The notes beneath the pieces are model-generated. The model was given only the letters and a program-made list of their open reading frames with translations. It ran no database searches and was not told the origin of the DNA. A DNA stretch of 64,000 bases from an uncultured Clostridium sp. (GTDB lineage Bacteria; Bacillota; Clostridia; Lachnospirales; Lachnospiraceae). This document shows positions 1 to 64,000 of the stretch, one piece after another (the first letter of the stretch is position 1; every line of letters starts with the position of its first letter). The DNA lies in NCBI GenBank assembly GCA_938036545.1, contig CALHQJ010000010.1:22980-86979 (forward strand). The letters are read 5' to 3'. The position numbers were made by a program, and so were the translations under genes.

Positions 1-1
1 C

Positions 2-541
2 TTGACCTTTGATGATGGCCCCCATCCAGTCTGCACCAAAGACCTGTTGGACGGGCTGAAAAAACGGGGAGTAGAAGCTACATTTTTTCTTATGGGTTCT
101 GGTATTGAGGGAAATGAAGATTTGGTCCGGCGAATGCAGGTGGAAGGGCATCTGATTGGAAATCACGGCTACCAGCATGTCCAGATGACGGAAGCAGGGG
201 TGGAAAAGGTGGCGGATTCTGTGGAAAAAACCAGTCGGATTATCAAAGAGATTACCGGTGAAGAACCGGAATATTTAAGGCCGCCTTATGGGGACTGGAA
301 TGAAGAGCTGGCAGAAAGCGTAGATTTGACTCCTGTTTTCTGGTCAGTGGACAGTCTGGACTGGAAGTACCAGAATACTCAGAGGATTACCAGCAGAGTG
401 CTGAAAAAGGTTGGGGATGGGGATATTATTTTAATGCATGATATTTTTCCTACATCAGTAGAAGCGGCTCTGGAAATCGTTGACACACTGCTGGAGCAGG
501 GATATACTTTTGTTACGGCAGATGAGCTGATTATTGATTAA
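2..541 (+). CDS. polysaccharide deacetylase (NodB/CE4) family protein, 5' end probably outside window
   Basis: The frame is open to the window edge. It carries the NodB motif TFDDGPHP plus downstream HGYQH and ILMHD motifs typical of CE4 deacetylases. Confidence 0.85.
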   Translation: MTFDDGPHPVCTKDLLDGLKKRGVEATFFLMGSGIEGNEDLVRRMQVEGHLIGNHGYQHVQMTEAGVEKVADSVEKTSRIIKEITGEEPEYLRPPYGDWNEELAESVDLTPVFWSVDSLDWKYQNTQRITSRVLKKVGDGDIILMHDIFPTSVEAALEIVDTLLEQGYTFVTADELIID

Positions 542-549
542 CAAAGGAA

Positions 550-1878
550 ATGATTATGGATTTATTTGATTATATGAGAGAGACGGCTAAGGAAACCGAG
601 TCTCCGCTGGCATCCCGCCTGCGGCCGAGAACATTAGAAGAGGTAGTGGGGCAGCAGCATATAGTGGGAAAAGATAAGCTGTTGTATCGGGCAATTAAAG
701 CAGATAAAATTGGTTCAATTATTTTCTACGGCCCGCCAGGGACCGGAAAGACCACACTGGCTAAGGTGATTGCAGGAACAACCAGCGCAGAATTTAAACA
801 GATTAATGCAACGGTGGCTGGAAAAAAAGACATGGAAGATGTAGTAAAAGAAGCCAAAGACCTGCTGGGGATGTATGGAAAAAAGACGATTCTGTTTGTG
901 GACGAGATCCATCGCTTTAATAAAAGCCAGCAGGATTATCTGCTGCCTTTTGTAGAAGACGGAACTCTGATTTTAATTGGTGCAACTACGGAAAATCCTT
1001 ATTTTGAGGTAAATGGAGCGCTTATATCCAGATCTCGGATTTTTGAATTGAAACCTCTGGAAAAAGAGGATATTAAAGAACTGCTGCATCGGGCTGTAAC
1101 CGATGAAGAGAGAGGAATGGGAACGTATCGGGCGCAGATTGACGAAGACGCCCTGGAATTTTTAGCTGACGTGGCAAACGGAGACGCCAGGGCTGCTTTA
1201 AATGCCATTGAGCTGGGAATTATGACGACAGAAAGAAGCGCAGACGGTATCATTCACATTGATTTGCCAGTGGCCCAGGAGTGTATTCAGAAGAGAGCAG
1301 TCCGCTATGATAAAAGTGGGGACAGCCATTACGATACTGTGTCGGCGTTTATCAAAAGCATGAGAGGATCGGATCCGGATGCGGCAGTGTATTATCTGGC
1401 CCGTATGCTTTACGCTGGGGAAGATATTAAATTTATTTCCAGACGAATTATGATTTGTGCAGCAGAGGATGTGGGAAACGCAGATCCCCAGGCCCTGACG
1501 GTGGCAGTAAGCGCAGCCCAGGCAGTAGAACGGATTGGAATGCCGGAAGCACAGATTATTCTTTCTCAGGCAGTTACCTATGTGGCGTCTGCGCCTAAGA
1601 GTAACGCCGCCTGTACGGCAGTTTTTAATGCCATGGAAGCAGTAAAAGAGACACGTACCATGCCGGTTCCAACCCACTTACAGGATAAGCATTATAAAGG
1701 AGCAGAAAAACTGGGGCATGGACAGGGGTATTTATACGCCCATGATTATCCAAACCATTACGTAAAGCAGCAGTATCTGCCCGATGGATTGGAAGACAGA
1801 CATTTTTATGAACCGACAGACAATGGATATGAAAAGCAGATAAAAGAGCATTTGGAGTTTTTAAAATCTTCGGAATAA
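550..1878 (+). CDS. rarA: replication-associated recombination protein A (AAA+ ATPase RarA/MgsA)
   Basis: It has Walker A GPPGTGKTTLA, Walker B ILFVDEIHRFNK and an MgsA C-terminal region (SAFIKSMRGSDPDAAVYYLARML). ATG 556 is an alternative start. Confidence 0.93.
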   Translation: MIMDLFDYMRETAKETESPLASRLRPRTLEEVVGQQHIVGKDKLLYRAIKADKIGSIIFYGPPGTGKTTLAKVIAGTTSAEFKQINATVAGKKDMEDVVKEAKDLLGMYGKKTILFVDEIHRFNKSQQDYLLPFVEDGTLILIGATTENPYFEVNGALISRSRIFELKPLEKEDIKELLHRAVTDEERGMGTYRAQIDEDALEFLADVANGDARAALNAIELGIMTTERSADGIIHIDLPVAQECIQKRAVRYDKSGDSHYDTVSAFIKSMRGSDPDAAVYYLARMLYAGEDIKFISRRIMICAAEDVGNADPQALTVAVSAAQAVERIGMPEAQIILSQAVTYVASAPKSNAACTAVFNAMEAVKETRTMPVPTHLQDKHYKGAEKLGHGQGYLYAHDYPNHYVKQQYLPDGLEDRHFYEPTDNGYEKQIKEHLEFLKSSE

Positions 1879-1947
1879 TTCTGAATATATAAATATTATG
1901 GGCAAATGTATGCCCTTGCAAAGATCAGAACGGAAGGAAAAACATCT

Positions 1948-3510
1948 ATGAGAGAGTCAAATTTTCCGAGAAAATCGTCCTATAAAGGACCGAGAAATAG
2001 ACGGGCGGCAGAACAATTAAGAAAGAAAAAACAGAGGATGATCCTTGGAGGTGTCGGTGCGGCAGCAGCAGCGGCACTGGCAGCGGCAATCGTGTTCTGG
2101 CCGGAAAAAGAAGAGAAAAAAACGGAAGCTGTGATTGCAGAGACCGAGAGTACAGAAGCTCCGGTGCGCAAGAGCGTGACAGTAGACGGGATTTCCCTGG
2201 ACGGGATGAACAGGGAGGAAGCTAAAAAAGTCTTGATGGAAAAACATCCATGGAACCTTCAGGTGGCCAGAGAGGGAGAAAATGGCAAAGAAACACTGAC
2301 AATCGTAAATATGGCGGAGCCGGCAATTGATAACCTTTTGGATGAGATTTTTGCATCCCAGGAAGGCGGAACCTATATTTTAAGCATCGTTGGAGAGGAA
2401 GCGGCAATAGAGGCTGAAGTGGCAGCTGTAGCGAGAGCGTGGGATGTGAAAGCCCAAAATACAAAGCTGGACCATTTTGATAACAGTACAGGGAAATATG
2501 TATTTACAGAAGGAAAAAGCGGAAAGCTGGTGGATCAGGAAAAACTGACAGCTGACATTGAAGCAGTAATAGCAAGCGGCAATTACAGGCAGACCATTGA
2601 CGTTTCATTTGTAGAAACAACGCCGGAAAATTCGGACAAGGTAAAGGCAGAATATAAGACCCTGGCGACTTTTACAACGAATACCACAAGCAATTCCAAG
2701 AGAAATACCAACGTCCGCCTGGCAGCAGAAGCATTGAACGGAACCATTGTACAGCCGGGAGAAGAATTTTCTTTTAATAAGGTAGTAGGCCAGCGGACAG
2801 CAGAAAAAGGGTATCAGGCGGCAGCGGCTTACAGCAGCGGTGAGGTTGTACAGGAAATTGGAGGAGGCGTGTGCCAGATTTCCAGTACCATGTACAGGGT
2901 AGTATTTCAGGCAGGTATGGAGATTACATACCGCCGTTCCCATACTTTTGAACCCAATTACGTAACGCCAGGACAGGACGCCGCAATTAGCTGGGAACAG
3001 CCGGATTTTAAGTTTATCAATCGTTCAAAAGGGCCGATTTGTATCAGGGCCAGTTATGCAGATCAGAAAGCAACGGTTTCTATTTACGGCATTCCGGTGC
3101 TGGAAGACGGCATTACCTGGGATCTGTACTCTGAAAAAACAGGAGAGGTAGATCCGCCAGAGCCGACTTATATTGAAGATCAGACACTGGAACCAGGCAC
3201 AGAAAAGGTACAAAAAGCCGGAAGTAATGGAACTACCTGGGTGACTTATAAGGTGGTTTATAAAGACGGAAAGGAAATTGAACGTGTAAAAGACCACGAA
3301 AAGACCTATAAAGGCCATGCTGCGGTAATTCGCCGGAACACCAGTCCTGTTAAGCTCACGCCGGAAGAAACCGAACCAGCAGCGGAGACTGAAACTACTG
3401 CTGCACCACCGGTTGATGGTATGCCAGATGAGTATGTACCAGGAGAGGACATGATAGTGGAACCGGAGCCATCTTTAGAGGCACCGGAAGAGGAAGAAGT
3501 AGAAGAATAG
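1948..3510 (+). CDS. VanW family protein with G5-like domain and acidic Pro/Glu tail
   Basis: It has an N-terminal TM (ILGGVGAAAAAALAAAIVFW), the VanW signature GGGVCQISSTMYRVVFQAG and a G5-like segment EPGTEKVQKAGSNGTTWVTYKVVYKDGKE. The start was placed at ATG 1948 behind GGAAGGA; the ORF is open from 1906. Confidence 0.85.
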   Translation: MRESNFPRKSSYKGPRNRRAAEQLRKKKQRMILGGVGAAAAAALAAAIVFWPEKEEKKTEAVIAETESTEAPVRKSVTVDGISLDGMNREEAKKVLMEKHPWNLQVAREGENGKETLTIVNMAEPAIDNLLDEIFASQEGGTYILSIVGEEAAIEAEVAAVARAWDVKAQNTKLDHFDNSTGKYVFTEGKSGKLVDQEKLTADIEAVIASGNYRQTIDVSFVETTPENSDKVKAEYKTLATFTTNTTSNSKRNTNVRLAAEALNGTIVQPGEEFSFNKVVGQRTAEKGYQAAAAYSSGEVVQEIGGGVCQISSTMYRVVFQAGMEITYRRSHTFEPNYVTPGQDAAISWEQPDFKFINRSKGPICIRASYADQKATVSIYGIPVLEDGITWDLYSEKTGEVDPPEPTYIEDQTLEPGTEKVQKAGSNGTTWVTYKVVYKDGKEIERVKDHEKTYKGHAAVIRRNTSPVKLTPEETEPAAETETTAAPPVDGMPDEYVPGEDMIVEPEPSLEAPEEEEVEE

Positions 3511-3550
3511 CAGTTTAATTAAAATGGATAATTAAAATCAGATGGATACC

Positions 3551-3579
3551 TTGCATCTCTAAAAAAATTGTGTTATACT
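3551..3579 (+). promoter_or_regulatory. sigma-A type promoter (TTGCAT-17-TATACT with TGn extension)
   Basis: ttgcat lies at 3551-3556, followed by a 17-nt spacer ending in tgt, then tatact at 3574-3579, upstream of the queT leader. Confidence 0.6.
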
Positions 3580-3650
3580 TACCCCCGTTGCAAAGCCCAC
3601 AAAAACAAGGTCTTATCGGGCTTTCCGCCGATTTCCGGCGTAAAATGAAT

Positions 3651-3693
3651 CGAGTGTTCGCGACCTTCCACTCGTAAAACAAAACTAAAGGAG
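3651..3693 (+). promoter_or_regulatory. preQ1-I type riboswitch aptamer (translational, overlaps SD)
   Basis: P1 is CGAGUG/CACUCG around the loop UUCGCGACCUUC, followed by the A-rich tail UAAAACAAAACUAAAGGAG. Loop CCUU can pair with the AAGG of the SD. It lies directly upstream of a QueT-family transporter, the classical genomic context. Confidence 0.7.
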
Positions 3694-3704
3694 AAAATTG
3701 AACA

Positions 3705-4205
3705 ATGAAAACAAACAACAAAACCGTGTACTTTATGACCCACGGAGCTATGATTGCGGCTATCTATGTAGCATTGACTATGCTCTTTGCTCCCATCAGT
3801 TTTGGCCCTGTTCAGTTCCGTATCTCAGAAGCTCTGTGCATTCTGCCGTTTTTTACTCCTGCGGCAGTACCTGGACTTGCAGTGGGATGTTTGCTGGCCA
3901 ACATTTTCTGCGGCGCCATGATGCCGGATATTATTTTCGGTACATTGGCAACACTGATTGGAGCAGCCGGATCTTATGCCTTGAGAAAGAACAAATGGCT
4001 GGTATGTATTCCGCCGATTCTTGCCAATGCGCTGATTATCCCATTTGTTCTCCGGTTTGCCTACGGGTCTGAGGATTTGATTCCTTACATGATGCTGACA
4101 GTAGGGATTGGCGAGGTTCTGGCAGTTGGCTTTTTAGGCAACGCCCTGATGCTTGCCCTGGATAAGTATAAAGGTTTGATTTTTAAGACAGCAGCAATTC
4201 GATAA
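3705..4205 (+). CDS. queT: QueT family queuosine-precursor transporter (ECF S-component-like)
   Basis: This is a 166-aa polytopic protein (MTHGAMIAAIYVALTMLFAPISFGPVQFRISEALCILPFF) preceded by a preQ1-type aptamer. Confidence 0.8.
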   Translation: MKTNNKTVYFMTHGAMIAAIYVALTMLFAPISFGPVQFRISEALCILPFFTPAAVPGLAVGCLLANIFCGAMMPDIIFGTLATLIGAAGSYALRKNKWLVCIPPILANALIIPFVLRFAYGSEDLIPYMMLTVGIGEVLAVGFLGNALMLALDKYKGLIFKTAAIR

Positions 4206-4238
4206 GAAAGAGCTGGAACATTGAATTTTTAGTGCTGT

Positions 4239-4296
4239 AAAAACTCCGGCAGGAGGCGGGAATGAAATGGATTCCTCTTCTGCCGGAGTTTTTTAT
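4239..4296. terminator. bidirectional rho-independent terminator
   Basis: The stem actccggcag (4243-4252) pairs with ctgccggagt (4280-4289). It is flanked by an A-run on the left and a T-run on the right, between convergent queT and the methyltransferase remnant. Confidence 0.75.
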
Positions 4297-4321
4297 TTGA
4301 TGGGAATTTCTAAGGCCCCCA

Positions 4322-4972
4322 TCAGACGGCACACAAAGGAGACTTTTTACATTTAAAGAATATAAAATCAGGCCGGTGGAGTGTTCCGCCGAAAATATTA
4401 GGATATTGCTCTCTTAGTTCATCGGAAGCATGGGATTCCTGACATTCTTCTATGAGAAAGCCGGCTTTTATCATAGCATTTAAAATACTGGAAAGGGTTC
4501 TGTGGTAAAGTTCATAGTTATCCACACACCAGGTTACCATTCGTTTTCCTTCTACAAAGTAGTTGTTGATATTGGCATAAAGCCGTTTGCCGGAGTCATC
4601 GCAGGTATATCTGGGATATTGTCCGTCGTACGCCGTTGACATGGGATGGGACATGCTAAATATAAAGTGAGAATCATCTTTCATAATCTGGCAGATATTC
4701 TTCATCAATTCTTCAAAATTCTCAGCATAATCAAATACCAGAGAACTTGTAATTATGTCAAATTGCTGGTTCAGGCGGCGTAGATCTTCAAATGCCATCT
4801 GCTGATAGGTGATATTTGCAGCGCTGTTGTGTGTTCTGGCATAGTCCAGCATTTTTTCAGAAATATCAATTCCCAATACAGATTTTGCGCCCAGATCGGA
4901 ATATTGTTTTGCGTGCTGCCCCATGCCGCAGCCAATATCTAATATAGTCTTGCCCTGTATTCCTTCTGCCGA
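4322..4972 (-). pseudogene. class I SAM-dependent methyltransferase, 5'-truncated (no start upstream of motif I)
   Basis: The frame reads stop-SAEGIQGKTILDIGCGMGQHAKQY. The glycine-rich SAM motif (ILDIGCGMG) sits only 11 codons after an in-frame TAA (4973-4975). The first ATG (4924) falls inside the motif, and about 35 N-terminal residues normally present are missing. Confidence 0.6.
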
Positions 4973-5024
4973 TTAGAAACGTTACAGTTTCGATTATACC
5001 ATAGTTCTTTCTTATTACAAATAG

Positions 5025-5053
5025 TTGATTTTATTATCCTGAGATAGTAAGAT
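5025..5053 (+). promoter_or_regulatory. candidate promoter TTGATT-17-TAAGAT
   Basis: The hexamers lie at 5025-5030 and 5048-5053, upstream of the HPr-like gene. This rests on motif spacing only. Confidence 0.35.
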
Positions 5054-5111
5054 AGAGCTAACAAAATTTACATCTGTATATGCGGATGTTTTAGAAAAAC
5101 GAGGGGAACAT

Positions 5112-5369
5112 ATGATAACATTTACTTACATGATTTCAGATGGAGACGGCCTTCATGCCAGAAATGCTTTGCAGGTCGCCAGAGCAGCAGAGGATTATAA
5201 ATGCAGTATTAAGGTTTCCAGCGGAGGTAAAACAGCCAATGGGAAGCAGGTTTTAAGCCTGATAGGACTGTCTGCCAGAAAGGGAGCGGAACTGGTGTTT
5301 TCTCTGGAAGGAGAGGATGAGGAAGAAGCAGCCGCATACCTTCAGGCCTTAGTCAAGGAGGTTGTATAG
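5112..5369 (+). CDS. HPr-family phosphocarrier protein paralog (His present, Ser46 position replaced)
   Basis: The 85-aa protein has GLHARNALQVA matching the HPr His15 loop (GxHARPA). The regulatory Ser region reads GKQVLSL (Gln at the Ser46 position). Confidence 0.8.
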   Translation: MITFTYMISDGDGLHARNALQVARAAEDYKCSIKVSSGGKTANGKQVLSLIGLSARKGAELVFSLEGEDEEEAAAYLQALVKEVV

Positions 5370-5410
5370 GGCAGTACAGCAAAAAGCATATGCCTAAAGG
5401 AGGAAGGATT

Positions 5411-5752
5411 ATGGAAGGGTTGGAAATGATTTGTTTTCAGATTATTTCAAATGTAGGATCTGCCAGAAGCAGTTATGTGGAAGCAATCCAGAAGGCGAAA
5501 TCCGGAGACTTTGAAGGGGCAGAAATTTTGATGAATGAAGGGGAACGGGAATTTTTACAGGGATATACAGCCCACTCTGAGCTGATTCAAAAAGAAGCTG
5601 CAGGAGTGCCGGTGGCCAATTCACTGATTCTTGTACATGCGGAAAATCTGGTTATGAGCGCAGAAGAGTTTCGGGTGATTGCGGCTGAACTCATTGATAG
5701 TTATAAAAGAATTGTAAAACTGGAACAGCTTTCAGAACAGCAGACAGTATAG
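5411..5752 (+). CDS. PTS lactose/cellobiose-family EIIA paralog
   Basis: The sequence MEGLEMICFQIISNVGSARS...LILVHAENLVMSAEEF has the EIIA(Lac/Chb) three-helix fold pattern. AGGAGG lies 7 nt upstream of ATG 5411. Confidence 0.8.
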   Translation: MEGLEMICFQIISNVGSARSSYVEAIQKAKSGDFEGAEILMNEGEREFLQGYTAHSELIQKEAAGVPVANSLILVHAENLVMSAEEFRVIAAELIDSYKRIVKLEQLSEQQTV

Positions 5753-5773
5753 AATAAATGACAGGAGGAAACA

Positions 5774-6700
5774 ATGATGTGGGGAATAATTTCCACCTGG
5801 AGCATGGCGGCAGAAGGCGTTAAGAACGGCGCAGAGCTGTTAAAAGAAGGAAGAAATGCCGGAGATGCAACAGAGACGGCCATTCGGAAAGTAGAGGACT
5901 TTCCATATTATAAATCGGTAGGATATGGCGGCCTGCCAAATGAAGAAATGGAAGTGGAGCTGGATGCCGCATATATGGACGGAGATACTCTTTCTATCGG
6001 TGCAGTAGCGGCAGTGAAGGATTTTGCCAATCCGGTGTCAATTGCGAGGCGGCTGAGCAGAGAAAGTGTCAATAACCTTTTAGTAGGAGACGGAGCAGAA
6101 AAATTTGCCGGAAAAGAAGGCTTTGAACGGAAAAATATGCTTACTGATGCAGCAAAAGAACGCTACCATAAGCGGGTAAAAGAAATAAGGGAACAGGAAT
6201 TAAAGCCTTATTCCGGCCACGATACTGTAGGCGTAGCATGTCTGGACGCTCAGGGAACGATGACGGCGGCCACATCTACCAGTGGTCTGTTTATGAAGAA
6301 AAAGGGACGGGTTGGAGATTCTCCTATCGTAGGTTCCGGATTTTATGCAGACAGCAAACGAGGGGCAGCGGCAGCGACAGGCTTGGGAGAAGACCTGATG
6401 AAAGGATGTATTTCTTATGAAATTGTCCGCCTGATGGGAGAAGGGAAGCATCCCCAGGAGGCCTGTGAGACAGCGGTCAGCCGGTTAGATGAAGAACTGA
6501 AATGCCGCAGAGGGCAGGCAGGAGATTTATCTGTGATCGCCATGAATGCCAAAGGCCAGTGGGGAGCTGCAACCAACATAGACGGATTTACCTTTGTTGT
6601 GGCTTCAGAACAGGAAGAACCGACGGTTTACCTGGCAGTCAGAGGGAAAGACGGACACTGTACCTTTGAAAAAACGTCAGAAGAGTGGACAGAGGAATAG
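5774..6700 (+). CDS. N4-(beta-N-acetylglucosaminyl)-L-asparaginase (glycosylasparaginase, Ntn hydrolase), cytoplasmic
   Basis: It has the autoprocessing/nucleophile motif GHDTVGVACLDAQG followed by GRVGDSPIVGSGFYAD and AAATGLGEDLMK, typical of the aspartylglucosaminidase branch of the Asparaginase_2 family. No signal peptide is present. Confidence 0.85.
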   Translation: MMWGIISTWSMAAEGVKNGAELLKEGRNAGDATETAIRKVEDFPYYKSVGYGGLPNEEMEVELDAAYMDGDTLSIGAVAAVKDFANPVSIARRLSRESVNNLLVGDGAEKFAGKEGFERKNMLTDAAKERYHKRVKEIREQELKPYSGHDTVGVACLDAQGTMTAATSTSGLFMKKKGRVGDSPIVGSGFYADSKRGAAAATGLGEDLMKGCISYEIVRLMGEGKHPQEACETAVSRLDEELKCRRGQAGDLSVIAMNAKGQWGAATNIDGFTFVVASEQEEPTVYLAVRGKDGHCTFEKTSEEWTEE

Positions 6701-6731
6701 TTCAATCAATGAGAAAGGCAGGAAAACAGGG

Positions 6732-7475
6732 ATGAAGCCGGTTGTTGAGATATGCTGCGGAAGCTATTATGATGCAAAGCAGGCGTTTGCAGGCGGAGCG
6801 AAACGGATCGAGTTAAACAGTGCGCTGATGCTGGGCGGACTGACTCCAACGGTATCTACGCTGCGTATGGTGAAGGAGGAGATGCCGGAATTAAAGGTAA
6901 TCGCCATGGTTCGTCCAAGAGGCGCTGGCTTCTGCTATAGTCCGGAGGATTTTCAGGTCATGGAGGCAGAATGTAAAATGCTTACGGAAAACGGGGCGGA
7001 TGGAATTGCGTTTGGCTGTCTGAATCCTGATGCAAGCCTGAATGAAGTTCAGATACAGAGATTAGTCAGTATTATAAAAAACAGCGGAAAAGAGGCAGTT
7101 TTCCACAGGGCCTTTGACTGCTGTGCCGAGCCCTTTCAAACAACAGAGAAACTGATAAAATTGGAAATTGACCGGATTTTAACCAGCGGATTAAAACCTA
7201 AGGCAGAAGAGGGACTGGATCTGCTGCGGCAGCTGAATGACAGATACGGCCGCAGAATTGAATTTTTAGCCGGAAGCGGAGTAAACGCGTCCAATGCAAA
7301 AAGAATTATGGAGGCAACCGGATTAAATCAGGTTCATAGTTCCTGCAAAGACTGGATAGAGGATGGTACTACGATACAAAACGGCGTTTCTTACAGCATG
7401 ATAAGCGGAGAAAAATCCATGTGCTATGACGTTGTTTCTGCTGGATTAGTTAAAAATTTAATAGAGAGCGTATAG
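6732..7475 (+). CDS. cutC: CutC family protein (TIM-barrel, function uncertain)
   Basis: MKPVVEICCGSYYDAKQAFAGGAKRIELNSALMLGGLTP is the CutC N-terminal signature. The longer ORF from 6594 overlaps the preceding gene and was rejected. Confidence 0.8.
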   Translation: MKPVVEICCGSYYDAKQAFAGGAKRIELNSALMLGGLTPTVSTLRMVKEEMPELKVIAMVRPRGAGFCYSPEDFQVMEAECKMLTENGADGIAFGCLNPDASLNEVQIQRLVSIIKNSGKEAVFHRAFDCCAEPFQTTEKLIKLEIDRILTSGLKPKAEEGLDLLRQLNDRYGRRIEFLAGSGVNASNAKRIMEATGLNQVHSSCKDWIEDGTTIQNGVSYSMISGEKSMCYDVVSAGLVKNLIESV

Positions 7476-7493
7476 AGGCTCAGGGGGTATAAG

Positions 7494-8366
7494 ATGTTTG
7501 CCAAATATAAACACAATATTGTGGTGAGAAGGATGATTACCATTGCCGCAGTAGTAGCGTCTGCGCTTTTGCAGGCCTATGTGATTCAGGTATTTATCCG
7601 TCCGTCCAACCTGCTGTCCGGCGGTTTTACGGGTTTGGCCATACTGGTTGATAAGATTGCCTCTCTATATGGAAAACATTTTTCCACTTCACTGGGAATG
7701 CTGGTATTCAATATTCCGGTAGCAATTTTATGCAGCAAAAGCATAAGCCCCAGGTTTACCCTTTTTTCCATGATGCAGGTATTTCTTGCCAGTAGTTTTC
7801 TGAAAATCTTCCAATTTGAACCGCTGTTTGACGACATTATGCTCAATGTGATTTTTGGGGGATTTCTAAATGGAATCGCAATTGCCATTGCCCTTAGGGG
7901 CAATGCTTCTACAGGTGGAACGGACTTTATTGCCTTGTATGTGTCTAACAAAACAGGACACTCTATTTGGGAGTACGTATTTGCCGGAAATGCAGTGTTG
8001 CTTTGTATTTTTGGATACAAATTTGGATGGCTGCATGCAGGATATTCTATCCTGTTTCAGTTTATTTCAACTAAGACAATCTCGACTTTCCACCATCGCT
8101 ACGAAAGGGTTACGCTGCAGATAACCACGTCAAAGCCGGAAGAACTGATAGCGGCTTATGTGGGAAGATTCCGCCACGGTATTTCCTGCGTGGATGCAGT
8201 AGGCGGTTACAGCCATAAGAAAATGGCCTTGCTTCATACGGTTGTATCTTCTTATGAAGTATCGGACATTGTTATGCTGATGAGAAGTATAGATCCCCAT
8301 GTGATTATTAATTCAATCAAAACAGAAAACTTTTACGGTGGATTTTATCGGGCGCCAATTGACTAA
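7494..8366 (+). CDS. YitT family membrane protein (DUF2179 C-terminal domain)
   Basis: It has polytopic N-terminal TMs (GGFTGLAILV, STGGTDFIALY) and a soluble C-terminal DUF2179-like domain. Confidence 0.8.
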   Translation: MFAKYKHNIVVRRMITIAAVVASALLQAYVIQVFIRPSNLLSGGFTGLAILVDKIASLYGKHFSTSLGMLVFNIPVAILCSKSISPRFTLFSMMQVFLASSFLKIFQFEPLFDDIMLNVIFGGFLNGIAIAIALRGNASTGGTDFIALYVSNKTGHSIWEYVFAGNAVLLCIFGYKFGWLHAGYSILFQFISTKTISTFHHRYERVTLQITTSKPEELIAAYVGRFRHGISCVDAVGGYSHKKMALLHTVVSSYEVSDIVMLMRSIDPHVIINSIKTENFYGGFYRAPID

Positions 8367-8384
8367 AAATATATTTAGATAAGG

Positions 8385-9776
8385 ATGGAAATGATTATGT
8401 ATCAAATTGATTTTCAAAAGCCTCAGGCAGTTCATTTTATAGGAATCGGCGGCATCAGTATGAGCGGCCTTGCAGAAATTTTATTGGATGAAGGATTTCA
8501 GGTATCCGGATCAGATGCTCAAAAAAGCGCTCTTACAGAACATTTAGAGCAGAAAGGTGCTAAGATTTTTATTGGCCAGAGGGCATCGAACATTGAGGAA
8601 GGAATGGAAGTAGTGGTATATACAGCGGCAATACATGAAGACAATCCGGAGTTTGCATGTGCAAAAGAACGGCAGATTCCCATGTTGTCCAGGGCAGAGC
8701 TGTTGGGAGAAATGATGCGTAATTACCGTCAGGCAGTAGCAGTTTCAGGAACCCACGGAAAGACTACAACCACTTCCATGCTGACAGAGATTTTACTGCA
8801 GGCTCAGACGGACCCAACAATTTCTGTAGGAGGGATGTTAGACTCTATTCAGGGAAATATCCGAATTGGCGGATCAGACTTGTTTGTGACGGAAGCTTGT
8901 GAATACACCAACAGTTTTTTGTCTTTCTTCCCTACCATGGAGATTATTTTGAATATTGAAGCGGATCATTTGGACTTTTTTAAGGATCTGGATGATATTC
9001 GTCATTCTTTCCACCTGTTTACAGAAAGAATGCCTGAAAATGGTACGCTGATTATTAACAGCGACATTGAGAATTACAAGGAAATTACAGAAGGATTAAG
9101 CTGCAAAATTATTACCTTTGGAAAAGCCCAGGACAGCACGTACTGCGCTGAAAACATTGCCTATGATGAGTTTGCAAGACCGTCTTACGATTTAATAAAG
9201 GACGGAGAAAAGGCAGGCAGAATCAATCTTGGAGTAACGGGAGAACACAATGTGTACAATTCTCTGGCAGCCATTGCGGCAGCCTGGGAACTGGGTGTTT
9301 CTGTGGAAGATATGCAGAAGGGCTTGTCTGGTTTTTCCGGCCCTCACCGCAGATTTGAAAAAAAGGGCGAGCTTCACGGAATTACGATTATTGACGATTA
9401 CGCCCACCATCCCCAGGAGATTCACGCCACTTTGTCAGCAGCGAAAAACTATCCTCATAATACACTTTGGTGCGTATTCCAGCCTCATACATATACGAGA
9501 ACCAAGGCGCTGATGGACGATTTTGCCAGGGCTCTGGCCGAAGCGGATCAGGTGGTTCTGGCAGACATTTTCCCGGCCAGAGAAACCGACAATCTGGGAA
9601 TCAGCTCCGCTGATTTGGCAGAAAAAATAGAGCAATTGGGAACAAAAGTCCATTATCTTCCATCATTTGACGATATTGAAACATTTCTTTTGGAAAATTG
9701 TGTCAACGGTGATTTGTTGATAACTATGGGAGCCGGAGACATTGTAAAAGTGGGAGAAAAGCTGTTAGGACAGTAG
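8385..9776 (+). CDS. murC: UDP-N-acetylmuramate--L-alanine ligase
   Basis: It has HFIGIGGISMSGLAEILL, VSGTHGKTTTTSML and DDYAHHPQEI motifs. Alternative starts are ATG 8391 and 8397. Confidence 0.95.
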   Translation: MEMIMYQIDFQKPQAVHFIGIGGISMSGLAEILLDEGFQVSGSDAQKSALTEHLEQKGAKIFIGQRASNIEEGMEVVVYTAAIHEDNPEFACAKERQIPMLSRAELLGEMMRNYRQAVAVSGTHGKTTTTSMLTEILLQAQTDPTISVGGMLDSIQGNIRIGGSDLFVTEACEYTNSFLSFFPTMEIILNIEADHLDFFKDLDDIRHSFHLFTERMPENGTLIINSDIENYKEITEGLSCKIITFGKAQDSTYCAENIAYDEFARPSYDLIKDGEKAGRINLGVTGEHNVYNSLAAIAAAWELGVSVEDMQKGLSGFSGPHRRFEKKGELHGITIIDDYAHHPQEIHATLSAAKNYPHNTLWCVFQPHTYTRTKALMDDFARALAEADQVVLADIFPARETDNLGISSADLAEKIEQLGTKVHYLPSFDDIETFLLENCVNGDLLITMGAGDIVKVGEKLLGQ

Positions 9777-9976
9777 TTATCCACAATATCCACATAGTTT
9801 TCAACATTTTATGTAAAGAGACTATGTGGATTTTTTAATTTACATAATAAAAAGTCGCACAATTAAGAAAACCTTGAATTTACAAGGAATTCGACAGGGT
9901 TCGAGCCAAAAGGCAAGGATGCGCAAAAAAAGTTATCCCCAGTATCCACAATATCCACAATGTTGCATGTGGATAG
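9777..9976. promoter_or_regulatory. DnaA-box cluster (7 boxes within 200 bp) upstream of the helicase-loader operon
   Basis: The consensus is TTATCCACA. Boxes are ttatccaca 9777-9785 (perfect), atatccaca 9786-9794, tgtggattt 9825-9833 (reverse), ttatcccca 9933-9941, gtatccaca 9942-9950, atatccaca 9951-9959 and tgtggatag 9968-9976 (reverse). An AT-rich spacer lies at about 9831-9870. Confidence 0.75.
9789..9836 (+). terminator. rho-independent terminator after murC
   Basis: The stem tccacatagt (9789-9798) pairs with actatgtgga (9821-9830) and is followed by tttttt. The stem arms overlap DnaA-box-like sequences. Confidence 0.6.
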
Positions 9977-10052
9977 ATGGCCCTATTTTCTTTTAAAGGT
10001 GGATATGATATACTGAATGCAGACGGTTATCACAGAAAAGGAGAATGTTATC

Positions 10053-11105
10053 ATGCCCTATCAACTGAGTACGCAGGCAGTGCCGGAGGTTACGGTTGTA
10101 ACCAATGAATTTATAGACAAATACATGGCCGGAGCCAACGGCGAATATGTAAAGGTGTATCTTTACCTTCTGCGTCACCAAAAAGAACTGGTAGAGGTAG
10201 GAGCCATAGCAGATGCGTTAAATCATACAGAGGCAGACGTGCGCCGGGCATTGGCTTATTGGGAGAAAGCTGGAATTCTATCAAAAGGAGAGGACAGGCC
10301 GGAACCGGTTTCCTCTTTAGCTTCAAATCCTGTTTCGGTTTCCGTTCCGGTTCCATCTCCGATCCGGACAGAAAAGAAACCGGTTCCGGCAGAAAGTTTG
10401 AACCGGCTGAGCGGTGACGAGGATTTTGCAGAGCTTCTCTACATTGCCCAGAAATACCTGAATAAAGTATTTACCCAGCGGGACTGCCAGACATTTGCTT
10501 ATTTATATGACAGTCTGCATATGAAAAAGGATTTGCTGGAATATCTGGTAGAATACTGCGCCCAACTGGGGCATACCAGCATCCGATATATTGAAACCGT
10601 GGCGCTGAACTGGCACGAGCAGGGAATTACTACGGCAGACGAGGCGAAGCTGGCTTCTGCAGCTTATACAAAGGATGCCTTTGCTGTAATGAAGGCATTT
10701 GGCCTGACAGAACGAAGACCAGGCGTTTCGGAGCAGAAGATGATGGATAAGTGGTTTAAGGAATGGGGATTTAGCAGGGAACTGGTAATGGAGGCCTGCA
10801 GCCGGACGCTTCAGTCTGCCCACACTCCCAGTTTTCCATATACAGATAAGATTCTGGAAGCGTGGAAAGCGCAGAACGTCCACAGTATGGCAGATGTGAA
10901 GGATCTTGATGCAAGGCGGAAGAAACGGGAAAAAGCAACAGGGACGGAGGCCGGCACATCCAGAGGGGGACAACCGGCAGGCAGCAGGCAGGGAAGCGCT
11001 GCGGGACAGAGCCAGGTACGGAAAACACCAAATCAGTTCCATAATTTCCAGCAGAGAGACGTAGATTATGACGCCCTGATCTTGGAACAGATTCAAAAGA
11101 AATAG
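10053..11105 (+). CDS. DnaD/DnaB_2-domain replication initiation and membrane attachment-type protein
   Basis: The N-terminal winged-helix part is YVKVYLYLLRH...DVRRALAYWEKAGIL, and a DnaD-like repeat follows (IRYIETVALNWHEQGITT; YTDKILEAWKAQNVHS). The start is at ATG 10053 behind AAGGAG. Confidence 0.8.
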   Translation: MPYQLSTQAVPEVTVVTNEFIDKYMAGANGEYVKVYLYLLRHQKELVEVGAIADALNHTEADVRRALAYWEKAGILSKGEDRPEPVSSLASNPVSVSVPVPSPIRTEKKPVPAESLNRLSGDEDFAELLYIAQKYLNKVFTQRDCQTFAYLYDSLHMKKDLLEYLVEYCAQLGHTSIRYIETVALNWHEQGITTADEAKLASAAYTKDAFAVMKAFGLTERRPGVSEQKMMDKWFKEWGFSRELVMEACSRTLQSAHTPSFPYTDKILEAWKAQNVHSMADVKDLDARRKKREKATGTEAGTSRGGQPAGSRQGSAAGQSQVRKTPNQFHNFQQRDVDYDALILEQIQKK

Positions 11106-11113
11106 GAGGACAT

Positions 11114-12103
11114 ATGGCACTTAGCAATTCTCAGTACAACAGTATTATGCGGGATTATGAAAGAAGCCGTATCGAACACCGCCATAGCCAGGAGAAGCGG
11201 ATAGAAGAGATTTATCAGAGGATTCCGGCTGTAAAGGACATTGATCAGGCAGTGGGAGCAAAGGCAGTAGAGCGGGCCAGACAGCTTTTGTCCGGAGACA
11301 GGGAGGCCAGGGAAAGACTGAAGCAGGAGATTGCCGAACTGGGAGAACAGAGGACAGCGCTGCTGACTGCTTACGGCTATCCGGAAGATTACATGGAGAT
11401 GACATACAATTGTCCTGACTGCCAGGATACCGGATATGTAAATGGAAAAAAATGCCACTGTTTCCGGAGGGCACAGATGAAGCTTCTGTATGCCCAGTCT
11501 AACATTGACGAGATTGTAAGCAGAGAGAACTTTCATACGTTTTCCTGCGAATGCTTTGACAATACTTACATCATACCTCAGGTAGGGATGACTGCCGCCA
11601 GGTATATGAAACAGGTAAAAGAGCAGTGTGAGGAGTTTGCCAGACGGTTTGGCACAGACGGTGGAAATATTCTGTTTACCGGCAATACCGGAGTGGGAAA
11701 GACTTTTTTAAGCAACTGCATTGCAAAAGAGGTGATGGACGCTTATTATTCTGTGCTGTATTTATCGGCTAACGATTTATTTGAGGTGTTTTCCAAAAAC
11801 CGGTTTGAGTCCCGCAGCGAAGAAGAGATTCGGGATACGTATCAGTCCATACTGGAATGTGATCTGCTGATTATTGACGATTTGGGTACAGAGGTTAATA
11901 ACAGCTTTACTTCATCCCAGTTGTTTTACTGTATCAATGACAGACTATCCAATGGACGCTCTACCATTATTTCCACTAACCTGTCCTTAAACATGCTTCG
12001 AGACAACTATACAGACCGAGTGACATCACGGATTATCAGCGGATACCGGATAATTCCCTTATATGGGGAGGATCTGCGCAGGAGAAAGCTTCTGGGGGGT
12101 TGA
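11114..12103 (+). CDS. DnaI/DnaC-type helicase loader ATPase (IstB-like AAA+)
   Basis: It has a Cys-rich N-domain (CPDCQDTGY...KCHC), Walker A GNTGVGKTFL and Walker B LLIIDDLGTE. It is translationally adjacent to the DnaD-like gene. Confidence 0.85.
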   Translation: MALSNSQYNSIMRDYERSRIEHRHSQEKRIEEIYQRIPAVKDIDQAVGAKAVERARQLLSGDREARERLKQEIAELGEQRTALLTAYGYPEDYMEMTYNCPDCQDTGYVNGKKCHCFRRAQMKLLYAQSNIDEIVSRENFHTFSCECFDNTYIIPQVGMTAARYMKQVKEQCEEFARRFGTDGGNILFTGNTGVGKTFLSNCIAKEVMDAYYSVLYLSANDLFEVFSKNRFESRSEEEIRDTYQSILECDLLIIDDLGTEVNNSFTSSQLFYCINDRLSNGRSTIISTNLSLNMLRDNYTDRVTSRIISGYRIIPLYGEDLRRRKLLGG

Positions 12104-12177
12104 CTATTTCCTGGGAGAATGTTATAAAAGAATTGCCTATTATTATACGAACTTATAACCAATAGATGGAGGACGAA

Positions 12178-13350
12178 ATGCTGTACGAAGAGAAGATTAT
12201 TGAGACCATTCCGGTGGGGCCATTAGGCTTGATTCCTTTAAAGAGCTGTGCTGCTCTGGGAGAAAAGGTTGACAAGTATCTGGTAGACTGGAGAAGAGAA
12301 CGGGAAAGCGAGCACAAACATTCCATCGCATTTTCCGGTTATCAGAGGGATTCTTACATTATAGGGGCTAAAACTCCCCGATTCGGTTCCGGTGAAGGAA
12401 AGGGAACTTTGGAGGCCTCTGTCCGCGGTGACGACTTATACCTGATGGTAGATGTGTGCAATTATAGCTTGACCTATTCCCTGTGCGGGATGACTAACCA
12501 CATGTCTCCTGACGACCATTTCCAGGATTTAAAGCGTGTTATTGCTGCAGCAGCAGGAAAGGCCCGCAGAATCAATGTAATTATGCCGTTCCTTTATGAG
12601 AGCCGCCAGCATAAGCGCTCCAGCAGAGAGTCTTTAGACTGTGCACTGGCGCTTCAGGAGCTGGTTCAGATGGGAGTAGAAAACATTATCACATTTGACG
12701 CCCATGATCCTCGTGTGCAGAACGCAATTCCATTCAGGGGATTTGAGACTGTGCAGCCGATTTACCAGTTTATTAAGCACTTATTAAGAAATGAAACCAA
12801 TCTGCAGATTGACAGTGATCATATGATGGTAATCAGTCCGGATGAAGGCGGAATGGGACGTGCAGTTTACTTTGCCAATGTTCTTGGCCTGGATATGGGT
12901 ATGTTCTATAAGCGCAGAGATTATACCAAGATTGTAAATGGACGCAACCCGATTGTTGCCCATGAATTTTTGGGAAGTGATGTAGAAGGAAAAGACGTAC
13001 TGATTATTGACGACATGATTTCTTCTGGAGAAAGCATGCTGGATGTTGCAAAAGAGTTAAAGAAGCGCAAAGCAAGAAAAGTATTTATCTGCGCTACCTT
13101 CGGCCTGTTTACCAACGGCCTGGCTAAATTTGACGAATACTATGAGAACGGCCTGATTGACAGAATCCTGACTACCAACCTGGTATACCAGACTCCGGAT
13201 CTGCTTCAGAGACCATACTACATTGACGTAGATATGAGCAAGTACATTGCGCTGATTATCGATAATCTGAATCACGACGCATCCTTAAGCGAGCTGTTAA
13301 ATCCTACCGGACGAATTAACAGGCTGCTGGATCAGTATAGAAGCAAGTAG
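12178..13350 (+). CDS. prs: ribose-phosphate pyrophosphokinase (long form)
   Basis: It has ESRQHKRSSRESL, FDAHDPRVQNAIP and the PRPP-binding loop VLIIDDMISSGESM. GGAGG precedes ATG 12178, and the ORF is open from 12166. Confidence 0.85.
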   Translation: MLYEEKIIETIPVGPLGLIPLKSCAALGEKVDKYLVDWRRERESEHKHSIAFSGYQRDSYIIGAKTPRFGSGEGKGTLEASVRGDDLYLMVDVCNYSLTYSLCGMTNHMSPDDHFQDLKRVIAAAAGKARRINVIMPFLYESRQHKRSSRESLDCALALQELVQMGVENIITFDAHDPRVQNAIPFRGFETVQPIYQFIKHLLRNETNLQIDSDHMMVISPDEGGMGRAVYFANVLGLDMGMFYKRRDYTKIVNGRNPIVAHEFLGSDVEGKDVLIIDDMISSGESMLDVAKELKKRKARKVFICATFGLFTNGLAKFDEYYENGLIDRILTTNLVYQTPDLLQRPYYIDVDMSKYIALIIDNLNHDASLSELLNPTGRINRLLDQYRSK

Positions 13351-13366
13351 TAACGGTTCAGCATGC
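13350..13366. repeat. half-copy of the GTAACnGTTCAGC palindromic repeat family
   Basis: gtaacggttcagcatgc lies immediately after the prs stop codon. Compare 19050, 53328, 52297 and 62047. Confidence 0.5.
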
Positions 13367-13381
13367 AGGAAGGAGAAAGCT

Positions 13382-14146
13382 ATGTTCAGCCATCAGGAAA
13401 TCCGCTCCTTTAACGAACTTGAGATGTCCATTTATAATTATATCCTTAGCAATAAGGAGAAGGTTGTATATATGAAAATCAGGGATCTAGCCGATGGAGC
13501 TCACGTTTCTACAACAACCGTACTTCGCTTTTGCAAGAAAGTAGGATGCGAGGGATATTCGGAGTTTAAACTGAGGCTGAAGCAGGAACTTTTGGATCAG
13601 AAAAGCCAGCAGCCGGATTTGGACATCAGCGCCATGACGGAATTTTTTCAGAGAGCAGAGGGAGAGGCTTACCAGAACTCCCTGAAAAAGGCGCTGGATA
13701 TTCTGGAACATTCCGATATTGTGGTATTCATTGGAGTTGGTTCCTCGGCAGTCCTTGGAAAATACGGAGCCCGTTATTTTAATAATGCAGGCTGCCTTTC
13801 GATGTGCATTGATGATCCGTTTACTCCTGTGTTCTGCGAAGAGAGCGACAGGGTTACTGTTATCGCCCTTTCGGTATCAGGAACTACAGAGCAGACGCTG
13901 AACATGGCCGGTCAGCTGAAAGCCAGAGGATCGTCTCTGATTTCCATTACAGACAGCGCCAATTGTCCTCTTGCCAATATGAGCGACTGCAATATAGCCT
14001 ATTATATTCCGGTTTTGCGGCTGGATGAGTATTTTGATTTGACGTCCCAGATTCCGGTACTCTTTACCCTGGAAACCCTGGGGAGGAGGCTATGCGGAAG
14101 AAAGAGAAAAACCGTAACGCTAAAAAACAAAGAACCGGAATTATAG
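13382..14146 (+). CDS. MurR/RpiR family transcriptional regulator (HTH_6 + SIS)
   Basis: The HTH is IRDLADGAHVSTTTVLRFCKKVGCEGYSEFK and the SIS domain is VVFIGVGSSAVLGKYGARYF...VIALSVSGTTEQT. Confidence 0.88.
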   Translation: MFSHQEIRSFNELEMSIYNYILSNKEKVVYMKIRDLADGAHVSTTTVLRFCKKVGCEGYSEFKLRLKQELLDQKSQQPDLDISAMTEFFQRAEGEAYQNSLKKALDILEHSDIVVFIGVGSSAVLGKYGARYFNNAGCLSMCIDDPFTPVFCEESDRVTVIALSVSGTTEQTLNMAGQLKARGSSLISITDSANCPLANMSDCNIAYYIPVLRLDEYFDLTSQIPVLFTLETLGRRLCGRKRKTVTLKNKEPEL

Positions 14147-14169
14147 AAAAAGTTAACAAAAATAAAGTA

Positions 14170-14216
14170 AAAAACAGTGCAGATCACACAATAAAATGTG
14201 ACGCACTGTTTTTTGT
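14170..14216 (+). terminator. rho-independent terminator after rpiR
   Basis: The stem acagtgc (14174-14180) pairs with gcactgt (14203-14209), with an inner tcaca/tgtga pairing, followed by tttttt. Confidence 0.7.
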
Positions 14217-14266
14217 TTGGAAAAAATTATATCTGTGTGTATCTGTTTTATTAAGCCGCAAAACTA

Positions 14267-14295
14267 TTGGCAAGATGTAAAACGCCTGTTATACT
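14267..14295 (+). promoter_or_regulatory. promoter TTGGCA-17-TATACT (TGn extended) for the cellobiose-type PTS operon
   Basis: ttggca lies at 14267-14272, followed by a 17-nt spacer ending in tgt, then tatact at 14290-14295. Confidence 0.6.
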
Positions 14296-14351
14296 GACCT
14301 CACAAGACAGAGAAAGACCGGTCACAGCAAAGAAGATGAGGAGGGAATACA

Positions 14352-14675
14352 GTGGAACAGTCAATGACAGAAAAAGTAATTATGGAACTGGTAGTCAACA
14401 GCGGAAATGCCAGAAGCCTGGCAATGGAAGCAATCCGGCTGGCCAAAGAAGGAAGCTTTGCAGAAGCAGAGGAAATGCTCCAGACCTCAAAGGACGCTAT
14501 TTTGAAGGCCCATGAGTTTCAGACGGAGCTGGTAAGTAAGGAAGCGGCAGGAGAGAAGGTAGAAACCTCTCTGATTATGTGCCACGGACAGGATCACCTG
14601 ATGACGGCAATGGTCATTATTGATCTGGCAGCAGAATTTATTGATGTGTATAAGAGCATGAAGAAATTGAATTAA
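14352..14675 (+). CDS. PTS lactose/cellobiose-family EIIA
   Basis: It has SGNARSLAMEAIRLAKEG and the conserved active-site segment IMCHGQDHLMTA. The GTG start lies 8 nt after GAGGAGGG. Confidence 0.88.
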   Translation: MEQSMTEKVIMELVVNSGNARSLAMEAIRLAKEGSFAEAEEMLQTSKDAILKAHEFQTELVSKEAAGEKVETSLIMCHGQDHLMTAMVIIDLAAEFIDVYKSMKKLN

Positions 14676-14676
14676 A

Positions 14677-14713
14677 ACAGTCCAGCCATGCGAAGATGAT
14701 GGCGGAACTGTTA
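14677..14713. repeat. palindromic repeat-family copy between EIIA and EIIB genes
   Basis: The sequence aacagtccagccat-gcgaagat-gatggcggaactgttac forms an imperfect hairpin. Its right arm gaagatgatggcggaactgttaca matches the arms at 52311-52336 and 60745-60771. Confidence 0.6.
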
Positions 14714-14742
14714 CAAACAATTAAAACCAAGGAGGAAAAAAT

Positions 14743-15054
14743 ATGTTCGTAGTAAGATTATTTTGTGCAGCAGGTATGTCAACCAGTCTTATGGTAAACA
14801 AGATGAAGGACGCAGCAAGAGAAATGGGAATCGAAGCAGATATTGAGGCTGCTCCGGAGGCCAATATGGACAAAGAGACCAATGGAATTGATGTTGCCCT
14901 TCTCGGTCCCCAGGTTCGTTATAAACTGGCAGAGGCAAAGAGAATCTGCGGCCCCAAAAATGTGGCAGTTGACGTAATCCCAATGATGGACTACGGTACC
15001 ATGAACGGAAAAAATGTTTTGAATTTTGCACTGAAGCTGGCTGGCAGACAGTAA
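14743..15054 (+). CDS. PTS cellobiose-family EIIB
   Basis: MFVVRLFCAAGMSTSLMV carries the active-site Cys motif. Confidence 0.9.
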   Translation: MFVVRLFCAAGMSTSLMVNKMKDAAREMGIEADIEAAPEANMDKETNGIDVALLGPQVRYKLAEAKRICGPKNVAVDVIPMMDYGTMNGKNVLNFALKLAGRQ

Positions 15055-15126
15055 GGCAAAGGACAAAGGCGGCAAAGAGTTCCAGCCTGCTGCCTGAAAT
15101 TTAAAAAGGAATGGGAGAGATATACC

Positions 15127-16443
15127 ATGGGATTTATGGAAAAATTACAGGAAAAAATGGATGCCACGCTGGTTCCCCTTGCAGCAAAGCTCAATGCACA
15201 GCGCCATGTGGCAGCAGTACGTGATGCATTTACACTTGCCTTTCCGCTTACGCTGGCAGGTTCCATTATAGTTTTAATCAATTATGCATTGCTGTCTCCA
15301 GACGGCTTTGTGGCAAAGCTGCTGCATCTGGGAACACTGATTCCCAATCTGGCTGATTACCAGCAGATTTTCACGCCGATTTTAAACGGAACTACCAATA
15401 TTATGTCGTTGCTGATTACCTTCCTCTGTGCATATAAGCTGGCAGAAACAAAGGGCGGAGATGCACTTTTGTCGGCAATCTGTGCAGTAGGCACGTATTT
15501 TATCATTTATCCTCCCTATGTAGACGGCGCTTTGCCAATGACGTTTATGGGGGCTCAGGGACTTTTTGTAGCGTTAATCGTTGGCCTTCTGGTAGGCGAG
15601 TTTTTGACAGAGATGGCAAAAAATAAGAAACTCTGCATTAAGATGCCGGATACGGTACCGCCTGCAGTTGCCCGATCTTTTAACCTGGTTATCCCGATTA
15701 TCCTGATTTTTATCATTGCTGCAGTAGGCAATTTCTTTTTAAGCAAGGTTACAGAAGGCGGTATTCAGTACGTAATCTATAACATGATTCAGAAGCCATT
15801 CTCCCGTCTGGGCGGAAATATTGTAACTATCCTGTTGTTTGCCCTGGCACAGCAGTTCTTATGGATTTTGGGTATTCACGGACCAAACACTCTGAATGCA
15901 GTTCGTACTGTTATGTTTGGTGAAGCAAACATTGCAAACCTGGCTTACTTTGGAGCAAATGGAACCACCATTGGAACAGATTTCCCAGTTACCTGGATGT
16001 CGATTAATGATGCGTTCGGCAATATCGGCGGATCTGGCGCAACATTAGGCCTGATTATTGCGATTTTCCTTGTGGCAAGAAAAGATAAAACCCAGTATAC
16101 CATTGGTAAACTGGCACTGGCTCCAGGCCTGTTTAATATTAATGAGCCTCTGATGTTTGGCCTTCCAATTGTTATGAACCCGATTTATGCGATTCCGTTT
16201 ATGCTGTCTCCGGTTGTCTGCAATATTATTGGATATTTGTGCACAATGGTATTCCAGATCATTCCTCCGGCAACAGTAGATGTAGGCTGGACAACCCCAG
16301 GCTTCCTGATTCCATTCCTGGCTTCCGGCGGCACCAATATACTTTCACTGGCGATTGGCTTGTTGTGTCTGGCTGTAAGTACCTTGATTTACCTGCCTTT
16401 TGTAAAAGCAGCAGCAAAGGTTAATATGGCACGGGAAAATTAA
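15127..16443 (+). CDS. PTS cellobiose-family EIIC permease
   Basis: The 438-aa polytopic protein has LWILGIHGPN and NEPLMFGLPIVMNP motifs typical of the Lac/Chb EIIC family. Confidence 0.9.
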   Translation: MGFMEKLQEKMDATLVPLAAKLNAQRHVAAVRDAFTLAFPLTLAGSIIVLINYALLSPDGFVAKLLHLGTLIPNLADYQQIFTPILNGTTNIMSLLITFLCAYKLAETKGGDALLSAICAVGTYFIIYPPYVDGALPMTFMGAQGLFVALIVGLLVGEFLTEMAKNKKLCIKMPDTVPPAVARSFNLVIPIILIFIIAAVGNFFLSKVTEGGIQYVIYNMIQKPFSRLGGNIVTILLFALAQQFLWILGIHGPNTLNAVRTVMFGEANIANLAYFGANGTTIGTDFPVTWMSINDAFGNIGGSGATLGLIIAIFLVARKDKTQYTIGKLALAPGLFNINEPLMFGLPIVMNPIYAIPFMLSPVVCNIIGYLCTMVFQIIPPATVDVGWTTPGFLIPFLASGGTNILSLAIGLLCLAVSTLIYLPFVKAAAKVNMAREN

Positions 16444-16458
16444 TGTAATGTTTGTTGA

Positions 16459-17904
<1,446 letters not shown>

Positions 17905-17920
17905 GAGGAGATTTTGATAG

Positions 17921-18829
17921 ATGGAAAAAAAGTATCTGTGTATAGATGTAGGCGGTACATCCATTAAATATGCTGTGCTTGACAACAAACTCCAGTTTTC
18001 GGTCAGGGGCAGTGTCGTCACACCTTATGAGGGGACAGAGACATACCTGAATACATTAGAAGCCATTTTTCGGGATGTAAAAGAAAAAGAGCCGGAGATT
18101 TCAGGAATTGCCATGTCGGTTCCAGGAATGATTGACAGCCGTCAGGGAATCTGCATCAACGGAGGAAACTTAACTTATGTGGAGCTGCTTCCTCTGGCGG
18201 CTAATATGAAGGAACGGTGCGGTGTTCCGGTGTCTATTATGAATGACGCTAAGGCCGCAGCCCTTGCAGAAGTCACCTGGGGAGCTTTGGCTGACTGTCA
18301 GGATGCAGTCGTAATCGTGTTTGGAACCGGAATCGGCGGCGCTCTTGTAAAAGACGGAGAAGTACACCTGGGAAAGCATTTTGGAGCCGGAGAATTTAGC
18401 TGGATTATGATGAGCCAGGAATTTGACCATGCAGAAGACTCCTGGGCGCTGCGAAATGGAAACCGACGTCTGGTAAATCTGGCTGCCGCTGCAAAAGGCG
18501 TAAGTGCAGATGGAATTACCAGCTATCAGGTGTTCCAGTGGGCGGAAGAAGGAGATGAGCGGGTGCTGTGGGCTCTGGACAAGTTTACCAAGGACATTGC
18601 CTTTATGATTATGAACCTTCAGGCCATCTACGATCCGGAACGGTTTGCTATTGGCGGAGGAATCAGCAAACAGCCGCTGCTGCTGAAATATACTCAGAGA
18701 AATCTGGACGGATTTTATGCAACTACGAGATTCCCCATTCCCAAACCGGAGATTGTAACCTGCAAATATTATAATGATGCAAACCTTATCGGAGCGTTGG
18801 GACATTTTCTTAACCAGTATCCGGCATAA
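17921..18829 (+). CDS. ROK family sugar kinase
   Basis: It has the ATP-binding N-terminus LCIDVGGTSIKYAV and VFGTGIGGALV. Confidence 0.85.
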   Translation: MEKKYLCIDVGGTSIKYAVLDNKLQFSVRGSVVTPYEGTETYLNTLEAIFRDVKEKEPEISGIAMSVPGMIDSRQGICINGGNLTYVELLPLAANMKERCGVPVSIMNDAKAAALAEVTWGALADCQDAVVIVFGTGIGGALVKDGEVHLGKHFGAGEFSWIMMSQEFDHAEDSWALRNGNRRLVNLAAAAKGVSADGITSYQVFQWAEEGDERVLWALDKFTKDIAFMIMNLQAIYDPERFAIGGGISKQPLLLKYTQRNLDGFYATTRFPIPKPEIVTCKYYNDANLIGALGHFLNQYPA

Positions 18830-18866
18830 CGTTTGAGAATATGAGAAAAAAGAATACGTAATAAAA

Positions 18867-18918
18867 GCTGCTGCAACATGGCAGGGGATGCCCTTACCAT
18901 GTTGCAGCAGTTTTTTTG
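18867..18918 (+). terminator. rho-independent terminator of the PTS/GH1/ROK operon
   Basis: A 14-15 bp stem gctgctgcaacatgg/ccatgttgcagcag is followed by ttttttt. Confidence 0.85.
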
Positions 18919-19049
18919 TTTGATAGGAAATAAATGCGACCCGCCGTAGTCAGCTGTTTTCTGGACAGCTAAAAAATATAGGAACAGCAGCTGAAAAAAT
19001 TAAGAAAAGTTTAGGTTGTAGTTTCATTGGATATTATATACAATAGTTT

Positions 19050-19091
19050 ATAACAGTTCAGCCATGGGAAAATTCATAGCTGAACTGTTAT
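19050..19091. repeat. complete copy of the palindromic repeat family
   Basis: ataacagttcagc (19050-19062) and gctgaactgttat (19079-19091) form a perfect 13-bp inverted repeat around a 16-nt loop. Confidence 0.75.
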
Positions 19092-19148
19092 CATACATTT
19101 GGTATACAAAATTGTCATATGCCGCATTTGTAAAGGAAGAACATTAGA

Positions 19149-21629
19149 ATGAAAAAGATTTTAACAAGGGCAGCGATTTTGCTGATAATATTTATATCAG
19201 CCGCTGCCGGCTATTTTATATGGAACCGCAATCACAGCTTGTCAAAGGAGGAACAGCGGGTATATACGGCAATTCAGGAAACAGCCTTTCCAGTTATGTA
19301 TATGGAGATGTTTGGGGAAAAGATGAATTGTCTCCATGGATACTCCCAGGATATGCGGGAAGCAGATATGAGAGATACGCTGACGATTTTACCGGAAGAC
19401 CGGAAGCTGGCAATTTACATCGAAGATTATGATGGGGAAATTACCGGAATCTATTATGAAATACGCAGCCTGGATTTGGACAGACTGGTGGAACGGACTC
19501 AGGTTGAAACCTGGGAGACTACAGAAAACGGGGTTCGTGCAGAACTTCCGATACAAAACCTTCTTACCAGAGAGCAGGAGTATTTATTGAGCCTGTCGGT
19601 TACGACTTCTAAAAATGGAACGATTGGATACTATACGAGGATTAAATGGAGTGAGAATACCAATATTCAGCCTATGATTGAACTGGCCAGGCAGTTTTCT
19701 GCCAGCACCTTTCACTATGAAGACGCCTCGGAACTGACCATGTATTTAGAGCCGGATGCAGCGGCAGACAACAGCTCCTTTGGAGACGTTTCCATTAACA
19801 GCAGTTTTTCCCAGCTGACCTGGGGGGATCTTCAAATGGAGCAGGGCAGTCCGGTGGAGATTTCGTTAAAAGAACTGGATGGCATTATGGGGCAGATTGA
19901 ACTGCAATATCTGGCTTTCAGGCAGACGGAAGATGGCCGCACGGAAACCTATGAGGTGACGGATGATTTCACTTTGAAATGGAGTGAACAGAGAATCTAC
20001 ATGATGGATTTTGACAGGCAGACGGACCAGGTATTTACCGGAGATCCAGCCTGTTTTTCCGGAAAACGGATTCTGTTAGGCGTGACCGGAGAGGAAAGAG
20101 TCAGCGCGAAATTAAGTCCTGACAAAAAACAGACGGCATTTTGCGTCAACAGGGATTTATGGCTGTATGATCAGAAGGATCAGGAACTGGTCAATGTATT
20201 TTCCTTTAGAACCGGAGAAAATGAGACTGGTATCGAATACGATAAGCATGACGTTCGAATTTTGCAGGTGTCAGACAGTGGGGACGTAGATTTTCTGCTG
20301 TATGGGTACATGAACCAGGGCCGTCACGAAGGACAGGTGGGAATTGGTTTATATCATTATTCCGATGAAAAGGGCGCTTTGGAAGAACGGTTTTTTGCGC
20401 CGTCTGTTACAACCTTTGAGTCTTTGAAGGGAGATTTGGAAAAATTGTGCTATCTGTCTGGCGGCGGTATGCTGTATCTGATGCAGGATCATGCCGTATA
20501 CGGTATCGATTTAAGCAGCAGCGAATATATTATTCTGGCAGATTCCCTGGAAGAAGGGGCGTTTGCGATCAGCAGGGATGGCCGTCACTTTGCATGGCAG
20601 GACGACCAGAAACATAATCAGGCGTCTTATATCAGTCTCATGGATTTGGAGACCGGAGCCAAGCAGACGATTTCAGCGCCAGAGGGAGATTACATCCGGA
20701 GTCTGGGCTTTGTCGGAGGGGATTTCCTTTATGGACTGGCGCACCAGGACAGCAGCTGGACGGTAAATGGCCGTTTAGAGGACATTCCCATGTATGCGCT
20801 GGAAATACAGGGAGAGGACGGACAGGTTCTGACCAGATATGAAAAGGATGGATACTATATTTCGGGAGTGTCGGTAGAGGACAGCCGGATTCACCTGGAA
20901 CGCCTGGCCGCTGTATCTGGAGGAGCCTATACAAAGGTGGATAATGATACCATTGTCTGCAATGCGGATCTGGAGGATAGGCACATGGAAGGAATTGGCT
21001 GGTATGCGTCAGCCGATAAGGGAAAGATTTACTTTGCCCAGCTTTTTGCAGATGTGAAAAACAGCCAGAGCGTAAAATTTTCCAGTCCGGAAAAGGTTTC
21101 CTATGACCAGTCACTGGATTTGCAGCTTACTGCCAACACGCCTTTTACCGGCATGACCTTTTATGCTTATGGCAATGGCCGTTTAAAGGGGACGTCCCAG
21201 GATTTTGTCAAGGCGGTAGAATTGGCATATGAAGATATGGGCGTAGTAACGGATCAGGATCAGAATATTTTGTGGAACCGAACCAACAGGGGAAATATCC
21301 GGACTATTCGAGACGTGCAAAATACTGCGGCGCCGATTATCCAGCATTTAGGAGAGTTTACAGAGAGCAAAGAGTTTGAAGACGGACTGATTCTTTTGGA
21401 TGCAAAAGGACTGGCATTAAACCAGATTTTGTATTTTGTGGATCAGGGGCTGCCAGTGGTGGCCTATACCGGAGAAGGGACTTATGTACTGATTACCGGT
21501 TTTGACCAGTTTAATGTGACGCTGTATCAGCCGGAAACTGGAGAAACCTGGAAAATGGGACTGAATGACGCTTCCAGTTATTTCCAAAGCCTGCAAAATG
21601 ACTTTATTTGCAGCATCAGAACCCACTAA
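19149..21629 (+). CDS. membrane-anchored 826-aa protein of unknown function (TolB-like beta-propeller repeats likely)
   Basis: It has an N-terminal signal anchor (AAILLIIFISAAAGYFIW). Central repeats resemble WD40-like/TolB propeller blades (SPDKKQTAFCVNRDLWLYD; ISRDGRHFAWQDD...ISLMDLETG). No catalytic motif was recognised. Confidence 0.6.
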   Translation: MKKILTRAAILLIIFISAAAGYFIWNRNHSLSKEEQRVYTAIQETAFPVMYMEMFGEKMNCLHGYSQDMREADMRDTLTILPEDRKLAIYIEDYDGEITGIYYEIRSLDLDRLVERTQVETWETTENGVRAELPIQNLLTREQEYLLSLSVTTSKNGTIGYYTRIKWSENTNIQPMIELARQFSASTFHYEDASELTMYLEPDAAADNSSFGDVSINSSFSQLTWGDLQMEQGSPVEISLKELDGIMGQIELQYLAFRQTEDGRTETYEVTDDFTLKWSEQRIYMMDFDRQTDQVFTGDPACFSGKRILLGVTGEERVSAKLSPDKKQTAFCVNRDLWLYDQKDQELVNVFSFRTGENETGIEYDKHDVRILQVSDSGDVDFLLYGYMNQGRHEGQVGIGLYHYSDEKGALEERFFAPSVTTFESLKGDLEKLCYLSGGGMLYLMQDHAVYGIDLSSSEYIILADSLEEGAFAISRDGRHFAWQDDQKHNQASYISLMDLETGAKQTISAPEGDYIRSLGFVGGDFLYGLAHQDSSWTVNGRLEDIPMYALEIQGEDGQVLTRYEKDGYYISGVSVEDSRIHLERLAAVSGGAYTKVDNDTIVCNADLEDRHMEGIGWYASADKGKIYFAQLFADVKNSQSVKFSSPEKVSYDQSLDLQLTANTPFTGMTFYAYGNGRLKGTSQDFVKAVELAYEDMGVVTDQDQNILWNRTNRGNIRTIRDVQNTAAPIIQHLGEFTESKEFEDGLILLDAKGLALNQILYFVDQGLPVVAYTGEGTYVLITGFDQFNVTLYQPETGETWKMGLNDASSYFQSLQNDFICSIRTH

Positions 21630-21653
21630 ACAGGGAGAAAAAGCTGGATTCTC

Positions 21654-21681
21654 TTTACAAGCCGGATTTTTATGATATAAT
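21654..21681 (+). promoter_or_regulatory. promoter TTTACA-16-TATAAT with TGn extension
   Basis: tttaca lies at 21654-21659 and tgatataat ends at 21681, upstream of murA. Confidence 0.55.
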
Positions 21682-21766
21682 CTATAGTGCATAATTTTAA
21701 CATTAAGAAATTTGTAACATATTTTTTATTTTTGTAATAGATTTAGGAATGATTTAGGAGACTAGG

Positions 21767-23059
21767 ATGGAACAATACATTATGAAGGGCGGCAATCCTC
21801 TTGTAGGTGAAGTCACCATAGGAGGAGCCAAAAATGCTGCCTTGGGAATCCTGACCGCGGCAATCATGACTGACGATGACGTACTGATAGAGAACCTTCC
21901 GGATGTCCGAGACATTAATGTGATGTTGGAGGCAATCGAGGAGATTGGAGCGACAGTAGAACGCATTGACCGCCATACGGCTAAGATTAATGCATCAAGT
22001 ATTCACGAGATTTCTGTAGATGACGAATATATCCGAAAAATTCGGGCGTCCTATTATTTTATAGGAGCCCTCCTTGGAAAGTATAAGAGCGCTCAGGTGC
22101 CGCTGCCAGGGGGCTGCAATATTGGCAGCCGTCCCATTGACCAGCATCTGAAAGGATTTCGGGCTCTTGGCGGAGACGTCCGGATTGAAAACGGAGCAGT
22201 CCAGGTTCATGCCATTGATTTGGTAGGAAGCCATATTTATCTGGATGTGGTTTCCGTAGGCGCTACCATCAATATTATGATGGCCGCAGCGCTAGCAGAG
22301 GGAATGACGATTCTGGAAAACGTGGCAAAAGAGCCTCATGTAGTAGATGTAGCTAACTTTTTAAACAGTATGGGTGCCAATATTAAGGGCGCTGGAACGG
22401 ATACCATCCGTATTCGAGGCGTAAAGAAGCTCCATGGAACCGAATATTCTATTATTCCGGATCAGATTGAAGCAGGCACATTTATGTGTGCAGCTGCAGT
22501 TACCCGCGGCGATATTATGGTAAAAAATGTTATTCCCAAGCATTTGGAAGCCATTACTGCCAAGCTGTTAGAGGCTGGCTGTGAAGTGTCTGAATTTGAT
22601 GATGCAGTACGGGTAGTTGGAAAACCAAACCAGCGCCATACGGATATTAAGACCCTTCCGTATCCTGGATTTCCTACGGATATGCAGCCTCAGATGACGG
22701 TAACGCTGACATTGGCAGAGGGAACCAGCATGGTAACGGAGAGTATATTTGAAAACCGCTTTAAGTACGTAGACGAGCTGGCCCGCATGGGAAGCAATAT
22801 TAAGGTAGAAGGCAATGTGGCGGTGATCGACGGTGTAAAGCGTCTCACAGGAGCTCAGGTCAATGCGCCGGATTTACGGGCAGGCGCAGCACTGGTACTG
22901 GCTGGCCTGGCTGCAGAAGGCATTACAGAAGTTGATGAAATCGGCTACATTCAGAGAGGCTATGAGTGCTTTGAAGAGAAATTGAAGGCTCTTGGAGCAG
23001 TTATTGAAAAAGTGGATTCTGAAAAAGAAGCCCAGAAATTCCGTTTAAAGGTAGGATAA
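21767..23059 (+). CDS. murA: UDP-N-acetylglucosamine 1-carboxyvinyltransferase
   Basis: It has GGAKNAALGIL, the active-site loop LPGGCNIGSRPIDQHL and FPTDMQPQ. Confidence 0.95.
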   Translation: MEQYIMKGGNPLVGEVTIGGAKNAALGILTAAIMTDDDVLIENLPDVRDINVMLEAIEEIGATVERIDRHTAKINASSIHEISVDDEYIRKIRASYYFIGALLGKYKSAQVPLPGGCNIGSRPIDQHLKGFRALGGDVRIENGAVQVHAIDLVGSHIYLDVVSVGATINIMMAAALAEGMTILENVAKEPHVVDVANFLNSMGANIKGAGTDTIRIRGVKKLHGTEYSIIPDQIEAGTFMCAAAVTRGDIMVKNVIPKHLEAITAKLLEAGCEVSEFDDAVRVVGKPNQRHTDIKTLPYPGFPTDMQPQMTVTLTLAEGTSMVTESIFENRFKYVDELARMGSNIKVEGNVAVIDGVKRLTGAQVNAPDLRAGAALVLAGLAAEGITEVDEIGYIQRGYECFEEKLKALGAVIEKVDSEKEAQKFRLKVG

Positions 23060-23064
23060 TTTAC

Positions 23065-23093
23065 TTGACAGGGTTTTTAAAATGCTGTATAGT
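23065..23093 (+). promoter_or_regulatory. promoter TTGACA-17-TATAGT
   Basis: A consensus -35 lies at 23065-23070 and the -10 at 23088-23093, ahead of the SAM riboswitch. Confidence 0.7.
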
Positions 23094-23127
23094 AAATTTG
23101 CTTTAAAATTGAAAAGTTCGTAAATAT

Positions 23128-23270
23128 CCCTTATTCAGAGTGATGGAGATACAAAGGATCTGTGAAGTCACGGCAACCCCGATTGTGCGCGGTAAGCGCC
23201 AGGGTCGGAAGGTGCCAGCCTGAGCGAGGAGCTGTGTCCGGTGGGAGGCAGCCAGTCGAGCAATAAGAGG
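23128..23270 (+). promoter_or_regulatory. SAM-I (S-box) riboswitch
   Basis: P1 is cuuauu/aauaag. The core reads cagagugauggagauacaaaggaucugugaagucacggcaacc ... ggugccagccugagc, matching the S-box consensus AGAG.GG.GGAG..GG.C..GAA..C.GCAACC / GGUGCCA. It lies upstream of metK. Confidence 0.8.
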
Positions 23271-23290
23271 ATTTGATGATGACAATCTCA

Positions 23291-23320
23291 AGTCCGCATT
23301 GCTGCGGACTTTTCTTTTTC
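23291..23320 (+). terminator. riboswitch expression-platform terminator
   Basis: An 8-bp stem agtccgca/tgcggact with a ttgc loop is followed by tttcttttt. Confidence 0.75.
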
Positions 23321-23363
23321 ACAAATATCAGATTAATTTGTAAAAACACAAGGAGGAAACATT

Positions 23364-24551
23364 ATGGAGAGACGTTTATTTACTTCAGAATCAGTAACCG
23401 AAGGACATCCGGATAAGATGTGCGATGCCATCTCTGACGCCGTTTTAGATGCGTTAATGGAGCAGGACCCAATGAGCCGTGTAGCCTGTGAGACAGCTGT
23501 TACCACAGGTCTGGTACTGGTAATGGGTGAAATTACCACCAACGCTTATGTAGATATTCAGAAACTGGTTCGGGAAACCATCCGCGAGATTGGATACGAC
23601 CGTGCAAAATACGGTTTTGACTGCGATACCTGCGGCGTAATTACTGCCATTGACGAGCAGTCTGCCGACATTGCGTTAGGCGTGGACAAGGCTTTAGAAG
23701 CCAAGGAAAATACCATGTCTGACAGCGAGATTGACGCTATCGGCGCTGGCGATCAGGGCATGATGTTTGGCTACGCAACCAATGAGACCGAAGAATATAT
23801 GCCATATCCAATCGCACTGGCACACAAACTGACCCGTCAGCTTACCAAGGTAAGAAAAGACGGCACATTAAAGTACCTGCGTCCGGATGGAAAGAGCCAG
23901 GTAACGGTAGAATATGATGAAGCTGGAAAGCCGGTTCGTCTGGATGCGGTTGTTCTTTCTACCCAGCATGATGAGTCCGTAACTCAGGAGCAGATTCACG
24001 AAGATATTAAAAAATACGTATTTGATCCCGTATTACCGGCTGACATGATTGACGGCAGCACCAAGTTCTTTATCAACCCAACTGGACGTTTCGTAATCGG
24101 CGGCCCTCATGGAGACAGCGGTTTAACTGGACGTAAGATTATCGTAGACACCTACGGCGGATATGCCCGTCACGGCGGCGGCGCATTCTCCGGAAAAGAC
24201 TGCACCAAGGTAGACCGTTCTGCAGCATACGCTGCCCGTTACGTTGCAAAGAATATCGTAGCAGCAGGACTTGCAGACAAGTGCGAAATCCAGCTGTCCT
24301 ACGCAATCGGCGTTGCACATCCGACTTCTGTTATGGTAGATACCTTTGGAACCGGAAGAGTCAGCGACCAGAAGCTGGTTGAGATTGTAAGAGAAAACTT
24401 TGATCTCCGTCCGGCAGGCATCATCAAGATGTTAGACCTGCGCCGTCCGATTTACAAGCAGACTGCTGCTTACGGACATTTTGGCAGAAACGATCTGGAT
24501 CTGCCATGGGAGAAATTAGACAGAGTTGAGACATTAAAGAAGTATTTATAA
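23364..24551 (+). CDS. metK: S-adenosylmethionine synthetase
   Basis: It has [28 protein letters not shown] and GGGAFSGKD. Confidence 0.97.
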
Positions 24552-24566
24552 GATTCAGATTTTATG

Positions 24567-24597
24567 CAGGGGCTAAAATGGCCCCTGTATTTTTTTA
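24567..24597 (+). terminator. rho-independent terminator after metK
   Basis: The stem caggggc pairs with gcccctg across a 7-nt loop and is followed by tattttttt. Confidence 0.8.
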
Positions 24598-24818
24598 TCA
24601 CAGAATTAAGAAGCAATGTTTATTTGGGATTATAGAATGAAAACAGTCCAAAATAAGTTGAAAAAATAAGCTATAATGAACTATAAACAAAAAAATCTGT
24701 CCAAAACTAAAACAAAAGAGTCCGAGTTTCTTCACAGTTCAGATTTTCATGGAAGGAATGGATATAATTAAAATCAGAAAGCATGGACGGAAAAGAAAAA
24801 TGGAAATGGTGAAGTTCT

Positions 24819-27446
24819 ATGTACGAAAAGACGAAGAAAGAAATATATGATTTGATTAAATTAAACACGGAATCATTAGACTGGAAAACACCGAAACTAA
24901 TGACTACGGGAGAAATTAGCAGACAATTAAATATTAGCAGAAATTTGTGCAGCCACTATTTAAATGAAATGGTAAAAGAAAAGGCGCTTATTAAAATCAG
25001 CACAAGGCCAGTATCGTTTTTGCATCGAAAAACAGTTGAACGGTTGTACAGGGTTCATTTGGAAGAAAATGAATATTTGAATTTTTATGATTTAAGTACA
25101 TGCCTGGGAATTTCAAAAAAGGACGTATTTGATGATTATATTGGATCACATTCAGGATTGAGCTATCAGGTCAGCAAATGTAAAGTTTCAGTAAGATATC
25201 CAGATAAGGGAATTCCGATTTTGATTTATGGAGAAAAGGGAACGGGAAAACATAAGCTGGCAGAACTGGTAGGAGAGTATGCACTTGAGAAAGGATATTC
25301 AGACGAAAAGACGAAATTTATAGATGCCGGAAGTTTTGGTGATAAAGATGAAGCGCTAGAATCGGAAGTTCTTTTTTGGACTGAAAAAAAGAAATGGATT
25401 ATATGCATTGAAAATGTTGAAGAAATTTCCAATAACCGATTGATGAAGATTTTGGAAAAAGCGGAGTGCAAGATGATACTGACAGCCAATATCAGACATG
25501 ATGCTGGTGAAGTGGAACAGTTAGTAAGACAAATCCCTCTTGCGATAGAAATTCCGTCTCTGTCAGAACGATCGGATGAGGATAAAAAAGAATTATTGTT
25601 ATATTTTATGAAACAGGAAGCATTGAAAATTAAAAGTGATATTTTAATAGATATTCGTGTGATGGAACTTTTAATTCAATATTATTATGCAAGAAATATT
25701 GACGAGCTTCGAGATATTGTTATGACTTGCTGTGCAAATGCATTTGTGAGAAAAACAGAAGCAGAAGAAGTGCAGATATGTATATATGACCTTCCCGAAA
25801 AAGTAGTGGCAGAAAGTTACAGGTTTTATTCAGAAACAGAACCGTCTGTTATGATGAATATTAAAAACTATAAAGTGAACCATTATATAGATGAATTTCA
25901 GAACTATTGTAAACAAATATATGAAAAATATCTTCAAATTGAAAAGACCCCTGATATAGAAGAAAAAGTAGAAGAATTATGGAAGATAACAGAAGAATTT
26001 TGCGATTACCTGACATATAAGAACTGCTATTCAAATAAAAAAATAGAAGCTTTAAAAAAGGTTGTTTCAGGGATGCTTGATTCTATGATAGAGCGATATG
26101 GGATTTCTTTCCCGACAGAATTTGACCTTATTTTTGCAAAATGTTTATATGTCCAGTCTGAATTAATGGGAAGAGAAAAAAGCCATTATGAAACAGATTT
26201 AAAACGGTGTCTGGAAGAATTGTCAGAAGAACATGAAGCAGAGCAATTGCTGGTGGAAGAGCTAAAAGATAACATTGAAAGCTGCCTGGGTGTTAAAGCG
26301 AGTAATATGAACCAGCTGTTTGTACTTCTGAATTTGATACAGTTTAATAGAGAACCAGGATGGGGAAAAACCAGAGGCGTGATAATTTGCCATGGGAGTG
26401 CTACTGCAAGCAGTATGGCTGAGATTGTTAACAAGGTATTAGGATTCAGAATATTCGAAGCGATTGATATGCCAATAAATGTATCACCTGCAGAAACCAT
26501 TCAGAGACTCAAAAAGTATATGAAGTATATAAAAACGCCAAGAGAACTTATTATACTGGTAGATATGGGGTCTTTAGAAGAACTGCACAGCTGTTTAAGT
26601 GATGTAAAAGGCTTGAAAGCAATTATCATTAATAACGTATCGACAAGAATGGCAATGGATGCAGGAGCCAAGATCAGAGCATCAGTCAGCTTGGATAAAA
26701 TCGCAGAAACAGTATGTTATGAAAACAGGAGTACATATCGTCTGGTAGATAATACAATTCCGCAGAAAGCAATCTTGTTTTGCAGTGAAACTGGTATTGG
26801 AGCAGCAAAGAGAATGTCAGAATTATTTGCAGCCAGTTTCCCGAAAAAATTAAACATAGAGTTTTTAAGTGTTGATTACAGAAATGTTTTGGAACCAAAA
26901 TCACTACAGGCAATAATCGATAAGTACGAAGTTTTGTTTGTTGTAGGAACACAGGATCCGAAAAATCCAAACATTTGTTATGTTTCTATGGAAGATGTAA
27001 TTGGCTTCAATCATATGGAACGAGTATTTTCTGTTTTGGAACAATTTTTATCAAGAGAAGAATTGGGTGTGTTTAAGAAAAATCTGGTAAAAGAATTTTC
27101 CTTACAAAACGTAATTCAAAATTTAACCATTTTGGATGCAGAAGTTCTGATAGGTATGGTTAACGATGGCATTGAAAAACTGCAGAAAAAGATGGGAAAA
27201 AATTTTTCTGACAGAATCCGGATTTCGCTCAATGTACATATATGCTGTCTGGTAGAACGCCTGATTAGGAAAGAGGCATTAGATAAGTTTGATAATGAAG
27301 AAACAGGGACAGAAGAGTTTATACTGTTCACCAATGCAGTAAGGGATTCTTTTCAGAATATCAGTCTGCATTACAATGTAGAAATTCCGCTTGGTGAAAT
27401 TGCTTATATAAAAAATTATTTTGATTATGGGAAGGAGAAAAAATAG
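24819..27446 (+). CDS. LevR-architecture PRD/PTS-regulatory-domain transcriptional regulator with degenerate AAA+ module (no GAFTGA loop)
   Basis: The domain order is N-terminal HTH, AAA+ remnant (Walker A GEKGTGKHKLA), PRD, EIIA(Man)-like domain (VIICHGSATASSMAEIVNKVLG), EIIB(Gat)-like segment (AILFCSETGIGAAKR) and a second PRD (NVHICCLVERLIRKE). The region where the GAFTGA loop should be reads ESEVLFWTEKKKWIICIENV. Confidence 0.75.
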   Translation: MYEKTKKEIYDLIKLNTESLDWKTPKLMTTGEISRQLNISRNLCSHYLNEMVKEKALIKISTRPVSFLHRKTVERLYRVHLEENEYLNFYDLSTCLGISKKDVFDDYIGSHSGLSYQVSKCKVSVRYPDKGIPILIYGEKGTGKHKLAELVGEYALEKGYSDEKTKFIDAGSFGDKDEALESEVLFWTEKKKWIICIENVEEISNNRLMKILEKAECKMILTANIRHDAGEVEQLVRQIPLAIEIPSLSERSDEDKKELLLYFMKQEALKIKSDILIDIRVMELLIQYYYARNIDELRDIVMTCCANAFVRKTEAEEVQICIYDLPEKVVAESYRFYSETEPSVMMNIKNYKVNHYIDEFQNYCKQIYEKYLQIEKTPDIEEKVEELWKITEEFCDYLTYKNCYSNKKIEALKKVVSGMLDSMIERYGISFPTEFDLIFAKCLYVQSELMGREKSHYETDLKRCLEELSEEHEAEQLLVEELKDNIESCLGVKASNMNQLFVLLNLIQFNREPGWGKTRGVIICHGSATASSMAEIVNKVLGFRIFEAIDMPINVSPAETIQRLKKYMKYIKTPRELIILVDMGSLEELHSCLSDVKGLKAIIINNVSTRMAMDAGAKIRASVSLDKIAETVCYENRSTYRLVDNTIPQKAILFCSETGIGAAKRMSELFAASFPKKLNIEFLSVDYRNVLEPKSLQAIIDKYEVLFVVGTQDPKNPNICYVSMEDVIGFNHMERVFSVLEQFLSREELGVFKKNLVKEFSLQNVIQNLTILDAEVLIGMVNDGIEKLQKKMGKNFSDRIRISLNVHICCLVERLIRKEALDKFDNEETGTEEFILFTNAVRDSFQNISLHYNVEIPLGEIAYIKNYFDYGKEKK

Positions 27447-27859
27447 TGACAAAATATTTAATCGCAAGTCACGGAAAACTTGCAGAGGGGCTATATGACA
27501 CATTTGTAATGGTTATGGGGAAAAATGAAAACCTGTCTTTTTTCGGAGCATATACGAATGCAGAAGAAGATATGGAAGAAACGGTGAAAGAATATGTAGA
27601 TGGAATAAAAGAAGGAGATGAGCTCATTGTTTTAACAGATGTATTTGGAGGCAGTGTTAATAATGAATTTATGAAATATATTGGCAGAAAACATTTTTAT
27701 CTGGTTTCCGGTGTCAGTTTGCCTCTGCTGATTGAAATGGTTACAGACAGAGACCCCGATACTGCAGAGAAAATCAAAGGGATTATAGGCAGAGCGAGTC
27801 AGTTTGTCTGTGACTGTAATAACATGAAACTGGATAATAATGAAATGGATGCTTTTTAA
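27446..27859 (+). CDS. PTS mannose-family EIIA
   Basis: KYLIASHGKLAEGL carries the active-site His. The GTG start overlaps the regulator's TAG stop. Confidence 0.85.
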   Translation: MTKYLIASHGKLAEGLYDTFVMVMGKNENLSFFGAYTNAEEDMEETVKEYVDGIKEGDELIVLTDVFGGSVNNEFMKYIGRKHFYLVSGVSLPLLIEMVTDRDPDTAEKIKGIIGRASQFVCDCNNMKLDNNEMDAF

Positions 27860-27872
27860 GGAGGTGAAAAAG

Positions 27873-28334
27873 ATGGTTAAATTAGTCAGAGTTGATCACA
27901 GGCTTCTTCATGGACAGGTTGTATTTATATGGACAGCTTCAATCGGAGTAGATTGTATTTTAATTGCTAATGATGCAGTGGCAAACGATCCAATACAAAA
28001 AGGTATTTTAAAACTCAGCCAGCCAACGGGTGTAAAGCTGATCTTTAAGTCAGTAAAAGATTCTATTGAAGCGTTAAACAGCGGCGTTACAGATAAATAC
28101 AATTTAATGATTATTACAAGCAATATAGATGATGGATATGAACTTGCAAGTAAAGCAGAGCAGATTCATTCCCTGAATCTTGGAAACGTAAAATTACGGG
28201 AAAACACACATAACTTATCAAAGTTGGTACATGTTACTGATGAAGAAGAAAGAAAATTAAAGACATTAGCGGCAGAAGGCATTGAAGTTGAAATACGTGC
28301 AGTACCAGGTGATGATAAAATCATTGTAAAATAA
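27873..28334 (+). CDS. PTS mannose/sorbose-family EIIB
   Basis: MVKLVRVDHRLLHGQVV carries the active-site His motif. Confidence 0.88.
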   Translation: MVKLVRVDHRLLHGQVVFIWTASIGVDCILIANDAVANDPIQKGILKLSQPTGVKLIFKSVKDSIEALNSGVTDKYNLMIITSNIDDGYELASKAEQIHSLNLGNVKLRENTHNLSKLVHVTDEEERKLKTLAAEGIEVEIRAVPGDDKIIVK

Positions 28335-28359
28335 GTTTCTTGCAGGATGGAGGATAATT

Positions 28360-29121
28360 ATGTTAATGCAGGCTATATTAATTGGGATTGTTACATTTGT
28401 ATGCTATGCAAATCCAATGGTCGGCAGTCTAAACTGGCTGCGTCCGATTGTGTGTGGCAGTTTAACTGGGCTGGTTCTGGGAGATCCACAGACAGGCTGC
28501 ATTGTTGGTGCAACATTGGAGCTGGCATTTTTAGGAAGTTATGCAATTGGGGGAGCGCTTCCGCCAGATTTCACGGCAGGTACGATTTTGGCAACAGCAT
28601 TTGTGATTACCTCTGGAGCCAGTACGGATATGGCTTTGGTATTGGCTTTTCCAATTTCTACGTTGGCATTACTGCTTAAAAATGCAGTATACATTGGAAT
28701 CAGAGGATATTGTTCAGAAAAGGCAACTAAGTATGCAGCACAGGCAGATGTAAAAAATGTACGGCGTATGCATTTGCTGGCGGCAGTATCATTTCCGGCA
28801 ATTATGACAGTTGTGTTAAGTATTTGTTTTTATATGGGTTCCGAGCAGGTTACTTTATTAGTCAATATGATTCCAGAATTCATTTTAAATGGATTGAAAG
28901 TTGCCAGTAAAATACTTCCGGCTTTAGGTTTTGCAATGCTGGCAAAAATGCTGATTAGCAAGAGCACAGTTCATTACTTTATCTTTGGATTTGCATTAGC
29001 AGCATATTTAGAACTTCCTATTTTGGGAATTGCGATATTTGCAGTAGTATTAGCAACTATTATCGTAAATTTAATGGAAAAAAATACAAAAACGGAGGTA
29101 GCGCTTGATGATGACTTCTAA
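28360..29121 (+). CDS. PTS mannose/sorbose-family EIIC
   Basis: This is a 253-aa polytopic protein whose LTGLVLGDPQTGCIVGATLELAFLG motif is typical of ManY/AgaC-like proteins. Confidence 0.85.
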   Translation: MLMQAILIGIVTFVCYANPMVGSLNWLRPIVCGSLTGLVLGDPQTGCIVGATLELAFLGSYAIGGALPPDFTAGTILATAFVITSGASTDMALVLAFPISTLALLLKNAVYIGIRGYCSEKATKYAAQADVKNVRRMHLLAAVSFPAIMTVVLSICFYMGSEQVTLLVNMIPEFILNGLKVASKILPALGFAMLAKMLISKSTVHYFIFGFALAAYLELPILGIAIFAVVLATIIVNLMEKNTKTEVALDDDF

Positions 29122-29926
29122 TAATAATACAGGAGAAGTAATAACAAAAAAAGACTTAAGAAGGTTGTTTTTTGATTCTTTGAGCGTCAGTGCTTCATTG
29201 AATTATGAAAAGCAAATGGATATGGGATGTGCGTTCAGCTTGGCTCCAATTTTACAGAAGCTGTATAAAAATAAAGAAGATCTGGCAGAAGCACTGAAGC
29301 GGCACACAGAGTTTTATAATGTAACACCGATGTTTAACCCAACCCTTCTGGGAGTACTGACAGCGATGGAGGAAAGAAATGCAAAAGATGAAGATTTTCC
29401 AGAAGAGTCGATCAATGCTACCAAAGCCAGTCTTATGGGACCAATGTCTGGAATTGGTGATACAATAGACAAGGGAACATTAAAAACAATCGCAACTGGT
29501 GTTGGATGTACATTCGCTTTACAGGGAAGCTTTTTAGGGCCGATTTTATTCATGCTGATATATGGCATCAGCAATTTGCTGGTTCGTTATTTTGGAGTAT
29601 TTTACGGCTATAAATTTGGAGTATCTTTATTCCAAAATACATCAGAAATAATTAAGAAGATATTCAGCGCAGTAACGATTATTGGCTTAATGGTAGTTGG
29701 CGGTATGACTGCAAGTATCGTATCTGTAAATCTGCAGCTTGCGATAGGCGTAGGAGAAGGCATCGTTAATATTATGGATGTTTTGAATACCATTATGCCG
29801 GATATTTTATCGCTGGGGATTTTTGGTTTGGTTTACTGGCTCCTAAAGAAGGAAATAAAAGCTACAACCATTCTTTTGGGAATCATAGTAGTCAGTATCG
29901 CTGGTTCTGCTGTGGGAATTTTCTAG
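29105..29926 (+). CDS. PTS mannose-family EIID
   Basis: ITKKDLRRLFFDSLSVSASLNYEKQMDMGCAF is a ManZ-type N-terminus. The gene overlaps the end of EIIC. Confidence 0.85.
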   Translation: MMMTSNNNTGEVITKKDLRRLFFDSLSVSASLNYEKQMDMGCAFSLAPILQKLYKNKEDLAEALKRHTEFYNVTPMFNPTLLGVLTAMEERNAKDEDFPEESINATKASLMGPMSGIGDTIDKGTLKTIATGVGCTFALQGSFLGPILFMLIYGISNLLVRYFGVFYGYKFGVSLFQNTSEIIKKIFSAVTIIGLMVVGGMTASIVSVNLQLAIGVGEGIVNIMDVLNTIMPDILSLGIFGLVYWLLKKEIKATTILLGIIVVSIAGSAVGIF

Positions 29927-29940
29927 GGGAGAGTTCACGT

Positions 29941-31443
29941 ATGGTAAAAAATAAGCTTCTTTTGAGAAGCACACCGATAAAAGAAAAGGTCTCTGCAAAA
30001 TCAATTTTAGAGATGCTGGAAGAAGCAGAAAAAAAGAACATTATGCTGAACAGCATTATGATAATCAGACATGGCAAAGTAATAACAGAAGGATATTATA
30101 AACCGTATTCAGAGTGTATTGAGCGCTCTATGCATTCTGCAACAAAGAGTTTTACTGCAACAGCCATTGGACTTTTGATTGATGAGGGAAGACTAAAATT
30201 AGAAGATACAGTATTGTCTTTTTTTTCAGAATATGCGCCGGAAAATCCATGTGAAAATTTAAAGAAAATGAATATATGGCATTTGCTGACGATGACATGT
30301 GGACATGATTCTGTACCAGCAAGGAAAGGGACCGATAACTATGTAAAACAGTTTTTAAATCATCCAGTACCCTATGCTCCAGGAACACATTTTCAGTATA
30401 GTTCCATGGCGAGTTATATGCTGACAGCAATTATCAGAAAAGTGTCAGGACAAAATATGACACGCTACTTGAGAACTCGTATTTTTGAACCTTTGGGAAT
30501 TTATGATGCATATTGCGATACCTGTCCTATGGGAATCGAGTATGGAGGAGGAGGATTATTCCTTCGTACAGAAGATTTAGCAAAACTGGCTGTGCTGTAT
30601 TTGAATAACGGAATATGGGATGGTAAAAGGCTTTTATCAGAGAACTGGGTAAAGGAATTTACAAAAATGCAGTTCAGGGATTCCTGGTCTCACAGCAATC
30701 CTACATTAAAGCCAGACTGGTATTGCGGATATGGTTTCCAGAACTGGAGATGCACACAAAAAAATGCGTATCGATTTGATGGGAGCTTTGGACAGTTAGC
30801 AGTAGTTTTGGAAGATTATGATGCAGTACTGGTTACTACAGCATCAGAAGCAAGACCGGAAAGGATTTTAGAACTGTTCTGGAAACATATGATTCCTGCC
30901 TTTGATAGAGAATCAACGGAAGAAGAGTGGAAAGCGTTACAGAAAAAAATAATGAATCTCGAACTGCCATGGCCAGAAGCCAGGACTGTTTCCCCGAAAG
31001 CATGGAAAATTTCTGGTAGAGATATTATAATGGACTTCAATAAGGAATCTATGGTAACAACAAAACGACAAAGTCTGGCTTTTGCAGATGCTCACATTGA
31101 ACTGAATAGAACAGGGATCGAAAAAATCAGCCTGTTTTTTGAAAATGAATTTCAATGCCGGATGCGATATACAGAAGATCATCAGGAATATGAACTTATG
31201 CTGGGTTTAAAAGATGAAATGGAACCAGGAATCTTAAGAAGTATTTGGGGTGACTATCCAGTTTTATCGACAGGCAGATGGCTGGATTCAGAACGCTTCG
31301 AGATAAGAATTTTAACAATAACTGCAGATTATTGTACAATAGTAACATTTGATTTTTCAGGTTTAGAAGTTAAAATTCAGTTTGAAGAGACGCCTTATGA
31401 CCCAGTAAAGCAGGTTCCAAAAGCCGGTTCGGAGCCCGCGTGA
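29941..31443 (+). CDS. cytoplasmic serine hydrolase of the beta-lactamase/transpeptidase-like fold with extra C-terminal domain
   Basis: It has the SxxK motif (HSATKSF), a YxS/N-type motif (FQYSSMASY), GGGGLF and DGSFGQ. No signal peptide is present, and about 170 C-terminal residues are unassigned. Confidence 0.75.
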   Translation: MVKNKLLLRSTPIKEKVSAKSILEMLEEAEKKNIMLNSIMIIRHGKVITEGYYKPYSECIERSMHSATKSFTATAIGLLIDEGRLKLEDTVLSFFSEYAPENPCENLKKMNIWHLLTMTCGHDSVPARKGTDNYVKQFLNHPVPYAPGTHFQYSSMASYMLTAIIRKVSGQNMTRYLRTRIFEPLGIYDAYCDTCPMGIEYGGGGLFLRTEDLAKLAVLYLNNGIWDGKRLLSENWVKEFTKMQFRDSWSHSNPTLKPDWYCGYGFQNWRCTQKNAYRFDGSFGQLAVVLEDYDAVLVTTASEARPERILELFWKHMIPAFDRESTEEEWKALQKKIMNLELPWPEARTVSPKAWKISGRDIIMDFNKESMVTTKRQSLAFADAHIELNRTGIEKISLFFENEFQCRMRYTEDHQEYELMLGLKDEMEPGILRSIWGDYPVLSTGRWLDSERFEIRILTITADYCTIVTFDFSGLEVKIQFEETPYDPVKQVPKAGSEPA

Positions 31444-31549
31444 AGTACGGCAACAACGACTGGCAGGTTCCAAAAGGCAGAAATTATAGTGGAAAATTTA
31501 TGATGGAAATTAATAGTTAAAAAACATCAAGCCCTTTTTGGAAAAGAAT

Positions 31550-31582
31550 CAAGGCTATTAGCTAACTAAGCTAGTAGCCTTG
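31550..31582. terminator. 14-bp stem hairpin between convergent genes (weak terminator candidate)
   Basis: caaggctattagct pairs with agctagtagccttg with one mismatch. There is no strong U-run (ggtttg). Confidence 0.35.
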
Positions 31583-31593
31583 GTTTGACAGCC

Positions 31594-31962
31594 TTATGAC
31601 TCCAGATCTTCTACGAGAATTTTGGTTACTTCTACAGTCTGGGACACTTCATCGGGATTTAGTTCTCCGGTGTAGGTAATAGAGACGGGATTGCCGATTA
31701 CAATTCCAGTAGTTCCAGTAGTGACCTCGGCCTGGCTTTTATCAAACATATAAAGGCTGCCGTCTACAGTCTTAACGGTCAGAGTGTTCATGGTTCCGTC
31801 ATCAACGACAACGGTTAGAACCTGTGTTTCAGAAACTTCGGCTGCCGTTGTCTCCTGGCTTATCGCAGAAGTCGGGGTTATCTGATTGGTCTGCTTTTGG
31901 GAACAGCCGGCCAGTCCAAGAACAGAGGCAAGCGTACAGGCAGTTATCAAGGTATATGGCAA
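31594..31962 (-). CDS. small lipoprotein-like ORF, probably 5'-truncated remnant
   Basis: A lipobox LGLAGC is present, but the n-region lacks Lys/Arg and the only start is TTG two codons after an in-frame stop, with no SD. Confidence 0.4.
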   Translation of the reverse strand: MPYTLITACTLASVLGLAGCSQKQTNQITPTSAISQETTAAEVSETQVLTVVVDDGTMNTLTVKTVDGSLYMFDKSQAEVTTGTTGIVIGNPVSITYTGELNPDEVSQTVEVTKILVEDLES

Positions 31963-32134
31963 TGGTTAGCAGACACTAACCAGAACGCAAACCAAAGTGT
32001 AAACTGAACATCTCAATGTGCAAGTCTGACACAATAGAACGATTAAAGAAGCAGAAGGAGAATAAAAAGAGGATGATTCTGGATGTAGTATTGGGGTAAG
32101 TAATATAATGGCTCAAATAGAAAAAACTCAAGAA

Positions 32135-32181
32135 ACAGTCAGGGTATGCAGGTGAAAACTCACATCCCCTGACTGTTTTTC
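32135..32181 (+). terminator. rho-independent terminator with no intact upstream gene
   Basis: acagtcaggg (32135-32144) pairs with cccctgactgt (32166-32176) and is followed by ttttt. Only a 27-codon ORF remnant precedes it. Confidence 0.6.
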
Positions 32182-32187
32182 CATGGC

Positions 32188-32216
32188 TTGCGGCTCTTCC
32201 TTATTTGTGGTATACT
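32188..32216 (+). promoter_or_regulatory. promoter TTGCGG-17-TATACT (TGn extended) of the glycan locus
   Basis: ttgcgg lies at 32188-32193 and gtggtatact ends at 32216. It is the only promoter-like element ahead of the 21-kb co-directional array. Confidence 0.55.
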
Positions 32217-32327
32217 CCCCATATAATGCGCTTAGTATGCCGTAATGCAGATTTCTGTATTTGAAGCGGCTCTAAAAGAGCGGTTTTGGGGCAGACTGAG
32301 ATTAAGAGAAGACAAGATGGAGGCAGC

Positions 32328-33689
32328 ATGTCTGAGTTAGAAACGAAATATGCCATAGAAGTAGATAAAGTAACAAAGATTTATAAATTATATGATAAGC
32401 CCATCGACCGGCTGAAAGAGTCTTTAAACCTTTCCCACAAGGAATACCACAAAGACTTTTATGCCTTAAATGAGCTTTCTTTTCAGGTAGAAAAGGGACA
32501 GACCGTAGGAATTATCGGAACTAACGGTTCCGGAAAGTCTACCATATTAAAGATTATTACCGGAGTTTTGACCCCTACGACCGGACAGGTCAGGGTAAAC
32601 GGTAAGATTTCCGCCCTTTTGGAGCTGGGCGCCGGATTTAATATGGATTATACGGGTATTGAAAATATCTATATGAACGGCACCATGATGGGATATTCCA
32701 AAAAGGAAATGGATGACAAATTACAGGATATTCTGGATTTTGCAGAAATCGGAGATTTTGTCTATCAGCCGGTAAAGACCTACTCCAGCGGTATGTTTGT
32801 CCGTCTGGCTTTTGCCCTGGCCATTAACGTAGAGCCGGAGATCTTGATTGTAGATGAGGCTCTTTCTGTAGGAGACGTATTTTTCCAGTCTAAATGTTAC
32901 CGGAGAATGGAGGAAATCCGTCAAAGCGGAACCACAATTTTGATGGTAACTCACGACATGGGAAGCATCATTAAGTATTGCGATAAAGTGGTGCTGTTAA
33001 ATAAAGGAAACTTTGTGGCAGAGGGAAGCGCAGGCCACATGGTTGATTTATATAAGAAAATTCTGGCAGGCCAGATGGAGGCGCTGGACGAAGAACTGGC
33101 GGCGGAAAAGGACGGAACTGCTAAAAATAACGGAATTTCTGATTTGGAGATGACGGATTTTGCGGCTGGAATATCTGGGAACGAGGATAAGAAACAGCCG
33201 GAACCGGCAGGACTGATGAAAAATAAAATCACCATCAATGCCAACCGTACCGAATACGGTGACGGCAGGGCAGAAATTTACGATTTGGGACTGTTTGATG
33301 AAAGAGGAAATCTGACCAATCTGTTAATCAAGGGGGAAATGTTTACCATTCGGGAGTGCATCCGCTTCCATGCCGACATTGAAGCGCCGATTTTCACCTA
33401 TACGATTAAGGATAAAAAGGGAACAGATTTAACGGGAACCAATACCATGTTTGAAGGAACTGACATTCAACCGGTGAAAAACGGGGATGAATATCAGGTG
33501 GAATTTACCCAGAAAATGACGCTTCAGGGCGGAGAGTACCTGCTGTCTATGAGCTGCACCGGATTTGAACATGGAGAACACGTGGTATACCACCGGCTGT
33601 ATGATGTAGCCAATTTGACCGTGATTTCCAACAAAAATACAGTTGGAGTCTACGATATGGAATCTCAGGTAAAGGCAGTGAAACGATGA
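32328..33689 (+). CDS. wzt: polysaccharide/teichoic-acid ABC exporter ATP-binding protein (Wzt/TagH type) with C-terminal Wzt_C-like glycan-binding domain
   Basis: The N-terminus IEVDKVTKIYKLYDKPIDRLKESL is typical of Wzt/TagH. It has Walker A GTNGSGKST, the signature YSSGM and Walker B ILIVDEALSVGD. About 150 C-terminal residues are beta-rich (YDLGLFDERGN...EYLLSMSCTG...LYDVANLTV). Confidence 0.85.
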   Translation: MSELETKYAIEVDKVTKIYKLYDKPIDRLKESLNLSHKEYHKDFYALNELSFQVEKGQTVGIIGTNGSGKSTILKIITGVLTPTTGQVRVNGKISALLELGAGFNMDYTGIENIYMNGTMMGYSKKEMDDKLQDILDFAEIGDFVYQPVKTYSSGMFVRLAFALAINVEPEILIVDEALSVGDVFFQSKCYRRMEEIRQSGTTILMVTHDMGSIIKYCDKVVLLNKGNFVAEGSAGHMVDLYKKILAGQMEALDEELAAEKDGTAKNNGISDLEMTDFAAGISGNEDKKQPEPAGLMKNKITINANRTEYGDGRAEIYDLGLFDERGNLTNLLIKGEMFTIRECIRFHADIEAPIFTYTIKDKKGTDLTGTNTMFEGTDIQPVKNGDEYQVEFTQKMTLQGGEYLLSMSCTGFEHGEHVVYHRLYDVANLTVISNKNTVGVYDMESQVKAVKR

Positions 33690-34525
33690 AAGATATGAGT
33701 TATCAGATATTAGATCTATTAGAAAAATATGGTTCTGATCCAGAGGGCATAAAAAAGGTGCTGGAGCAGGAAGCAGATCCTGAGGTGCTGTATGCCCTTT
33801 CCCCTGTACGGGAGAATCTGTTGGAGTGGTATGACTGGAATCCAGAAGGCCGCCTGCTGCAGATTGGCGCAGATTACGGAGCGCTGACGGGTATGCTGGC
33901 AGAACGTTTGAGACAGGTAGATGTATGGGACTGCCGGGATGAGGATTTAGAAGTGGTAAAACGCCGTTTTCCTCAGACAGAAGGGATTCATCTGCTGAAA
34001 CAGATGCCTTTGGAGAAGCTGGAACAGGAATATTATGATTATATTTTTATTCCAGAGATTCGTATGGATTTGCTGGAATCAGCCGGAAAAGAACGAGAAT
34101 CCAGTAATCGGCAGAATGCGGAAGTGGGGACAGCCAGCCTGCTGACCCAGCTAAAGCCCTTGTTAAAGCCTGAAGGAAAGCTGATTCTGGCCGGATTTAA
34201 CCGGATTGGACTCAGGAGATTTGCAGGAGCAGAGGCTGATGAAGGAACTGCGGCTATTACCTGGCGGCTCATAGGCGAGATGACAGAGCGCTGTATGGAC
34301 GGACATGTTCCGGCAGTTTATTATCCAGTACCGGATCACCGCCTTCCAACAGCCGTGTATTCGGATAAACGTCTGCCGGAAAAGGGAGAGTTAAGTAACC
34401 TGTCAGTGGCATACGATAAGCCTGGATTCCGGTATTTCAGCGAAGAAGCCGGATTTGACGAACTTTTGCAGGAAGGGCAGTTTCCGCAGTTTGCAGATTC
34501 ATATCTGGTAATTTGGGAGAAATGA
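33686..34525 (+). CDS. class I methyltransferase-like protein (degenerate glycine motif)
   Basis: The Rossmann pattern is [13 protein letters not shown] ... VDVWDCRD ... YDYIFIPE ... [11 protein letters not shown]. The start overlaps the wzt stop (ATGA). Confidence 0.55.
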
Positions 34526-37500
34526 TGAAAGAGACAATTTTTGTAAAATACAACCGGACCAGAAGAGAAGAGTTTCAGATCCGGACCAGTATCATTGAAG
34601 AAGCAGGACAGAAATGGGTGGAAAAAACGGCGCTGACCAAGGCGGCAGTCAGCCATATTCAGTCCTTACAAGAGAAAAAAGAGCAGTTAAAGCGCTGCTA
34701 TCAGAATATTGAGGCAGCCGATGTAACGGTAAGCGCAGATGGCCGGACAGCCCGATTCCCGTTTATTCAGGGAGAAACCTTAGCGGAAATTCTGGGAAGG
34801 CAGATCCAAAATGGCCAGGCTCCGGTTCAGGCAGTCAAAGAGACGATGGAACGGGTATTTTCTGTGACAGATGGAACTATGATCCCATTTACCAAAACAG
34901 AAGCCTTTGAGGAAGTCTTTGGCAGTCAGCCAGAGGACTTTTCCTTTGCAGGAGATTCTTATCCAGTCACGAATTTAGACGGTATTTTTGAAAACATGAT
35001 GGAGGACAAAGACGGTAACATATGGGTCATTGACTACGAATGGGTCTTTGATTTTCCGGTTCCCGCCGAGTTTGCCCGTTACCGGAATCTGGCTTATTTC
35101 TATTATAAGTATGAAAAACTCATGGAATACGGCAATTTGACCGCTTTTCTGGCAGAGTTTGGCATTGATTCAGAAAAGGCGTCTGTGTACGGCGATATGG
35201 AAAAATCCTTCCAGGCCTATGTTCATGGAGACAGCACCCAGGGGTATTTCAAACACTTTGAACAGAGGATCGTAACTGGCGAAGAATTAAAGCGGAAGGA
35301 TGCAGATTTGCAGAAGGCCATGGAACGGATTGTGGTGCTTCAGGAGGAAGAGGAAGACCGCAATATTACCATTCGAAAAGATCAGGAGATTATGCGTCTG
35401 ACCAACAATCATGTGGCAAATCTGGAGATTATTATAAAGGATCTGCGTCATGAGATTGATGAAATGGGTAAAACCATGACCTATTTAAACAGCCATGAAG
35501 CCCTGATTTATAAGGTTTACCGAAAACTGGCCAACGCAGTGCGCCGCCGTTTCCCCAAGGGAACACGCCGTCATAAGGTATTAAAATATGCCATTGGAAC
35601 AGTCCGCCATCCTGGTTATTATGGCCGCCTGTATGTTACCAAAGAGGGACGCAACCGGATAGAGGGAGATTTTAAGATCGGAGACGGATATCGGGAAACT
35701 GGAAAACTGGTATTCCCAAAAGAGGAACATCCGGAAGTATCGGTGGTGATTCCGGTGTATAACCAGATTCACTATACCTATGCCTGCTTAAAATCGATTT
35801 TGGAACATACGCCGGATGTGACCTATGAGATTATCATTGCAGATGACGTTTCTACAGATGCAACGGCAGAGATTTCTAAATTTGCGGAAAATCTGGTTAT
35901 CAGCCGCAATCAGGAAAATCAGGGATTTTTAAGAAACTGCAATCAGGCGGCAAAAAAGGCCAGAGGCCGTTATATTATGTTTTTAAACAACGATACCCAG
36001 GTGACAGATGGCTGGCTCAGTTCCCTGGTCAATCTGATTCAGTCGGATGATTCTATCGGCATGGTTGGATCGAAACTGGTCTATCCGGACGGGCGCCTTC
36101 AGGAAGCCGGAGGAATTATCTGGAGCGACGGTTCCGGCTGGAATTATGGCCGTTTGGACAATCCGGACAAAGCGGAATACAACTATGTAAAAGATGTAGA
36201 TTATATTTCCGGCGCAGCTATTCTGCTGTCTAAGGAATTATGGAATCAGATTGGCGGTTTTGATGATCGGTTTGCTCCGGCTTACTGCGAAGATTCCGAT
36301 CTGGCCTTTGAAGTAAGAAAAGCAGGGTATCGGGTAGTATATCAGCCCCTTTCCAAAGTGATCCACTTTGAAGGAGTTTCCAATGGTACGGATGTAAATG
36401 GTACTGGTTTAAAGCGGTATCAGGTGGAAAACAGTAAAAAATTAAAAGAAAAATGGGCAGACGAGTTTAAGAAACAGTCTGTGAACGACGGGAATCCAAA
36501 TCCATTCCGAGCAAGAGAAAGAAGCCAGAAAAAGCCGGTGGTACTGATTGTGGATCACTATGTACCGACCTTTGATAAGGACGCCGGTTCCAAGACCACT
36601 TATCAGTATATTAAGATGTTTCTGAAAAAGGGATTTGCAGTGAAGTTTTTGGGAGACAATTTCCTTCACGAAGAACCGTATTCTACCACGTTACAGCAGA
36701 TGGGAGTGGAAATTCTCTATGGACCGGAATACCAGACCGGTATTTGGGACTGGCTGGAGAAAAACGGAGACCAGATTGACTTTGCTTATTTAAACCGTCC
36801 CCATATTGCAACTAAGTATGTAGATTTTATCAAGGATCATACCAATATTAAGGTGATTTATTACGGCCATGATCTTCATTTCCTGCGGTTGGGACGGGAG
36901 TATGAACTGACTGGAGATATTAAGATTAAACGGGAGGCAGATTATTGGAGAGCCATTGAGCTTTCTATGATGCAGAAAGCATCGGTGTCCTATTATCCGT
37001 CTTATATCGAAGAACAGGCCATTCATAAAATTAACCCTGAGATCCATGTAAAAGCCATTACCGCCTATGTATATGACAAGTTTTTAGAGAAACTTGAGGA
37101 AGACTTTGAGAAGCGGGAAGGACTGGTATTTGTAGGCGGCTTTGCCCATCCGCCCAATGCCGATGCGGTGCTCTGGTTTGCCAGGGAGATTTTCCCGCTG
37201 ATTCGGGCGCAGATTCCGGACATGAAGTTTTATGTAGTGGGTTCTAAAGTAACAGACGAGATTAAGGCCTTAGAGCAGCCGGGAAACGGCATTATTATCA
37301 AGGGCTTTGTCAGTGATGAAGAACTGGAAGCCATTTACCAGAAGTGCCGGATTGTAGTCGTTCCGCTGCGTTATGGAGCAGGCGTAAAAGGAAAGGTCGT
37401 AGAGGCTATTTATAACGGCGCTCCCATTGTCACCACATCCATTGGTGCAGAAGGGATTCCGGACGTAGAAAAAACCCTGGAAATCGCAGACGGAGCGGAA

Positions 37501-37641
37501 GAGTTTGCAGAAAAAACCGTAAAATTATATGGGGATACGGCGCGTCTGAAAGAATTGTCAGACCGCACACAAGAATATATTAAGGCACATTTCAGCGTAG
37601 ATGGAGCCTGGAGCGTAATAGAGGAGGATTTTACCAGATGA
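34522..37641 (+). CDS. multidomain glycan assembly protein: kinase-like N-domain / coiled-coil / GT2 / GT4(GT-B)
   Basis: The N-terminal part of about 230 aa has APH/protein-kinase-like catalytic segments ([19 protein letters not shown]). About 85 residues at nt 35278-35540 have heptad-like charged sequence without Pro/Gly. The GT2 domain has [10 protein letters not shown]...IIADDVSTD...FLNNDT. The GT-B C-domain has [18 protein letters not shown] ... [15 protein letters not shown] ... [17 protein letters not shown]. Confidence 0.75.
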
Positions 37642-38693
37642 GTAAACAGGTTTTAACGCCAGAAACAGAATATATGGTAAAAATTTTAGAAAAGCTGGTT
37701 AACATTCCCAGCCCAAGCGGCTATGCGGCAGAGGTAATGGAAGTAATTAAAAAAGAAGCAGAAGGCTTTGGATTTGATTCTTATTTCAGCAGAAAAGGCA
37801 GTCTGGTTATCCAGATTCCGGCAGCAGATGGAACGACAGAAAAAGATACCTTAGGCATTACGGCTCATGGAGATACTCTGGGCGCAATGGTTCGTTCTAT
37901 TACCCCTTACGGAACTCTTCACTTTGCCTGCGTAGGCGGCTATATGATGGAATCCATTGAAGGAACCTACTGCAAGATCCATACCCGCACCGGAAAGGTT
38001 TATACCGGAACTATTCTTACAACAGAGCCGTCGGTTCATACCTATGACGACGCCAGAACCCAGGAACGAAAAGTAAAAAATATGGAAGTCCGTATTGACG
38101 AGATTGTTAAAAATGAAGAAGATGTAAAGGCGCTGGAAATTTTCCCAGGGGATTACATCAGCTTTGATCCGATGTTCCGTTACAGCGAAAGCGGATTTAT
38201 CAATTCCCGCCATTTAGACGATAAAGCATCCGTTGCAATTTTGCTCACTTTATTAAAATACCTGTCTGAAACTGGTAAGAGACCGGCTCGTCCGGCTAAG
38301 ATTGTTTTGAGCAATTTTGAAGAGGTAGGCCATGGCGGTTCCTGGATTCCAGAGGACATTACCGAGTTTATGGCAGTCGATATGGCGGCAATCGGGGATG
38401 ATTTAAGCGGAGACGAGTATACGGTTACCATTTGCGCTATGGATTCTTCCGGCCCGTACCATTACGAACTGACCAACCGTTTGATTGAGATTGCAAAGGA
38501 AAAAGGCCTGAATTATACGGTAGATATTTTCCCGCACTATGGTTCTGATATTACGGCTGCATTAAGAGCCGGACACGATATTAAGGGCGCTTTAATTGGA
38601 CATGGCGTTCACGCTTCTCATGGTACCGAGAGAACCCATATTAAAGGCTTAGAGCAGACCTATGAGCTGGTAAAAGGGTATTTGGGCGTATAA
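37638..38693 (+). CDS. M42 family metallopeptidase (FrvX/CelM-type aminopeptidase)
   Basis: It has [31 protein letters not shown] and FEEVGHGGS motifs. The start overlaps the previous stop (ATGA). Confidence 0.85.
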
Positions 38694-38707
38694 CAGGAGG
38701 ACAAAAA

Positions 38708-39415
38708 ATGCAGGCAATCTTACTGGCAGGCGGCTTGGGAACTAGACTTCGCAGCGTCGTAAGCGACAGGCCAAAACCAATGGCTCTTATTGAAGGACGT
38801 CCCTTTATGGAGTATGTAGTTCACGAGTTGTCCCGCCATGGAATTACCCATATTATTTTTGCAGTGGGCTACAAAGGCTCCATGGTAGAGGAATACTTTG
38901 GAGATGGAAGCAGCTTTGGAGTAACGGTTTCCTATGCGTATGAGGAGACGCTGCTGGGAACTGCAGGCGCAATCAAAAATGCAGGAAAATTCATAACCGA
39001 AGATACGTTTTACGTGTTAAATGCAGACACCTTTTACCAGATTGACTACGGCCGTCTTACCAGTCTGCAGCAGGAAAAAAATCTGGATATGGCTCTGGTG
39101 CTTCGGGAAGTTCCAGACGTGTCCCGATACGGGGAAGCAGTTCTTCAGGATGGAATCCTTACGGGATTTAACGAAAAATCAGAAGAAAGCCGTCAGGGAA
39201 CCATTAACGGCGGAATTTACCTGATGAAAAAGGAGCTTCTGGCGGAAATTCCAGAGGGAAAGGTTTCCCTGGAAAATGAAATGATACCCAAATGGATGCA
39301 GGAGGGAAAGCGTCTGGGCGGCTTTGTCAATGACGGATATTTTATTGATATTGGAATACCGGAGGCATACTTCCAGTTTCAGGAAGATGTGAGAAAAGGA
39401 GTGGTAGTATGGTAA
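38708..39415 (+). CDS. hddC: D-glycero-alpha-D-manno-heptose 1-phosphate guanylyltransferase
   Basis: ILLAGGLGTRLRSVVSDRPKPMA is a sugar-1-P nucleotidylyltransferase N-terminus. The gene is clustered with hddA, gmhB and gmhA. Confidence 0.8.
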   Translation: MQAILLAGGLGTRLRSVVSDRPKPMALIEGRPFMEYVVHELSRHGITHIIFAVGYKGSMVEEYFGDGSSFGVTVSYAYEETLLGTAGAIKNAGKFITEDTFYVLNADTFYQIDYGRLTSLQQEKNLDMALVLREVPDVSRYGEAVLQDGILTGFNEKSEESRQGTINGGIYLMKKELLAEIPEGKVSLENEMIPKWMQEGKRLGGFVNDGYFIDIGIPEAYFQFQEDVRKGVVVW

Positions 39416-40479
39416 TTCGAGGACGGGCGCCCCTGAGAGTCAGCTTTGGCGGAGGCGGCACAGACGTAGCCCCATTCTGCGAAGAGCAGGGCGGAGCCAT
39501 TATTGGAAGCACCATCAATAAATATGCATATTGTTCCATTGTACCAAGACAGGATGACCAGATTATCGCTCACTCTCTGGATTTTGATACAACGGTAAAA
39601 TACAATACAAAAGAAAACTACGTCTATGACGGCAAGCTGGATTTGGTAACAGCAGCGTTAAAGGCCATGGACATCCGTCAGGGCTGCGAGGTGTATTTAC
39701 AGTGCGATGCACCTCCAGGTTCCGGTCTTGGAACATCTTCCACGGTTATGGTAGCTCTTTTGACTGCTATGGCCCGCTGGAAAGGCGTGGAGTTAGACAA
39801 TTATGCACTGGCAGATTTGGCTTACCAGGTAGAACGTCTGGATTTGAAGATTGACGGCGGCTACCAGGATCAGTATGCAGCAGCATTCGGAGGCTTTAAT
39901 TTTATTGAGTTTCACGGCCGCAACAATGTGGTAGTCAATCCTTTGAGAATCAAAAAAGACATTATCCATGAACTCCAGTACAATTTGCTTTTGTGCTATA
40001 CCGGAAACATCCATGTTTCTGCAAATATCATCAAAGATCAGGTGAAAAATTACGAGAAAAAAGACGCCTTTGATGCAATGTGCGAGGTAAAGGCCCTGGC
40101 CTATGCCATGAAGGACGAACTGTTAAAGGGGAACCTGTACAGCTTTGGCAAGCTGTTAGATTATGGCTGGGAAAGCAAAAAGAGGATGAGCAGCAAGATT
40201 ACCAATCCCCAGATTGACGAGCTGTATAATGAGGCGAAGAAAGCAGGGGCTTTGGGCGGAAAACTCCTGGGAGCAGGCGGCGGCGGTTTCCTGCTGATGT
40301 TCTGCCCGTATAATATCCGCCATGTAGTAGCAGCCCGTATGGAAGCAGTGGGCGGTCAGGTAACAGACTGGAATTTTGAATTGAGAGGGGCGCAGAGTTG
40401 GATTACCAACGAGGACAGATGGCAGTATGATGCAGTCAAAGTCCATATGCCAAACGGAAATTATGAATTTCAATTATAA
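39409..40479 (+). CDS. hddA: D-glycero-alpha-D-manno-heptose 7-phosphate kinase (GHMP kinase)
   Basis: It has RAPLRVSFGGGGTDVAPF, the GHMP motif PPGSGLGTSSTV and GAGGGGFLLMF. Confidence 0.82.
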   Translation: MVIRGRAPLRVSFGGGGTDVAPFCEEQGGAIIGSTINKYAYCSIVPRQDDQIIAHSLDFDTTVKYNTKENYVYDGKLDLVTAALKAMDIRQGCEVYLQCDAPPGSGLGTSSTVMVALLTAMARWKGVELDNYALADLAYQVERLDLKIDGGYQDQYAAAFGGFNFIEFHGRNNVVVNPLRIKKDIIHELQYNLLLCYTGNIHVSANIIKDQVKNYEKKDAFDAMCEVKALAYAMKDELLKGNLYSFGKLLDYGWESKKRMSSKITNPQIDELYNEAKKAGALGGKLLGAGGGGFLLMFCPYNIRHVVAARMEAVGGQVTDWNFELRGAQSWITNEDRWQYDAVKVHMPNGNYEFQL

Positions 40480-41086
40480 AACGGAAAAACGGCCGGTTAT
40501 TTTTTTAGACAGAGACGGTACGATTAATGAGGAAGTCAACTATCTGCACCGGCCGGAGGATTTAAAGATTCTTCCTGGGGCCGCAGAAGCCATCAGCCGG
40601 TTTAATCAGGCCGGTTTCCTGGTGATAGTCATTACCAATCAGGCCGGAATCGGAAGGGGATATTACACCCAGCAGGATATGGAAAAGCTGAATGAGTATA
40701 TGAATCAGGTTTTGGCAGAACAGGACGCCCACATTGATGGATTTTACTTCTGCCCCCATCATCCGGAGCATGGAATCGGGGAGTATAAGAAAGATTGTGA
40801 CTGCCGAAAGCCTGGGATTGGAATGTTTCGCCAGGCAGAACAGGATTTTTCCATAGAAAAAGCCCATTCCTATATGATAGGAGACAAGCTGATCGATACC
40901 CAGGCCGGACACAACTATGGTGTTTCCTCCATTCTGGTAGGAACTGGATATGGAAAGGAACTATTTGAGACTCAGTGCCAGGGCAGACGAAGAACAACGG
41001 ATTATGAGTATTATGCAGAAAACCTGATGGAAGCAGCAGACTGGATTTTTAAGGAGGAAGGCCAATGGAATCAAGAGAATACGTAA
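40463..41086 (+). CDS. gmhB: D,D-heptose 1,7-bisphosphate phosphatase (HAD)
   Basis: It has FLDRDGTIN, ITNQAGIGRGYY, CPHHPE, CDCRKPGIGM and IGDKLID. The ORF is open from 40427. Confidence 0.85.
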   Translation: MNFNYKTEKRPVIFLDRDGTINEEVNYLHRPEDLKILPGAAEAISRFNQAGFLVIVITNQAGIGRGYYTQQDMEKLNEYMNQVLAEQDAHIDGFYFCPHHPEHGIGEYKKDCDCRKPGIGMFRQAEQDFSIEKAHSYMIGDKLIDTQAGHNYGVSSILVGTGYGKELFETQCQGRRRTTDYEYYAENLMEAADWIFKEEGQWNQENT

Positions 41087-41736
41087 CCTTACTGACAGAA
41101 CGGTATCCAAAATTAAAGGCAATAGAGGGTCAGATTGAGGACGCTTATCAGGTGTTGGAAACCTGCTATGAAAACGGAGGCAAGCTGCTGATTGCAGGAA
41201 ATGGAGGAAGCTGTGCAGACGCAGAGCATATCGTAGGAGAATTGATGAAAGGCTTTGTAAAGCGCCGTAAAGTAAACGAAGAAGAGCAGGCTTTGCTGGA
41301 GCAGGCAGGAAGACAGATCTGCGAGGATAGCAGACTGGAAGAAAACCTGGGAAAAGAACTGGCAGAGTGTCTTCAGGGCGGCCTTCCGGCCATTGCACTG
41401 ACAGGACATAACGGCCTTTCTACAGCATTTTTAAATGATGTAAATGGAGAAATGATTTATGCCCAGCAGCTTTGGGGATATGGCAAGCCAGGAGACGTAT
41501 TTTTGGGGATTTCCACTTCTGGAAACTCGAAAAATATCCTGTATGCCCTGGCAGCAGCAAAGGCAAAAGGCTTAAAGACCGTGGTATTAACAGGGCGGGA
41601 CGGAGGAAAACTGGCAAAATCAGCAGATGCAGCCATTATCGTACCAGAACAGGAAACTTACCAGATTCAGGAGCTGCATCTGCCTGTTTACCATACTCTG
41701 TGCCTGATGTTAGAAGAACACTTTTTTCGTTCGTAG
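41065..41736 (+). CDS. gmhA: phosphoheptose (sedoheptulose-7-P) isomerase, SIS domain
   Basis: It has LIAGNGGSCADAEHIVGEL, LGISTSGNSKNI and IVPEQETYQIQELH. Confidence 0.85.
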   Translation: MESREYVTLLTERYPKLKAIEGQIEDAYQVLETCYENGGKLLIAGNGGSCADAEHIVGELMKGFVKRRKVNEEEQALLEQAGRQICEDSRLEENLGKELAECLQGGLPAIALTGHNGLSTAFLNDVNGEMIYAQQLWGYGKPGDVFLGISTSGNSKNILYALAAAKAKGLKTVVLTGRDGGKLAKSADAAIIVPEQETYQIQELHLPVYHTLCLMLEEHFFRS

Positions 41737-41754
41737 AAAGAACAAGGGGTTATT

Positions 41755-42540
41755 ATGAAAGAACACGTATTTGCGATTTGTGCTTATGGGGATTCTCCAT
41801 ATCTGGAGGCCTGCATCCGATCATTAAAGATGCAGACAATTCCGGCAGATATCATCCTCTGTACGTCCACGCCCAGCAGCTACATAGATGGACTGGCAGA
41901 AAGCTATGGGATTCCTGTCTTTGTACGGGAGGGAGAGAGCAATATTCGGGACGACTGGGAGTTTGCCTGCCGCATGGCAGACGCCAAACTGGTAACCGTT
42001 GCCCATCAGGACGATATGTATCATAAGCAATATAAGGAAACTTTGCTTTCCTACGCCAGAAAGTATCCAGATATGACCTTGTTTACAACGGATTACGTCC
42101 TGGTAAAGGGAACAACATTGGAGACCGGAGATAAGGTGCGCCTGGTTAAGAAAATACTGCGTCTTCCCCTCCGGATTCCGGCGCTGAACCACTTGACAGC
42201 AGTAAAGAAGGCAGCGCTTATATTTGGAAATCCTATTTGCTGTCCGTCCTGTACCTACAACAAAGAACTGATTGGAAATCCCATATTTGACTCCAAATTT
42301 CAGTATGCGCTGGACTGGGATACCTTTGCCCGTCTGGCTGAGTGGGGAGGCCGGTTCATCTGCGTGGAGCGGCCGCTTTTGTATTACCGGATACATGAGG
42401 CCAATGCAACCAAGGCCTGTATGAAGGGAGATCGGAGAACCAGAGAAGAGACCGAGATGTTTTCCCGCTTCTGGCCGGATTCTGTAGTAAGGGGTATTAT
42501 GCATTTTTATAAAAAGGCATATAAAGAATATGAAGGGTAA
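41755..42540 (+). CDS. glycosyltransferase family 2 (GT-A)
   Basis: It has FAICAYGDSPYLEACIRSL and the acidic motif VAHQDDMY. The size of 261 aa is typical of single-domain GT-A enzymes. Confidence 0.75.
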   Translation: MKEHVFAICAYGDSPYLEACIRSLKMQTIPADIILCTSTPSSYIDGLAESYGIPVFVREGESNIRDDWEFACRMADAKLVTVAHQDDMYHKQYKETLLSYARKYPDMTLFTTDYVLVKGTTLETGDKVRLVKKILRLPLRIPALNHLTAVKKAALIFGNPICCPSCTYNKELIGNPIFDSKFQYALDWDTFARLAEWGGRFICVERPLLYYRIHEANATKACMKGDRRTREETEMFSRFWPDSVVRGIMHFYKKAYKEYEG

Positions 42541-44812
42541 GGAAATGAAAAAAGGGCTGTTTCTGGGACTGCTGGCAGCGGCAGTCCTGGCAGTCGGAAC
42601 CGGCTGTTTATTTGTAAACGGTCCATTAGGCCAGGTCTTAAGGTGGAACAACAACATCCAGATGCTGGCTGAAATCGGAGCGGCATTTAGCTGGCTGCTG
42701 GTTTCATGCTGCTGGGTAAAAAACAGAACGGCAGGGATTGGGATGGCGCTGGCGGGGATATTTATGTTCTCCTGGTGCCATCAGGCATTTGTGCCATTAA
42801 TTGTTTCAGGGGCCTATGGACTGTTTTTACTTCTGTTTGGAAAAATGGGAGCCAGCATATTTGGCGGATGGAAGGGAAAAAAAGCGTCCGTACCAGCTGC
42901 ATTTATCATAGGCTGCGGTATGTGGATGATTCTGGTCTGTGCAGTGTCTGCATTTAGCATAGGTGGAACAATGCTTTGGAGAATTCTGGCGCTTTTATTG
43001 GCATTTGTGACTCTCATCTGGAGTCTGACCCAGAGAAAACGAGAAAAAAGAGAAGGGAACACTCCTTTTTGGAACATGGAAAACTGGGATAAAAAGGACG
43101 GAATGGTGATTGCCATTATTTTGACCTGCCTGCTGATTCAGGTTGGACGGATGAATGTGGCTCTGGATTATGACTCACTTCATTACGGCCTTCGTTCTCC
43201 TTACATTTTGGATAATGGCAGAGGAATTTATGAAAATCTGGGAAGCGTAAACGTGGTTTATACTTATGCCAAGGGACTGGAAGTCCTGGCTCTTCCCTTA
43301 TCCGGCCTTTCCAGCTATGGCTTTGTCCTTGGATTCAACATCTGGCTGACCGTTGGAGCGCTGATAATGGGATACCGTCTGGCAGCCGCCCTGTCCGTCA
43401 GCAGGAAAAACAGCAGGAAGAAAGGCTTGTTTGCCGCCTGCCTGATGGCTCTTTTTCCTGGAATTTTAAATATGTCCGTAACGGCAAAAAGCGATATTGC
43501 CACCTTACTGTTTCAGCTAATCGCTCTGGAAGGGCTTGTACTGATAGCAAAATCCAGAGATAAAAGCCAGCAGGCAAATCAGCTTTTTACGGTAATTGGG
43601 GCATGTCTCCTCAGTTATACATTAAAGCCTACTTCTCTGGTATTTTCTACAGCAGCAATTGGTATGGGAGTTCTGTGCCTGATGGTGTTAAAGGTTCCTA
43701 TTATCCGGCTTCTTCCGAAAGGAAGGGGAGCATTTCGCTTTGCAGTGATTCCGGCTTTGGCTCTGACCGGATTGTGGGGCAGAACCTATCTTCTCACTGG
43801 TATGCCGTCTACCTCTGTATTTACCGGCATTTGGGAGCTTTTGGGCTTTCAGGTCCACTGGCCTTTTGCCTTTAGTTCCATTCCCAATGAAGGGCTTTCC
43901 ATGGGATTTTTAGGAGGGCTTCTCCATCTGGGAGACCGGCTGTTGAGAATGTTTTTTGCGCCATTAGGCGAGGATATGGATCATGTTATCATTGCCTGGG
44001 GAACTGGACTGTTTTTGATTTGTCTGACAGCTGCGCTGCTTTATGGCAGACAGGTAGTAAAAAATGCGGAGACGAAGCTGCTCTGGGCAGTGCTTGGTAC
44101 AGTGACCGGAATCAGCATTGTCAGCATCTATCTGCTTTGGCAGGTAGACGGCAATTACTTTATGCTGTGGTATTCTCTGGCTGCTGTTTGTGCAGCTGTG
44201 GCTTTTCCTGTAAGAAAACAGGAAAAGGAGAGACAGGCAGAAAAACGGCTGAAATGGAGCGCCATAATAGCCGGATTTATGGTTACGTTTCAAATACTGG
44301 TAATGTCTTTAACAAGCTGGGCCGGAGGCGTTGGATTTACCCCTGTTTCCCTGGTGCATAAAGGCTATTATGACCACAGATTAGAAAGCTTTGAGAAAGC
44401 AAAGCAGGCAGGACGGGGGGAATTGTGGAAGCTTATTTCTTCCAATCCCAGAAATCGGGTAATTGCATTTGGAGAACATCCTCAGTGCCTGGATTTTGCC
44501 TGCAGCGTCCAGTCCTATTACGATACGACGGGAAGCGGAGGCAATGTGGTTTTGGTAAAAACCCTGGAAAATTTTAAGGATTATCTCCGCTATGCCAAAA
44601 CTGATTACATTTATGCAGAAGCAGGCCATTTAGAACCAGGAAGCCGGGAATGGGACGTGCTCCGCTATCTGGTAGAAGAAGGAAGTTTGACAGACATTCG
44701 TTATGAAAACGGAAACATGGTTGGAACTGTCAGCCTGGACGGCAGCGGATATGGACCGGAGGAAGCGGCTGCATCAGCAGAAGAGTTTTACAAAATGATC
44801 ATTCCCAGGTAA
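42530..44812 (+). CDS. large polytopic membrane protein, GT-C-like / polymerase-like, family unassigned
   Basis: It is about 755 aa with 14 or more hydrophobic segments, an acidic loop (ALDYDSLHYG) and a soluble C-terminal domain of about 170 aa. ATG 42545 is an alternative start. Confidence 0.55.
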   Translation: MKGKEMKKGLFLGLLAAAVLAVGTGCLFVNGPLGQVLRWNNNIQMLAEIGAAFSWLLVSCCWVKNRTAGIGMALAGIFMFSWCHQAFVPLIVSGAYGLFLLLFGKMGASIFGGWKGKKASVPAAFIIGCGMWMILVCAVSAFSIGGTMLWRILALLLAFVTLIWSLTQRKREKREGNTPFWNMENWDKKDGMVIAIILTCLLIQVGRMNVALDYDSLHYGLRSPYILDNGRGIYENLGSVNVVYTYAKGLEVLALPLSGLSSYGFVLGFNIWLTVGALIMGYRLAAALSVSRKNSRKKGLFAACLMALFPGILNMSVTAKSDIATLLFQLIALEGLVLIAKSRDKSQQANQLFTVIGACLLSYTLKPTSLVFSTAAIGMGVLCLMVLKVPIIRLLPKGRGAFRFAVIPALALTGLWGRTYLLTGMPSTSVFTGIWELLGFQVHWPFAFSSIPNEGLSMGFLGGLLHLGDRLLRMFFAPLGEDMDHVIIAWGTGLFLICLTAALLYGRQVVKNAETKLLWAVLGTVTGISIVSIYLLWQVDGNYFMLWYSLAAVCAAVAFPVRKQEKERQAEKRLKWSAIIAGFMVTFQILVMSLTSWAGGVGFTPVSLVHKGYYDHRLESFEKAKQAGRGELWKLISSNPRNRVIAFGEHPQCLDFACSVQSYYDTTGSGGNVVLVKTLENFKDYLRYAKTDYIYAEAGHLEPGSREWDVLRYLVEEGSLTDIRYENGNMVGTVSLDGSGYGPEEAAASAEEFYKMIIPR

Positions 44813-44853
44813 CTGTTTCGGGCGGTGGGAATATCTCAGGAAGGAAATACACA

Positions 44854-46716
44854 ATGGATTCAAAACTATCTATGGAGCAGAAAAATAAGTGGAAAAATGA
44901 CGTGATTGCGGTTCTCCTCTTAGGAATATTTGCCTTTTTTATCAATCGGGGGATTGAAATCAAAGGCCTTTATATGGACGATCTGTATCTGTGGTCCTGC
45001 TATGGTGAGCAGTCCTTTACAGAATTTAACTTTCCTATAGGAAGCACCAGATTTCGGTTCCTGTATTATTTGATGGCATGGCTGGAACTGGCATTTGTGG
45101 GAAATCACGTAAACTGGTTTGTTCCCATTAACATTGTGTTAAATATTCTGGCGGCGGCCCTGGTTTACTGGTTTGGAAGCAAAGTGTCCAAGTGCCGGTT
45201 TACCGGATTTTTAGCCGGAATTTTGTAGCTGATGTCCCGTATGTCCTATTATCAAATCAGCCAGGTATACGGTCTGATGGAGACGGCGGCTACGATTATG
45301 GCTCTGGGAATCCTGATTTTATTATATTTTTATATCAATCAGAGAGAGAAAGACAAAGAATTGTATCTTTCCTGCATCCTGTATTTTGCCATCTGCTTTG
45401 TCCATGAACGGTATCTGGCTTTATTGCCTCTGATTTATCTGGCCCTTATTTTTACCATAAGAAGGGGAGAAAAACCGGACTGGAAAAAATGGCTGGCCCC
45501 CCTGCTGACCTTTGGGGCAGTCATGGGGATTCGCAGGATGACCATTGGAACGGTGATTCCGGCCGGAACCGGAGGAACCCAGGTGACTGATACCTTTTCT
45601 GTTTCTGAAGCCATTGGTTATGCTCTTAGTCAGGCGGCGTATATATTTGGATGCAATGCAGGGCCAGAGCACTTAAACGGCATGTCCTGGGCCGATTCTC
45701 CCCGTTTAATTAAACTTCTGGTAATGCTGGCTGATATTGTGCTGCTGGTATTTGTACTGGCTTTTGTGGTACAAATCATCCGTAACCGGAAACAGGCGCT
45801 CATATATCTGAAAAATACAGCACTATTTGTAACCTTTATTGCCCTTTGCATCGGCTCTTCCAGTGTGACGGTGCGTGTGGAAATGCGTTGGATTTACGTT
45901 TCTTATACAGCAGCAGTGCTGTTTTTGTGCTATATCACAGGCGCATTGAAGAGTCCGGCTGAAAAATGGGAAAGAAATGAAAATTCCAATCAGAGGACGT
46001 TCCGGAACGGCGTTTATGCAGGAGGCTTTCTGCTGTATCTGCTTTTGATGTTTCCGGTAGAAAGTTTTTACCGGCAGCAGTATCCGAATCTTTATTTTTG
46101 GCCCAATCAGCTTCGATACAATTCTCTGGCAGAAGAAACCTATGAAAAGTATGGAGACGAGATTTTCGGAAAAACCATTTACATTGTAGGGGATTCCTAC
46201 GAAATGAGTCAGTTTACCGCAGACACCTTTTTTAAAGTTTTTGACAAAGAGAGAAAAGCAGAAGGGACAAAGGTAGTATTTGTGGACAGCCTGCTGGAAG
46301 TAGGACAGGTAACGGATCAGATGCTGGTTTTGCGGGAAGAACCGGAGTACAACCGTTTCCAGGACATTACGGATATTGCCCGCAATTTAAAATGTGAGAT
46401 TACAAGGGGCTATTATCGGGACGGCTGGATGGACGAAAATGCCAAAATTCGGGTAATGGCCGGAAAAGAAGGCGTGATTCACCTGAAATTCATGTTCCCA
46501 GGTATTTTAAATGGAGGAGAAACCACAACGATCCATAAAGACGGGGAACTGGCGGCTCAGATCCCAGTGACAGAAAGTGTGTATTACCAGGATATTGCTG
46601 CAGAACCCTACCAGATTGTGGAGCTGGAATTCCATCATAACTTTTATATGCAGAACGCCCAGGAACAGCGGGGAGAGGACAGGCTGGCCGTTATTATGGA
46701 AATCATGGCAGACTAG
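44854..46716 (+). pseudogene. polytopic GT-C-like membrane protein interrupted by an in-frame TAG at 45226-45228
   Basis: ORFs 44854-45228 and 45232-46716 are in the same frame, and the sequence reads GIL-TAG-LMSRMSYY. No SD precedes ATG 45232. The first-loop acidic motif is GLYMDDLYLW. Confidence 0.65.
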
Positions 46717-46758
46717 CCTTAAGTTTAGAGTTTTACAAATAGGAGGATTTACGATATA

Positions 46759-48201
46759 ATGAAACGGTCTTACGGATACATTCTGTTTCCCATAATTGGC
46801 GCTTTATTCTGCCTGTGGTATGTCTGCTCTGCTACCAGCGATGTGGTGTATTCGGATTATATCCGGCTGATTAATTCCTATCTGCCGGATGTATGGAATC
46901 CGGACAAGTTTTTTGTGGCAGATATATTTACCAGAATCCCAGTTAATTTTTTAAGCAGGGGAATCAATGTGGCATTGTTTGGATTCAGCGTCCGTTTTGA
47001 CCAGGTGCTGGGAATCCTGGGACTGGCGCTGGCAGCAGGCGCAGTGGCATTATACGTAAAAAAGGAAAAACTGGGACTTGTTACGCTGACTGCAGTCAGC
47101 CTTTTGATGTTCAGCCTGAATAAATGGGAAATGCTGACCAATGGAAGCGGATGGGCCCATTTCCTGGCATTTGCCTGTTATTATTATTATTATCTGATTT
47201 TCGATCGGGTTTGGCAAAGCAAAAGACCAGGCGTCCGCCCGACACAAAAGACGGAAAAGCCATGGGATCGGGTACTGTTAGTGATATTTCCATTTATCAT
47301 AACCCTGGGAATTGCCGGACAATATTGTGCAGTATATTCCGGCGTTATGATTGTGGTTTTTGGATTTTTATGTATTTGGAACGGGATGATCCAGGAAGAT
47401 AAAAAAGAGCTGAAACAGTATGTGCTTTGGTTTTTGTGTATTTTGATTCCTTTGGGAATCTATTTAATCAGTAATGCCTGTACGGTAGAAGAACATGCAG
47501 GCGCTACCAATTTAACGCTGACAGAAGCTTTGAGGCAGAATCCTAAGTTCTTCCCTGCGTTCTTTATTAAGTCTTTTGCATCCATGTTTTTAGGCGGTGA
47601 AACCATGCAGAACCGTCTTCATCTGTCTAATCATATGATGCTTTTCATAGGCCTGGCAGTTATGGGCGGTTATGTATTGGGATTATGGCTCAATTGGAAA
47701 TACCAGATTTATGAGAAGACCCTGTTTCCGCTTCTGCTTATTTTGTCTGGCGGATGCAGTCATGTGTTGATTTTAATTTCCAGATGGATCTTTTTAAACC
47801 AGGAAAATTATGGTATGAGTTCCCGTTATGCAGTCCAGTTTCAGATGGGAATTATCGGAATCGTATTGACGGCGGCCATAGCCTGGAAATTGGAAGGAGA
47901 AAGCCGGAGAAGACGGGGGAAACGGGGAAGGAACCATTCAGCGGCAGCCATACTGGCTCTGGTTTTTACCGGAATGATGCTGTGCGGCAATTTGGCCACA
48001 ACTGCAGATGAACTGGTAAAAGCGCCCTATCGAAAAGAACGGTATGAAGAAAAGATCACGGCAGCGCTGAATTATCAGGAGTACAGCGATAAAGAATTAG
48101 AAGATATTTTTGAATATAGAAAAGGCCCTGAAAAAATCAGAAAGGCCTTAAAGATTTTAGAGACAAATCAATGGAACGTATACGGTCGTAAGGAGGAATA
48201 A
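46759..48201 (+). CDS. polytopic membrane protein, GT-C-like / polymerase-like, family unassigned
   Basis: It is 480 aa with 11 or more hydrophobic segments and a short charged C-terminal tail. Confidence 0.55.
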   Translation: MKRSYGYILFPIIGALFCLWYVCSATSDVVYSDYIRLINSYLPDVWNPDKFFVADIFTRIPVNFLSRGINVALFGFSVRFDQVLGILGLALAAGAVALYVKKEKLGLVTLTAVSLLMFSLNKWEMLTNGSGWAHFLAFACYYYYYLIFDRVWQSKRPGVRPTQKTEKPWDRVLLVIFPFIITLGIAGQYCAVYSGVMIVVFGFLCIWNGMIQEDKKELKQYVLWFLCILIPLGIYLISNACTVEEHAGATNLTLTEALRQNPKFFPAFFIKSFASMFLGGETMQNRLHLSNHMMLFIGLAVMGGYVLGLWLNWKYQIYEKTLFPLLLILSGGCSHVLILISRWIFLNQENYGMSSRYAVQFQMGIIGIVLTAAIAWKLEGESRRRRGKRGRNHSAAAILALVFTGMMLCGNLATTADELVKAPYRKERYEEKITAALNYQEYSDKELEDIFEYRKGPEKIRKALKILETNQWNVYGRKEE

Positions 48202-48203
48202 TC

Positions 48204-48977
48204 GTGAAAGTTGTATTGTTAGCCGGCGGCTTCGGCACCAGAATCAGCGAAGAAAGCCATTTAAAGCCAAAGCCAATGATTGAGATCGGAGAAAAGCCGA
48301 TTTTATGGCACATTATGAAATACTATTCCCAGTTCGGATTTCACGAGTTTGTGATTTGCCTGGGGTATAAGCAGTATGTAGTTAAGGAATTTTTTGCAGA
48401 TTACTTCCTTCATACGTCAGACGTAACCTTTGATCTGGCAAATAATCAGATGGAAGTCCACAATAATTACGCAGAGCCATGGAAGGTAACGCTGGTGGAT
48501 ACCGGCCTGAATACCATGACTGGGGGCAGGGTAAAGCGGATACGTCCCTATGTAGGCGACGAGCCGTTTATGCTGACCTATGGAGATGGAGTGGCAGACG
48601 TAGACTTAAATGCGCTGGTAAAGTTCCATGAAGAACATGGGAAAATTGCAACCCTTACCAGTGTCAATGTTGGACAGAAATTCGGCGTTCTGGATTTAAA
48701 CAGCGAGGGGCAGGTTCAGGCCTTCCGAGAGAAAAATGATAATGATGGCGCACTGATTAACGGTGGATTTATGGTACTGAATTCTGGTATATTTGACTAT
48801 TTAAAAGATGATACCACTGTGCTGGAAAAAGAACCTCTTGAAAATCTGGCCAGAGATGGAGAACTGATGGCATACCATCACGAGGGATTTTGGAAATGCA
48901 TGGATACACAGAGGGATAAAACTCAGCTGGAAGCTATGTGGCAGTCTGGCAAAGCGCCTTGGAAAATCTGGGAATAA
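48204..48977 (+). CDS. rfbF: glucose-1-phosphate cytidylyltransferase
   Basis: VVLLAGGFGTRISEESHLKPKPMIEIGEKPILWHIMKYYSQFGFHEFVICLGYK is a near-canonical RfbF/DdhA N-terminus. The start is GTG. Confidence 0.92.
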   Translation: MKVVLLAGGFGTRISEESHLKPKPMIEIGEKPILWHIMKYYSQFGFHEFVICLGYKQYVVKEFFADYFLHTSDVTFDLANNQMEVHNNYAEPWKVTLVDTGLNTMTGGRVKRIRPYVGDEPFMLTYGDGVADVDLNALVKFHEEHGKIATLTSVNVGQKFGVLDLNSEGQVQAFREKNDNDGALINGGFMVLNSGIFDYLKDDTTVLEKEPLENLARDGELMAYHHEGFWKCMDTQRDKTQLEAMWQSGKAPWKIWE

Positions 48978-48991
48978 ACAGGAGAATGCAT

Positions 48992-50050
48992 ATGACATTA
49001 CAGGAACTAGCTTCATTTTATAAAGGAAAACGGGTACTGGTAACGGGACATACGGGATTTAAGGGGACATGGATGTGCCGGATTCTGGCGTTGTGTGGCG
49101 CAGAGGTTACAGGGTATGCCTTAAATCCGCCGACAGACCCCTCTATTTATCAGATTATTGGACTGGAAGATACCATGGATTCCCGCATTGGAGATATTCG
49201 GAATTTAAATGGGCTGCGTCAGGTATTTGAAGAGGTACAGCCAGAGGTAGTATTCCATCTGGCAGCTCAGCCCATTGTACGGGATTCTTATAAAGATCCG
49301 GTATATACGTATGAGACGAATGTGATGGGAACGGTCAACATGCTGGAGTGTATCCGCCTTACCCCGTCTGTCCGCTCCTTTGTTAATATTACTACGGATA
49401 AAGTATATGAAAATAAAGAATGGGAATACGGCTATCGGGAGTGCGATCCTCTGGATGGTTATGACCCATACTCCAACAGTAAATCCTGTTCGGAACTGGT
49501 GACCCACAGCTATCAGAAATCCTTCTTTCAGGACGGCCGCTGCGCCATCTCTACTTCCAGGGCAGGAAACGTGATTGGAGGCGGCGATTTCGCTAATGAC
49601 CGGATTATTCCTGACTGTATCAGGGCTGCGGCTTCCGGAAATAAAATCATTGTTCGGAATCCACATTCTACAAGGCCGTACCAGCATGTGTTAGAGCCCC
49701 TTGCCGTATATCTGGAAATTGCCATGAAACAGTATGAAGACGGTTCTATGGCGGGATACTATAATGTAGGGCCGGACGATATGGACTGTGTGACCACAGG
49801 AACTTTGACGGATTTATTCTGCCAGGCATGGGGAGGCGGCCAGACCTGGATCAATCAGTATGACGGAGGCCCCCATGAAGCAAACTTTTTAAAGCTGGAC
49901 TGTTCAAAAATTAAAAGAGTTTTTGGCTGGACGCCCCGCTACCATGTAAAAGAAGCGGTAGAAAAGACCATCGAATGGTCTAAGTTGTATTTGGAAGGCC
50001 AGGATATGTTAGAAGTAACGGACAGACAGATACGGGAGTTTTTTGGCTGA
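48992..50050 (+). CDS. rfbG: CDP-glucose 4,6-dehydratase
   Basis: It has KRVLVTGHTGFKGTWM, the SDR YSNSK catalytic motif and a C-terminus typical of RfbG/DdhB. AGGAG lies 7 nt before ATG 48992. Confidence 0.9.
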   Translation: MTLQELASFYKGKRVLVTGHTGFKGTWMCRILALCGAEVTGYALNPPTDPSIYQIIGLEDTMDSRIGDIRNLNGLRQVFEEVQPEVVFHLAAQPIVRDSYKDPVYTYETNVMGTVNMLECIRLTPSVRSFVNITTDKVYENKEWEYGYRECDPLDGYDPYSNSKSCSELVTHSYQKSFFQDGRCAISTSRAGNVIGGGDFANDRIIPDCIRAAASGNKIIVRNPHSTRPYQHVLEPLAVYLEIAMKQYEDGSMAGYYNVGPDDMDCVTTGTLTDLFCQAWGGGQTWINQYDGGPHEANFLKLDCSKIKRVFGWTPRYHVKEAVEKTIEWSKLYLEGQDMLEVTDRQIREFFG

Positions 50051-50100
50051 TGTTTGACATCAGCCAAACGCAGTCAGTTTTGATAGAAAAGGAGAAAGCT

Positions 50101-51444
50101 ATGTTTGAACATATGAGCGAGCAGGAGGCCAGAAAGGCGATTCTGGACTTAACTGCTGAATACTGCGATACATTTCACAATAAGAAGAAAGCTTTTGAAG
50201 AAGGAGACCGGATTCCCTATGCATCCAGAGTTTATGACCACAATGAAATGGTCAATCTGGTGGATTCTGCCCTGGAGTTTTGGCTGACTTCCGGACGGTA
50301 TACCGACCAGTTTGAGGCCGATTTGGCAAAGTATCTGGGGGTTCGGTACTGCTCTTTAGTAAATTCCGGTTCTTCTGCTAACCTGATTGCATTTATGGCC
50401 CTGACTTCTCCGCTGTTAGGAGACAGACGTGTGAAAAGAGGGGATGAGGTCATTACAGTAGCAGCCGGATTTCCGACTACCGTGACTCCGGCAATTCAGT
50501 ACGGGGCAGTTCCGGTGTTTGTAGACGTTACGATTCCCCAGTATAATATTGATGTAACAAAACTGGAAGACGCCCTGTCAGAAAAGACCAAGGCGGTTAT
50601 GATTGCCCATACCCTGGGAAATCCCTTTAATTTAAAAGCAGTAAAGGAATTTTGCGAGAAACATAATCTCTGGCTGGTAGAAGATAACTGTGATGCATTG
50701 GGAAGCAGATATACCATAGATGGTGAGACGAAGCTGACCGGAACGATTGGAGATATTGGAACCTCCAGCTTTTATCCTCCGCACCACATGACTATGGGTG
50801 AGGGCGGAGCAGTTTATACCAATAATGCCCTGTTAAACAAGATTATCCGTTCATTCAGAGACTGGGGAAGGGACTGTGTCTGCCCGTCTGGAAGAGATAA
50901 TCTGTGCGGACATCGTTTTGACAGACAGTATGGAGAACTGCCATTAGGCTATGATCACAAATATGTATACTCGCATTTTGGATATAATTTAAAGGCGACG
51001 GATTTGCAGGCGTCTATCGGCTGCGCCCAGCTGGAAAAATTCCCTTCATTTGTAGAACGGAGAAAGGAAAATTTTGCCAAATTAAAAGAAGGCCTTTTAG
51101 ACTGTCAGGACAAGGTAATTTTGCCGGAAGCGTGTCCTGGTGCTGATCCCAGCTGGTTTGGCTTTCTGATTACCTGTAAAGAAGGAGTAGACCGAAATCA
51201 GGTGGTTCAGTACGTAGAAGACAGAGGTATCCAGACTCGTATGCTGTTTGCCGGCAACTTGACCAAGCATCCCTGCTTTGATGAGATGCGAAAGACGGGA
51301 GAAGGATACCGCATAGTCGGTGACTTATCAGTGACAGACCGAATTATGAAAGATACATTCTGGGTAGGAGTTTATCCTGGAATGACAGACGAGATGATTG
51401 ATTATATGGCAAAGACCATAAGAGAAGCATTGCAGAATGCTTGA
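50101..51444 (+). CDS. rfbH: CDP-6-deoxy-L-threo-D-glycero-4-hexulose 3-dehydrase (E1, RfbH/DdhC)
   Basis: GDEVITVAAGFPTTVTPAIQYGAVPVFVDV, FYPPHHMTMGEGGA and FRDWGRDCVCPSGRDNLCGHRF (the Fe-S Cys cluster) closely follow my recollection of the Salmonella RfbH sequence. Confidence 0.9.
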   Translation: MFEHMSEQEARKAILDLTAEYCDTFHNKKKAFEEGDRIPYASRVYDHNEMVNLVDSALEFWLTSGRYTDQFEADLAKYLGVRYCSLVNSGSSANLIAFMALTSPLLGDRRVKRGDEVITVAAGFPTTVTPAIQYGAVPVFVDVTIPQYNIDVTKLEDALSEKTKAVMIAHTLGNPFNLKAVKEFCEKHNLWLVEDNCDALGSRYTIDGETKLTGTIGDIGTSSFYPPHHMTMGEGGAVYTNNALLNKIIRSFRDWGRDCVCPSGRDNLCGHRFDRQYGELPLGYDHKYVYSHFGYNLKATDLQASIGCAQLEKFPSFVERRKENFAKLKEGLLDCQDKVILPEACPGADPSWFGFLITCKEGVDRNQVVQYVEDRGIQTRMLFAGNLTKHPCFDEMRKTGEGYRIVGDLSVTDRIMKDTFWVGVYPGMTDEMIDYMAKTIREALQNA

Positions 51445-51464
51445 TGGTCAGGAGGAAATGGAAC

Positions 51465-52295
51465 ATGGATCTGACGAAGGTACATCAGGCAAATCTGGCT
51501 ATATTGAAAGAAATTGACCGGATTTGTCGGGAAGAAGGAATTCAGTATATGCTGGATTCGGGAACCCTGCTTGGGGCTGTCCGCCACAAGGGATTTATTC
51601 CATGGGATGATGATGCAGACGTAGCATTTACCAGAGACAATTATACAAAGTTTATTCGGGCGGCAAGGAAAAAGCTTCCTGCGGGAATGACGTTGCTGGA
51701 GCCGAAGGATCTTAGAAACGGAACGGCATTTTTTGATTTTACTGCCCGAATCTGCTATGACAAAAGCAGTACTCACGAGGATAGCGGAGAAATGCAGTTT
51801 TATGAAGGAAAGCTGAATCATCTGTGGGTAGATCTGTTTACCATTGACGAACTTCCGGAAAATAAGGTGTCTGCGGCATTTACAAAACTGCTTCATACAG
51901 CGATTTACGGTCTCGCCATGGGACACCGCTATCATCTGGACTTTCATAAATATAGCCTTCCAAATAAGATTTTTGTAGGCGGACTGTCTGCTGTAGGAAG
52001 GCTGATTCCAATGAAATGGATTCGTCGGATGCAGTTCTGTGCGGCTGTAAAGGACAAAAAGGGAACCAGCAGCCTGCGCTATTACAGCAATTACCAGCCG
52101 GATTATCTGTATGTAACGTTACAGAAGGAGTGGTGCAGTGATACGGTGGATATGGAATTTGAAGGAGAAATGCTGATGGTTCCGGCAGGCTGGCATCAGG
52201 TTCTGACTTGTGTTTACGGCGATTATATGACGCTGCCGCCAAAGGAAAAACAGGTTCCGGCCCACTCGGATATGGAAATAGAGGTTTTCGATTAA
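51465..52295 (+). CDS. licD: LicD family phosphotransferase (CDP-activated donor)
   Basis: LKEIDRICREEGIQYMLDSGTLLGAVRHKGFIPWDDDADV is the LicD nucleotidyltransferase-fold signature. The ORF is open from 51441 and overlaps the rfbH stop. Confidence 0.85.
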   Translation: MDLTKVHQANLAILKEIDRICREEGIQYMLDSGTLLGAVRHKGFIPWDDDADVAFTRDNYTKFIRAARKKLPAGMTLLEPKDLRNGTAFFDFTARICYDKSSTHEDSGEMQFYEGKLNHLWVDLFTIDELPENKVSAAFTKLLHTAIYGLAMGHRYHLDFHKYSLPNKIFVGGLSAVGRLIPMKWIRRMQFCAAVKDKKGTSSLRYYSNYQPDYLYVTLQKEWCSDTVDMEFEGEMLMVPAGWHQVLTCVYGDYMTLPPKEKQVPAHSDMEIEVFD

Positions 52296-52296
52296 G

Positions 52297-52336
52297 GCTT
52301 ACAGCGAGCAAGAAGATGCATGGCTGAACGGTTACA
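52297..52336. repeat. left 40-nt inverted repeat (half-copy of the palindromic repeat family)
   Basis: gcttacagcgagcaagaagatgcatggctgaacggttaca matches the reverse complement of 53328-53367 at 37 of 40 positions. Confidence 0.85.
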
Positions 52337-52371
52337 TTTGCAGCATGAAAATTGAAAACAGGAGTTGAAAT

Positions 52372-53310
52372 ATGGACGGAGAAAATGAAAAGAAACGCCT
52401 TTCTGTGGTGGTTTCCGTATATAATGAAGAAAAAGCATTAGACCAGTTTTACGCAGAAACCACAAAGGTTTTGAACAGCTTATCCTGGGATTGGGAGCTG
52501 TTGTTTGTCAATGACGGAAGCAGTGACAACAGCCTGGAAGTATTGGACAGGCTGGCAGGGCAGGACAGCCGCGTAAAGGTAATTTCTTTTTCGAGAAATT
52601 TCGGACATGAGTCGGCCATGATTGCGGGAATTGATTATAGTTCTGGAGACGGTGTGGTGTGTATGGATGCAGATTTACAGCATCCGCCGGAATGTCTGCC
52701 AGAGATTGTAGAAAAAATGGAAGAAGGCTATCAGGTTATTACCATGGTGCGTACCAGCAATGAGAGCGCCGGTTTTATTAAAAATGTAGCATCCAGTGCG
52801 TTCTATGCCCTGATTAACCGGATGTCAGATGTCCATTTTGAACCCAATGCATCGGATTTCTTTGCTGTCAGCCGTAAGGCGGCAGAGGTATTAAAGCATA
52901 ATTATAGAGAACGGGTGCGCTTTTTAAGAGGTTATGTCCAGAATATTGGATTTCGTAAGACGTCAATTTCTTATGAAGCCCGACCAAGGGTTGCAGGAGA
53001 GAGTAAATACAGCCTGCGGAAGCTGTTTCGTTTTTCGGTCAATACCATTATGTGTTTTTCCAATATGCCATTAAAGCTGGGGATATTTGCCGGTATTTTG
53101 TCGGCGTTGATTGGAGTCGGCGTGCTGATTTATACTCTGTTTACCAGGCAGGGGGCGCCCAGCGGTTATGCCACTATAGTGGTAGTCATGTGTTTTATGT
53201 TTGCCATGATGTTTGTGGTAATCGGCATTATTGGAGAATATATATCCGTACTGTTTAATGAATTGAAGGATCGTCCGATTTACATCGTAGAAGATGTTAA
53301 GAACTTATAA
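52372..53310 (+). CDS. GtrB/CsbB/ArnC-like polyprenyl-phosphate glycosyltransferase (GT2 with two C-terminal TMs)
   Basis: It has LSVVVSVYNEE, LFVNDGSSDNS, SRNFGHESA and CMDADLQHPP, plus C-terminal TMs (LGIFAGILSALIGVGVLIYTLF; VVVMCFMFAMMFVVIGIIGEYI). Confidence 0.88.
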   Translation: MDGENEKKRLSVVVSVYNEEKALDQFYAETTKVLNSLSWDWELLFVNDGSSDNSLEVLDRLAGQDSRVKVISFSRNFGHESAMIAGIDYSSGDGVVCMDADLQHPPECLPEIVEKMEEGYQVITMVRTSNESAGFIKNVASSAFYALINRMSDVHFEPNASDFFAVSRKAAEVLKHNYRERVRFLRGYVQNIGFRKTSISYEARPRVAGESKYSLRKLFRFSVNTIMCFSNMPLKLGIFAGILSALIGVGVLIYTLFTRQGAPSGYATIVVVMCFMFAMMFVVIGIIGEYISVLFNELKDRPIYIVEDVKNL

Positions 53311-53327
53311 AATGGGGAAAATGTAAT

Positions 53328-53395
53328 GTAACAGTTCAGCCATGTATCTTCTTGCCCGCTGTAAGCGTGCAAGAAGCGTCGGGCAACTGTTACAA
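53328..53395. repeat. complete 68-nt palindromic repeat-family element (right inverted repeat)
   Basis: The outer arms are tgtaacagtt...aactgttaca, the inner pairing is cttcttgc/gcaagaag and the apex is cgctgtaagcg. The left arm is the inverted partner of 52297-52336. Confidence 0.85.
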
Positions 53396-53422
53396 TTTAA
53401 TAAAAACTTTTCGAATAGGCTA

Positions 53423-53451
53423 TTGTATATTGGTCAATTTCATGGTATAAT
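53423..53451 (+). promoter_or_regulatory. promoter TTGTAT-17-TATAAT (TGn extended)
   Basis: ttgtat lies at 53423-53428 and tggtataat ends at 53451. Confidence 0.55.
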
Positions 53452-53523
53452 GACTATACGAATTTAAGAAGCCTAAGAGACATTGATTGACGATCGCTTT
53501 ATGTGTTTAATGGGGTGATGTGT

Positions 53524-53769
53524 ATGTTGACAAAACAGGTTGACATTCTTGCCCCGTATCGGACGTTGCCAATATCCTATCTTGTAAGGACTACGAATCA
53601 ATTTACCTGTGATATTTATATACAGGGTGACGCCACGAGGATCAATGTAAAGGATTATGAGGCGATGCAGACGGGGTTGCAGCCGCGGGGGAACAGTCTA
53701 GTATTTTATTTAGAAGGAAGTGACGAAGGAGAGGCGGAGTTAAGGCTTCGGCGCCTGTTCAGAGTTTAA
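53524..53769 (+). CDS. degenerate HPr-fold protein (His15 and Ser46 positions substituted)
   Basis: Its length and pattern match HPr (..FTCDIYIQGDATRINVKDYEAMQ..LVFYLEGSDEGEAE..). The His15 loop reads APYRTLPIS, however, and the Ser46 site reads KDYEAM. Confidence 0.55.
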   Translation: MLTKQVDILAPYRTLPISYLVRTTNQFTCDIYIQGDATRINVKDYEAMQTGLQPRGNSLVFYLEGSDEGEAELRLRRLFRV

Positions 53770-53923
53770 TATGGTACATAGTGAAAAAAAGAAAAGGCTG
53801 ACGCACAGCTAACCATTTTAGGTTGGATGGACGGCAGCCTTACTTTTCAGTTTTAAAATATAATAATTCAGGACAGCAACTGAGTGACTGGTAGATAAGC
53901 AGGCTTGTTAAAAGGAGAAACTT

Positions 53924-54352
53924 ATGGGAACCCAATTGGATGGTATTATCAATGAAAATTATACAAAGCTTAATAATCTGGATTTTCATATCCTGAATTT
54001 TATTCAGAATAATCTGCATCTAAGCGCTACGTTGAGTATTGCAAAACTGGCTGAAAGATGCAATGTTTCTACAGCAACGGTACTTCGCATGACGCAAAAG
54101 TTAAATTTCAGCGGATATAGTGAATTTAAATATTTTTTGAAAAATGATGATGCACAGGAAGAAACACAGGATATAGATGCCATAGAAGTAATTAATCAGG
54201 ATATTGCCCAGACGATAAAAATGTTTCGTCAGAATGGGCAGATAGAAGAAATTTATAAGAAGATAGATGAAGCAGAAAATATATATGCTTATGGAACAGG
54301 GCAGGGACAGAGACTGATGCTCTATATACAATCTGACAGGCGGTTTCGTTAA
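53924..54352 (+). pseudogene. MurR/RpiR family regulator, 3'-truncated inside the SIS domain
   Basis: The HTH_6 is intact (IAKLAERCNVSTATVLRMTQKLNFSGYSEFK). The SIS domain only starts (NIYAYGTGQGQ) before the frame runs into the antisense EIIB remnant. Confidence 0.7.
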
Positions 54353-55162
54353 TGCGTATCAGTCCTAAAGAACCGATGGTTTTCAGCGCATTTTCATTAA
54401 TTACAGATGTATCTTTTAAGATCAGGCGAAGCCTAGAAATACAGTTGTCAATCTCTACGATATTTTCTTTTCCGCCAACTGCATTACCGATACATACACC
54501 TAATAACGTGTTAATAAGGAATGACATACCGGCCATAAAAGCGTGGAACAGCCACAATAGCGGAGAGATAAAGAAGAAGGAAAACTCAATAGGTTCTGTA
54601 ATGCCAGTGAAGAAACTGGTTAAACCGGCGGCTAAAAGCATACTTTTACTTTTTCACGGTTTTTGGGCAACGCAGTTTTGTACATAGCGAAACATGCAGC
54701 AGGAAGATCAAATACCATAAAAGGATGGGTACCCTGAGTCAGGAATCTGGTAGCTTGACGCATTATATCCATATTTGGATTGCTGGACATTAATAATTGA
54801 TTAAAGATATTTAATGCACCGGAAATCTGTTCGCCATCAATCATAGCAGTCCACAAGCCTACAACGATACCTCCGAAAATACTCATGCGATAGGTAAAAA
54901 TACCCATTACAGTATCATAAGCCGCATTTTCCTGCGTAGCCTCTAAGAGGCTCATTCCCTGACTGGTTAAGTAGTCAATGCTGGTGGTTTCAGCGGTAAT
55001 TCCGTTTATTTGCAAAAAGAAACGGATAGTAGTATGGAATAAAATAAATCCGATCACAGATGAAAATTTGCGATTATTTAACACAATATTTGTAAATAGT
55101 TTAGGGAAAATGTTGGACAAAAGAAAAATGTTACATTTTATGAAATTTATTACATAAATCAT
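54327..55162 (-). pseudogene. PTS glucose/maltose-family EIICB remnant (frameshifted, internally deleted, 3'-truncated)
   Basis: The EIIC motif is FFTGITEPIEFSF and the EIIB motif is GGKENIVEIDNCISRLRLILKD. The N-terminal part lies in another frame (54632-55162), and EIIC segments are missing. Confidence 0.7.
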
Positions 55163-55272
55163 AATAAACAGCAGAATGTATGATATAATGAACCTTACAA
55201 GGATTTGGGAAGAAAGTGCGAAGATTAAATGAAAGGCTTAAATGAAGAGGTTTACTTCATAATGGGTACCAA

Positions 55273-55579
55273 ATGATGCTGAAAATCTACTACGGAACTA
55301 TGCCGGAAGCAATCTTTAATACGGCTGTATATTTCAAAAATGTATATGAGGATTCATGGATTACGGATCCGGTTGCAAAAGAAATTTTTTAATGCATCAA
55401 CTTGCGGTGATAATTGTGCAAAATGGATTTTAAAACTGGCAGAAACCAGAGATCTTACGATTAATCTTCGCCACCTGATGGATTTCGGTGAAGGTACATT
55501 TGAGATTTGTATTTTAAATACGAACCAAATCGTTCACAATATGAAAGAACTTGTCCCTATTGCAGGACTTTATGTCTAA
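55273..55579 (+). pseudogene. DUF4869-like gene remnant (internal deletion plus frameshift)
   Basis: MMLKIYYGTMPEAIFNTAVYFKNVYEDSWITDP stops at 55390. The C-terminal part FFNASTCGDNCAKWILKLAE...HNMKEL continues in the +1 frame. The family name is recalled from memory and is not verified. Confidence 0.5.
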
Positions 55580-55582
55580 GAG

Positions 55583-56307
55583 GTGCTGTATATGAGGGGA
55601 AAACATAGAATTGTTGTACAGAATAAGAGAATTCGGTATGATTTTGAAATAAAAAGAAACATTACAATACTTCGTGGAGACAGTGCGACTGGAAAGACCA
55701 CGTTAGTGGATATGATTCGAGAGTATTACCAAAATGGAACTGCCAGTGGAGTAGATTTGCAATGCGAGAAAGAATGTACTGTATTAGAAGGCCGTACATG
55801 GTCAGGACAGCTTTCCATGATGCAGGACAGTATTGTTTTCATTGATGAATGAGTTTTATCATATATACCAACAGATGGATTATACGAAGCCGATTCGTCC
55901 GAAAATGATTATTACCGAGGATTCTAATTCAGGTTTTCAGTTTTTTAAACAGGCATGTGAAAGAGGAAAAACAACTAGCTGCATTCGGCTCAGAAATGGA
56001 GAAGTTAGTTCAGCTGATTAAAGAACATCCAAATATCAAACTGTATTTGCCAGAATCCTTTGAATGGCTGATTCTTTGTTCTGGACTGATAGAAGGCCAC
56101 AATGTCAGTGGCCAATTAAAACATCCTGAAGAATATATTGAGAGCAAAATATATTTTAGTTGGGAACGGTATTTTACCGCACAGTTAGTTGAACTTACAC
56201 AGGAAAGCTTTTTAAAATATGCGAAAAAGCAATTGAACCCAGCATACGTTCAAGGAAAAATTATGGATAAGATTCTTAATGTGATGAAAGGGATAGAGAT
56301 TAACTAG
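55583..56307 (+). pseudogene. AAA-type ATPase gene remnant (partner of the DUF4869-like gene), split over three frames
   Basis: The Walker A is ILRGDSATGKTTLVDMI and the Walker B-like segment is SIVFIDE, then a stop. Later fragments carry IITEDSNSGFQFF and LYLPESFEWLILCSGLI. Confidence 0.55.
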
Positions 56308-56318
56308 GGGGGGATTAT

Positions 56319-56798
56319 TTGTTTACGAAGATTTTATATGGGATTGCGGCTGTCTGGCTTACCGTCTCTTTTTACAAAGATCGGAAAAAGACCAGGATGG
56401 CATTGAAAAAAGCATGGAAGTCCTTTGAAAATATTTTGCCATTTATCCTCGCTATTTTATTACTGATGGGACTGATTTTGTCTGTACTAGATGAACGGAC
56501 AGTATCCAGGCTGATAGGAGCAGAATCAGGAGTATTTGGCATGGTGATAGCGGCAGTGGTAGGATGTATTACTTTGATTCCAGGATTTGTTGCTTTTCCA
56601 CTGGCGGCTTCTTTGGTGAAAGCCGGTGCCGGATATGGGCAAATCGCAATGTTTGTTTCTACACTGATGATGGTTGGCGTAGCCACATTTCCACTGGAAA
56701 GCAAATATTTTGGCCGCAGTGCGGCTCTGAAAAGAAATGTATTGTCTCTGATAATTGCAGTTATAACATCTTTTCTGATAGGAGGCGTGATGGCATGA
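56319..56798 (+). CDS. permease subunit (two-part ArsP/DUF318-like permease, N-half)
   Basis: This 159-aa protein has 4-5 TMs. It has a TTG start and overlaps its partner gene (ATGA at 56795). Confidence 0.6.
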   Translation: MFTKILYGIAAVWLTVSFYKDRKKTRMALKKAWKSFENILPFILAILLLMGLILSVLDERTVSRLIGAESGVFGMVIAAVVGCITLIPGFVAFPLAASLVKAGAGYGQIAMFVSTLMMVGVATFPLESKYFGRSAALKRNVLSLIIAVITSFLIGGVMA

Positions 56799-57325
56799 AG
56801 CAGATTTGGAAAATTTTAGAACGGTATAAGTTTTTTGTAGCGCTTTTGCTGTTAAACGGGATATTGCTGTTTACATGTCCGGATATTGGGAAACAATCCT
56901 TTGTCACATCTTGGAACAATCTGCTGGAAATGCTGTCGATACTTCCTCCTGTTTTTATTTTACTGGGGCTTATGGACGTATGGATTCCAAGGGAAGTTAT
57001 GATGAAATATATGGGAAAAGAAGCTGGAATAAAAGGTGGTATTTTTGCTGTGATTATGGGCGCTTTTTCAGCAGGACCGCTGTATGCGGCGTTTCCGGTT
57101 GCAGGTATGCTGATTAAAAAAGGAGTGTCATTCCGGAACGTATTTTTGTTTCTCGGTTCATGGTCAACAATGAAAATCCCGATGATGCTGTTTGAAGTTG
57201 CCCAGTTGGGAAGCCGATTTGCCGCAGCAAGGTTTGCCTTTAACTTTGTGGGAATTATTATCCTTGCGTGGATTATGGATAAAACGATGTCAAAAGAGGA
57301 AGAGGAATATATGCTGCAGCATTGA
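56795..57325 (+). CDS. permease subunit (two-part permease, C-half)
   Basis: The sequence MKQIWKILERYKFFVALLLLNG... is polytopic and translationally coupled to the preceding gene. Confidence 0.6.
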   Translation: MKQIWKILERYKFFVALLLLNGILLFTCPDIGKQSFVTSWNNLLEMLSILPPVFILLGLMDVWIPREVMMKYMGKEAGIKGGIFAVIMGAFSAGPLYAAFPVAGMLIKKGVSFRNVFLFLGSWSTMKIPMMLFEVAQLGSRFAAARFAFNFVGIIILAWIMDKTMSKEEEEYMLQH

Positions 57326-57348
57326 GGCAGCAACCGTCTGCAAAGCAC

Positions 57349-58223
57349 TCACAGCATTTTCAAAAAAGTTTTAGCAGCAGGAGTCAGGTACTTATTTTTT
57401 AAATAGGCATACTGGATATTCCGGCAGATAGGGGTTTCTGTAAAATCCAGAGCAGTAATCAGACCGGCGTTTATTTCACGTTCTACAGCCAGTTCGGACA
57501 TGATTGAGATACCAAGGTTGTTTACTACGGCCTCTTTAATGGCGTCCTGGGTGCGGATAAAGAGCTTATTTTTAAAGTCAAAGTGATACTGCTGGAATAT
57601 ATGGTCCAGAAATTTATATTGAGAAGACTGTTTCTTTTTGGTGATATAGAAATCGTTCTGTACATCAAAAAAGGAACAGCTTTTTTTGAAAAAAGTGGGT
57701 GCTGGGTTCCCACAACTAATTTCAGATAATCTTGCCAATACTGTTCGATAACATAGTTTTCCGGATCTTCAATAATATAATCAGACAGAAATACAAATTC
57801 TAACTGGTTTTTATGCAGCATTTCCAGAATGGTTTGAGAGGTGTTAATATTCATATTAATAGTAATATTGGGATGTTTTTTATGAAAACGGGCAATTACG
57901 GCTGGAAGCATGTAAACGCCAATAAAATTGGTTGCGCCAAAGTTTAGGACGCCGTGTTCCATATTTTCGATCTGTCTGATATATTCTTTGGCGCTGTTGC
58001 AGGTAGCGACCATGTTTTCGGCAAATGGGCGGAATGTTTCTCCGTGAATGGTCAGAAAAGTTTGGTTACCCATTCGGTCAAAAAGCGGAATACCCAGTTC
58101 GTCTTCCAGAGCCCGAATTCGTTTGCTGAGAGCCGGCTGGGAAATATAAAGTTTGTCAGCAGCTTTGGCAAAGTGCTGGGTTTTGGCCAGGGTAAGGAAC
58201 GATTCCAATTTTGCAATATCCAT
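57349..58223 (-). pseudogene. LysR family transcriptional regulator with a frameshift in a homopolymer tract
   Basis: The HTH MDIAKLESFLTLAKTQHFAKAADKLYISQPALSKRIRALE is intact. The frame breaks at ...HPLFSKK and the remainder (SCSFFDVQNDFYI...) continues in the ORF 57349-57738. The junction is at the T7 run 57681-57687. Confidence 0.7.
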
Positions 58224-58270
58224 AACGGGACTCCTTTCAAATAAAATCCAGGAAATTAGTGAAACAGAAG

Positions 58271-58315
58271 AAAAAATCCTGGTCAGAATAACATTCCATT
58301 CTGGCCAGGATTTTT
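58271..58315 (-). terminator. rho-independent terminator after the BCCT gene
   Basis: A 14-bp stem atcctggtcagaat/attctggccaggat is flanked by A6 and T5 runs. Confidence 0.8.
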
Positions 58316-58318
58316 AGA

Positions 58319-59827
58319 CTATTTTTTGTTAAGTTCATTTAGATACTCTTTTGCATCTTTAAAGAAGCTGTAAATCATCATTACAATAATGATTCCCACA
58401 GGAAAGGCAGCGATAATGGACACGGTCTGGAGATTAGCCATGGAATTATCGGAAAAGACCAGGGCAATTGGAAATAAAATCAGCAGCACGGCCCAAAACA
58501 GCTTGACAGCTTTAGACGGTTCCTGTCCGTCCGGCAGTTCTTTATAGGAATAAGAAGCTGCAACCAGAGCCAGGGCGTCGTAGGATGTGGAATAAAAGGT
58601 AATCATGGTAATAGCCAGTAAAAACAGGCCGATGGCAGGAAGAGGCAGGGTATCCATGACAGCAAGAATGGCAGTACACAGATTCTGGCTTTGTTCATAG
58701 ATGCCGAGAACGTCCAGCTGGCCATGCATCTGAAGCCCAAGGCCGTAGTTGCCAAGCACGATAAAGGAAACAAAGGTTCCGGCCAGTCCGTAGAAGTATC
58801 CGCCCAGAATGGTCTGTTTAATGGTGCGTCCTTTGCTGATAGTACCAATGAAAAACGGAGCAGCCACACACCATACCATCCAGTAGGCCCAGTAAAAAAT
58901 AGTTAAATTCTGGGGGAAAGAAGAAGTACGCAGGGCGTCTGTCCAGGTGGACATGGCGATAAAATTCTGTACCATATTTCCAAGAGAGGTAATTCCGGTT
59001 TCAATGATGTACTGGGCTTTTCCGCCTCCAATAAATACATATAGAAGAAAGGCAAAGAAAAAGTATACGCATCCGGCAGCCAGTCTGGCAATTCCTTTCA
59101 TTCCGAAGTATACGGTTATAATGTAAATCACGCCTACAACAACTAAAATTGCAATAGTCAGCAGCTTGGACTCTTCAATCCCTAAAAACTGGCTGAATAT
59201 AATGGAAAGTAAAGGAGAGGATACGGAAAAGGTTGTAGCAGTTCCGGCTACCAGGGCGAAAACTGCAATTAAATCAATGATTTTTCCGGCAGCCCCGTCA
59301 GTTTTTTTACCTAACAATGGACGGCAGGCCTCTGAATATTTCTGCTTGGTGCGTTTGCGGACGTGAAGCATAAATCCAAAGGCAACAGCCAGAACCAGAT
59401 AAAAGGCCCAGGGAATCGGTCCCCAGTGAAATAGCGGATAAGTGGAAGCCCAGTCCTGAATGGTCCCCATATCCGAAATATGGGGTTCATTTGCATACAG
59501 AATCCATTCGCAGAGGGAATAAAACAGGATGTCTGCGGCTAAACCGGCGGTAAACATCATAGATCCCCACTGAAAGTCGCTGTAAGCAGGCTTTTCTGTA
59601 TTGCCCAGACGGATGGTTCCATATCGGGAAAAGGCAATATATAAGCTGATAAAGAAAACCCCCAGTCCTACAACCAGATAGTAGCTGCCAAGCTGATCGC
59701 CAAAGAAAAAGCGGACAGACTCCAGGGTGTCAGAGGACTGTTCCGGCCATACCATAAAAAGAACACATAAAAGGATAATGGCGGCGCAGGGAATTACAGT
59801 GGTTACCCAATCAATGCGAGATTTCAT
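58319..59827 (-). CDS. BCCT family (betaine/carnitine/choline) transporter
   Basis: This is a 502-aa protein with 12 TMs. It has FGDQLGSYYLV, WGSMMFTAGLAADILFYS and IFYWAYWMVWCVAAPFFIG, the last being the Trp-rich TM8 box. Confidence 0.88.
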   Translation of the reverse strand: MKSRIDWVTTVIPCAAIILLCVLFMVWPEQSSDTLESVRFFFGDQLGSYYLVVGLGVFFISLYIAFSRYGTIRLGNTEKPAYSDFQWGSMMFTAGLAADILFYSLCEWILYANEPHISDMGTIQDWASTYPLFHWGPIPWAFYLVLAVAFGFMLHVRKRTKQKYSEACRPLLGKKTDGAAGKIIDLIAVFALVAGTATTFSVSSPLLSIIFSQFLGIEESKLLTIAILVVVGVIYIITVYFGMKGIARLAAGCVYFFFAFLLYVFIGGGKAQYIIETGITSLGNMVQNFIAMSTWTDALRTSSFPQNLTIFYWAYWMVWCVAAPFFIGTISKGRTIKQTILGGYFYGLAGTFVSFIVLGNYGLGLQMHGQLDVLGIYEQSQNLCTAILAVMDTLPLPAIGLFLLAITMITFYSTSYDALALVAASYSYKELPDGQEPSKAVKLFWAVLLILFPIALVFSDNSMANLQTVSIIAAFPVGIIIVMMIYSFFKDAKEYLNELNKK

Positions 59828-59878
59828 AAAGACCTCCTACAGGATGTTCAAAAAAATAAAAAATAAAACATATTGAAC

Positions 59879-59907
59879 ATAATAGCACTGGAAAAAGGAA
59901 AAAGCAA
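59879..59907 (-). promoter_or_regulatory. promoter TTGCTT-17-TATTAT (TGn extended) for the BCCT gene
   Basis: On the minus strand it reads ttgctt-17-tattat. An 8-bp inverted repeat atgttcaa/ttgaacat lies in the leader. Confidence 0.5.
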
Positions 59908-60021
59908 GAGAAAAAATGAAGATTTTATGATATTTTCAAAAAAAACCTGTTAAAATCCAAAAAGATTCGCTATAATACAAGCTGCGTAAAAAGTGAAAGA
60001 GTTATAAGGAGGAAATTCCAA

Positions 60022-60534
60022 ATGAAAAAGGCAAAAAGTATGCTGGCTGTTATGGGTTGTGCCGCAATGCTTCTTGGCGGATGCACCCAGAGCAACATTG
60101 TAACGCCCAGCGGAGAAGCTGCCGCACCGGATTTTTCGATAAAAGAAGATGTGCAGATTGTCTGGGAACAGGTGTATGAGGACTTAGGCGAGATTTTCAT
60201 GGAGTCTGACGGATACCCCAATTTAGAGCAGATTGGCTTTAATGTGAATGATGAAGAAAAGATGGTCAATCTGGAAGTATTAGTATCTGAGGATACCAGC
60301 AAGGAAGAAGCTGTTGATTATGCAACAGCTCTGGTAAAGGCAATTAATGACGAGGTACAGATCCAGAGTTCCTATTATGAGGCATCTACAGAAGAATCCT
60401 ATGGCGGATTTTTCAAAGAATATGGTTTCCACGCAGTAGTTGCTCCTATCCGCACAGAAGGGGATGCATCTACTTATCTGGTAGATGATACGGTAGCTGC
60501 CGGAGAAGAACGGGCTATCAAGGCAGTAGAGTAA
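60022..60534 (+). CDS. lipoprotein of unknown function
   Basis: It has a signal peptide with the lipobox MLLGGC. Confidence 0.65.
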   Translation: MKKAKSMLAVMGCAAMLLGGCTQSNIVTPSGEAAAPDFSIKEDVQIVWEQVYEDLGEIFMESDGYPNLEQIGFNVNDEEKMVNLEVLVSEDTSKEEAVDYATALVKAINDEVQIQSSYYEASTEESYGGFFKEYGFHAVVAPIRTEGDASTYLVDDTVAAGEERAIKAVE

Positions 60535-60535
60535 T

Positions 60536-60712
60536 ATGGCAATTCCAAAAGATCCCATTATGCTGTTAAGCTACATCAATACCCAGCTCCGAGACTATTA
60601 CCCCTCATTAGAAGAGCTGTGCCATGGTCTGGGTACAGATAAAGAGGAACTGGAGCAGAAACTTTCTGCAGTCGGTTATGTGTATGATGCTGTAAAAAAT
60701 CAATTTAAATAG
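60536..60712 (+). CDS. DUF4250-like small protein (58 aa), not in the supplied ORF track
   Basis: I translated MAIPKDPIMLLSYINTQLRDYYPSLEELCHGLGTDKEELEQKLSAVGYVYDAVKNQFK by hand. The ATG lies 1 nt after the previous stop. The family name is from memory. Confidence 0.6.
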   Translation: MAIPKDPIMLLSYINTQLRDYYPSLEELCHGLGTDKEELEQKLSAVGYVYDAVKNQFK

Positions 60713-60771
60713 TAATGATTCAGGACGGTAGGAAATCTGGTGCAAAAAGATGCTCCGTCCTGAACCGTTGC
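60712..60771. repeat. palindromic repeat-family copy / hairpin between convergent genes
   Basis: The stem is ttcaggacgg (60719-60728) with ccgtcctgaa (60756-60765). The right arm gatgctccgtcctgaaccgttgc parallels 63616-63641. Confidence 0.6.
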
Positions 60772-60781
60772 TTTAAATAAA

Positions 60782-61792
60782 TCAATACAGCTGTTTCCAC
60801 AAAATATCACGATTAATAGTCTGGTAAAACAATTCCCGAATTTCTTTCGGATCACGGGTCTGGCCCAATATCCACATCAGCTTTGTAACGGCTGCTTCTA
60901 ACGTCATATCATAAGCTTCCAGCAGGCCAAAGTCCCGCTTCATCTTTTTTCCAACCTCGTAAATGGACATATTGCTGCCTTCATTGGTTACCTGGGTGGC
61001 CATAATTACGGTTTTTCCCATGGAAGTCCACTTGTCAATGGCCTGACGGTAGTCTCCTGATTCATAAGAGGGAAGGCCGCCTACGCCAAAGGATTCGATG
61101 ATGACTCCGTCATAGTGCTCTGCCATGTAGTTCAGCAGGCCGGAATCCATTGAAGGAATTAATTTTAAAAGTCCTACATTTGAATTCATGGACAGGGAAA
61201 AACGAACCTGCCGCTGTTTTTGATCCTTGTCATCCAGGTAAAAGATGACACGATCCTCCTGTACAGTGGCAATATAAGGAAAATTAATACTGGAAAATGC
61301 ATTATAGCTTTTGGTGCGCTCTTTTTTACCTCGGGTTCCGGCAATGACCTTTCCATCAAAAACCAGGTTTACTCCATGAGCCCTAGGGCATGAGGCGAAC
61401 AACAGGCTGTCGGCCAGATTCATGCGGGCGTCAGTATTCTCCATATCAATAGGCTTTTGAGCGCCGGTAATAACAATGGGTTTTGGGGAATCCTGAATTA
61501 AATAAGACAAGGCTGCAGCAGTATAAGCCATGGTGTCTGTGCCGTGGCAGACGACGAACCCATCATACTGATTATAATGTTCTTTTATGGATCGGGCAAT
61601 CAGCAGCCAGTGATCCGGCTGCATATTGGTACTGTCAATATTTAAAACCTGCAGGGTATCTGCATGGCAGAACCGTTTTGTATCCGGTACAAAAGAGAGA
61701 AGCTCGTCAGAAGACATAACCGGCTTTAGCCCGTCACTGCTTCGTTTGCAGGCAATGGTTCCGCCGGTTCCAATTACAAGAATTTGTTTCAT
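60782..61792 (-). CDS. ansA: type I L-asparaginase
   Basis: It has ILVIGTGGTIA and HGTDTMAYTAAALS motifs. Confidence 0.9.
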   Translation of the reverse strand: MKQILVIGTGGTIACKRSSDGLKPVMSSDELLSFVPDTKRFCHADTLQVLNIDSTNMQPDHWLLIARSIKEHYNQYDGFVVCHGTDTMAYTAAALSYLIQDSPKPIVITGAQKPIDMENTDARMNLADSLLFASCPRAHGVNLVFDGKVIAGTRGKKERTKSYNAFSSINFPYIATVQEDRVIFYLDDKDQKQRQVRFSLSMNSNVGLLKLIPSMDSGLLNYMAEHYDGVIIESFGVGGLPSYESGDYRQAIDKWTSMGKTVIMATQVTNEGSNMSIYEVGKKMKRDFGLLEAYDMTLEAAVTKLMWILGQTRDPKEIRELFYQTINRDILWKQLY

Positions 61793-61918
61793 GAAGGTGA
61801 AATCCTTTCTGGGCCCAGTATCCCGCCTGGGAAAATCCCACGCAGGGGACTCGTTATGATTGAAAATGGATGCATCCGCCGTAGGCGGAGAATCCTGCTT
61901 TGGCAGGACTTTTTCTTA

Positions 61919-61947
61919 ATTCTATAGTTTTAGCAGCAATCTGTCAA
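61919..61947 (-). promoter_or_regulatory. promoter TTGACA-17-TAGAAT for ansA
   Basis: On the minus strand it reads ttgaca (61947-61942), a 17-nt spacer, then tagaat (61924-61919). This leaves a leader of about 120 nt. Confidence 0.6.
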
Positions 61948-62046
61948 TTTCAGAATGTAAGACTATAAGCTGACAGGACAACCGGTTTTCTGGTTGCCCT
62001 GTACACAGCCGGTAAAGTGTGCTAGAATGGATGACAGTGTGATAGA

Positions 62047-62063
62047 ATGGCTGAACTGTTACC
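62047..62063. repeat. half-copy of the palindromic repeat family upstream of cls
   Basis: atggctgaactgttacc is the reverse complement of the core at 19051-19066 and 53329-53344. Confidence 0.6.
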
Positions 62064-62105
62064 AGAATGAAAAAGTATTTTTTAGTTATAAGAAAGGAAA
62101 CAACG

Positions 62106-63608
62106 ATGCAGATGGTATTAGAAGGATTGGGCATGGCCTGGAACTGGCTGTTGGACAATATTTTATTTATTAACCTGATTTTGTCCATAGTCATTGTTTT
62201 TTTTCAGAGAAGAGATCCAAAAGCAGTGTGGACATGGCTTCTCGCCCTTTATTTTATCCCGGGCTTTGGTATTATATTTTACCTGCTGTTTGGCCAGGAT
62301 TTCCGCAAGAGCAAAATGTTCCGGATTAAAAATCTGGAAGATCAGATGGGAACGTCGATCCGCAGCCAGGAGGAAATTCTTCGGAATTTCAACCACGAAA
62401 ATATGGACGATCCCCTGGTTCGGGATTACGGCGATTTAATTATGTATAATCTGAGAACTTCCGGCAGCGTTCTTACGGTGCACAATGACGTTAAGATTTT
62501 TTCAGACGGAGAGGCCAAGTTTGAGGATTTGCGGAACAGTCTGCGAAAGGCAGAGAAGTTTATCCATATTCAGTATTACATTATTAAAAATGATGAAGTC
62601 TTTGATTCGATTGTTCCGATTTTAATTGACCGGGTAAGGAACGGCGTAGAAGTCCGGATTCTCTATGACGGCATGGGCGGCCGTTTTATGCCGAAAAAGC
62701 GCTGGGAAGAATTACAAAAAGCGGGAGTTCAGGTAGGCGTATTTTTTCCTGCCCTCCTGGGCCGTTTAAACCTGCGTGTCAATTACCGAAACCACCGTAA
62801 AATCGTAGTAATTGACGGAGTTGTAGGATATGTAGGCGGCTTTAATATCGGACGGGAATATATTTCCAGAGATCCCAAGTTCGGCTATTGGAGGGATACA
62901 CATTTAAAGATTACCGGAGACGCAGTTATCAGCCTGCAGATCCGCTTTGCTCTGGACTGGAATTATGCAACCCATGAAAATCTCTTCCAGATGCCCATGT
63001 ATTTTGATTCACCCTACCGCAACGGCCTGGTAAGAGCCATGCAGGAAGAAGGAAGACGGCTGGTGGCAATCCAGATTGTAGCCAGCGGTCCGGATACTCT
63101 GGATCGCCAGATCCGCAACAATTATCTGGAACTGTTCCACAAGGCAAGAAAGAGCATCTATATTCATACTCCTTATTTTGTACCGGATGACGCCGTTCAG
63201 TCTGCCTTGCGGATAGCCGCCAGATCCGGCGTGGACGTGCGGCTTATGATTCCCTGCAAACCAGACCATCCCTTTGTATACTGGGCTACGTATTCCTATG
63301 CCGGCGATTTAATCGAAGCCGGAGCCAGGTGCTATGTGTACGACAATGGATTCCTTCATGCCAAAGGCGTTATGGTAGACGGACGGGTCAGCAGCTATGG
63401 CACTGCTAATATGGATATCCGAAGCTTTGAACTGAATTTTGAAGTCAATGCAACGATTTATGATGAAACCATTACCCAGCAGCTGGAAGAAGAGTTTTTA
63501 AATGATCTGAAGCACTGTCGGGAAATTACGAAGGAAGTATACGAATCCAGATCCCTGCTGATCCGAATTAAGGAACAGGGCAGCCGGCTGCTTTCACCGC
63601 TGCTGTAA
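62106..63608 (+). CDS. cls: cardiolipin synthase (two HKD motifs)
   Basis: It has N-terminal TMs, HRKIVVIDG and a second HKD, FLHAKGVMVDG. The ORF is open from 62067. Confidence 0.92.
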   Translation: MQMVLEGLGMAWNWLLDNILFINLILSIVIVFFQRRDPKAVWTWLLALYFIPGFGIIFYLLFGQDFRKSKMFRIKNLEDQMGTSIRSQEEILRNFNHENMDDPLVRDYGDLIMYNLRTSGSVLTVHNDVKIFSDGEAKFEDLRNSLRKAEKFIHIQYYIIKNDEVFDSIVPILIDRVRNGVEVRILYDGMGGRFMPKKRWEELQKAGVQVGVFFPALLGRLNLRVNYRNHRKIVVIDGVVGYVGGFNIGREYISRDPKFGYWRDTHLKITGDAVISLQIRFALDWNYATHENLFQMPMYFDSPYRNGLVRAMQEEGRRLVAIQIVASGPDTLDRQIRNNYLELFHKARKSIYIHTPYFVPDDAVQSALRIAARSGVDVRLMIPCKPDHPFVYWATYSYAGDLIEAGARCYVYDNGFLHAKGVMVDGRVSSYGTANMDIRSFELNFEVNATIYDETITQQLEEEFLNDLKHCREITKEVYESRSLLIRIKEQGSRLLSPLL

Positions 63609-63615
63609 GAGTATG

Positions 63616-63641
63616 GATGCCTCCCGTCCTGAACAGTTACC
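63616..63641. repeat. half-copy of the palindromic repeat family downstream of cls
   Basis: Compare gatgcctcccgtcctgaacagttacc with gatgctccgtcctgaaccgttgc at 60749-60771. Confidence 0.55.
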
Positions 63642-63741
63642 AATAGAATAGAAAAACCTCTGGTCATAAGCAGCCCTGATCAGACTATCGGCGCGTCCCT
63701 TTTCTGTGCATATTATCTGTGACGGGAAAGGGAGAATTATT

Positions 63742-64000
63742 TTGAACAGATTTACGAGAAATTTTCTAAAATGCGGGATAGCGGGCTGGTGCCTGGAAGT
63801 GATTTTTACGTCTGCAGAGTCTGTTATGGCAGGGGACTGGCGGTTTATGGCTCATACATCGCTGTTAATGTTTCCAATTTATGGTATGGGGGCATTGTTA
63901 GGCCCTATTGGCCGTCAAGTTGATTTGTGGATTGGAGATGGAAGCGGAGGAAAGGGGGCAGCTCTGAATCCGGCTGACCAGGCTGTTCGACATGGTATGT
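63742..64000 (+). CDS. membrane protein of the putative ABC-transporter type IV (CmpB-like) family, 3' end outside window
   Basis: The TTG start lies 6 nt after GGGAGAA. The hand translation is LNRFTRNFLKCGIAGWCLEVIFTSAESVMAGDWRFMAHTSLLMFPIYGMGALL. It is not in the supplied ORF track because no stop falls inside the window. Confidence 0.55.
   Translation, partial: MNRFTRNFLKCGIAGWCLEVIFTSAESVMAGDWRFMAHTSLLMFPIYGMGALLGPIGRQVDLWIGDGSGGKGAALNPADQAVRHGM

What the first reader, a model, noticed from the sequence alone, without database searches (positions are those of the whole stretch)
33686..37641. WbdD/WbbB-like chain-terminator and molecular-ruler logic in a Firmicute glycan locus
A methyltransferase-like gene is translationally coupled to wzt. 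It is followed by a 1040-aa protein that combines a kinase-like N-domain ([11 protein letters not shown] / IWVIDYEW resemble the catalytic and metal-binding loops of APH/protein-kinase-like folds) with a Pro/Gly-free charged heptad region of about 85 residues (nt 35278-35540), a GT2 domain and a GT4-type GT-B domain. In Gram-negative ABC-dependent O-antigen systems, WbdD is a methyltransferase-kinase with a coiled coil. WbbB is a terminator domain, coiled coil and polymerising GTs. Both cap the glycan and set its length, and the cap is read by the Wzt C-domain. Here all of these pieces (methyltransferase, kinase-like, coiled coil, two polymerase-type GTs, Wzt_C) are adjacent but distributed differently. 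That suggests a phospho-methyl-type capping and ruler mechanism for a cell-wall or S-layer glycan in a Gram-positive organism.
Basis: inference. Interest (0 to 1): 0.75.

Follow-up and report, generated by a model that had tools for sequence, protein, structure and literature searches.

The report
Glycan chain-capping kinase with ruler
This gut Firmicute locus encodes a sugar-chain builder joined by a rigid 13-nm coil to a capping kinase, with a partner methyltransferase and a cap-reading exporter; it is a Gram-positive relative of a Klebsiella system proven in 2024, so it is real but not a new principle.

Summary

- **279-aa protein:** a class I SAM-methyltransferase fold.
- **aa 1-245 of the large protein:** an APH/choline-kinase-like fold with invariant K35, D153, N158 and D171.
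- **aa 253-343:** one 91-residue helix with very strong heptad periodicity.
- **C-terminal part:** GT2 and GT4 modules.

I recovered Klebsiella pneumoniae O7 ORF6 from primer sequences in Kelly et al. 2024. ORF6 has the order methyltransferase, kinase, coiled coil, two GTs, and it adds a methyl-phosphate cap. Its methyltransferase, kinase and GT2 modules are homologous to the window's proteins. Its essential D441 aligns with the window's D153.

In 80 Lachnospiraceae genomes the same cassette recurs, always followed by GDP-heptose genes. The modules are split as here, fused into one ~1300-aa protein, or arranged as in WbdD.

Caveats:
- No wzm lies in the 64-kb window.
- The SAM loop reads QIGADYG, not E/DxGxGxG.
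- No glycan chemistry is known.

Verdict: a new Firmicute member of a known kind, of moderate interest.

The parts
32328..33689 (+). wzt: ABC-transporter ATPase (NBD about nt 32466-32864) with a C-terminal Wzt_C carbohydrate-binding domain (aa 307-444, nt 33246-33659)
   Evidence: Pfam ABC_tran 7.6e-24 and Wzt_C 6.4e-43. PDB 8dku/7k2t full-length Wzt at about 1e-83. 39% identical to K. pneumoniae O7 Wzt: NBD 50%, C-domain 28% with E 6e-15. GGAGG lies 6 nt before the ATG at 32328.
33686..34525 (+). 279-aa class I SAM-methyltransferase-fold protein, the partner of the kinase. It has a family-specific C-terminal extension ([10 protein letters not shown]...YSD..LP..G). Motif I is Q59-I-G-A-D63-Y-G65 (nt 33860-33880).
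   Evidence: AF2 pLDDT 86, pTM 0.88. Foldseek finds SAM-MTs at E 1e-9. Profile against PDB MTs gives 1e-9. BLASTP to the ORF6(O7) MT domain aa 57-315 gives E 1e-15. Fused to the kinase domain in relatives. ATGA overlaps at both ends.
34522..35256 (+). Kinase-like domain (aa 1-245) of the 1039-aa protein. K35 is at nt 34624-34626. The catalytic loop T150[10 protein letters not shown]160 is at nt 34969-35001. The metal-binding strand I167-WVIDYEW-174 is at nt 35020-35043.
   Evidence: AF2 pLDDT about 90. Foldseek hits LicA, Mph(2') and APH(3'), probability 1.0. Invariant K35, H45, D153, N158, D171, Y172, E173, W174. hhalign to the ORF6(O7) kinase gives 94% probability, E 1.1e-7. ORF6 D441 aligns with D153.
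35278..35550 (+). Coiled-coil segment: a single 91-residue helix (aa 253-343), about 13.5 nm if straight. Proposed spacer or ruler between the kinase and the GT modules.
   Evidence: AF2 gives one continuous helix. Periodicity at 3.5 residues has power 76. One register with a/d 69% hydrophobic. 1 of 2000 shuffles reaches this. The kinase-to-GT2 spacing is 146-147 aa in 61 of 80 related loci.
35551..35730 (+). Short helical linker (aa 344-403) between the coil and GT2
   Evidence: AF2 helices at 349-362, 364-372 and 374-385, with lower pLDDT.
35731..36459 (+). GT2 (GT-A) glycosyltransferase module, aa 404-646
   Evidence: Pfam Glycos_transf_2 9e-28 and Glyco_tranf_2_3. 32% identical (E 3e-24) to the second GT2 module of ORF6(O7).
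36514..37641 (+). GT4-type (GT-B) glycosyltransferase module, about aa 665-1039. Pfam supports aa 867-1012.
   Evidence: Pfam Glyco_trans_1_4 6e-24 and Glycos_transf_1 6e-11. NCBIfam TIGR03087 covers aa 803-1031.
38708..41736 (+). [quoted passage not shown] They probably supply the donor sugar.
   Evidence: Best NCBIfam matches are HddC 3.6e-55, HddA 2.2e-86, GmhB 1.6e-54 (above cut-off) and GmhA 8e-43. The set follows the terminator-polymerase gene in nearly all 80 related loci whose flank reaches that far.

Best explanation
This is the core of an ABC-transporter-dependent pathway for a capped cell-surface glycan in a Lachnospiraceae bacterium.

**Proposed mechanism.**
1. The GT2 and GT4 modules at the C-terminus of the 1039-aa protein polymerise the chain on a lipid carrier at the cytoplasmic face of the membrane. 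The donor probably includes GDP-heptose made by the four genes downstream.
2. The N-terminal APH-like kinase is held about 13 nm away by a 91-residue coiled coil. It phosphorylates the non-reducing terminal sugar once the chain is long enough to reach it.
3. The separately encoded, translationally coupled methyltransferase-fold protein docks on the kinase and most likely methylates that phosphate.
4. The cap stops elongation and is recognised by the C-terminal carbohydrate-binding domain of Wzt, which licenses export.

**Shown here:** the folds, the catalytic-residue conservation, the coil, the homology to K. pneumoniae O7 ORF6, and the conserved gene cassette.

**Inferred:** the cap chemistry, the ruler function, the donor sugars, the MT-kinase complex, and the acceptor of the exported glycan.
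For: **Folds and the coil.**
- Kinase fold and invariant K35/D153/N158/D171.
- Coiled coil, with tightly conserved spacing.
- MT fold.
- Wzt_C.

**Homology to K. pneumoniae O7 ORF6.** I recovered ORF6 as L084 nt 5755-9999. It is 1414 aa, all four mutagenesis primer sequences I checked match, and the mutated residues sit at the published positions.
- MT: E 1e-15.
- Kinase: hhalign probability 94%, E 1.1e-7. hmmsearch aligns ORF6 D441/N446/D459 with the window's D153/N158/D171.
- GT2: 32% identity, E 3e-24.
- Wzt: 39% identity.

ORF6 adds methyl-phosphate in vitro, and D441A abolishes phosphorylation and export (PMC11231755).

**Natural fusions.** MT-KIN-CC and MT-KIN-CC-GT2-GT4 occur in relatives.

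**Spread of the kinase module.** It sits N-terminal to varied polymerase modules (GT4-GT2-GT4, WsaF-like, RgpF) in other proteins.

**Selection.** All genes are under purifying selection against relative L005: omega is 0.04-0.05 for wzt and the large ORF, and 0.19 for the MT.

**wzm in relatives.** wzm is directly upstream of wzt in about 45 of the related loci.
Against: - **No wzm.** There is none in the 64-kb window, nor within about 7.7 kb upstream in the closest relatives. The permease partner is unidentified.
- **MT motif I.** It reads QIGADYG. The second Gly is Asp, at the position corresponding to ORF6 G93, one of two glycines that Kelly et al. changed to alanine in a mutant construct listed in their supplement. 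The leading acidic residue is Gln. The MT is also the least conserved gene: 74% aa identity against 92-93% for its neighbours.
- **No CBM.** The Ig-like CBM that follows the ORF6 kinase is absent.
- **No membrane anchor.** No C-terminal membrane-anchoring helix was identified.
- **No chemistry.** No glycan structure is known for any organism that carries the cassette (searches found none).
- **Modest kinase match.** The kinase homology to ORF6 is 24 bits. It is significant only as a targeted one-to-one test.
Confidence: 0.7

Rival explanations
1. The system caps with phosphate alone, or with a phosphate derivative other than methyl-phosphate. The 279-aa protein is then a catalytically altered or inactive methyltransferase fold. 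It would serve as a structural partner of the kinase, or it would methylate a sugar hydroxyl instead of the phosphate.
For: - Motif I is QIGADYG instead of E/DxGxGxG, in 55 of about 80 related loci.
- The changed Gly corresponds to ORF6 G93, one of two glycines that Kelly et al. changed to alanine in a mutant construct listed in their supplement.
- The MT gene evolves about four times faster than its neighbours: omega 0.19 against 0.04-0.05.
- A Firmicute S-layer glycan capped by a cyclic phosphate, not methyl-phosphate, is known in C. difficile SLCT-11 (PMC6254364).
- E. coli O8 WbdD caps with methyl only (own knowledge).
Against: - The Q...D variant is itself strongly conserved, and E/G co-varies with Q/D, which suggests a compensated and still functional pocket.
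- omega of 0.19 is still purifying selection.
- The fold is confidently predicted around the loop, with pLDDT 93-98.
- Active class I MTs with a non-glycine at this position exist, for example catechol O-MT with GAYCG (own knowledge, not tested here).
Confidence: 0.2
2. The coil is only an oligomerisation or scaffold element that assembles the kinase, MT and GT modules. It is not a ruler. Chain length is set by the ratio of polymerase to terminator, or by the transporter.
For: - The spacer length hardly varies (146-147 aa in 61 of 80 loci). There is therefore no natural length series to correlate with glycan size.
- Part of the coil carries a conserved sequence motif (RLTxNHVxNLE). That suggests a specific interaction rather than a pure spacer.
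Against: In every characterised system of this kind the coil has been shown or argued to act as the ruler: WbdD, WbbB, and ORF6/ORF7 of K. pneumoniae O7 and O4 (PMC11231755). [quoted passage not shown]
Confidence: 0.15
3. The N-domain is a small-molecule kinase, like choline kinase or an aminoglycoside kinase. It makes a precursor for decorating the glycan, for example for the LicD-family transferase at 51441-52295. It is not a glycan-terminating kinase.
For: The top Foldseek hit is the choline kinase LicA. A LicD-family gene lies 14 kb downstream in the same gene array.
Against: - The domain is always fused to a coiled coil and polymerising GTs, and in about 25 of 80 loci also to the MT.
- It is homologous over its whole length to the ORF6(O7) kinase, which phosphorylates the glycan terminus.
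- A soluble precursor kinase has no need to be tethered 13 nm from GT modules next to a Wzt_C transporter.
Confidence: 0.05
4. In this particular genome the pathway is crippled or rewired, because the wzm permease gene is not linked. The wzt-MT-kinase/GT genes would then be relics, or would work with a foreign permease.
For: - No ABC2_membrane gene is found in 64 kb.
- The region just upstream (24.6-32.1 kb) is a low-GC insertion relative to relative L005.
Against: - The closest relatives and Enterocloster species also lack an adjacent wzm yet keep all genes intact.
- omega is 0.04-0.19.
- All ORFs are full length and keep their coupled starts.
Confidence: 0.1

Closest known systems
Klebsiella pneumoniae O7 ORF6 (Kelly et al. 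2024, J Biol Chem, PMC11231755): a methyltransferase-kinase terminator fused through a coiled coil to two GT2 polymerase modules
   Same: - Same module order: MT, an otherwise unannotated APH-like kinase, a coiled coil, two GTs, next to a Wzt with Wzt_C.
- Homology was measured for the MT (E 1e-15), the kinase (hhalign 94%, with D441 aligned to D153), GT2 (32% identity) and Wzt (39% identity).
- Relatives of the window protein have the identical single-polypeptide layout.
   Different: - The MT is a separate, translationally coupled gene here.
- There is no Ig-like CBM between the kinase and the coil.
- The second GT is GT4, not GT2.
- The coil appears longer here: 91 aa, against a heptad-like stretch of roughly 60-70 aa read by eye in ORF6, not measured.
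- MT motif I is QIGADYG, against EIGAGCG in ORF6.
- The host is a Firmicute with no LPS.
- The linked sugar pathway is GDP-heptose rather than rhamnose and ribofuranose.
- wzm is not linked.
WbdD of E. coli O9a / K. pneumoniae O3 (with the WbdA polymerase)
   Same: - N-to-C order MT, kinase, extended coiled coil. The cap is methyl-phosphate and is read by the Wzt C-domain.
- One relative (L001) has exactly [MT-kinase-coil] followed by a separate [GT-GT] gene.
   Different: - No sequence or top-ranked fold match to WbdD was found.
- The kinase here is APH/choline-kinase-like.
- The polymerase is fused to the coil. There is no C-terminal amphipathic membrane helix or recruitment site.
WbbB of K. 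pneumoniae O12 / Raoultella terrigena
   Same: A single polypeptide with the terminator at the N-terminus, a coiled-coil ruler, and two polymerising GT modules at the C-terminus.
   Different: The WbbB terminator is a beta-Kdo glycosyltransferase (GT99), not a kinase. No methyltransferase is involved.
WsaE of Geobacillus stearothermophilus NRS 2004/3a (S-layer glycan; PMC2943079)
   Same: A Gram-positive, Wzm/Wzt-dependent glycan. An N-terminal methyltransferase plus two GT domains in one protein. Overlapping wzt and terminator genes. The cap is proposed to be read by Wzt.
   Different: WsaE has no kinase domain and caps with a 2-O-methyl group. In vitro its methylation was independent of chain length, and no ruler has been described.
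APH / choline-kinase branch of the protein-kinase-like superfamily (LicA 4r7b, Mph(2') 5igz, APH(3')-Ia 4feu)
   Same: Same fold, with the same catalytic constellation: a beta3 Lys, the D-x4-N catalytic loop, and a metal-binding Asp on the following strand.
   Different: - No sequence-level match to any PDB kinase or to Pfam.
- The His of the HxDxxxxN motif is Asn.
- The [11 protein letters not shown] signature is family-specific.
- The substrate is presumed to be a polymer terminus.

Membership tests
ORF6(O7)-type methyltransferase-kinase glycan terminators | Class I SAM-methyltransferase domain homologous to the ORF6 N-terminus, including its C-terminal extension | tested here: met
   BLASTP of the window's 279-aa protein against ORF6 aa 57-315 gives 25% identity, E 1e-15. 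The fold is confirmed. It is encoded as a separate gene here and fused in about 25 of 80 relatives.
ORF6(O7)-type methyltransferase-kinase glycan terminators | Unannotated APH/AmiN-like kinase domain with the catalytic Asp (ORF6 D441) | tested here: met
   hhalign gives probability 94%, E 1.1e-7, over 204 columns. hmmsearch aligns D441/N446/D459 with D153/N158/D171. These residues are invariant or nearly so. Foldseek hits are APH-family kinases.
ORF6(O7)-type methyltransferase-kinase glycan terminators | Canonical E/DxGxGxG SAM loop (ORF6 G91, G93) | tested here: not met
   The window has Q59-I-G61-A-D63-Y-G65. The G93 equivalent is Asp and the acidic residue is Gln. Canonical EIGSGYG occurs in a minority of relatives.
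ORF6(O7)-type methyltransferase-kinase glycan terminators | Ig-like CBM between the kinase and the coiled coil | tested here: not met
   The AF2 model goes from the kinase domain (ending about aa 245) straight into the helix at aa 253. There is no beta-sandwich. In ORF6 the stretch between the kinase and the heptad-like region (about aa 560-690) has no counterpart in the window protein; the paper places the Ig-like CBM after the kinase domain.
ORF6(O7)-type methyltransferase-kinase glycan terminators | Extended coiled coil separating the terminator from C-terminal polymerising GT modules | tested here: met
   A 91-residue helix with one heptad register. GT2 and GT4 lie downstream. GT2 is 32% identical to an ORF6 GT2 module.
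ORF6(O7)-type methyltransferase-kinase glycan terminators | [quoted passage not shown] | not testable with these tools
   This needs enzyme assays and glycan NMR or MS.
WbdD (E. coli O9a) family | Detectable sequence or closest-fold relationship to the WbdD MT and kinase domains | tested here: not met
   No WbdD chain appears among the PDB profile hits for the MT (59 hits at E up to 0.01) or the kinase. None is in the top 50 Foldseek hits. That WbdD structures are in the PDB is my own knowledge.
WbdD (E. coli O9a) family | C-terminal membrane-binding amphipathic helix and a polymerase recruitment site after the coil | tested here: not met
   The coil is followed by covalently attached GT2 and GT4 modules. 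No hydrophobic segment is predicted in the protein.
Wzt with a cap-binding carbohydrate-binding module (ABC-dependent capped-glycan export) | NBD plus a C-terminal Wzt_C domain | tested here: met
   Pfam Wzt_C 6.4e-43. Two matched stretches on full-length Wzt 7k2t/8dku.
Wzt with a cap-binding carbohydrate-binding module (ABC-dependent capped-glycan export) | Cognate Wzm permease encoded with wzt | tested here: not met
   There is no ABC2_membrane protein or tblastn match to relatives' Wzm in the 64-kb window. wzm is present directly upstream of wzt in about 45 related loci.
Protein-kinase-like (APH/ChoK) phosphotransferases | Bilobal fold with a beta3 Lys, a D-x4-N catalytic loop and a downstream metal-binding Asp | tested here: met
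   Foldseek probability 1.0, TM about 0.5 to APH(3')-Ia. K35 lies on strand 30-37. D153/N158 and D171 flank strands 159-161 and 167-169.

The most novel reading that the evidence does not exclude
Common gut Lachnospiraceae (Enterocloster, Hungatella, Lacrimispora and relatives, with relatives of the kinase domain in 425 species genomes) make a heptose-containing wall or surface glycan. Its length is set by a 13-nm coiled-coil ruler, and it is capped by a phosphate-based group installed by a previously unannotated kinase family of more than 3000 sequence clusters. In most members the partner 'methyltransferase' has an Asp in place of a Gly in the SAM loop. The cap chemistry may therefore differ from the Klebsiella methyl-phosphate: phosphate only, or a different transfer.
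Probability: 0.35. Interest if true: 0.55.

Novelty: new member of a known kind. Interest (0 to 1): 0.4.

Why it matters
- **Reach of the strategy.** It extends an experimentally proven capping-and-ruler strategy from Gram-negative O antigens to abundant Gram-positive gut commensals and opportunists such as Enterocloster bolteae, E. clostridioformis and Hungatella hathewayi. Their surface glycans are almost unstudied.
- **An unannotated domain family.** The kinase domain has no Pfam or NCBIfam model. It is labelled 'hypothetical' or 'glycosyl transferase' in public records, yet it forms a family of about 3100 clusters at 50% identity. The homology to ORF6 D441 shown here gives a basis for annotating it.
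- **A natural experiment.** The three module arrangements within one family (split, WbdD-like, fully fused) show how terminator, ruler and polymerase can be partitioned.
- **An accessible next experiment.** The constant linkage to GDP-heptose genes predicts a heptose-containing polymer in cultivable strains. That makes the glycan chemistry a straightforward next experiment.

Tried and rejected
- **Single-sequence PDB searches.** phmmer of the N-domain and of the 279-aa protein against PDB gave nothing useful.
- **Family libraries.** Pfam has no model for either. NCBIfam gave only a 22-bit CpaM hit.
- **Kinase profile against PDB.** The profile of the kinase domain alone found no kinase. Only structure prediction plus Foldseek revealed the fold.
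- **Exact-protein look-up.** No record exists for the 1039-aa protein.
- **WbdD as closest relative: rejected.** It appears in no sequence or fold list.
- **A 269-aa six-TM ORF upstream of wzt in relative L005.** I first suspected Wzm. It is a ZIP transporter.
- **ORF6 peptides among the representatives.** The 150 best representative proteins held no ORF6(O7) peptides.
- **Primer search in E. coli genomes.** A megablast of an ORF6 primer against E. coli genomes found nothing. The metagenome scan then succeeded.
- **Mann, Kimber & Whitfield 2019.** This Glycobiology census of terminators is not in the held library. Whether it already lists these Firmicute loci could not be checked.
- **Promoter, terminator and Rfam scans.** The promoter/terminator scan of the locus did not exceed shuffles. 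Rfam found nothing in the locus.
- **Literature on the glycan.** Searches for a heptose- or methyl-phosphate-containing glycan in these genera found none.
- **Third homology search.** The search with the kinase profile added only 'hypothetical protein' names.

Full report
**1. What is in the sequence.**

On the + strand the finding covers three genes joined by 4-base ATGA overlaps:
- wzt, 32328-33689;
- a 279-aa gene, 33686-34525;
- a 1039-aa gene, 34522-37641.

A fourth gene, an M42-family peptidase at 37638-38693, is coupled to the large ORF in the same way.

Wzt has an ABC ATPase domain and a Wzt_C domain (Pfam 6.4e-43). It matches the full-length Aquifex WzmWzt structures over both parts (E about 1e-83).

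In the large protein, Pfam sees only GT2 (aa 404-646) and a GT4-type module (aa 867-1012). Nothing matches aa 1-400. Nothing in Pfam matches the 279-aa protein.

**2. The 279-aa protein.**

Its homologues include members with Pfam Methyltransf_25/11 hits. A profile of the family hits PDB class I SAM methyltransferases at 1e-9. The AlphaFold2 model is confident (pLDDT 86, pTM 0.88). It matches SAM-dependent methyltransferases with Foldseek E about 1e-9. So the fold is right.

The glycine-rich SAM loop is unusual. It reads Q-I-G-A-D-Y-G where the consensus is E/D-x-G-x-G-x-G. This is not decay in one genome:
- 55 of about 80 related loci have the Q...(S/A)-D-Y-G form, and about 15 have canonical E-x-G-x-G-x-G.
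- The gene is under purifying selection, although it is the fastest-evolving gene of the operon. Against relative L005 its omega is 0.19 with 74% aa identity. wzt and the large ORF have omega 0.04-0.05 with 92-93% identity.

**3. The N-domain of the large protein.**

With an alignment of 36 homologues, AlphaFold2 gives a compact alpha/beta domain at aa 1-245 with pLDDT about 90. Foldseek against the PDB returns only protein-kinase-like phosphotransferases of the APH/choline-kinase branch:
- LicA, E 4e-6;
- macrolide 2'-phosphotransferases;
- APH(3')-Ia, with TM about 0.5 on the target.

All have probability 1.0.

The family's invariant or nearly invariant residues are K35 (on strand 30-37), H45, D153, N158, and D171-Y-E-W-V-F. 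That is a beta3 lysine, a D-x4-N catalytic loop and a metal-binding Asp.

A weak hhalign to NPTII aligns D153/N158/D171 with D190/N195/D208.

**4. The heptad region.**

AlphaFold2 predicts aa 253-343 (nt 35278-35550) as one uninterrupted helix. Hydrophobicity has Fourier power 76 at period 3.5, against 17 or less at other periods. One heptad register holds over the whole length, with 69% hydrophobic a/d positions against 18% elsewhere. Only 1 of 2000 shuffles does as well.

It has no Pro and two Gly. A straight helix of 91 residues would be about 13.5 nm long.

The distance from the end of the kinase domain to the start of GT2 is 146-147 residues in 61 of 80 related loci, and 146-173 overall.

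**5. Relatives show that these pieces belong together.**

Homologues of the N-domain include natural fusions in which the 279-aa protein's homologue is joined to the kinase-like domain and the coil. The linker is about 8 residues.

A scan of 185,579 species genomes for the DYEWVFxF signature found 425 loci that encode a relative. The best 80 are almost all Lachnospiraceae: Enterocloster bolteae, clostridioformis, citroniae, lavalensis and aldenensis, [C.] asparagiforme, Lacrimispora and Hungatella.

In them the order wzt, MT, KIN-CC-GT2-GT4, HddC, HddA, GmhB, GmhA is conserved. Three partitions of the same modules occur:
- [MT][KIN-CC-GT2-GT4], as in the window;
- one polypeptide of about 1300 aa, MT-KIN-CC-GT2-GT4, in about 25 loci;
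- [MT-KIN-CC][GT2-GT4], in L001.

In about 45 of the related loci a Wzm permease gene (Pfam ABC2_membrane) lies directly upstream of wzt.

A search of 1.84 billion representative proteins with the kinase-domain profile found 3128 clusters at E up to 1e-3. In long members the domain is N-terminal to other polymerase modules: GT4-GT2-GT4, GT2 plus a WsaF-like rhamnosyltransferase, and RgpF. This is the behaviour of a portable terminator module.

**6. The link to an experimentally characterised enzyme.**

Kelly et al. 2024 (PMC11231755) showed the following for K. pneumoniae O7 ORF6:
- It adds methyl-phosphate to the terminal rhamnose in vitro.
- D441A abolishes phosphorylation in vitro. In vivo it leaves only high-molecular-weight polymer, which the authors interpret as non-terminated, non-exported OPS.
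- Orthologues were reported from proteobacteria and cyanobacteria.

The ORF6 sequence was not at hand, so I rebuilt a 44-mer from the D441A mutagenesis primers in the supplement. It was found once in the metagenome collection (L084).

The ORF there is 1414 aa. It has G91/G93, D441, D975/D977/D978 and N1230/D1232 at the published positions, and the other primers also match. wzm and a Wzt_C-bearing wzt lie just upstream.

Comparisons with the window:
- **279-aa protein against ORF6 aa 57-315:** 25% identity, E 1e-15, including the family-specific extension after the Rossmann core.
- **Kinase profile against ORF6 aa ~329-546:** hhalign probability 94%, E 1.1e-7, 204 columns. hmmsearch pairs ORF6 D441, N446 and D459-C-E-W with the window's D153, N158 and D171-Y-E-W.
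- **GT2:** 32% identical (E 3e-24) to the second GT2 module of ORF6.
- **Wzt:** 39% identical overall. The NBD is 50% identical and the C-domain 28%.

The window therefore encodes a homologue of the ORF6(O7)-type methyltransferase-kinase terminator, not merely a look-alike.

**7. How it most likely works.**

Shown here: the folds, the conserved catalytic residues, the coil, the module homology and the conserved gene neighbourhood.

Inferred:
- The GT2 and GT4 modules polymerise a lipid-linked glycan in the cytoplasm. [quoted passage not shown] Their best NCBIfam matches are HddC, HddA, GmhB and GmhA.
- The kinase, about 13 nm away at the far end of the coil, phosphorylates the non-reducing end when the chain is long enough.
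- The separately made MT-fold protein docks on the kinase, as in the fused relatives, and methylates the phosphate.
- The Wzt C-domain recognises the cap and export follows.

**8. What argues for caution.**

- There is no wzm in the 64-kb window. The same is true of the nearest relatives and of Enterocloster, so the permease must be encoded elsewhere.
- The stretch just upstream of wzt (about 24.6-32.1 kb, GC 36-40% against about 45%) is an insertion relative to relative L005. In L005 a ZIP transporter gene sits in that place.
- The SAM loop deviates from the consensus at the position equivalent to ORF6 G93.
- The window protein has no Ig-like CBM.
- No membrane-anchoring element was found.
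- No glycan structure is known for any carrier.
- The kinase match to ORF6 is only 24 bits. It is convincing as a targeted test with concordant catalytic residues, but it would not be found in a database search.

**9. Comparison with what is known, and novelty.**

The principle is established: a coiled-coil terminator plus a Wzt carbohydrate-binding module. It has been shown for WbdD, WbbB, and ORF7(O4) and ORF6(O7). It is described as widespread (PMC11231755, citing Mann et al. 2019, which I could not read).

Gram-positive precedents exist:
- WsaE of G. stearothermophilus has a methyltransferase plus two GTs and caps with a methyl group (PMC2943079).
- The C. difficile SLCT-11 S-layer glycan has a 2,3-cyclophosphoryl-rhamnose cap (PMC6254364).

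What is new here:
- the Firmicute branch of the ORF6-type kinase family and its size;
- the split-MT arrangement;
- the GT2 plus GT4 polymerase;
- the variant SAM loop;
- the constant linkage to GDP-heptose genes.

I rate it a new member of a known kind, of moderate interest.

Noticed in passing
window 24555-32115: A low-GC block (36-40% against about 45%) sits between metK and wzt. It carries a LevR-like regulator (PRD/EIIA), mannose-family PTS EIIA/B/C/D genes and a beta-lactamase-fold protein. In the close relative L005 a ZIP zinc-transporter gene occupies this place. A short piece matching its 3' end (45 nt at 89% identity; the last 8 codons are identical) remains at window 32069-32113.
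   Followed up: partly
whole window; wzt at 32328: There is no wzm (ABC-2 permease) gene anywhere in the 64 kb, although wzt is intact and under purifying selection. In Hungatella and Lacrimispora relatives wzm abuts wzt. In Enterocloster and the window's clade it does not.
   Followed up: partly
window 37638-38693: An M42-family peptidase gene is translationally coupled (ATGA) to the end of the terminator-polymerase gene, inside a glycan operon. Its best NCBIfam match is the NAGGN-system M42 peptidase, below cut-off. It is present in the window's clade and the E. bolteae clade (L004-L013) and absent from the other loci. Its role is unexplained.
   Followed up: partly
window 42530-48201: Four membrane proteins have no Pfam match: 760 aa with about 13 TM, 124 aa with 2 TM, 494 aa, and 480 aa with about 9 TM. 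They follow a small GT2 at 41755-42540. A GT2 followed by a membrane protein of about 750-820 aa and 9-13 TM recurs in the relatives I inspected. They are candidates for extracytoplasmic glycosyltransferases or a ligase for the exported glycan.
   Followed up: no
window 48204-53310: A second sugar set: RfbF, RfbG and RfbH (CDP-glucose to CDP-3,6-dideoxyhexose steps, all above NCBIfam cut-offs), a LicD-family gene, and a PgfS/ArnC-like polyprenyl-phosphate GT2. This suggests side-chain decoration outside the cytoplasm.
   Followed up: partly
window 23128-23269: A SAM riboswitch (Rfam RF00162, 57 bits) lies upstream of the S-adenosylmethionine synthetase gene at 23364-24551.
   Followed up: no
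window 33686-34525 against L005 9180-10004: The methyltransferase-fold gene diverges much faster than its neighbours: 74% aa identity against 92-93% for wzt and the large ORF. It also carries a clade-specific charged insert, aa about 128-147.
   Followed up: partly
window 34522-35256 and proteins P0067-P0212: The kinase-like domain has no Pfam or NCBIfam model, and public records call it 'hypothetical' or 'glycosyl transferase'. It nevertheless defines about 3100 clusters at 50% identity, with a near-universal D-x4-N...DYEW signature (139 of 146 representatives).
   Followed up: yes
window 35350-35430 (aa ~277-303 of the large protein): Inside the coiled coil, the stretch RLTxNHVxNLE is conserved across distant homologues. 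This is unusual for a pure spacer and may mark a binding site or a register-setting polar layer.
   Followed up: no

Follow-up and report, generated by a model that had tools for sequence, protein, structure and literature searches.

Bacterial MITEs are known from the Correia elements of Neisseria and from the RUP, BOX and SPRITE elements of Streptococcus pneumoniae. The family that we describe here has much in common with them: a length of 100 to 200 nt, a non-coding sequence, terminal inverted repeats and a target-site duplication; tens of copies, which occupy the intergenic spacers of operons, are co-transcribed and form hairpins; and decay by internal deletion, with unfilled sites in relatives. 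It differs from known MITEs in sequence, in host range, which extends over many genera of Lachnospiraceae, and in having a two-hairpin interior with a conserved GC-rich centre. Relative to the Correia elements, which duplicate TA, it also differs in duplicating 8 bp.

Two other described systems invite comparison with the locus at which we met this family. Gut Firmicutes contain many invertons, and here, as in those, a short stretch beside a gene for a surface structure has inverted repeats on both sides; unlike inverton repeats, the ones at this locus are unconserved, generic transposon ends, found in one orientation and with no recombinase encoded in the window, by which we mean the whole 64,000-nt stretch of DNA that was analysed. 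The gtr operons of Salmonella and its phages, which are phase-variable by way of a Dam/OxyR epigenetic switch, likewise include a GtrB-type polyprenyl-phosphate glycosyltransferase for a surface glycan. A parallel with such operons had been drawn in a first-pass annotation of the window, but there is no sign of any switch at this locus.

We consider it highly probable that the inverted repeats are the remnants of two separate MITE insertions, one in the spacer upstream and one in the spacer downstream of a resident gtrB gene. The repeats around gtrB are an ordinary consequence of MITE insertion and decay, and it is the MITE family itself that is mildly new.

The gtrB gene and its flanking repeats

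The gene between the repeats (52372-53310, plus strand) encodes a 312-aa, GtrB-like protein of the GT2 type (PF00535, Glycos_transf_2, E 4.6e-32) that resembles polyprenyl-phosphate glycosyltransferases; its nearest named homologues are GT2 proteins of Lacrimispora and Enterocloster, at 76% identity. It is the last cistron of a polysaccharide cluster. The last of the genes upstream of it belongs to the licD family (51441-52295, plus strand; PF04991, LicD, E 7.2e-33), and others encode a DegT-type enzyme, a dehydratase/epimerase and a nucleotidyltransferase. Domain scans of the window ORFs recognised neither gtrA nor gtrC adjoining gtrB.

Transcription of gtrB most likely proceeds by read-through from licD, as in relatives that lack the repeats. 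A promoter scan of the plus strand found no sigma-70-like site between licD and the gtrB ATG, and a metatranscriptome RNA contig (51978-52664) runs from licD across the left repeat into gtrB; as it crosses the licD-gtrB junction, it is consistent with read-through transcription. The first-pass annotation had noted the missing promoter and had proposed expression from the upstream operon, and in both respects our results agree with it. They also agree on the absence of a recombinase from the window: Pfam scans of its approximately 60 ORFs found no recombinase, integrase or transposase domain.

A repeat search places the two arms at 52297-52338 and 53325-53366 (42 nt, 93% complementary, with 986 nt between them), and this pair is the longest inverted repeat of the entire 64-kb window. 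Its 40-nt core, 52297-52336 against 53327-53366, is identical at 37 of 40 positions, with mismatches at positions 11, 22 and 34; the perfect runs common to both arms measure 10, 10, 11 and 8 nt, and 0 of 100 shuffles contained two matches to the core. The repeat search and the shuffles thus confirm the earlier report of 40-nt inverted repeats (37/40) around the GtrB-like gene, which is indeed the single real gene that they enclose, and the corrections needed are small. The right arm had been placed at 53328-53367, one base off, and 18 nt past the gtrB stop, whereas it begins 16 nt after that codon (53308-53310); the enclosed distance, given as 991 bp, measures 990 nt; and the left arm, said to start 2 nt after the licD stop (52293-52295), is separated from it by one base (G, 52296).

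Alignment to a full-length, 151-nt copy from an uncultured Lachnospiraceae genome (L107, 2619-2769) shows the two arms to be unequal parts of one kind of element. The left arm (52297-52335, plus strand) is a truncated MITE remnant that aligns to only the last 39 columns of the reference and comprises the 3' half of the inner hairpin B and the terminal inverted repeat GCATGGCTGAACGGTTAC. It has no second end and no target duplication, and its identity to the family suggests that it arose from a full copy by deletion. The right arm is the first 39 nt of an internally deleted copy of 66 nt (53328-53393, minus strand), which aligns to both ends of the reference across an 85-column internal gap and retains one full terminal repeat along with hairpin B and the beginning of the centre; the other terminal repeat survives only in its last 9 nt. 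This copy folds into an imperfect hairpin of its own, and the right arm belongs to a larger, imperfect palindrome whose last bases, up to 53393, are AACTGTTAC.

An 8-bp target-site duplication flanks the right copy alone and not the unit of arm, gtrB and arm. Its left copy, AATGTAAT (53320-53327), matches its right copy, AATTTAAT (53394-53401), at 7 of 8 positions. The outer ends that have been retained, at 52335 on the left and 53328 on the right, both face gtrB, so the gene lies between two elements and not inside one.

In the explanation that we favor, one MITE would have inserted in the spacer upstream of gtrB and another in the downstream spacer, each insertion duplicating 8 bp of target. 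The downstream copy (53328-53393) would then have lost about 85 nt of its interior, and the upstream copy (52297-52335) would have been reduced to half of hairpin B and one terminal repeat. Because the element is palindromic and the two copies are oppositely oriented, the parts retained would read as a 40-nt inverted repeat. With both outer ends facing it, gtrB would stand outside both elements and would therefore be neither cargo nor an invertible segment.

A MITE family in Lachnospiraceae

A scan with a 16-nt motif of one genome per GTDB species found at least 119 stretches, nearly all of them in Lachnospiraceae of many genera, including Mediterraneibacter, Blautia, Acetatifactor, Muricomes, Roseburia, Lachnospira and Eisenbergiella. 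Many of these loci hold two inverted copies of the motif, most often 168 nt apart; element length clusters at 140-200 nt, and the full element measures about 150-190 nt. Complete copies end in terminal inverted repeats, GTAACAGTTCAGCCATGC and GCATGGCTGAACTGTTAC, and are laid out as the terminal repeat GTAACAGTTCAGCCATGC, hairpin A, the GC-rich centre ATAGGGCGGACGCCCGAC, hairpin B and the second terminal repeat. The 8-mers flanking complete elements are identical at 7 or 8 of 8 positions in 42 of 72 cases; with the 8-mers displaced by 9 nt, as a control, the figure is 0 of 72. This contrast identifies the family as a MITE that makes 8-bp target duplications. Alongside the terminal inverted repeats and a target duplication of fixed length, we find the elements to be small, non-coding and multicopy, and to vary in presence and absence, with an unfilled site.

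The family appears to be both widespread in Lachnospiraceae and undescribed. No published description was found in the searchable literature. Rfam, searched at gathering thresholds with the window and four loci that contain full-length copies, has no family for the element, its matches there being SAM riboswitch, tRNA and rRNA only, and a distant-mode search of PLSDB plasmids with a full-length copy gave no match.

Within the window, 8 sites match the motif TAACAGTTCAGCCATG with no more than 3 mismatches, where 0.47 would be expected; this bears out the earlier assignment of the arms to a dispersed palindromic family. Most of these sites are in intergenic spacers, and several sit directly after stop codons inside operons. 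Two minimal family members occur: one at 14675-14713, which consists of two termini only and lies between PTS IIA and IIB genes, and one at 19050-19091, a 42-nt hairpin made of two termini. A lone family terminus (62046-62061, minus strand) is found just upstream of a PLD-domain gene (62067-63608).

The copy number of the element is evident from Logan contigs. At 90% likeness, four DNA runs give 25-70x unique depth over 53327-53384 and 4-7x unique depth over the left arm; at 97% likeness, in four further DNA runs, depth is still 5-11x unique depth. Many of the contigs hold only the 58-nt piece 53327-53384, and loose contig ends beyond 53384 read GTCCGCCCTATGAAGATTCAGACAG, that is, into the interior of the full-length element, indicating longer copies elsewhere in the same samples. 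The element is thus present at tens of copies per genome-equivalent in the runs that hold the locus.

In other genomes the MITE also occurs in tandem or nested arrays. At one locus (L116, 1657-2006) two MITE copies are adjacent, and at another (L123, 2548-2935) several left ends are paired with one right end. In run X3, a contig (depth 12.5, 29 nt on its shorter side) has the end of the left arm joined directly to the start of the right arm, 52337 to 53327. This joint most likely comes from a different locus at which two family copies abut, in the manner of L116 and L123; a deletion of gtrB does not explain it, because the match stops short of licD.

The ancestry of the family may lie with a described group of insertion sequences. 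Elements of the IS66 family have an IR starting GTAAGCG and an 8-bp DR (PMC11946415). The GTAA start and the 8-bp duplication are common to both, with only the first four bases of our family matching the IS66 consensus, and from these ends and this duplication the parent transposase would be of the IS66 type. An all-against-all ORF comparison among the at least 119 loci found no recurrent ORF beside lone termini, and no transposase with family ends was found, only housekeeping families appearing among the best 25 of 104 Pfam families for 64 neighbouring ORFs. Because no transposase was found beside the lone ends, a derivation from IS66 is put forward here as a lead and not as a result.

Strains, relatives and competing explanations

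The same GtrB, identical in sequence, is encoded in 23 contigs, and the 9 places listed have the order licD-gtrB-rpiR in the orientation of the window. Strains with this GtrB have the same left arm and two different alleles of the right copy. Allele B keeps the first ~33 nt, followed by parts of hairpin A, and so shows another internal deletion at the same site. The two right alleles are independent internal deletions of one ancestral full-length insertion.

Relatives at greater distance hold the gene in place without its repeats. In three of them (L010-L012), whose GtrB is 96% identical, gene order and orientation are the same, the licD-gtrB spacer measures 42 nt and contains no arm, and the downstream spacer has a single AAGTTAAT where the window has AATGTAAT, the 66-nt copy and AATTTAAT; this single AAGTTAAT is the unfilled target site. 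The C-terminus of licD and the context of its stop (TAAG) are identical in L010. Order and orientation of licD and gtrB are likewise kept, and both arms are absent, in L135 (GtrB 89% identical) and in L013-L015 (85%). A further relative (L136, 92%) has no right element and a divergent left spacer, which begins GCTTACAGCG, ends GGTTACA and is not fully derivable from the element. Since the arms are absent and gene order is kept in relatives, gtrB is the resident and the arms are later, separate arrivals. The divergent left spacer of one haplotype and the two deletion alleles on the right show that the arms were acquired, or decayed, independently of one another.

An effect of the remnants on RNA is unlikely, and it would be a by-product of the insertions, an addition to the MITE explanation and compatible with it rather than an alternative. 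The remnants would pair as a duplex of ~40 bp, looping out the gtrB coding sequence, and would form an RNase III site or a stabilising clamp, with gtrB altered relative to the upstream operon. Long-range pairing of the arms, which the first-pass annotation had also raised, is predicted in both the MFE and the centroid folds of 52280-53420, and the RNA contig puts the left arm within the transcribed spacer; the predicted duplex and the contig across the licD-gtrB junction together make it conceivable that the gtrB message is processed or stabilised. The 2026 raw RNA runs filed under this organism label are all host poly-A or single-cell libraries, of no use for a bacterial transcript. In Neisseria, the hairpins formed by the repeats of Correia elements are sites of RNase III processing. 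The arms are, however, absent in sister lineages, and allele-B strains would have only ~33 nt of complementarity. Local folding competes as well, as the right copy has a partner of its own, transcribed directly behind it, with which it can pair, and a 1-kb loop would be opposed by translating ribosomes.

It is more doubtful still that the two remnants, brought together by chance, have been co-opted, with gtrB expression modulated through the predicted 40-bp RNA duplex or through rare recombination of one arm with the other. If they had been, this dog-gut lineage would have strain-specific control of the modification of a cell-surface glycan, and the MITE family would be a general source of operon-internal structures across genera of Lachnospiraceae.

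The first-pass annotation had proposed an invertible cassette, to be recognised by two orientations of the segment in reads or contigs and by comparison of strains. A recombinase encoded elsewhere would flip 52337-53326 and turn gtrB off, and inverted repeats around a promoterless surface-glycosylation gene are what such a switch would present. We regard it as very unlikely. One orientation only is seen in the 23 contigs (9 places listed), in 8 DNA runs and in 5 spanning long reads: the contigs from the DNA runs lead out of licD, across the left arm and gtrB, as far as the right arm, with no strand-changing joint even at a reporting threshold of 1%, and the five Nanopore reads, raw reads from two metagenomes, span the whole segment collinear with the window. 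With only about 5 spanning reads, and with Logan contigs dropping rare variants, these data exclude frequent inversion, above roughly 10-20% of cells. A third Nanopore run had almost zero coverage at the locus. The JGI metagenome contigs gave 0 matches to the inverted junction and, as a control, 0 to the reference junction, the locus being absent from that collection.

The arms themselves also argue against a switch. They vary between strains and are absent in close relatives, the orientation of gtrB being constant throughout. They are generic copies of an element that numbers tens per genome-equivalent, and their identical runs, of at most 11 nt, are too short for efficient RecA-type homologous recombination. 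Neither a second orientation, within the limits of a search able to detect only frequent variants, nor a recombinase in the window, nor conservation of the repeats in relatives was found. One Nanopore record (X31, record 17) has a reverse-strand piece, which we rejected as an inversion, its geometry fitting a fold-back (duplex) read that turns near 55.9 kb.

The first-pass annotation also allowed that the repeats could be REP-like insertions, and insertions of a dispersed palindromic family they are, but of a MITE with 8-bp target duplications and not of REP elements. That they should instead be REP or BIME elements, spread by a RAYT (Y1) transposase, is very improbable. Copies are short, palindromic and intergenic, several lying directly past stop codons inside operons, as this reading would have it. 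Most complete copies, however, are flanked by 8-bp target duplications, and REPs are not known to make any; the full length of 150-190 nt, with distinct terminal repeats, and the window ORFs, among which no RAYT-like gene was seen, also speak against it.

Although the arms are transposon ends of a demonstrably mobile family, a mobile cassette or composite transposon that delivered gtrB, or could move it, with both flanking repeats, as proposed earlier, is scarcely credible, for the ends that remain are turned toward the gene. Of the outward-facing ends on which composite transposition depends, the left one is missing and the right one has shrunk to 9 nt; the 8-bp duplication surrounds the right copy alone, and relatives have gtrB at the same locus without arms.

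Two further candidates for the repeated sequence were rejected. A cre (CcpA) operator, considered for the TGTAAC..GTTACA motif, was set aside by eye, given its poor fit to the consensus and the target duplications, and an integron attC site was set aside because core and inverse-core sites are absent.

Two MITE insertions beside a resident gene, the explanation that we favor, have a bearing on how similar loci are read. In genomes rich in palindromic MITEs, a gene with a copy in each of its spacers mimics a cassette bracketed by inverted repeats, and comparison with sister lineages quickly resolves such pseudo-cassettes. Bracketing by this family is seen in three more examples in other genomes, with one possible example in the window. 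Judged by eye from the translations, the genes bracketed by family termini are a 289-aa ORF resembling glucosamine-6-phosphate deaminase (L097), a Rex repressor-like gene (L099) and a CobT-like gene (L103). In the window, the PLD-domain gene at 62067-63608, by appearance a cardiolipin synthase gene, is followed 20 nt past its stop by a weaker terminus-like site, AACTGTTCAGG (63628-63638), in addition to the lone terminus upstream, and may be a second family-bracketed gene. With its GTAACAGTTCAGCCATGC ends, 8-bp duplication, two-hairpin interior and deletion-prone decay, the family could serve as a strain marker, and it may affect operon transcripts in abundant gut bacteria.

Other features of the locus and its surroundings

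In L013-L015, the licD-gtrB spacer measures 98 nt (about 2903-3000 in L013) and contains a different repeat, GCCCGGCGGCGGACTTT(T)CATAGGAAA, present twice in tandem. On the far side of gtrB, downstream, the same relatives have a lone CGGCTGAATAGTTAC, similar to a family terminus but oppositely oriented.

Between the right MITE copy and an HPr-like ORF (53503-53769), the hexamers TTGTAT and TATAAT lie 17 nt apart at 53425-53452, with a TG one base upstream of the second hexamer. The downstream unit is probably transcribed from this site, which is conserved in arm-less relatives and is not listed by the simple promoter scan.

Farther downstream, the window differs from two strains in its rpiR and PTS genes. 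At 53924-55162 only the HTH domain (142 aa) is left of an rpiR-like gene, after which come a 111-aa ORF and a 176-aa PTS EIIC fragment on the other strand. In L004 and L009 (7564-12779) there are an intact RpiR of 255 aa (HTH_6 and SIS), two peptidase-like genes and a full PTS EIICB of 525 aa. The difference has the look of a deletion at strain level, with remnants of two genes left behind.

The first gene of the polysaccharide cluster that ends with gtrB, at 32286, is that of a Wzt-type ABC transporter. Within it, four adjacent genes (38708-41736) encode a nucleotidyltransferase, a GHMP kinase, a HAD phosphatase and a SIS isomerase, and their domains suggest a resemblance to a nucleotide-activated heptose pathway. 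Elsewhere in the window, a SAM riboswitch (RF00162, 57 bits) is found at 23128-23269, upstream of an S-adenosylmethionine synthetase gene (23364-24551).
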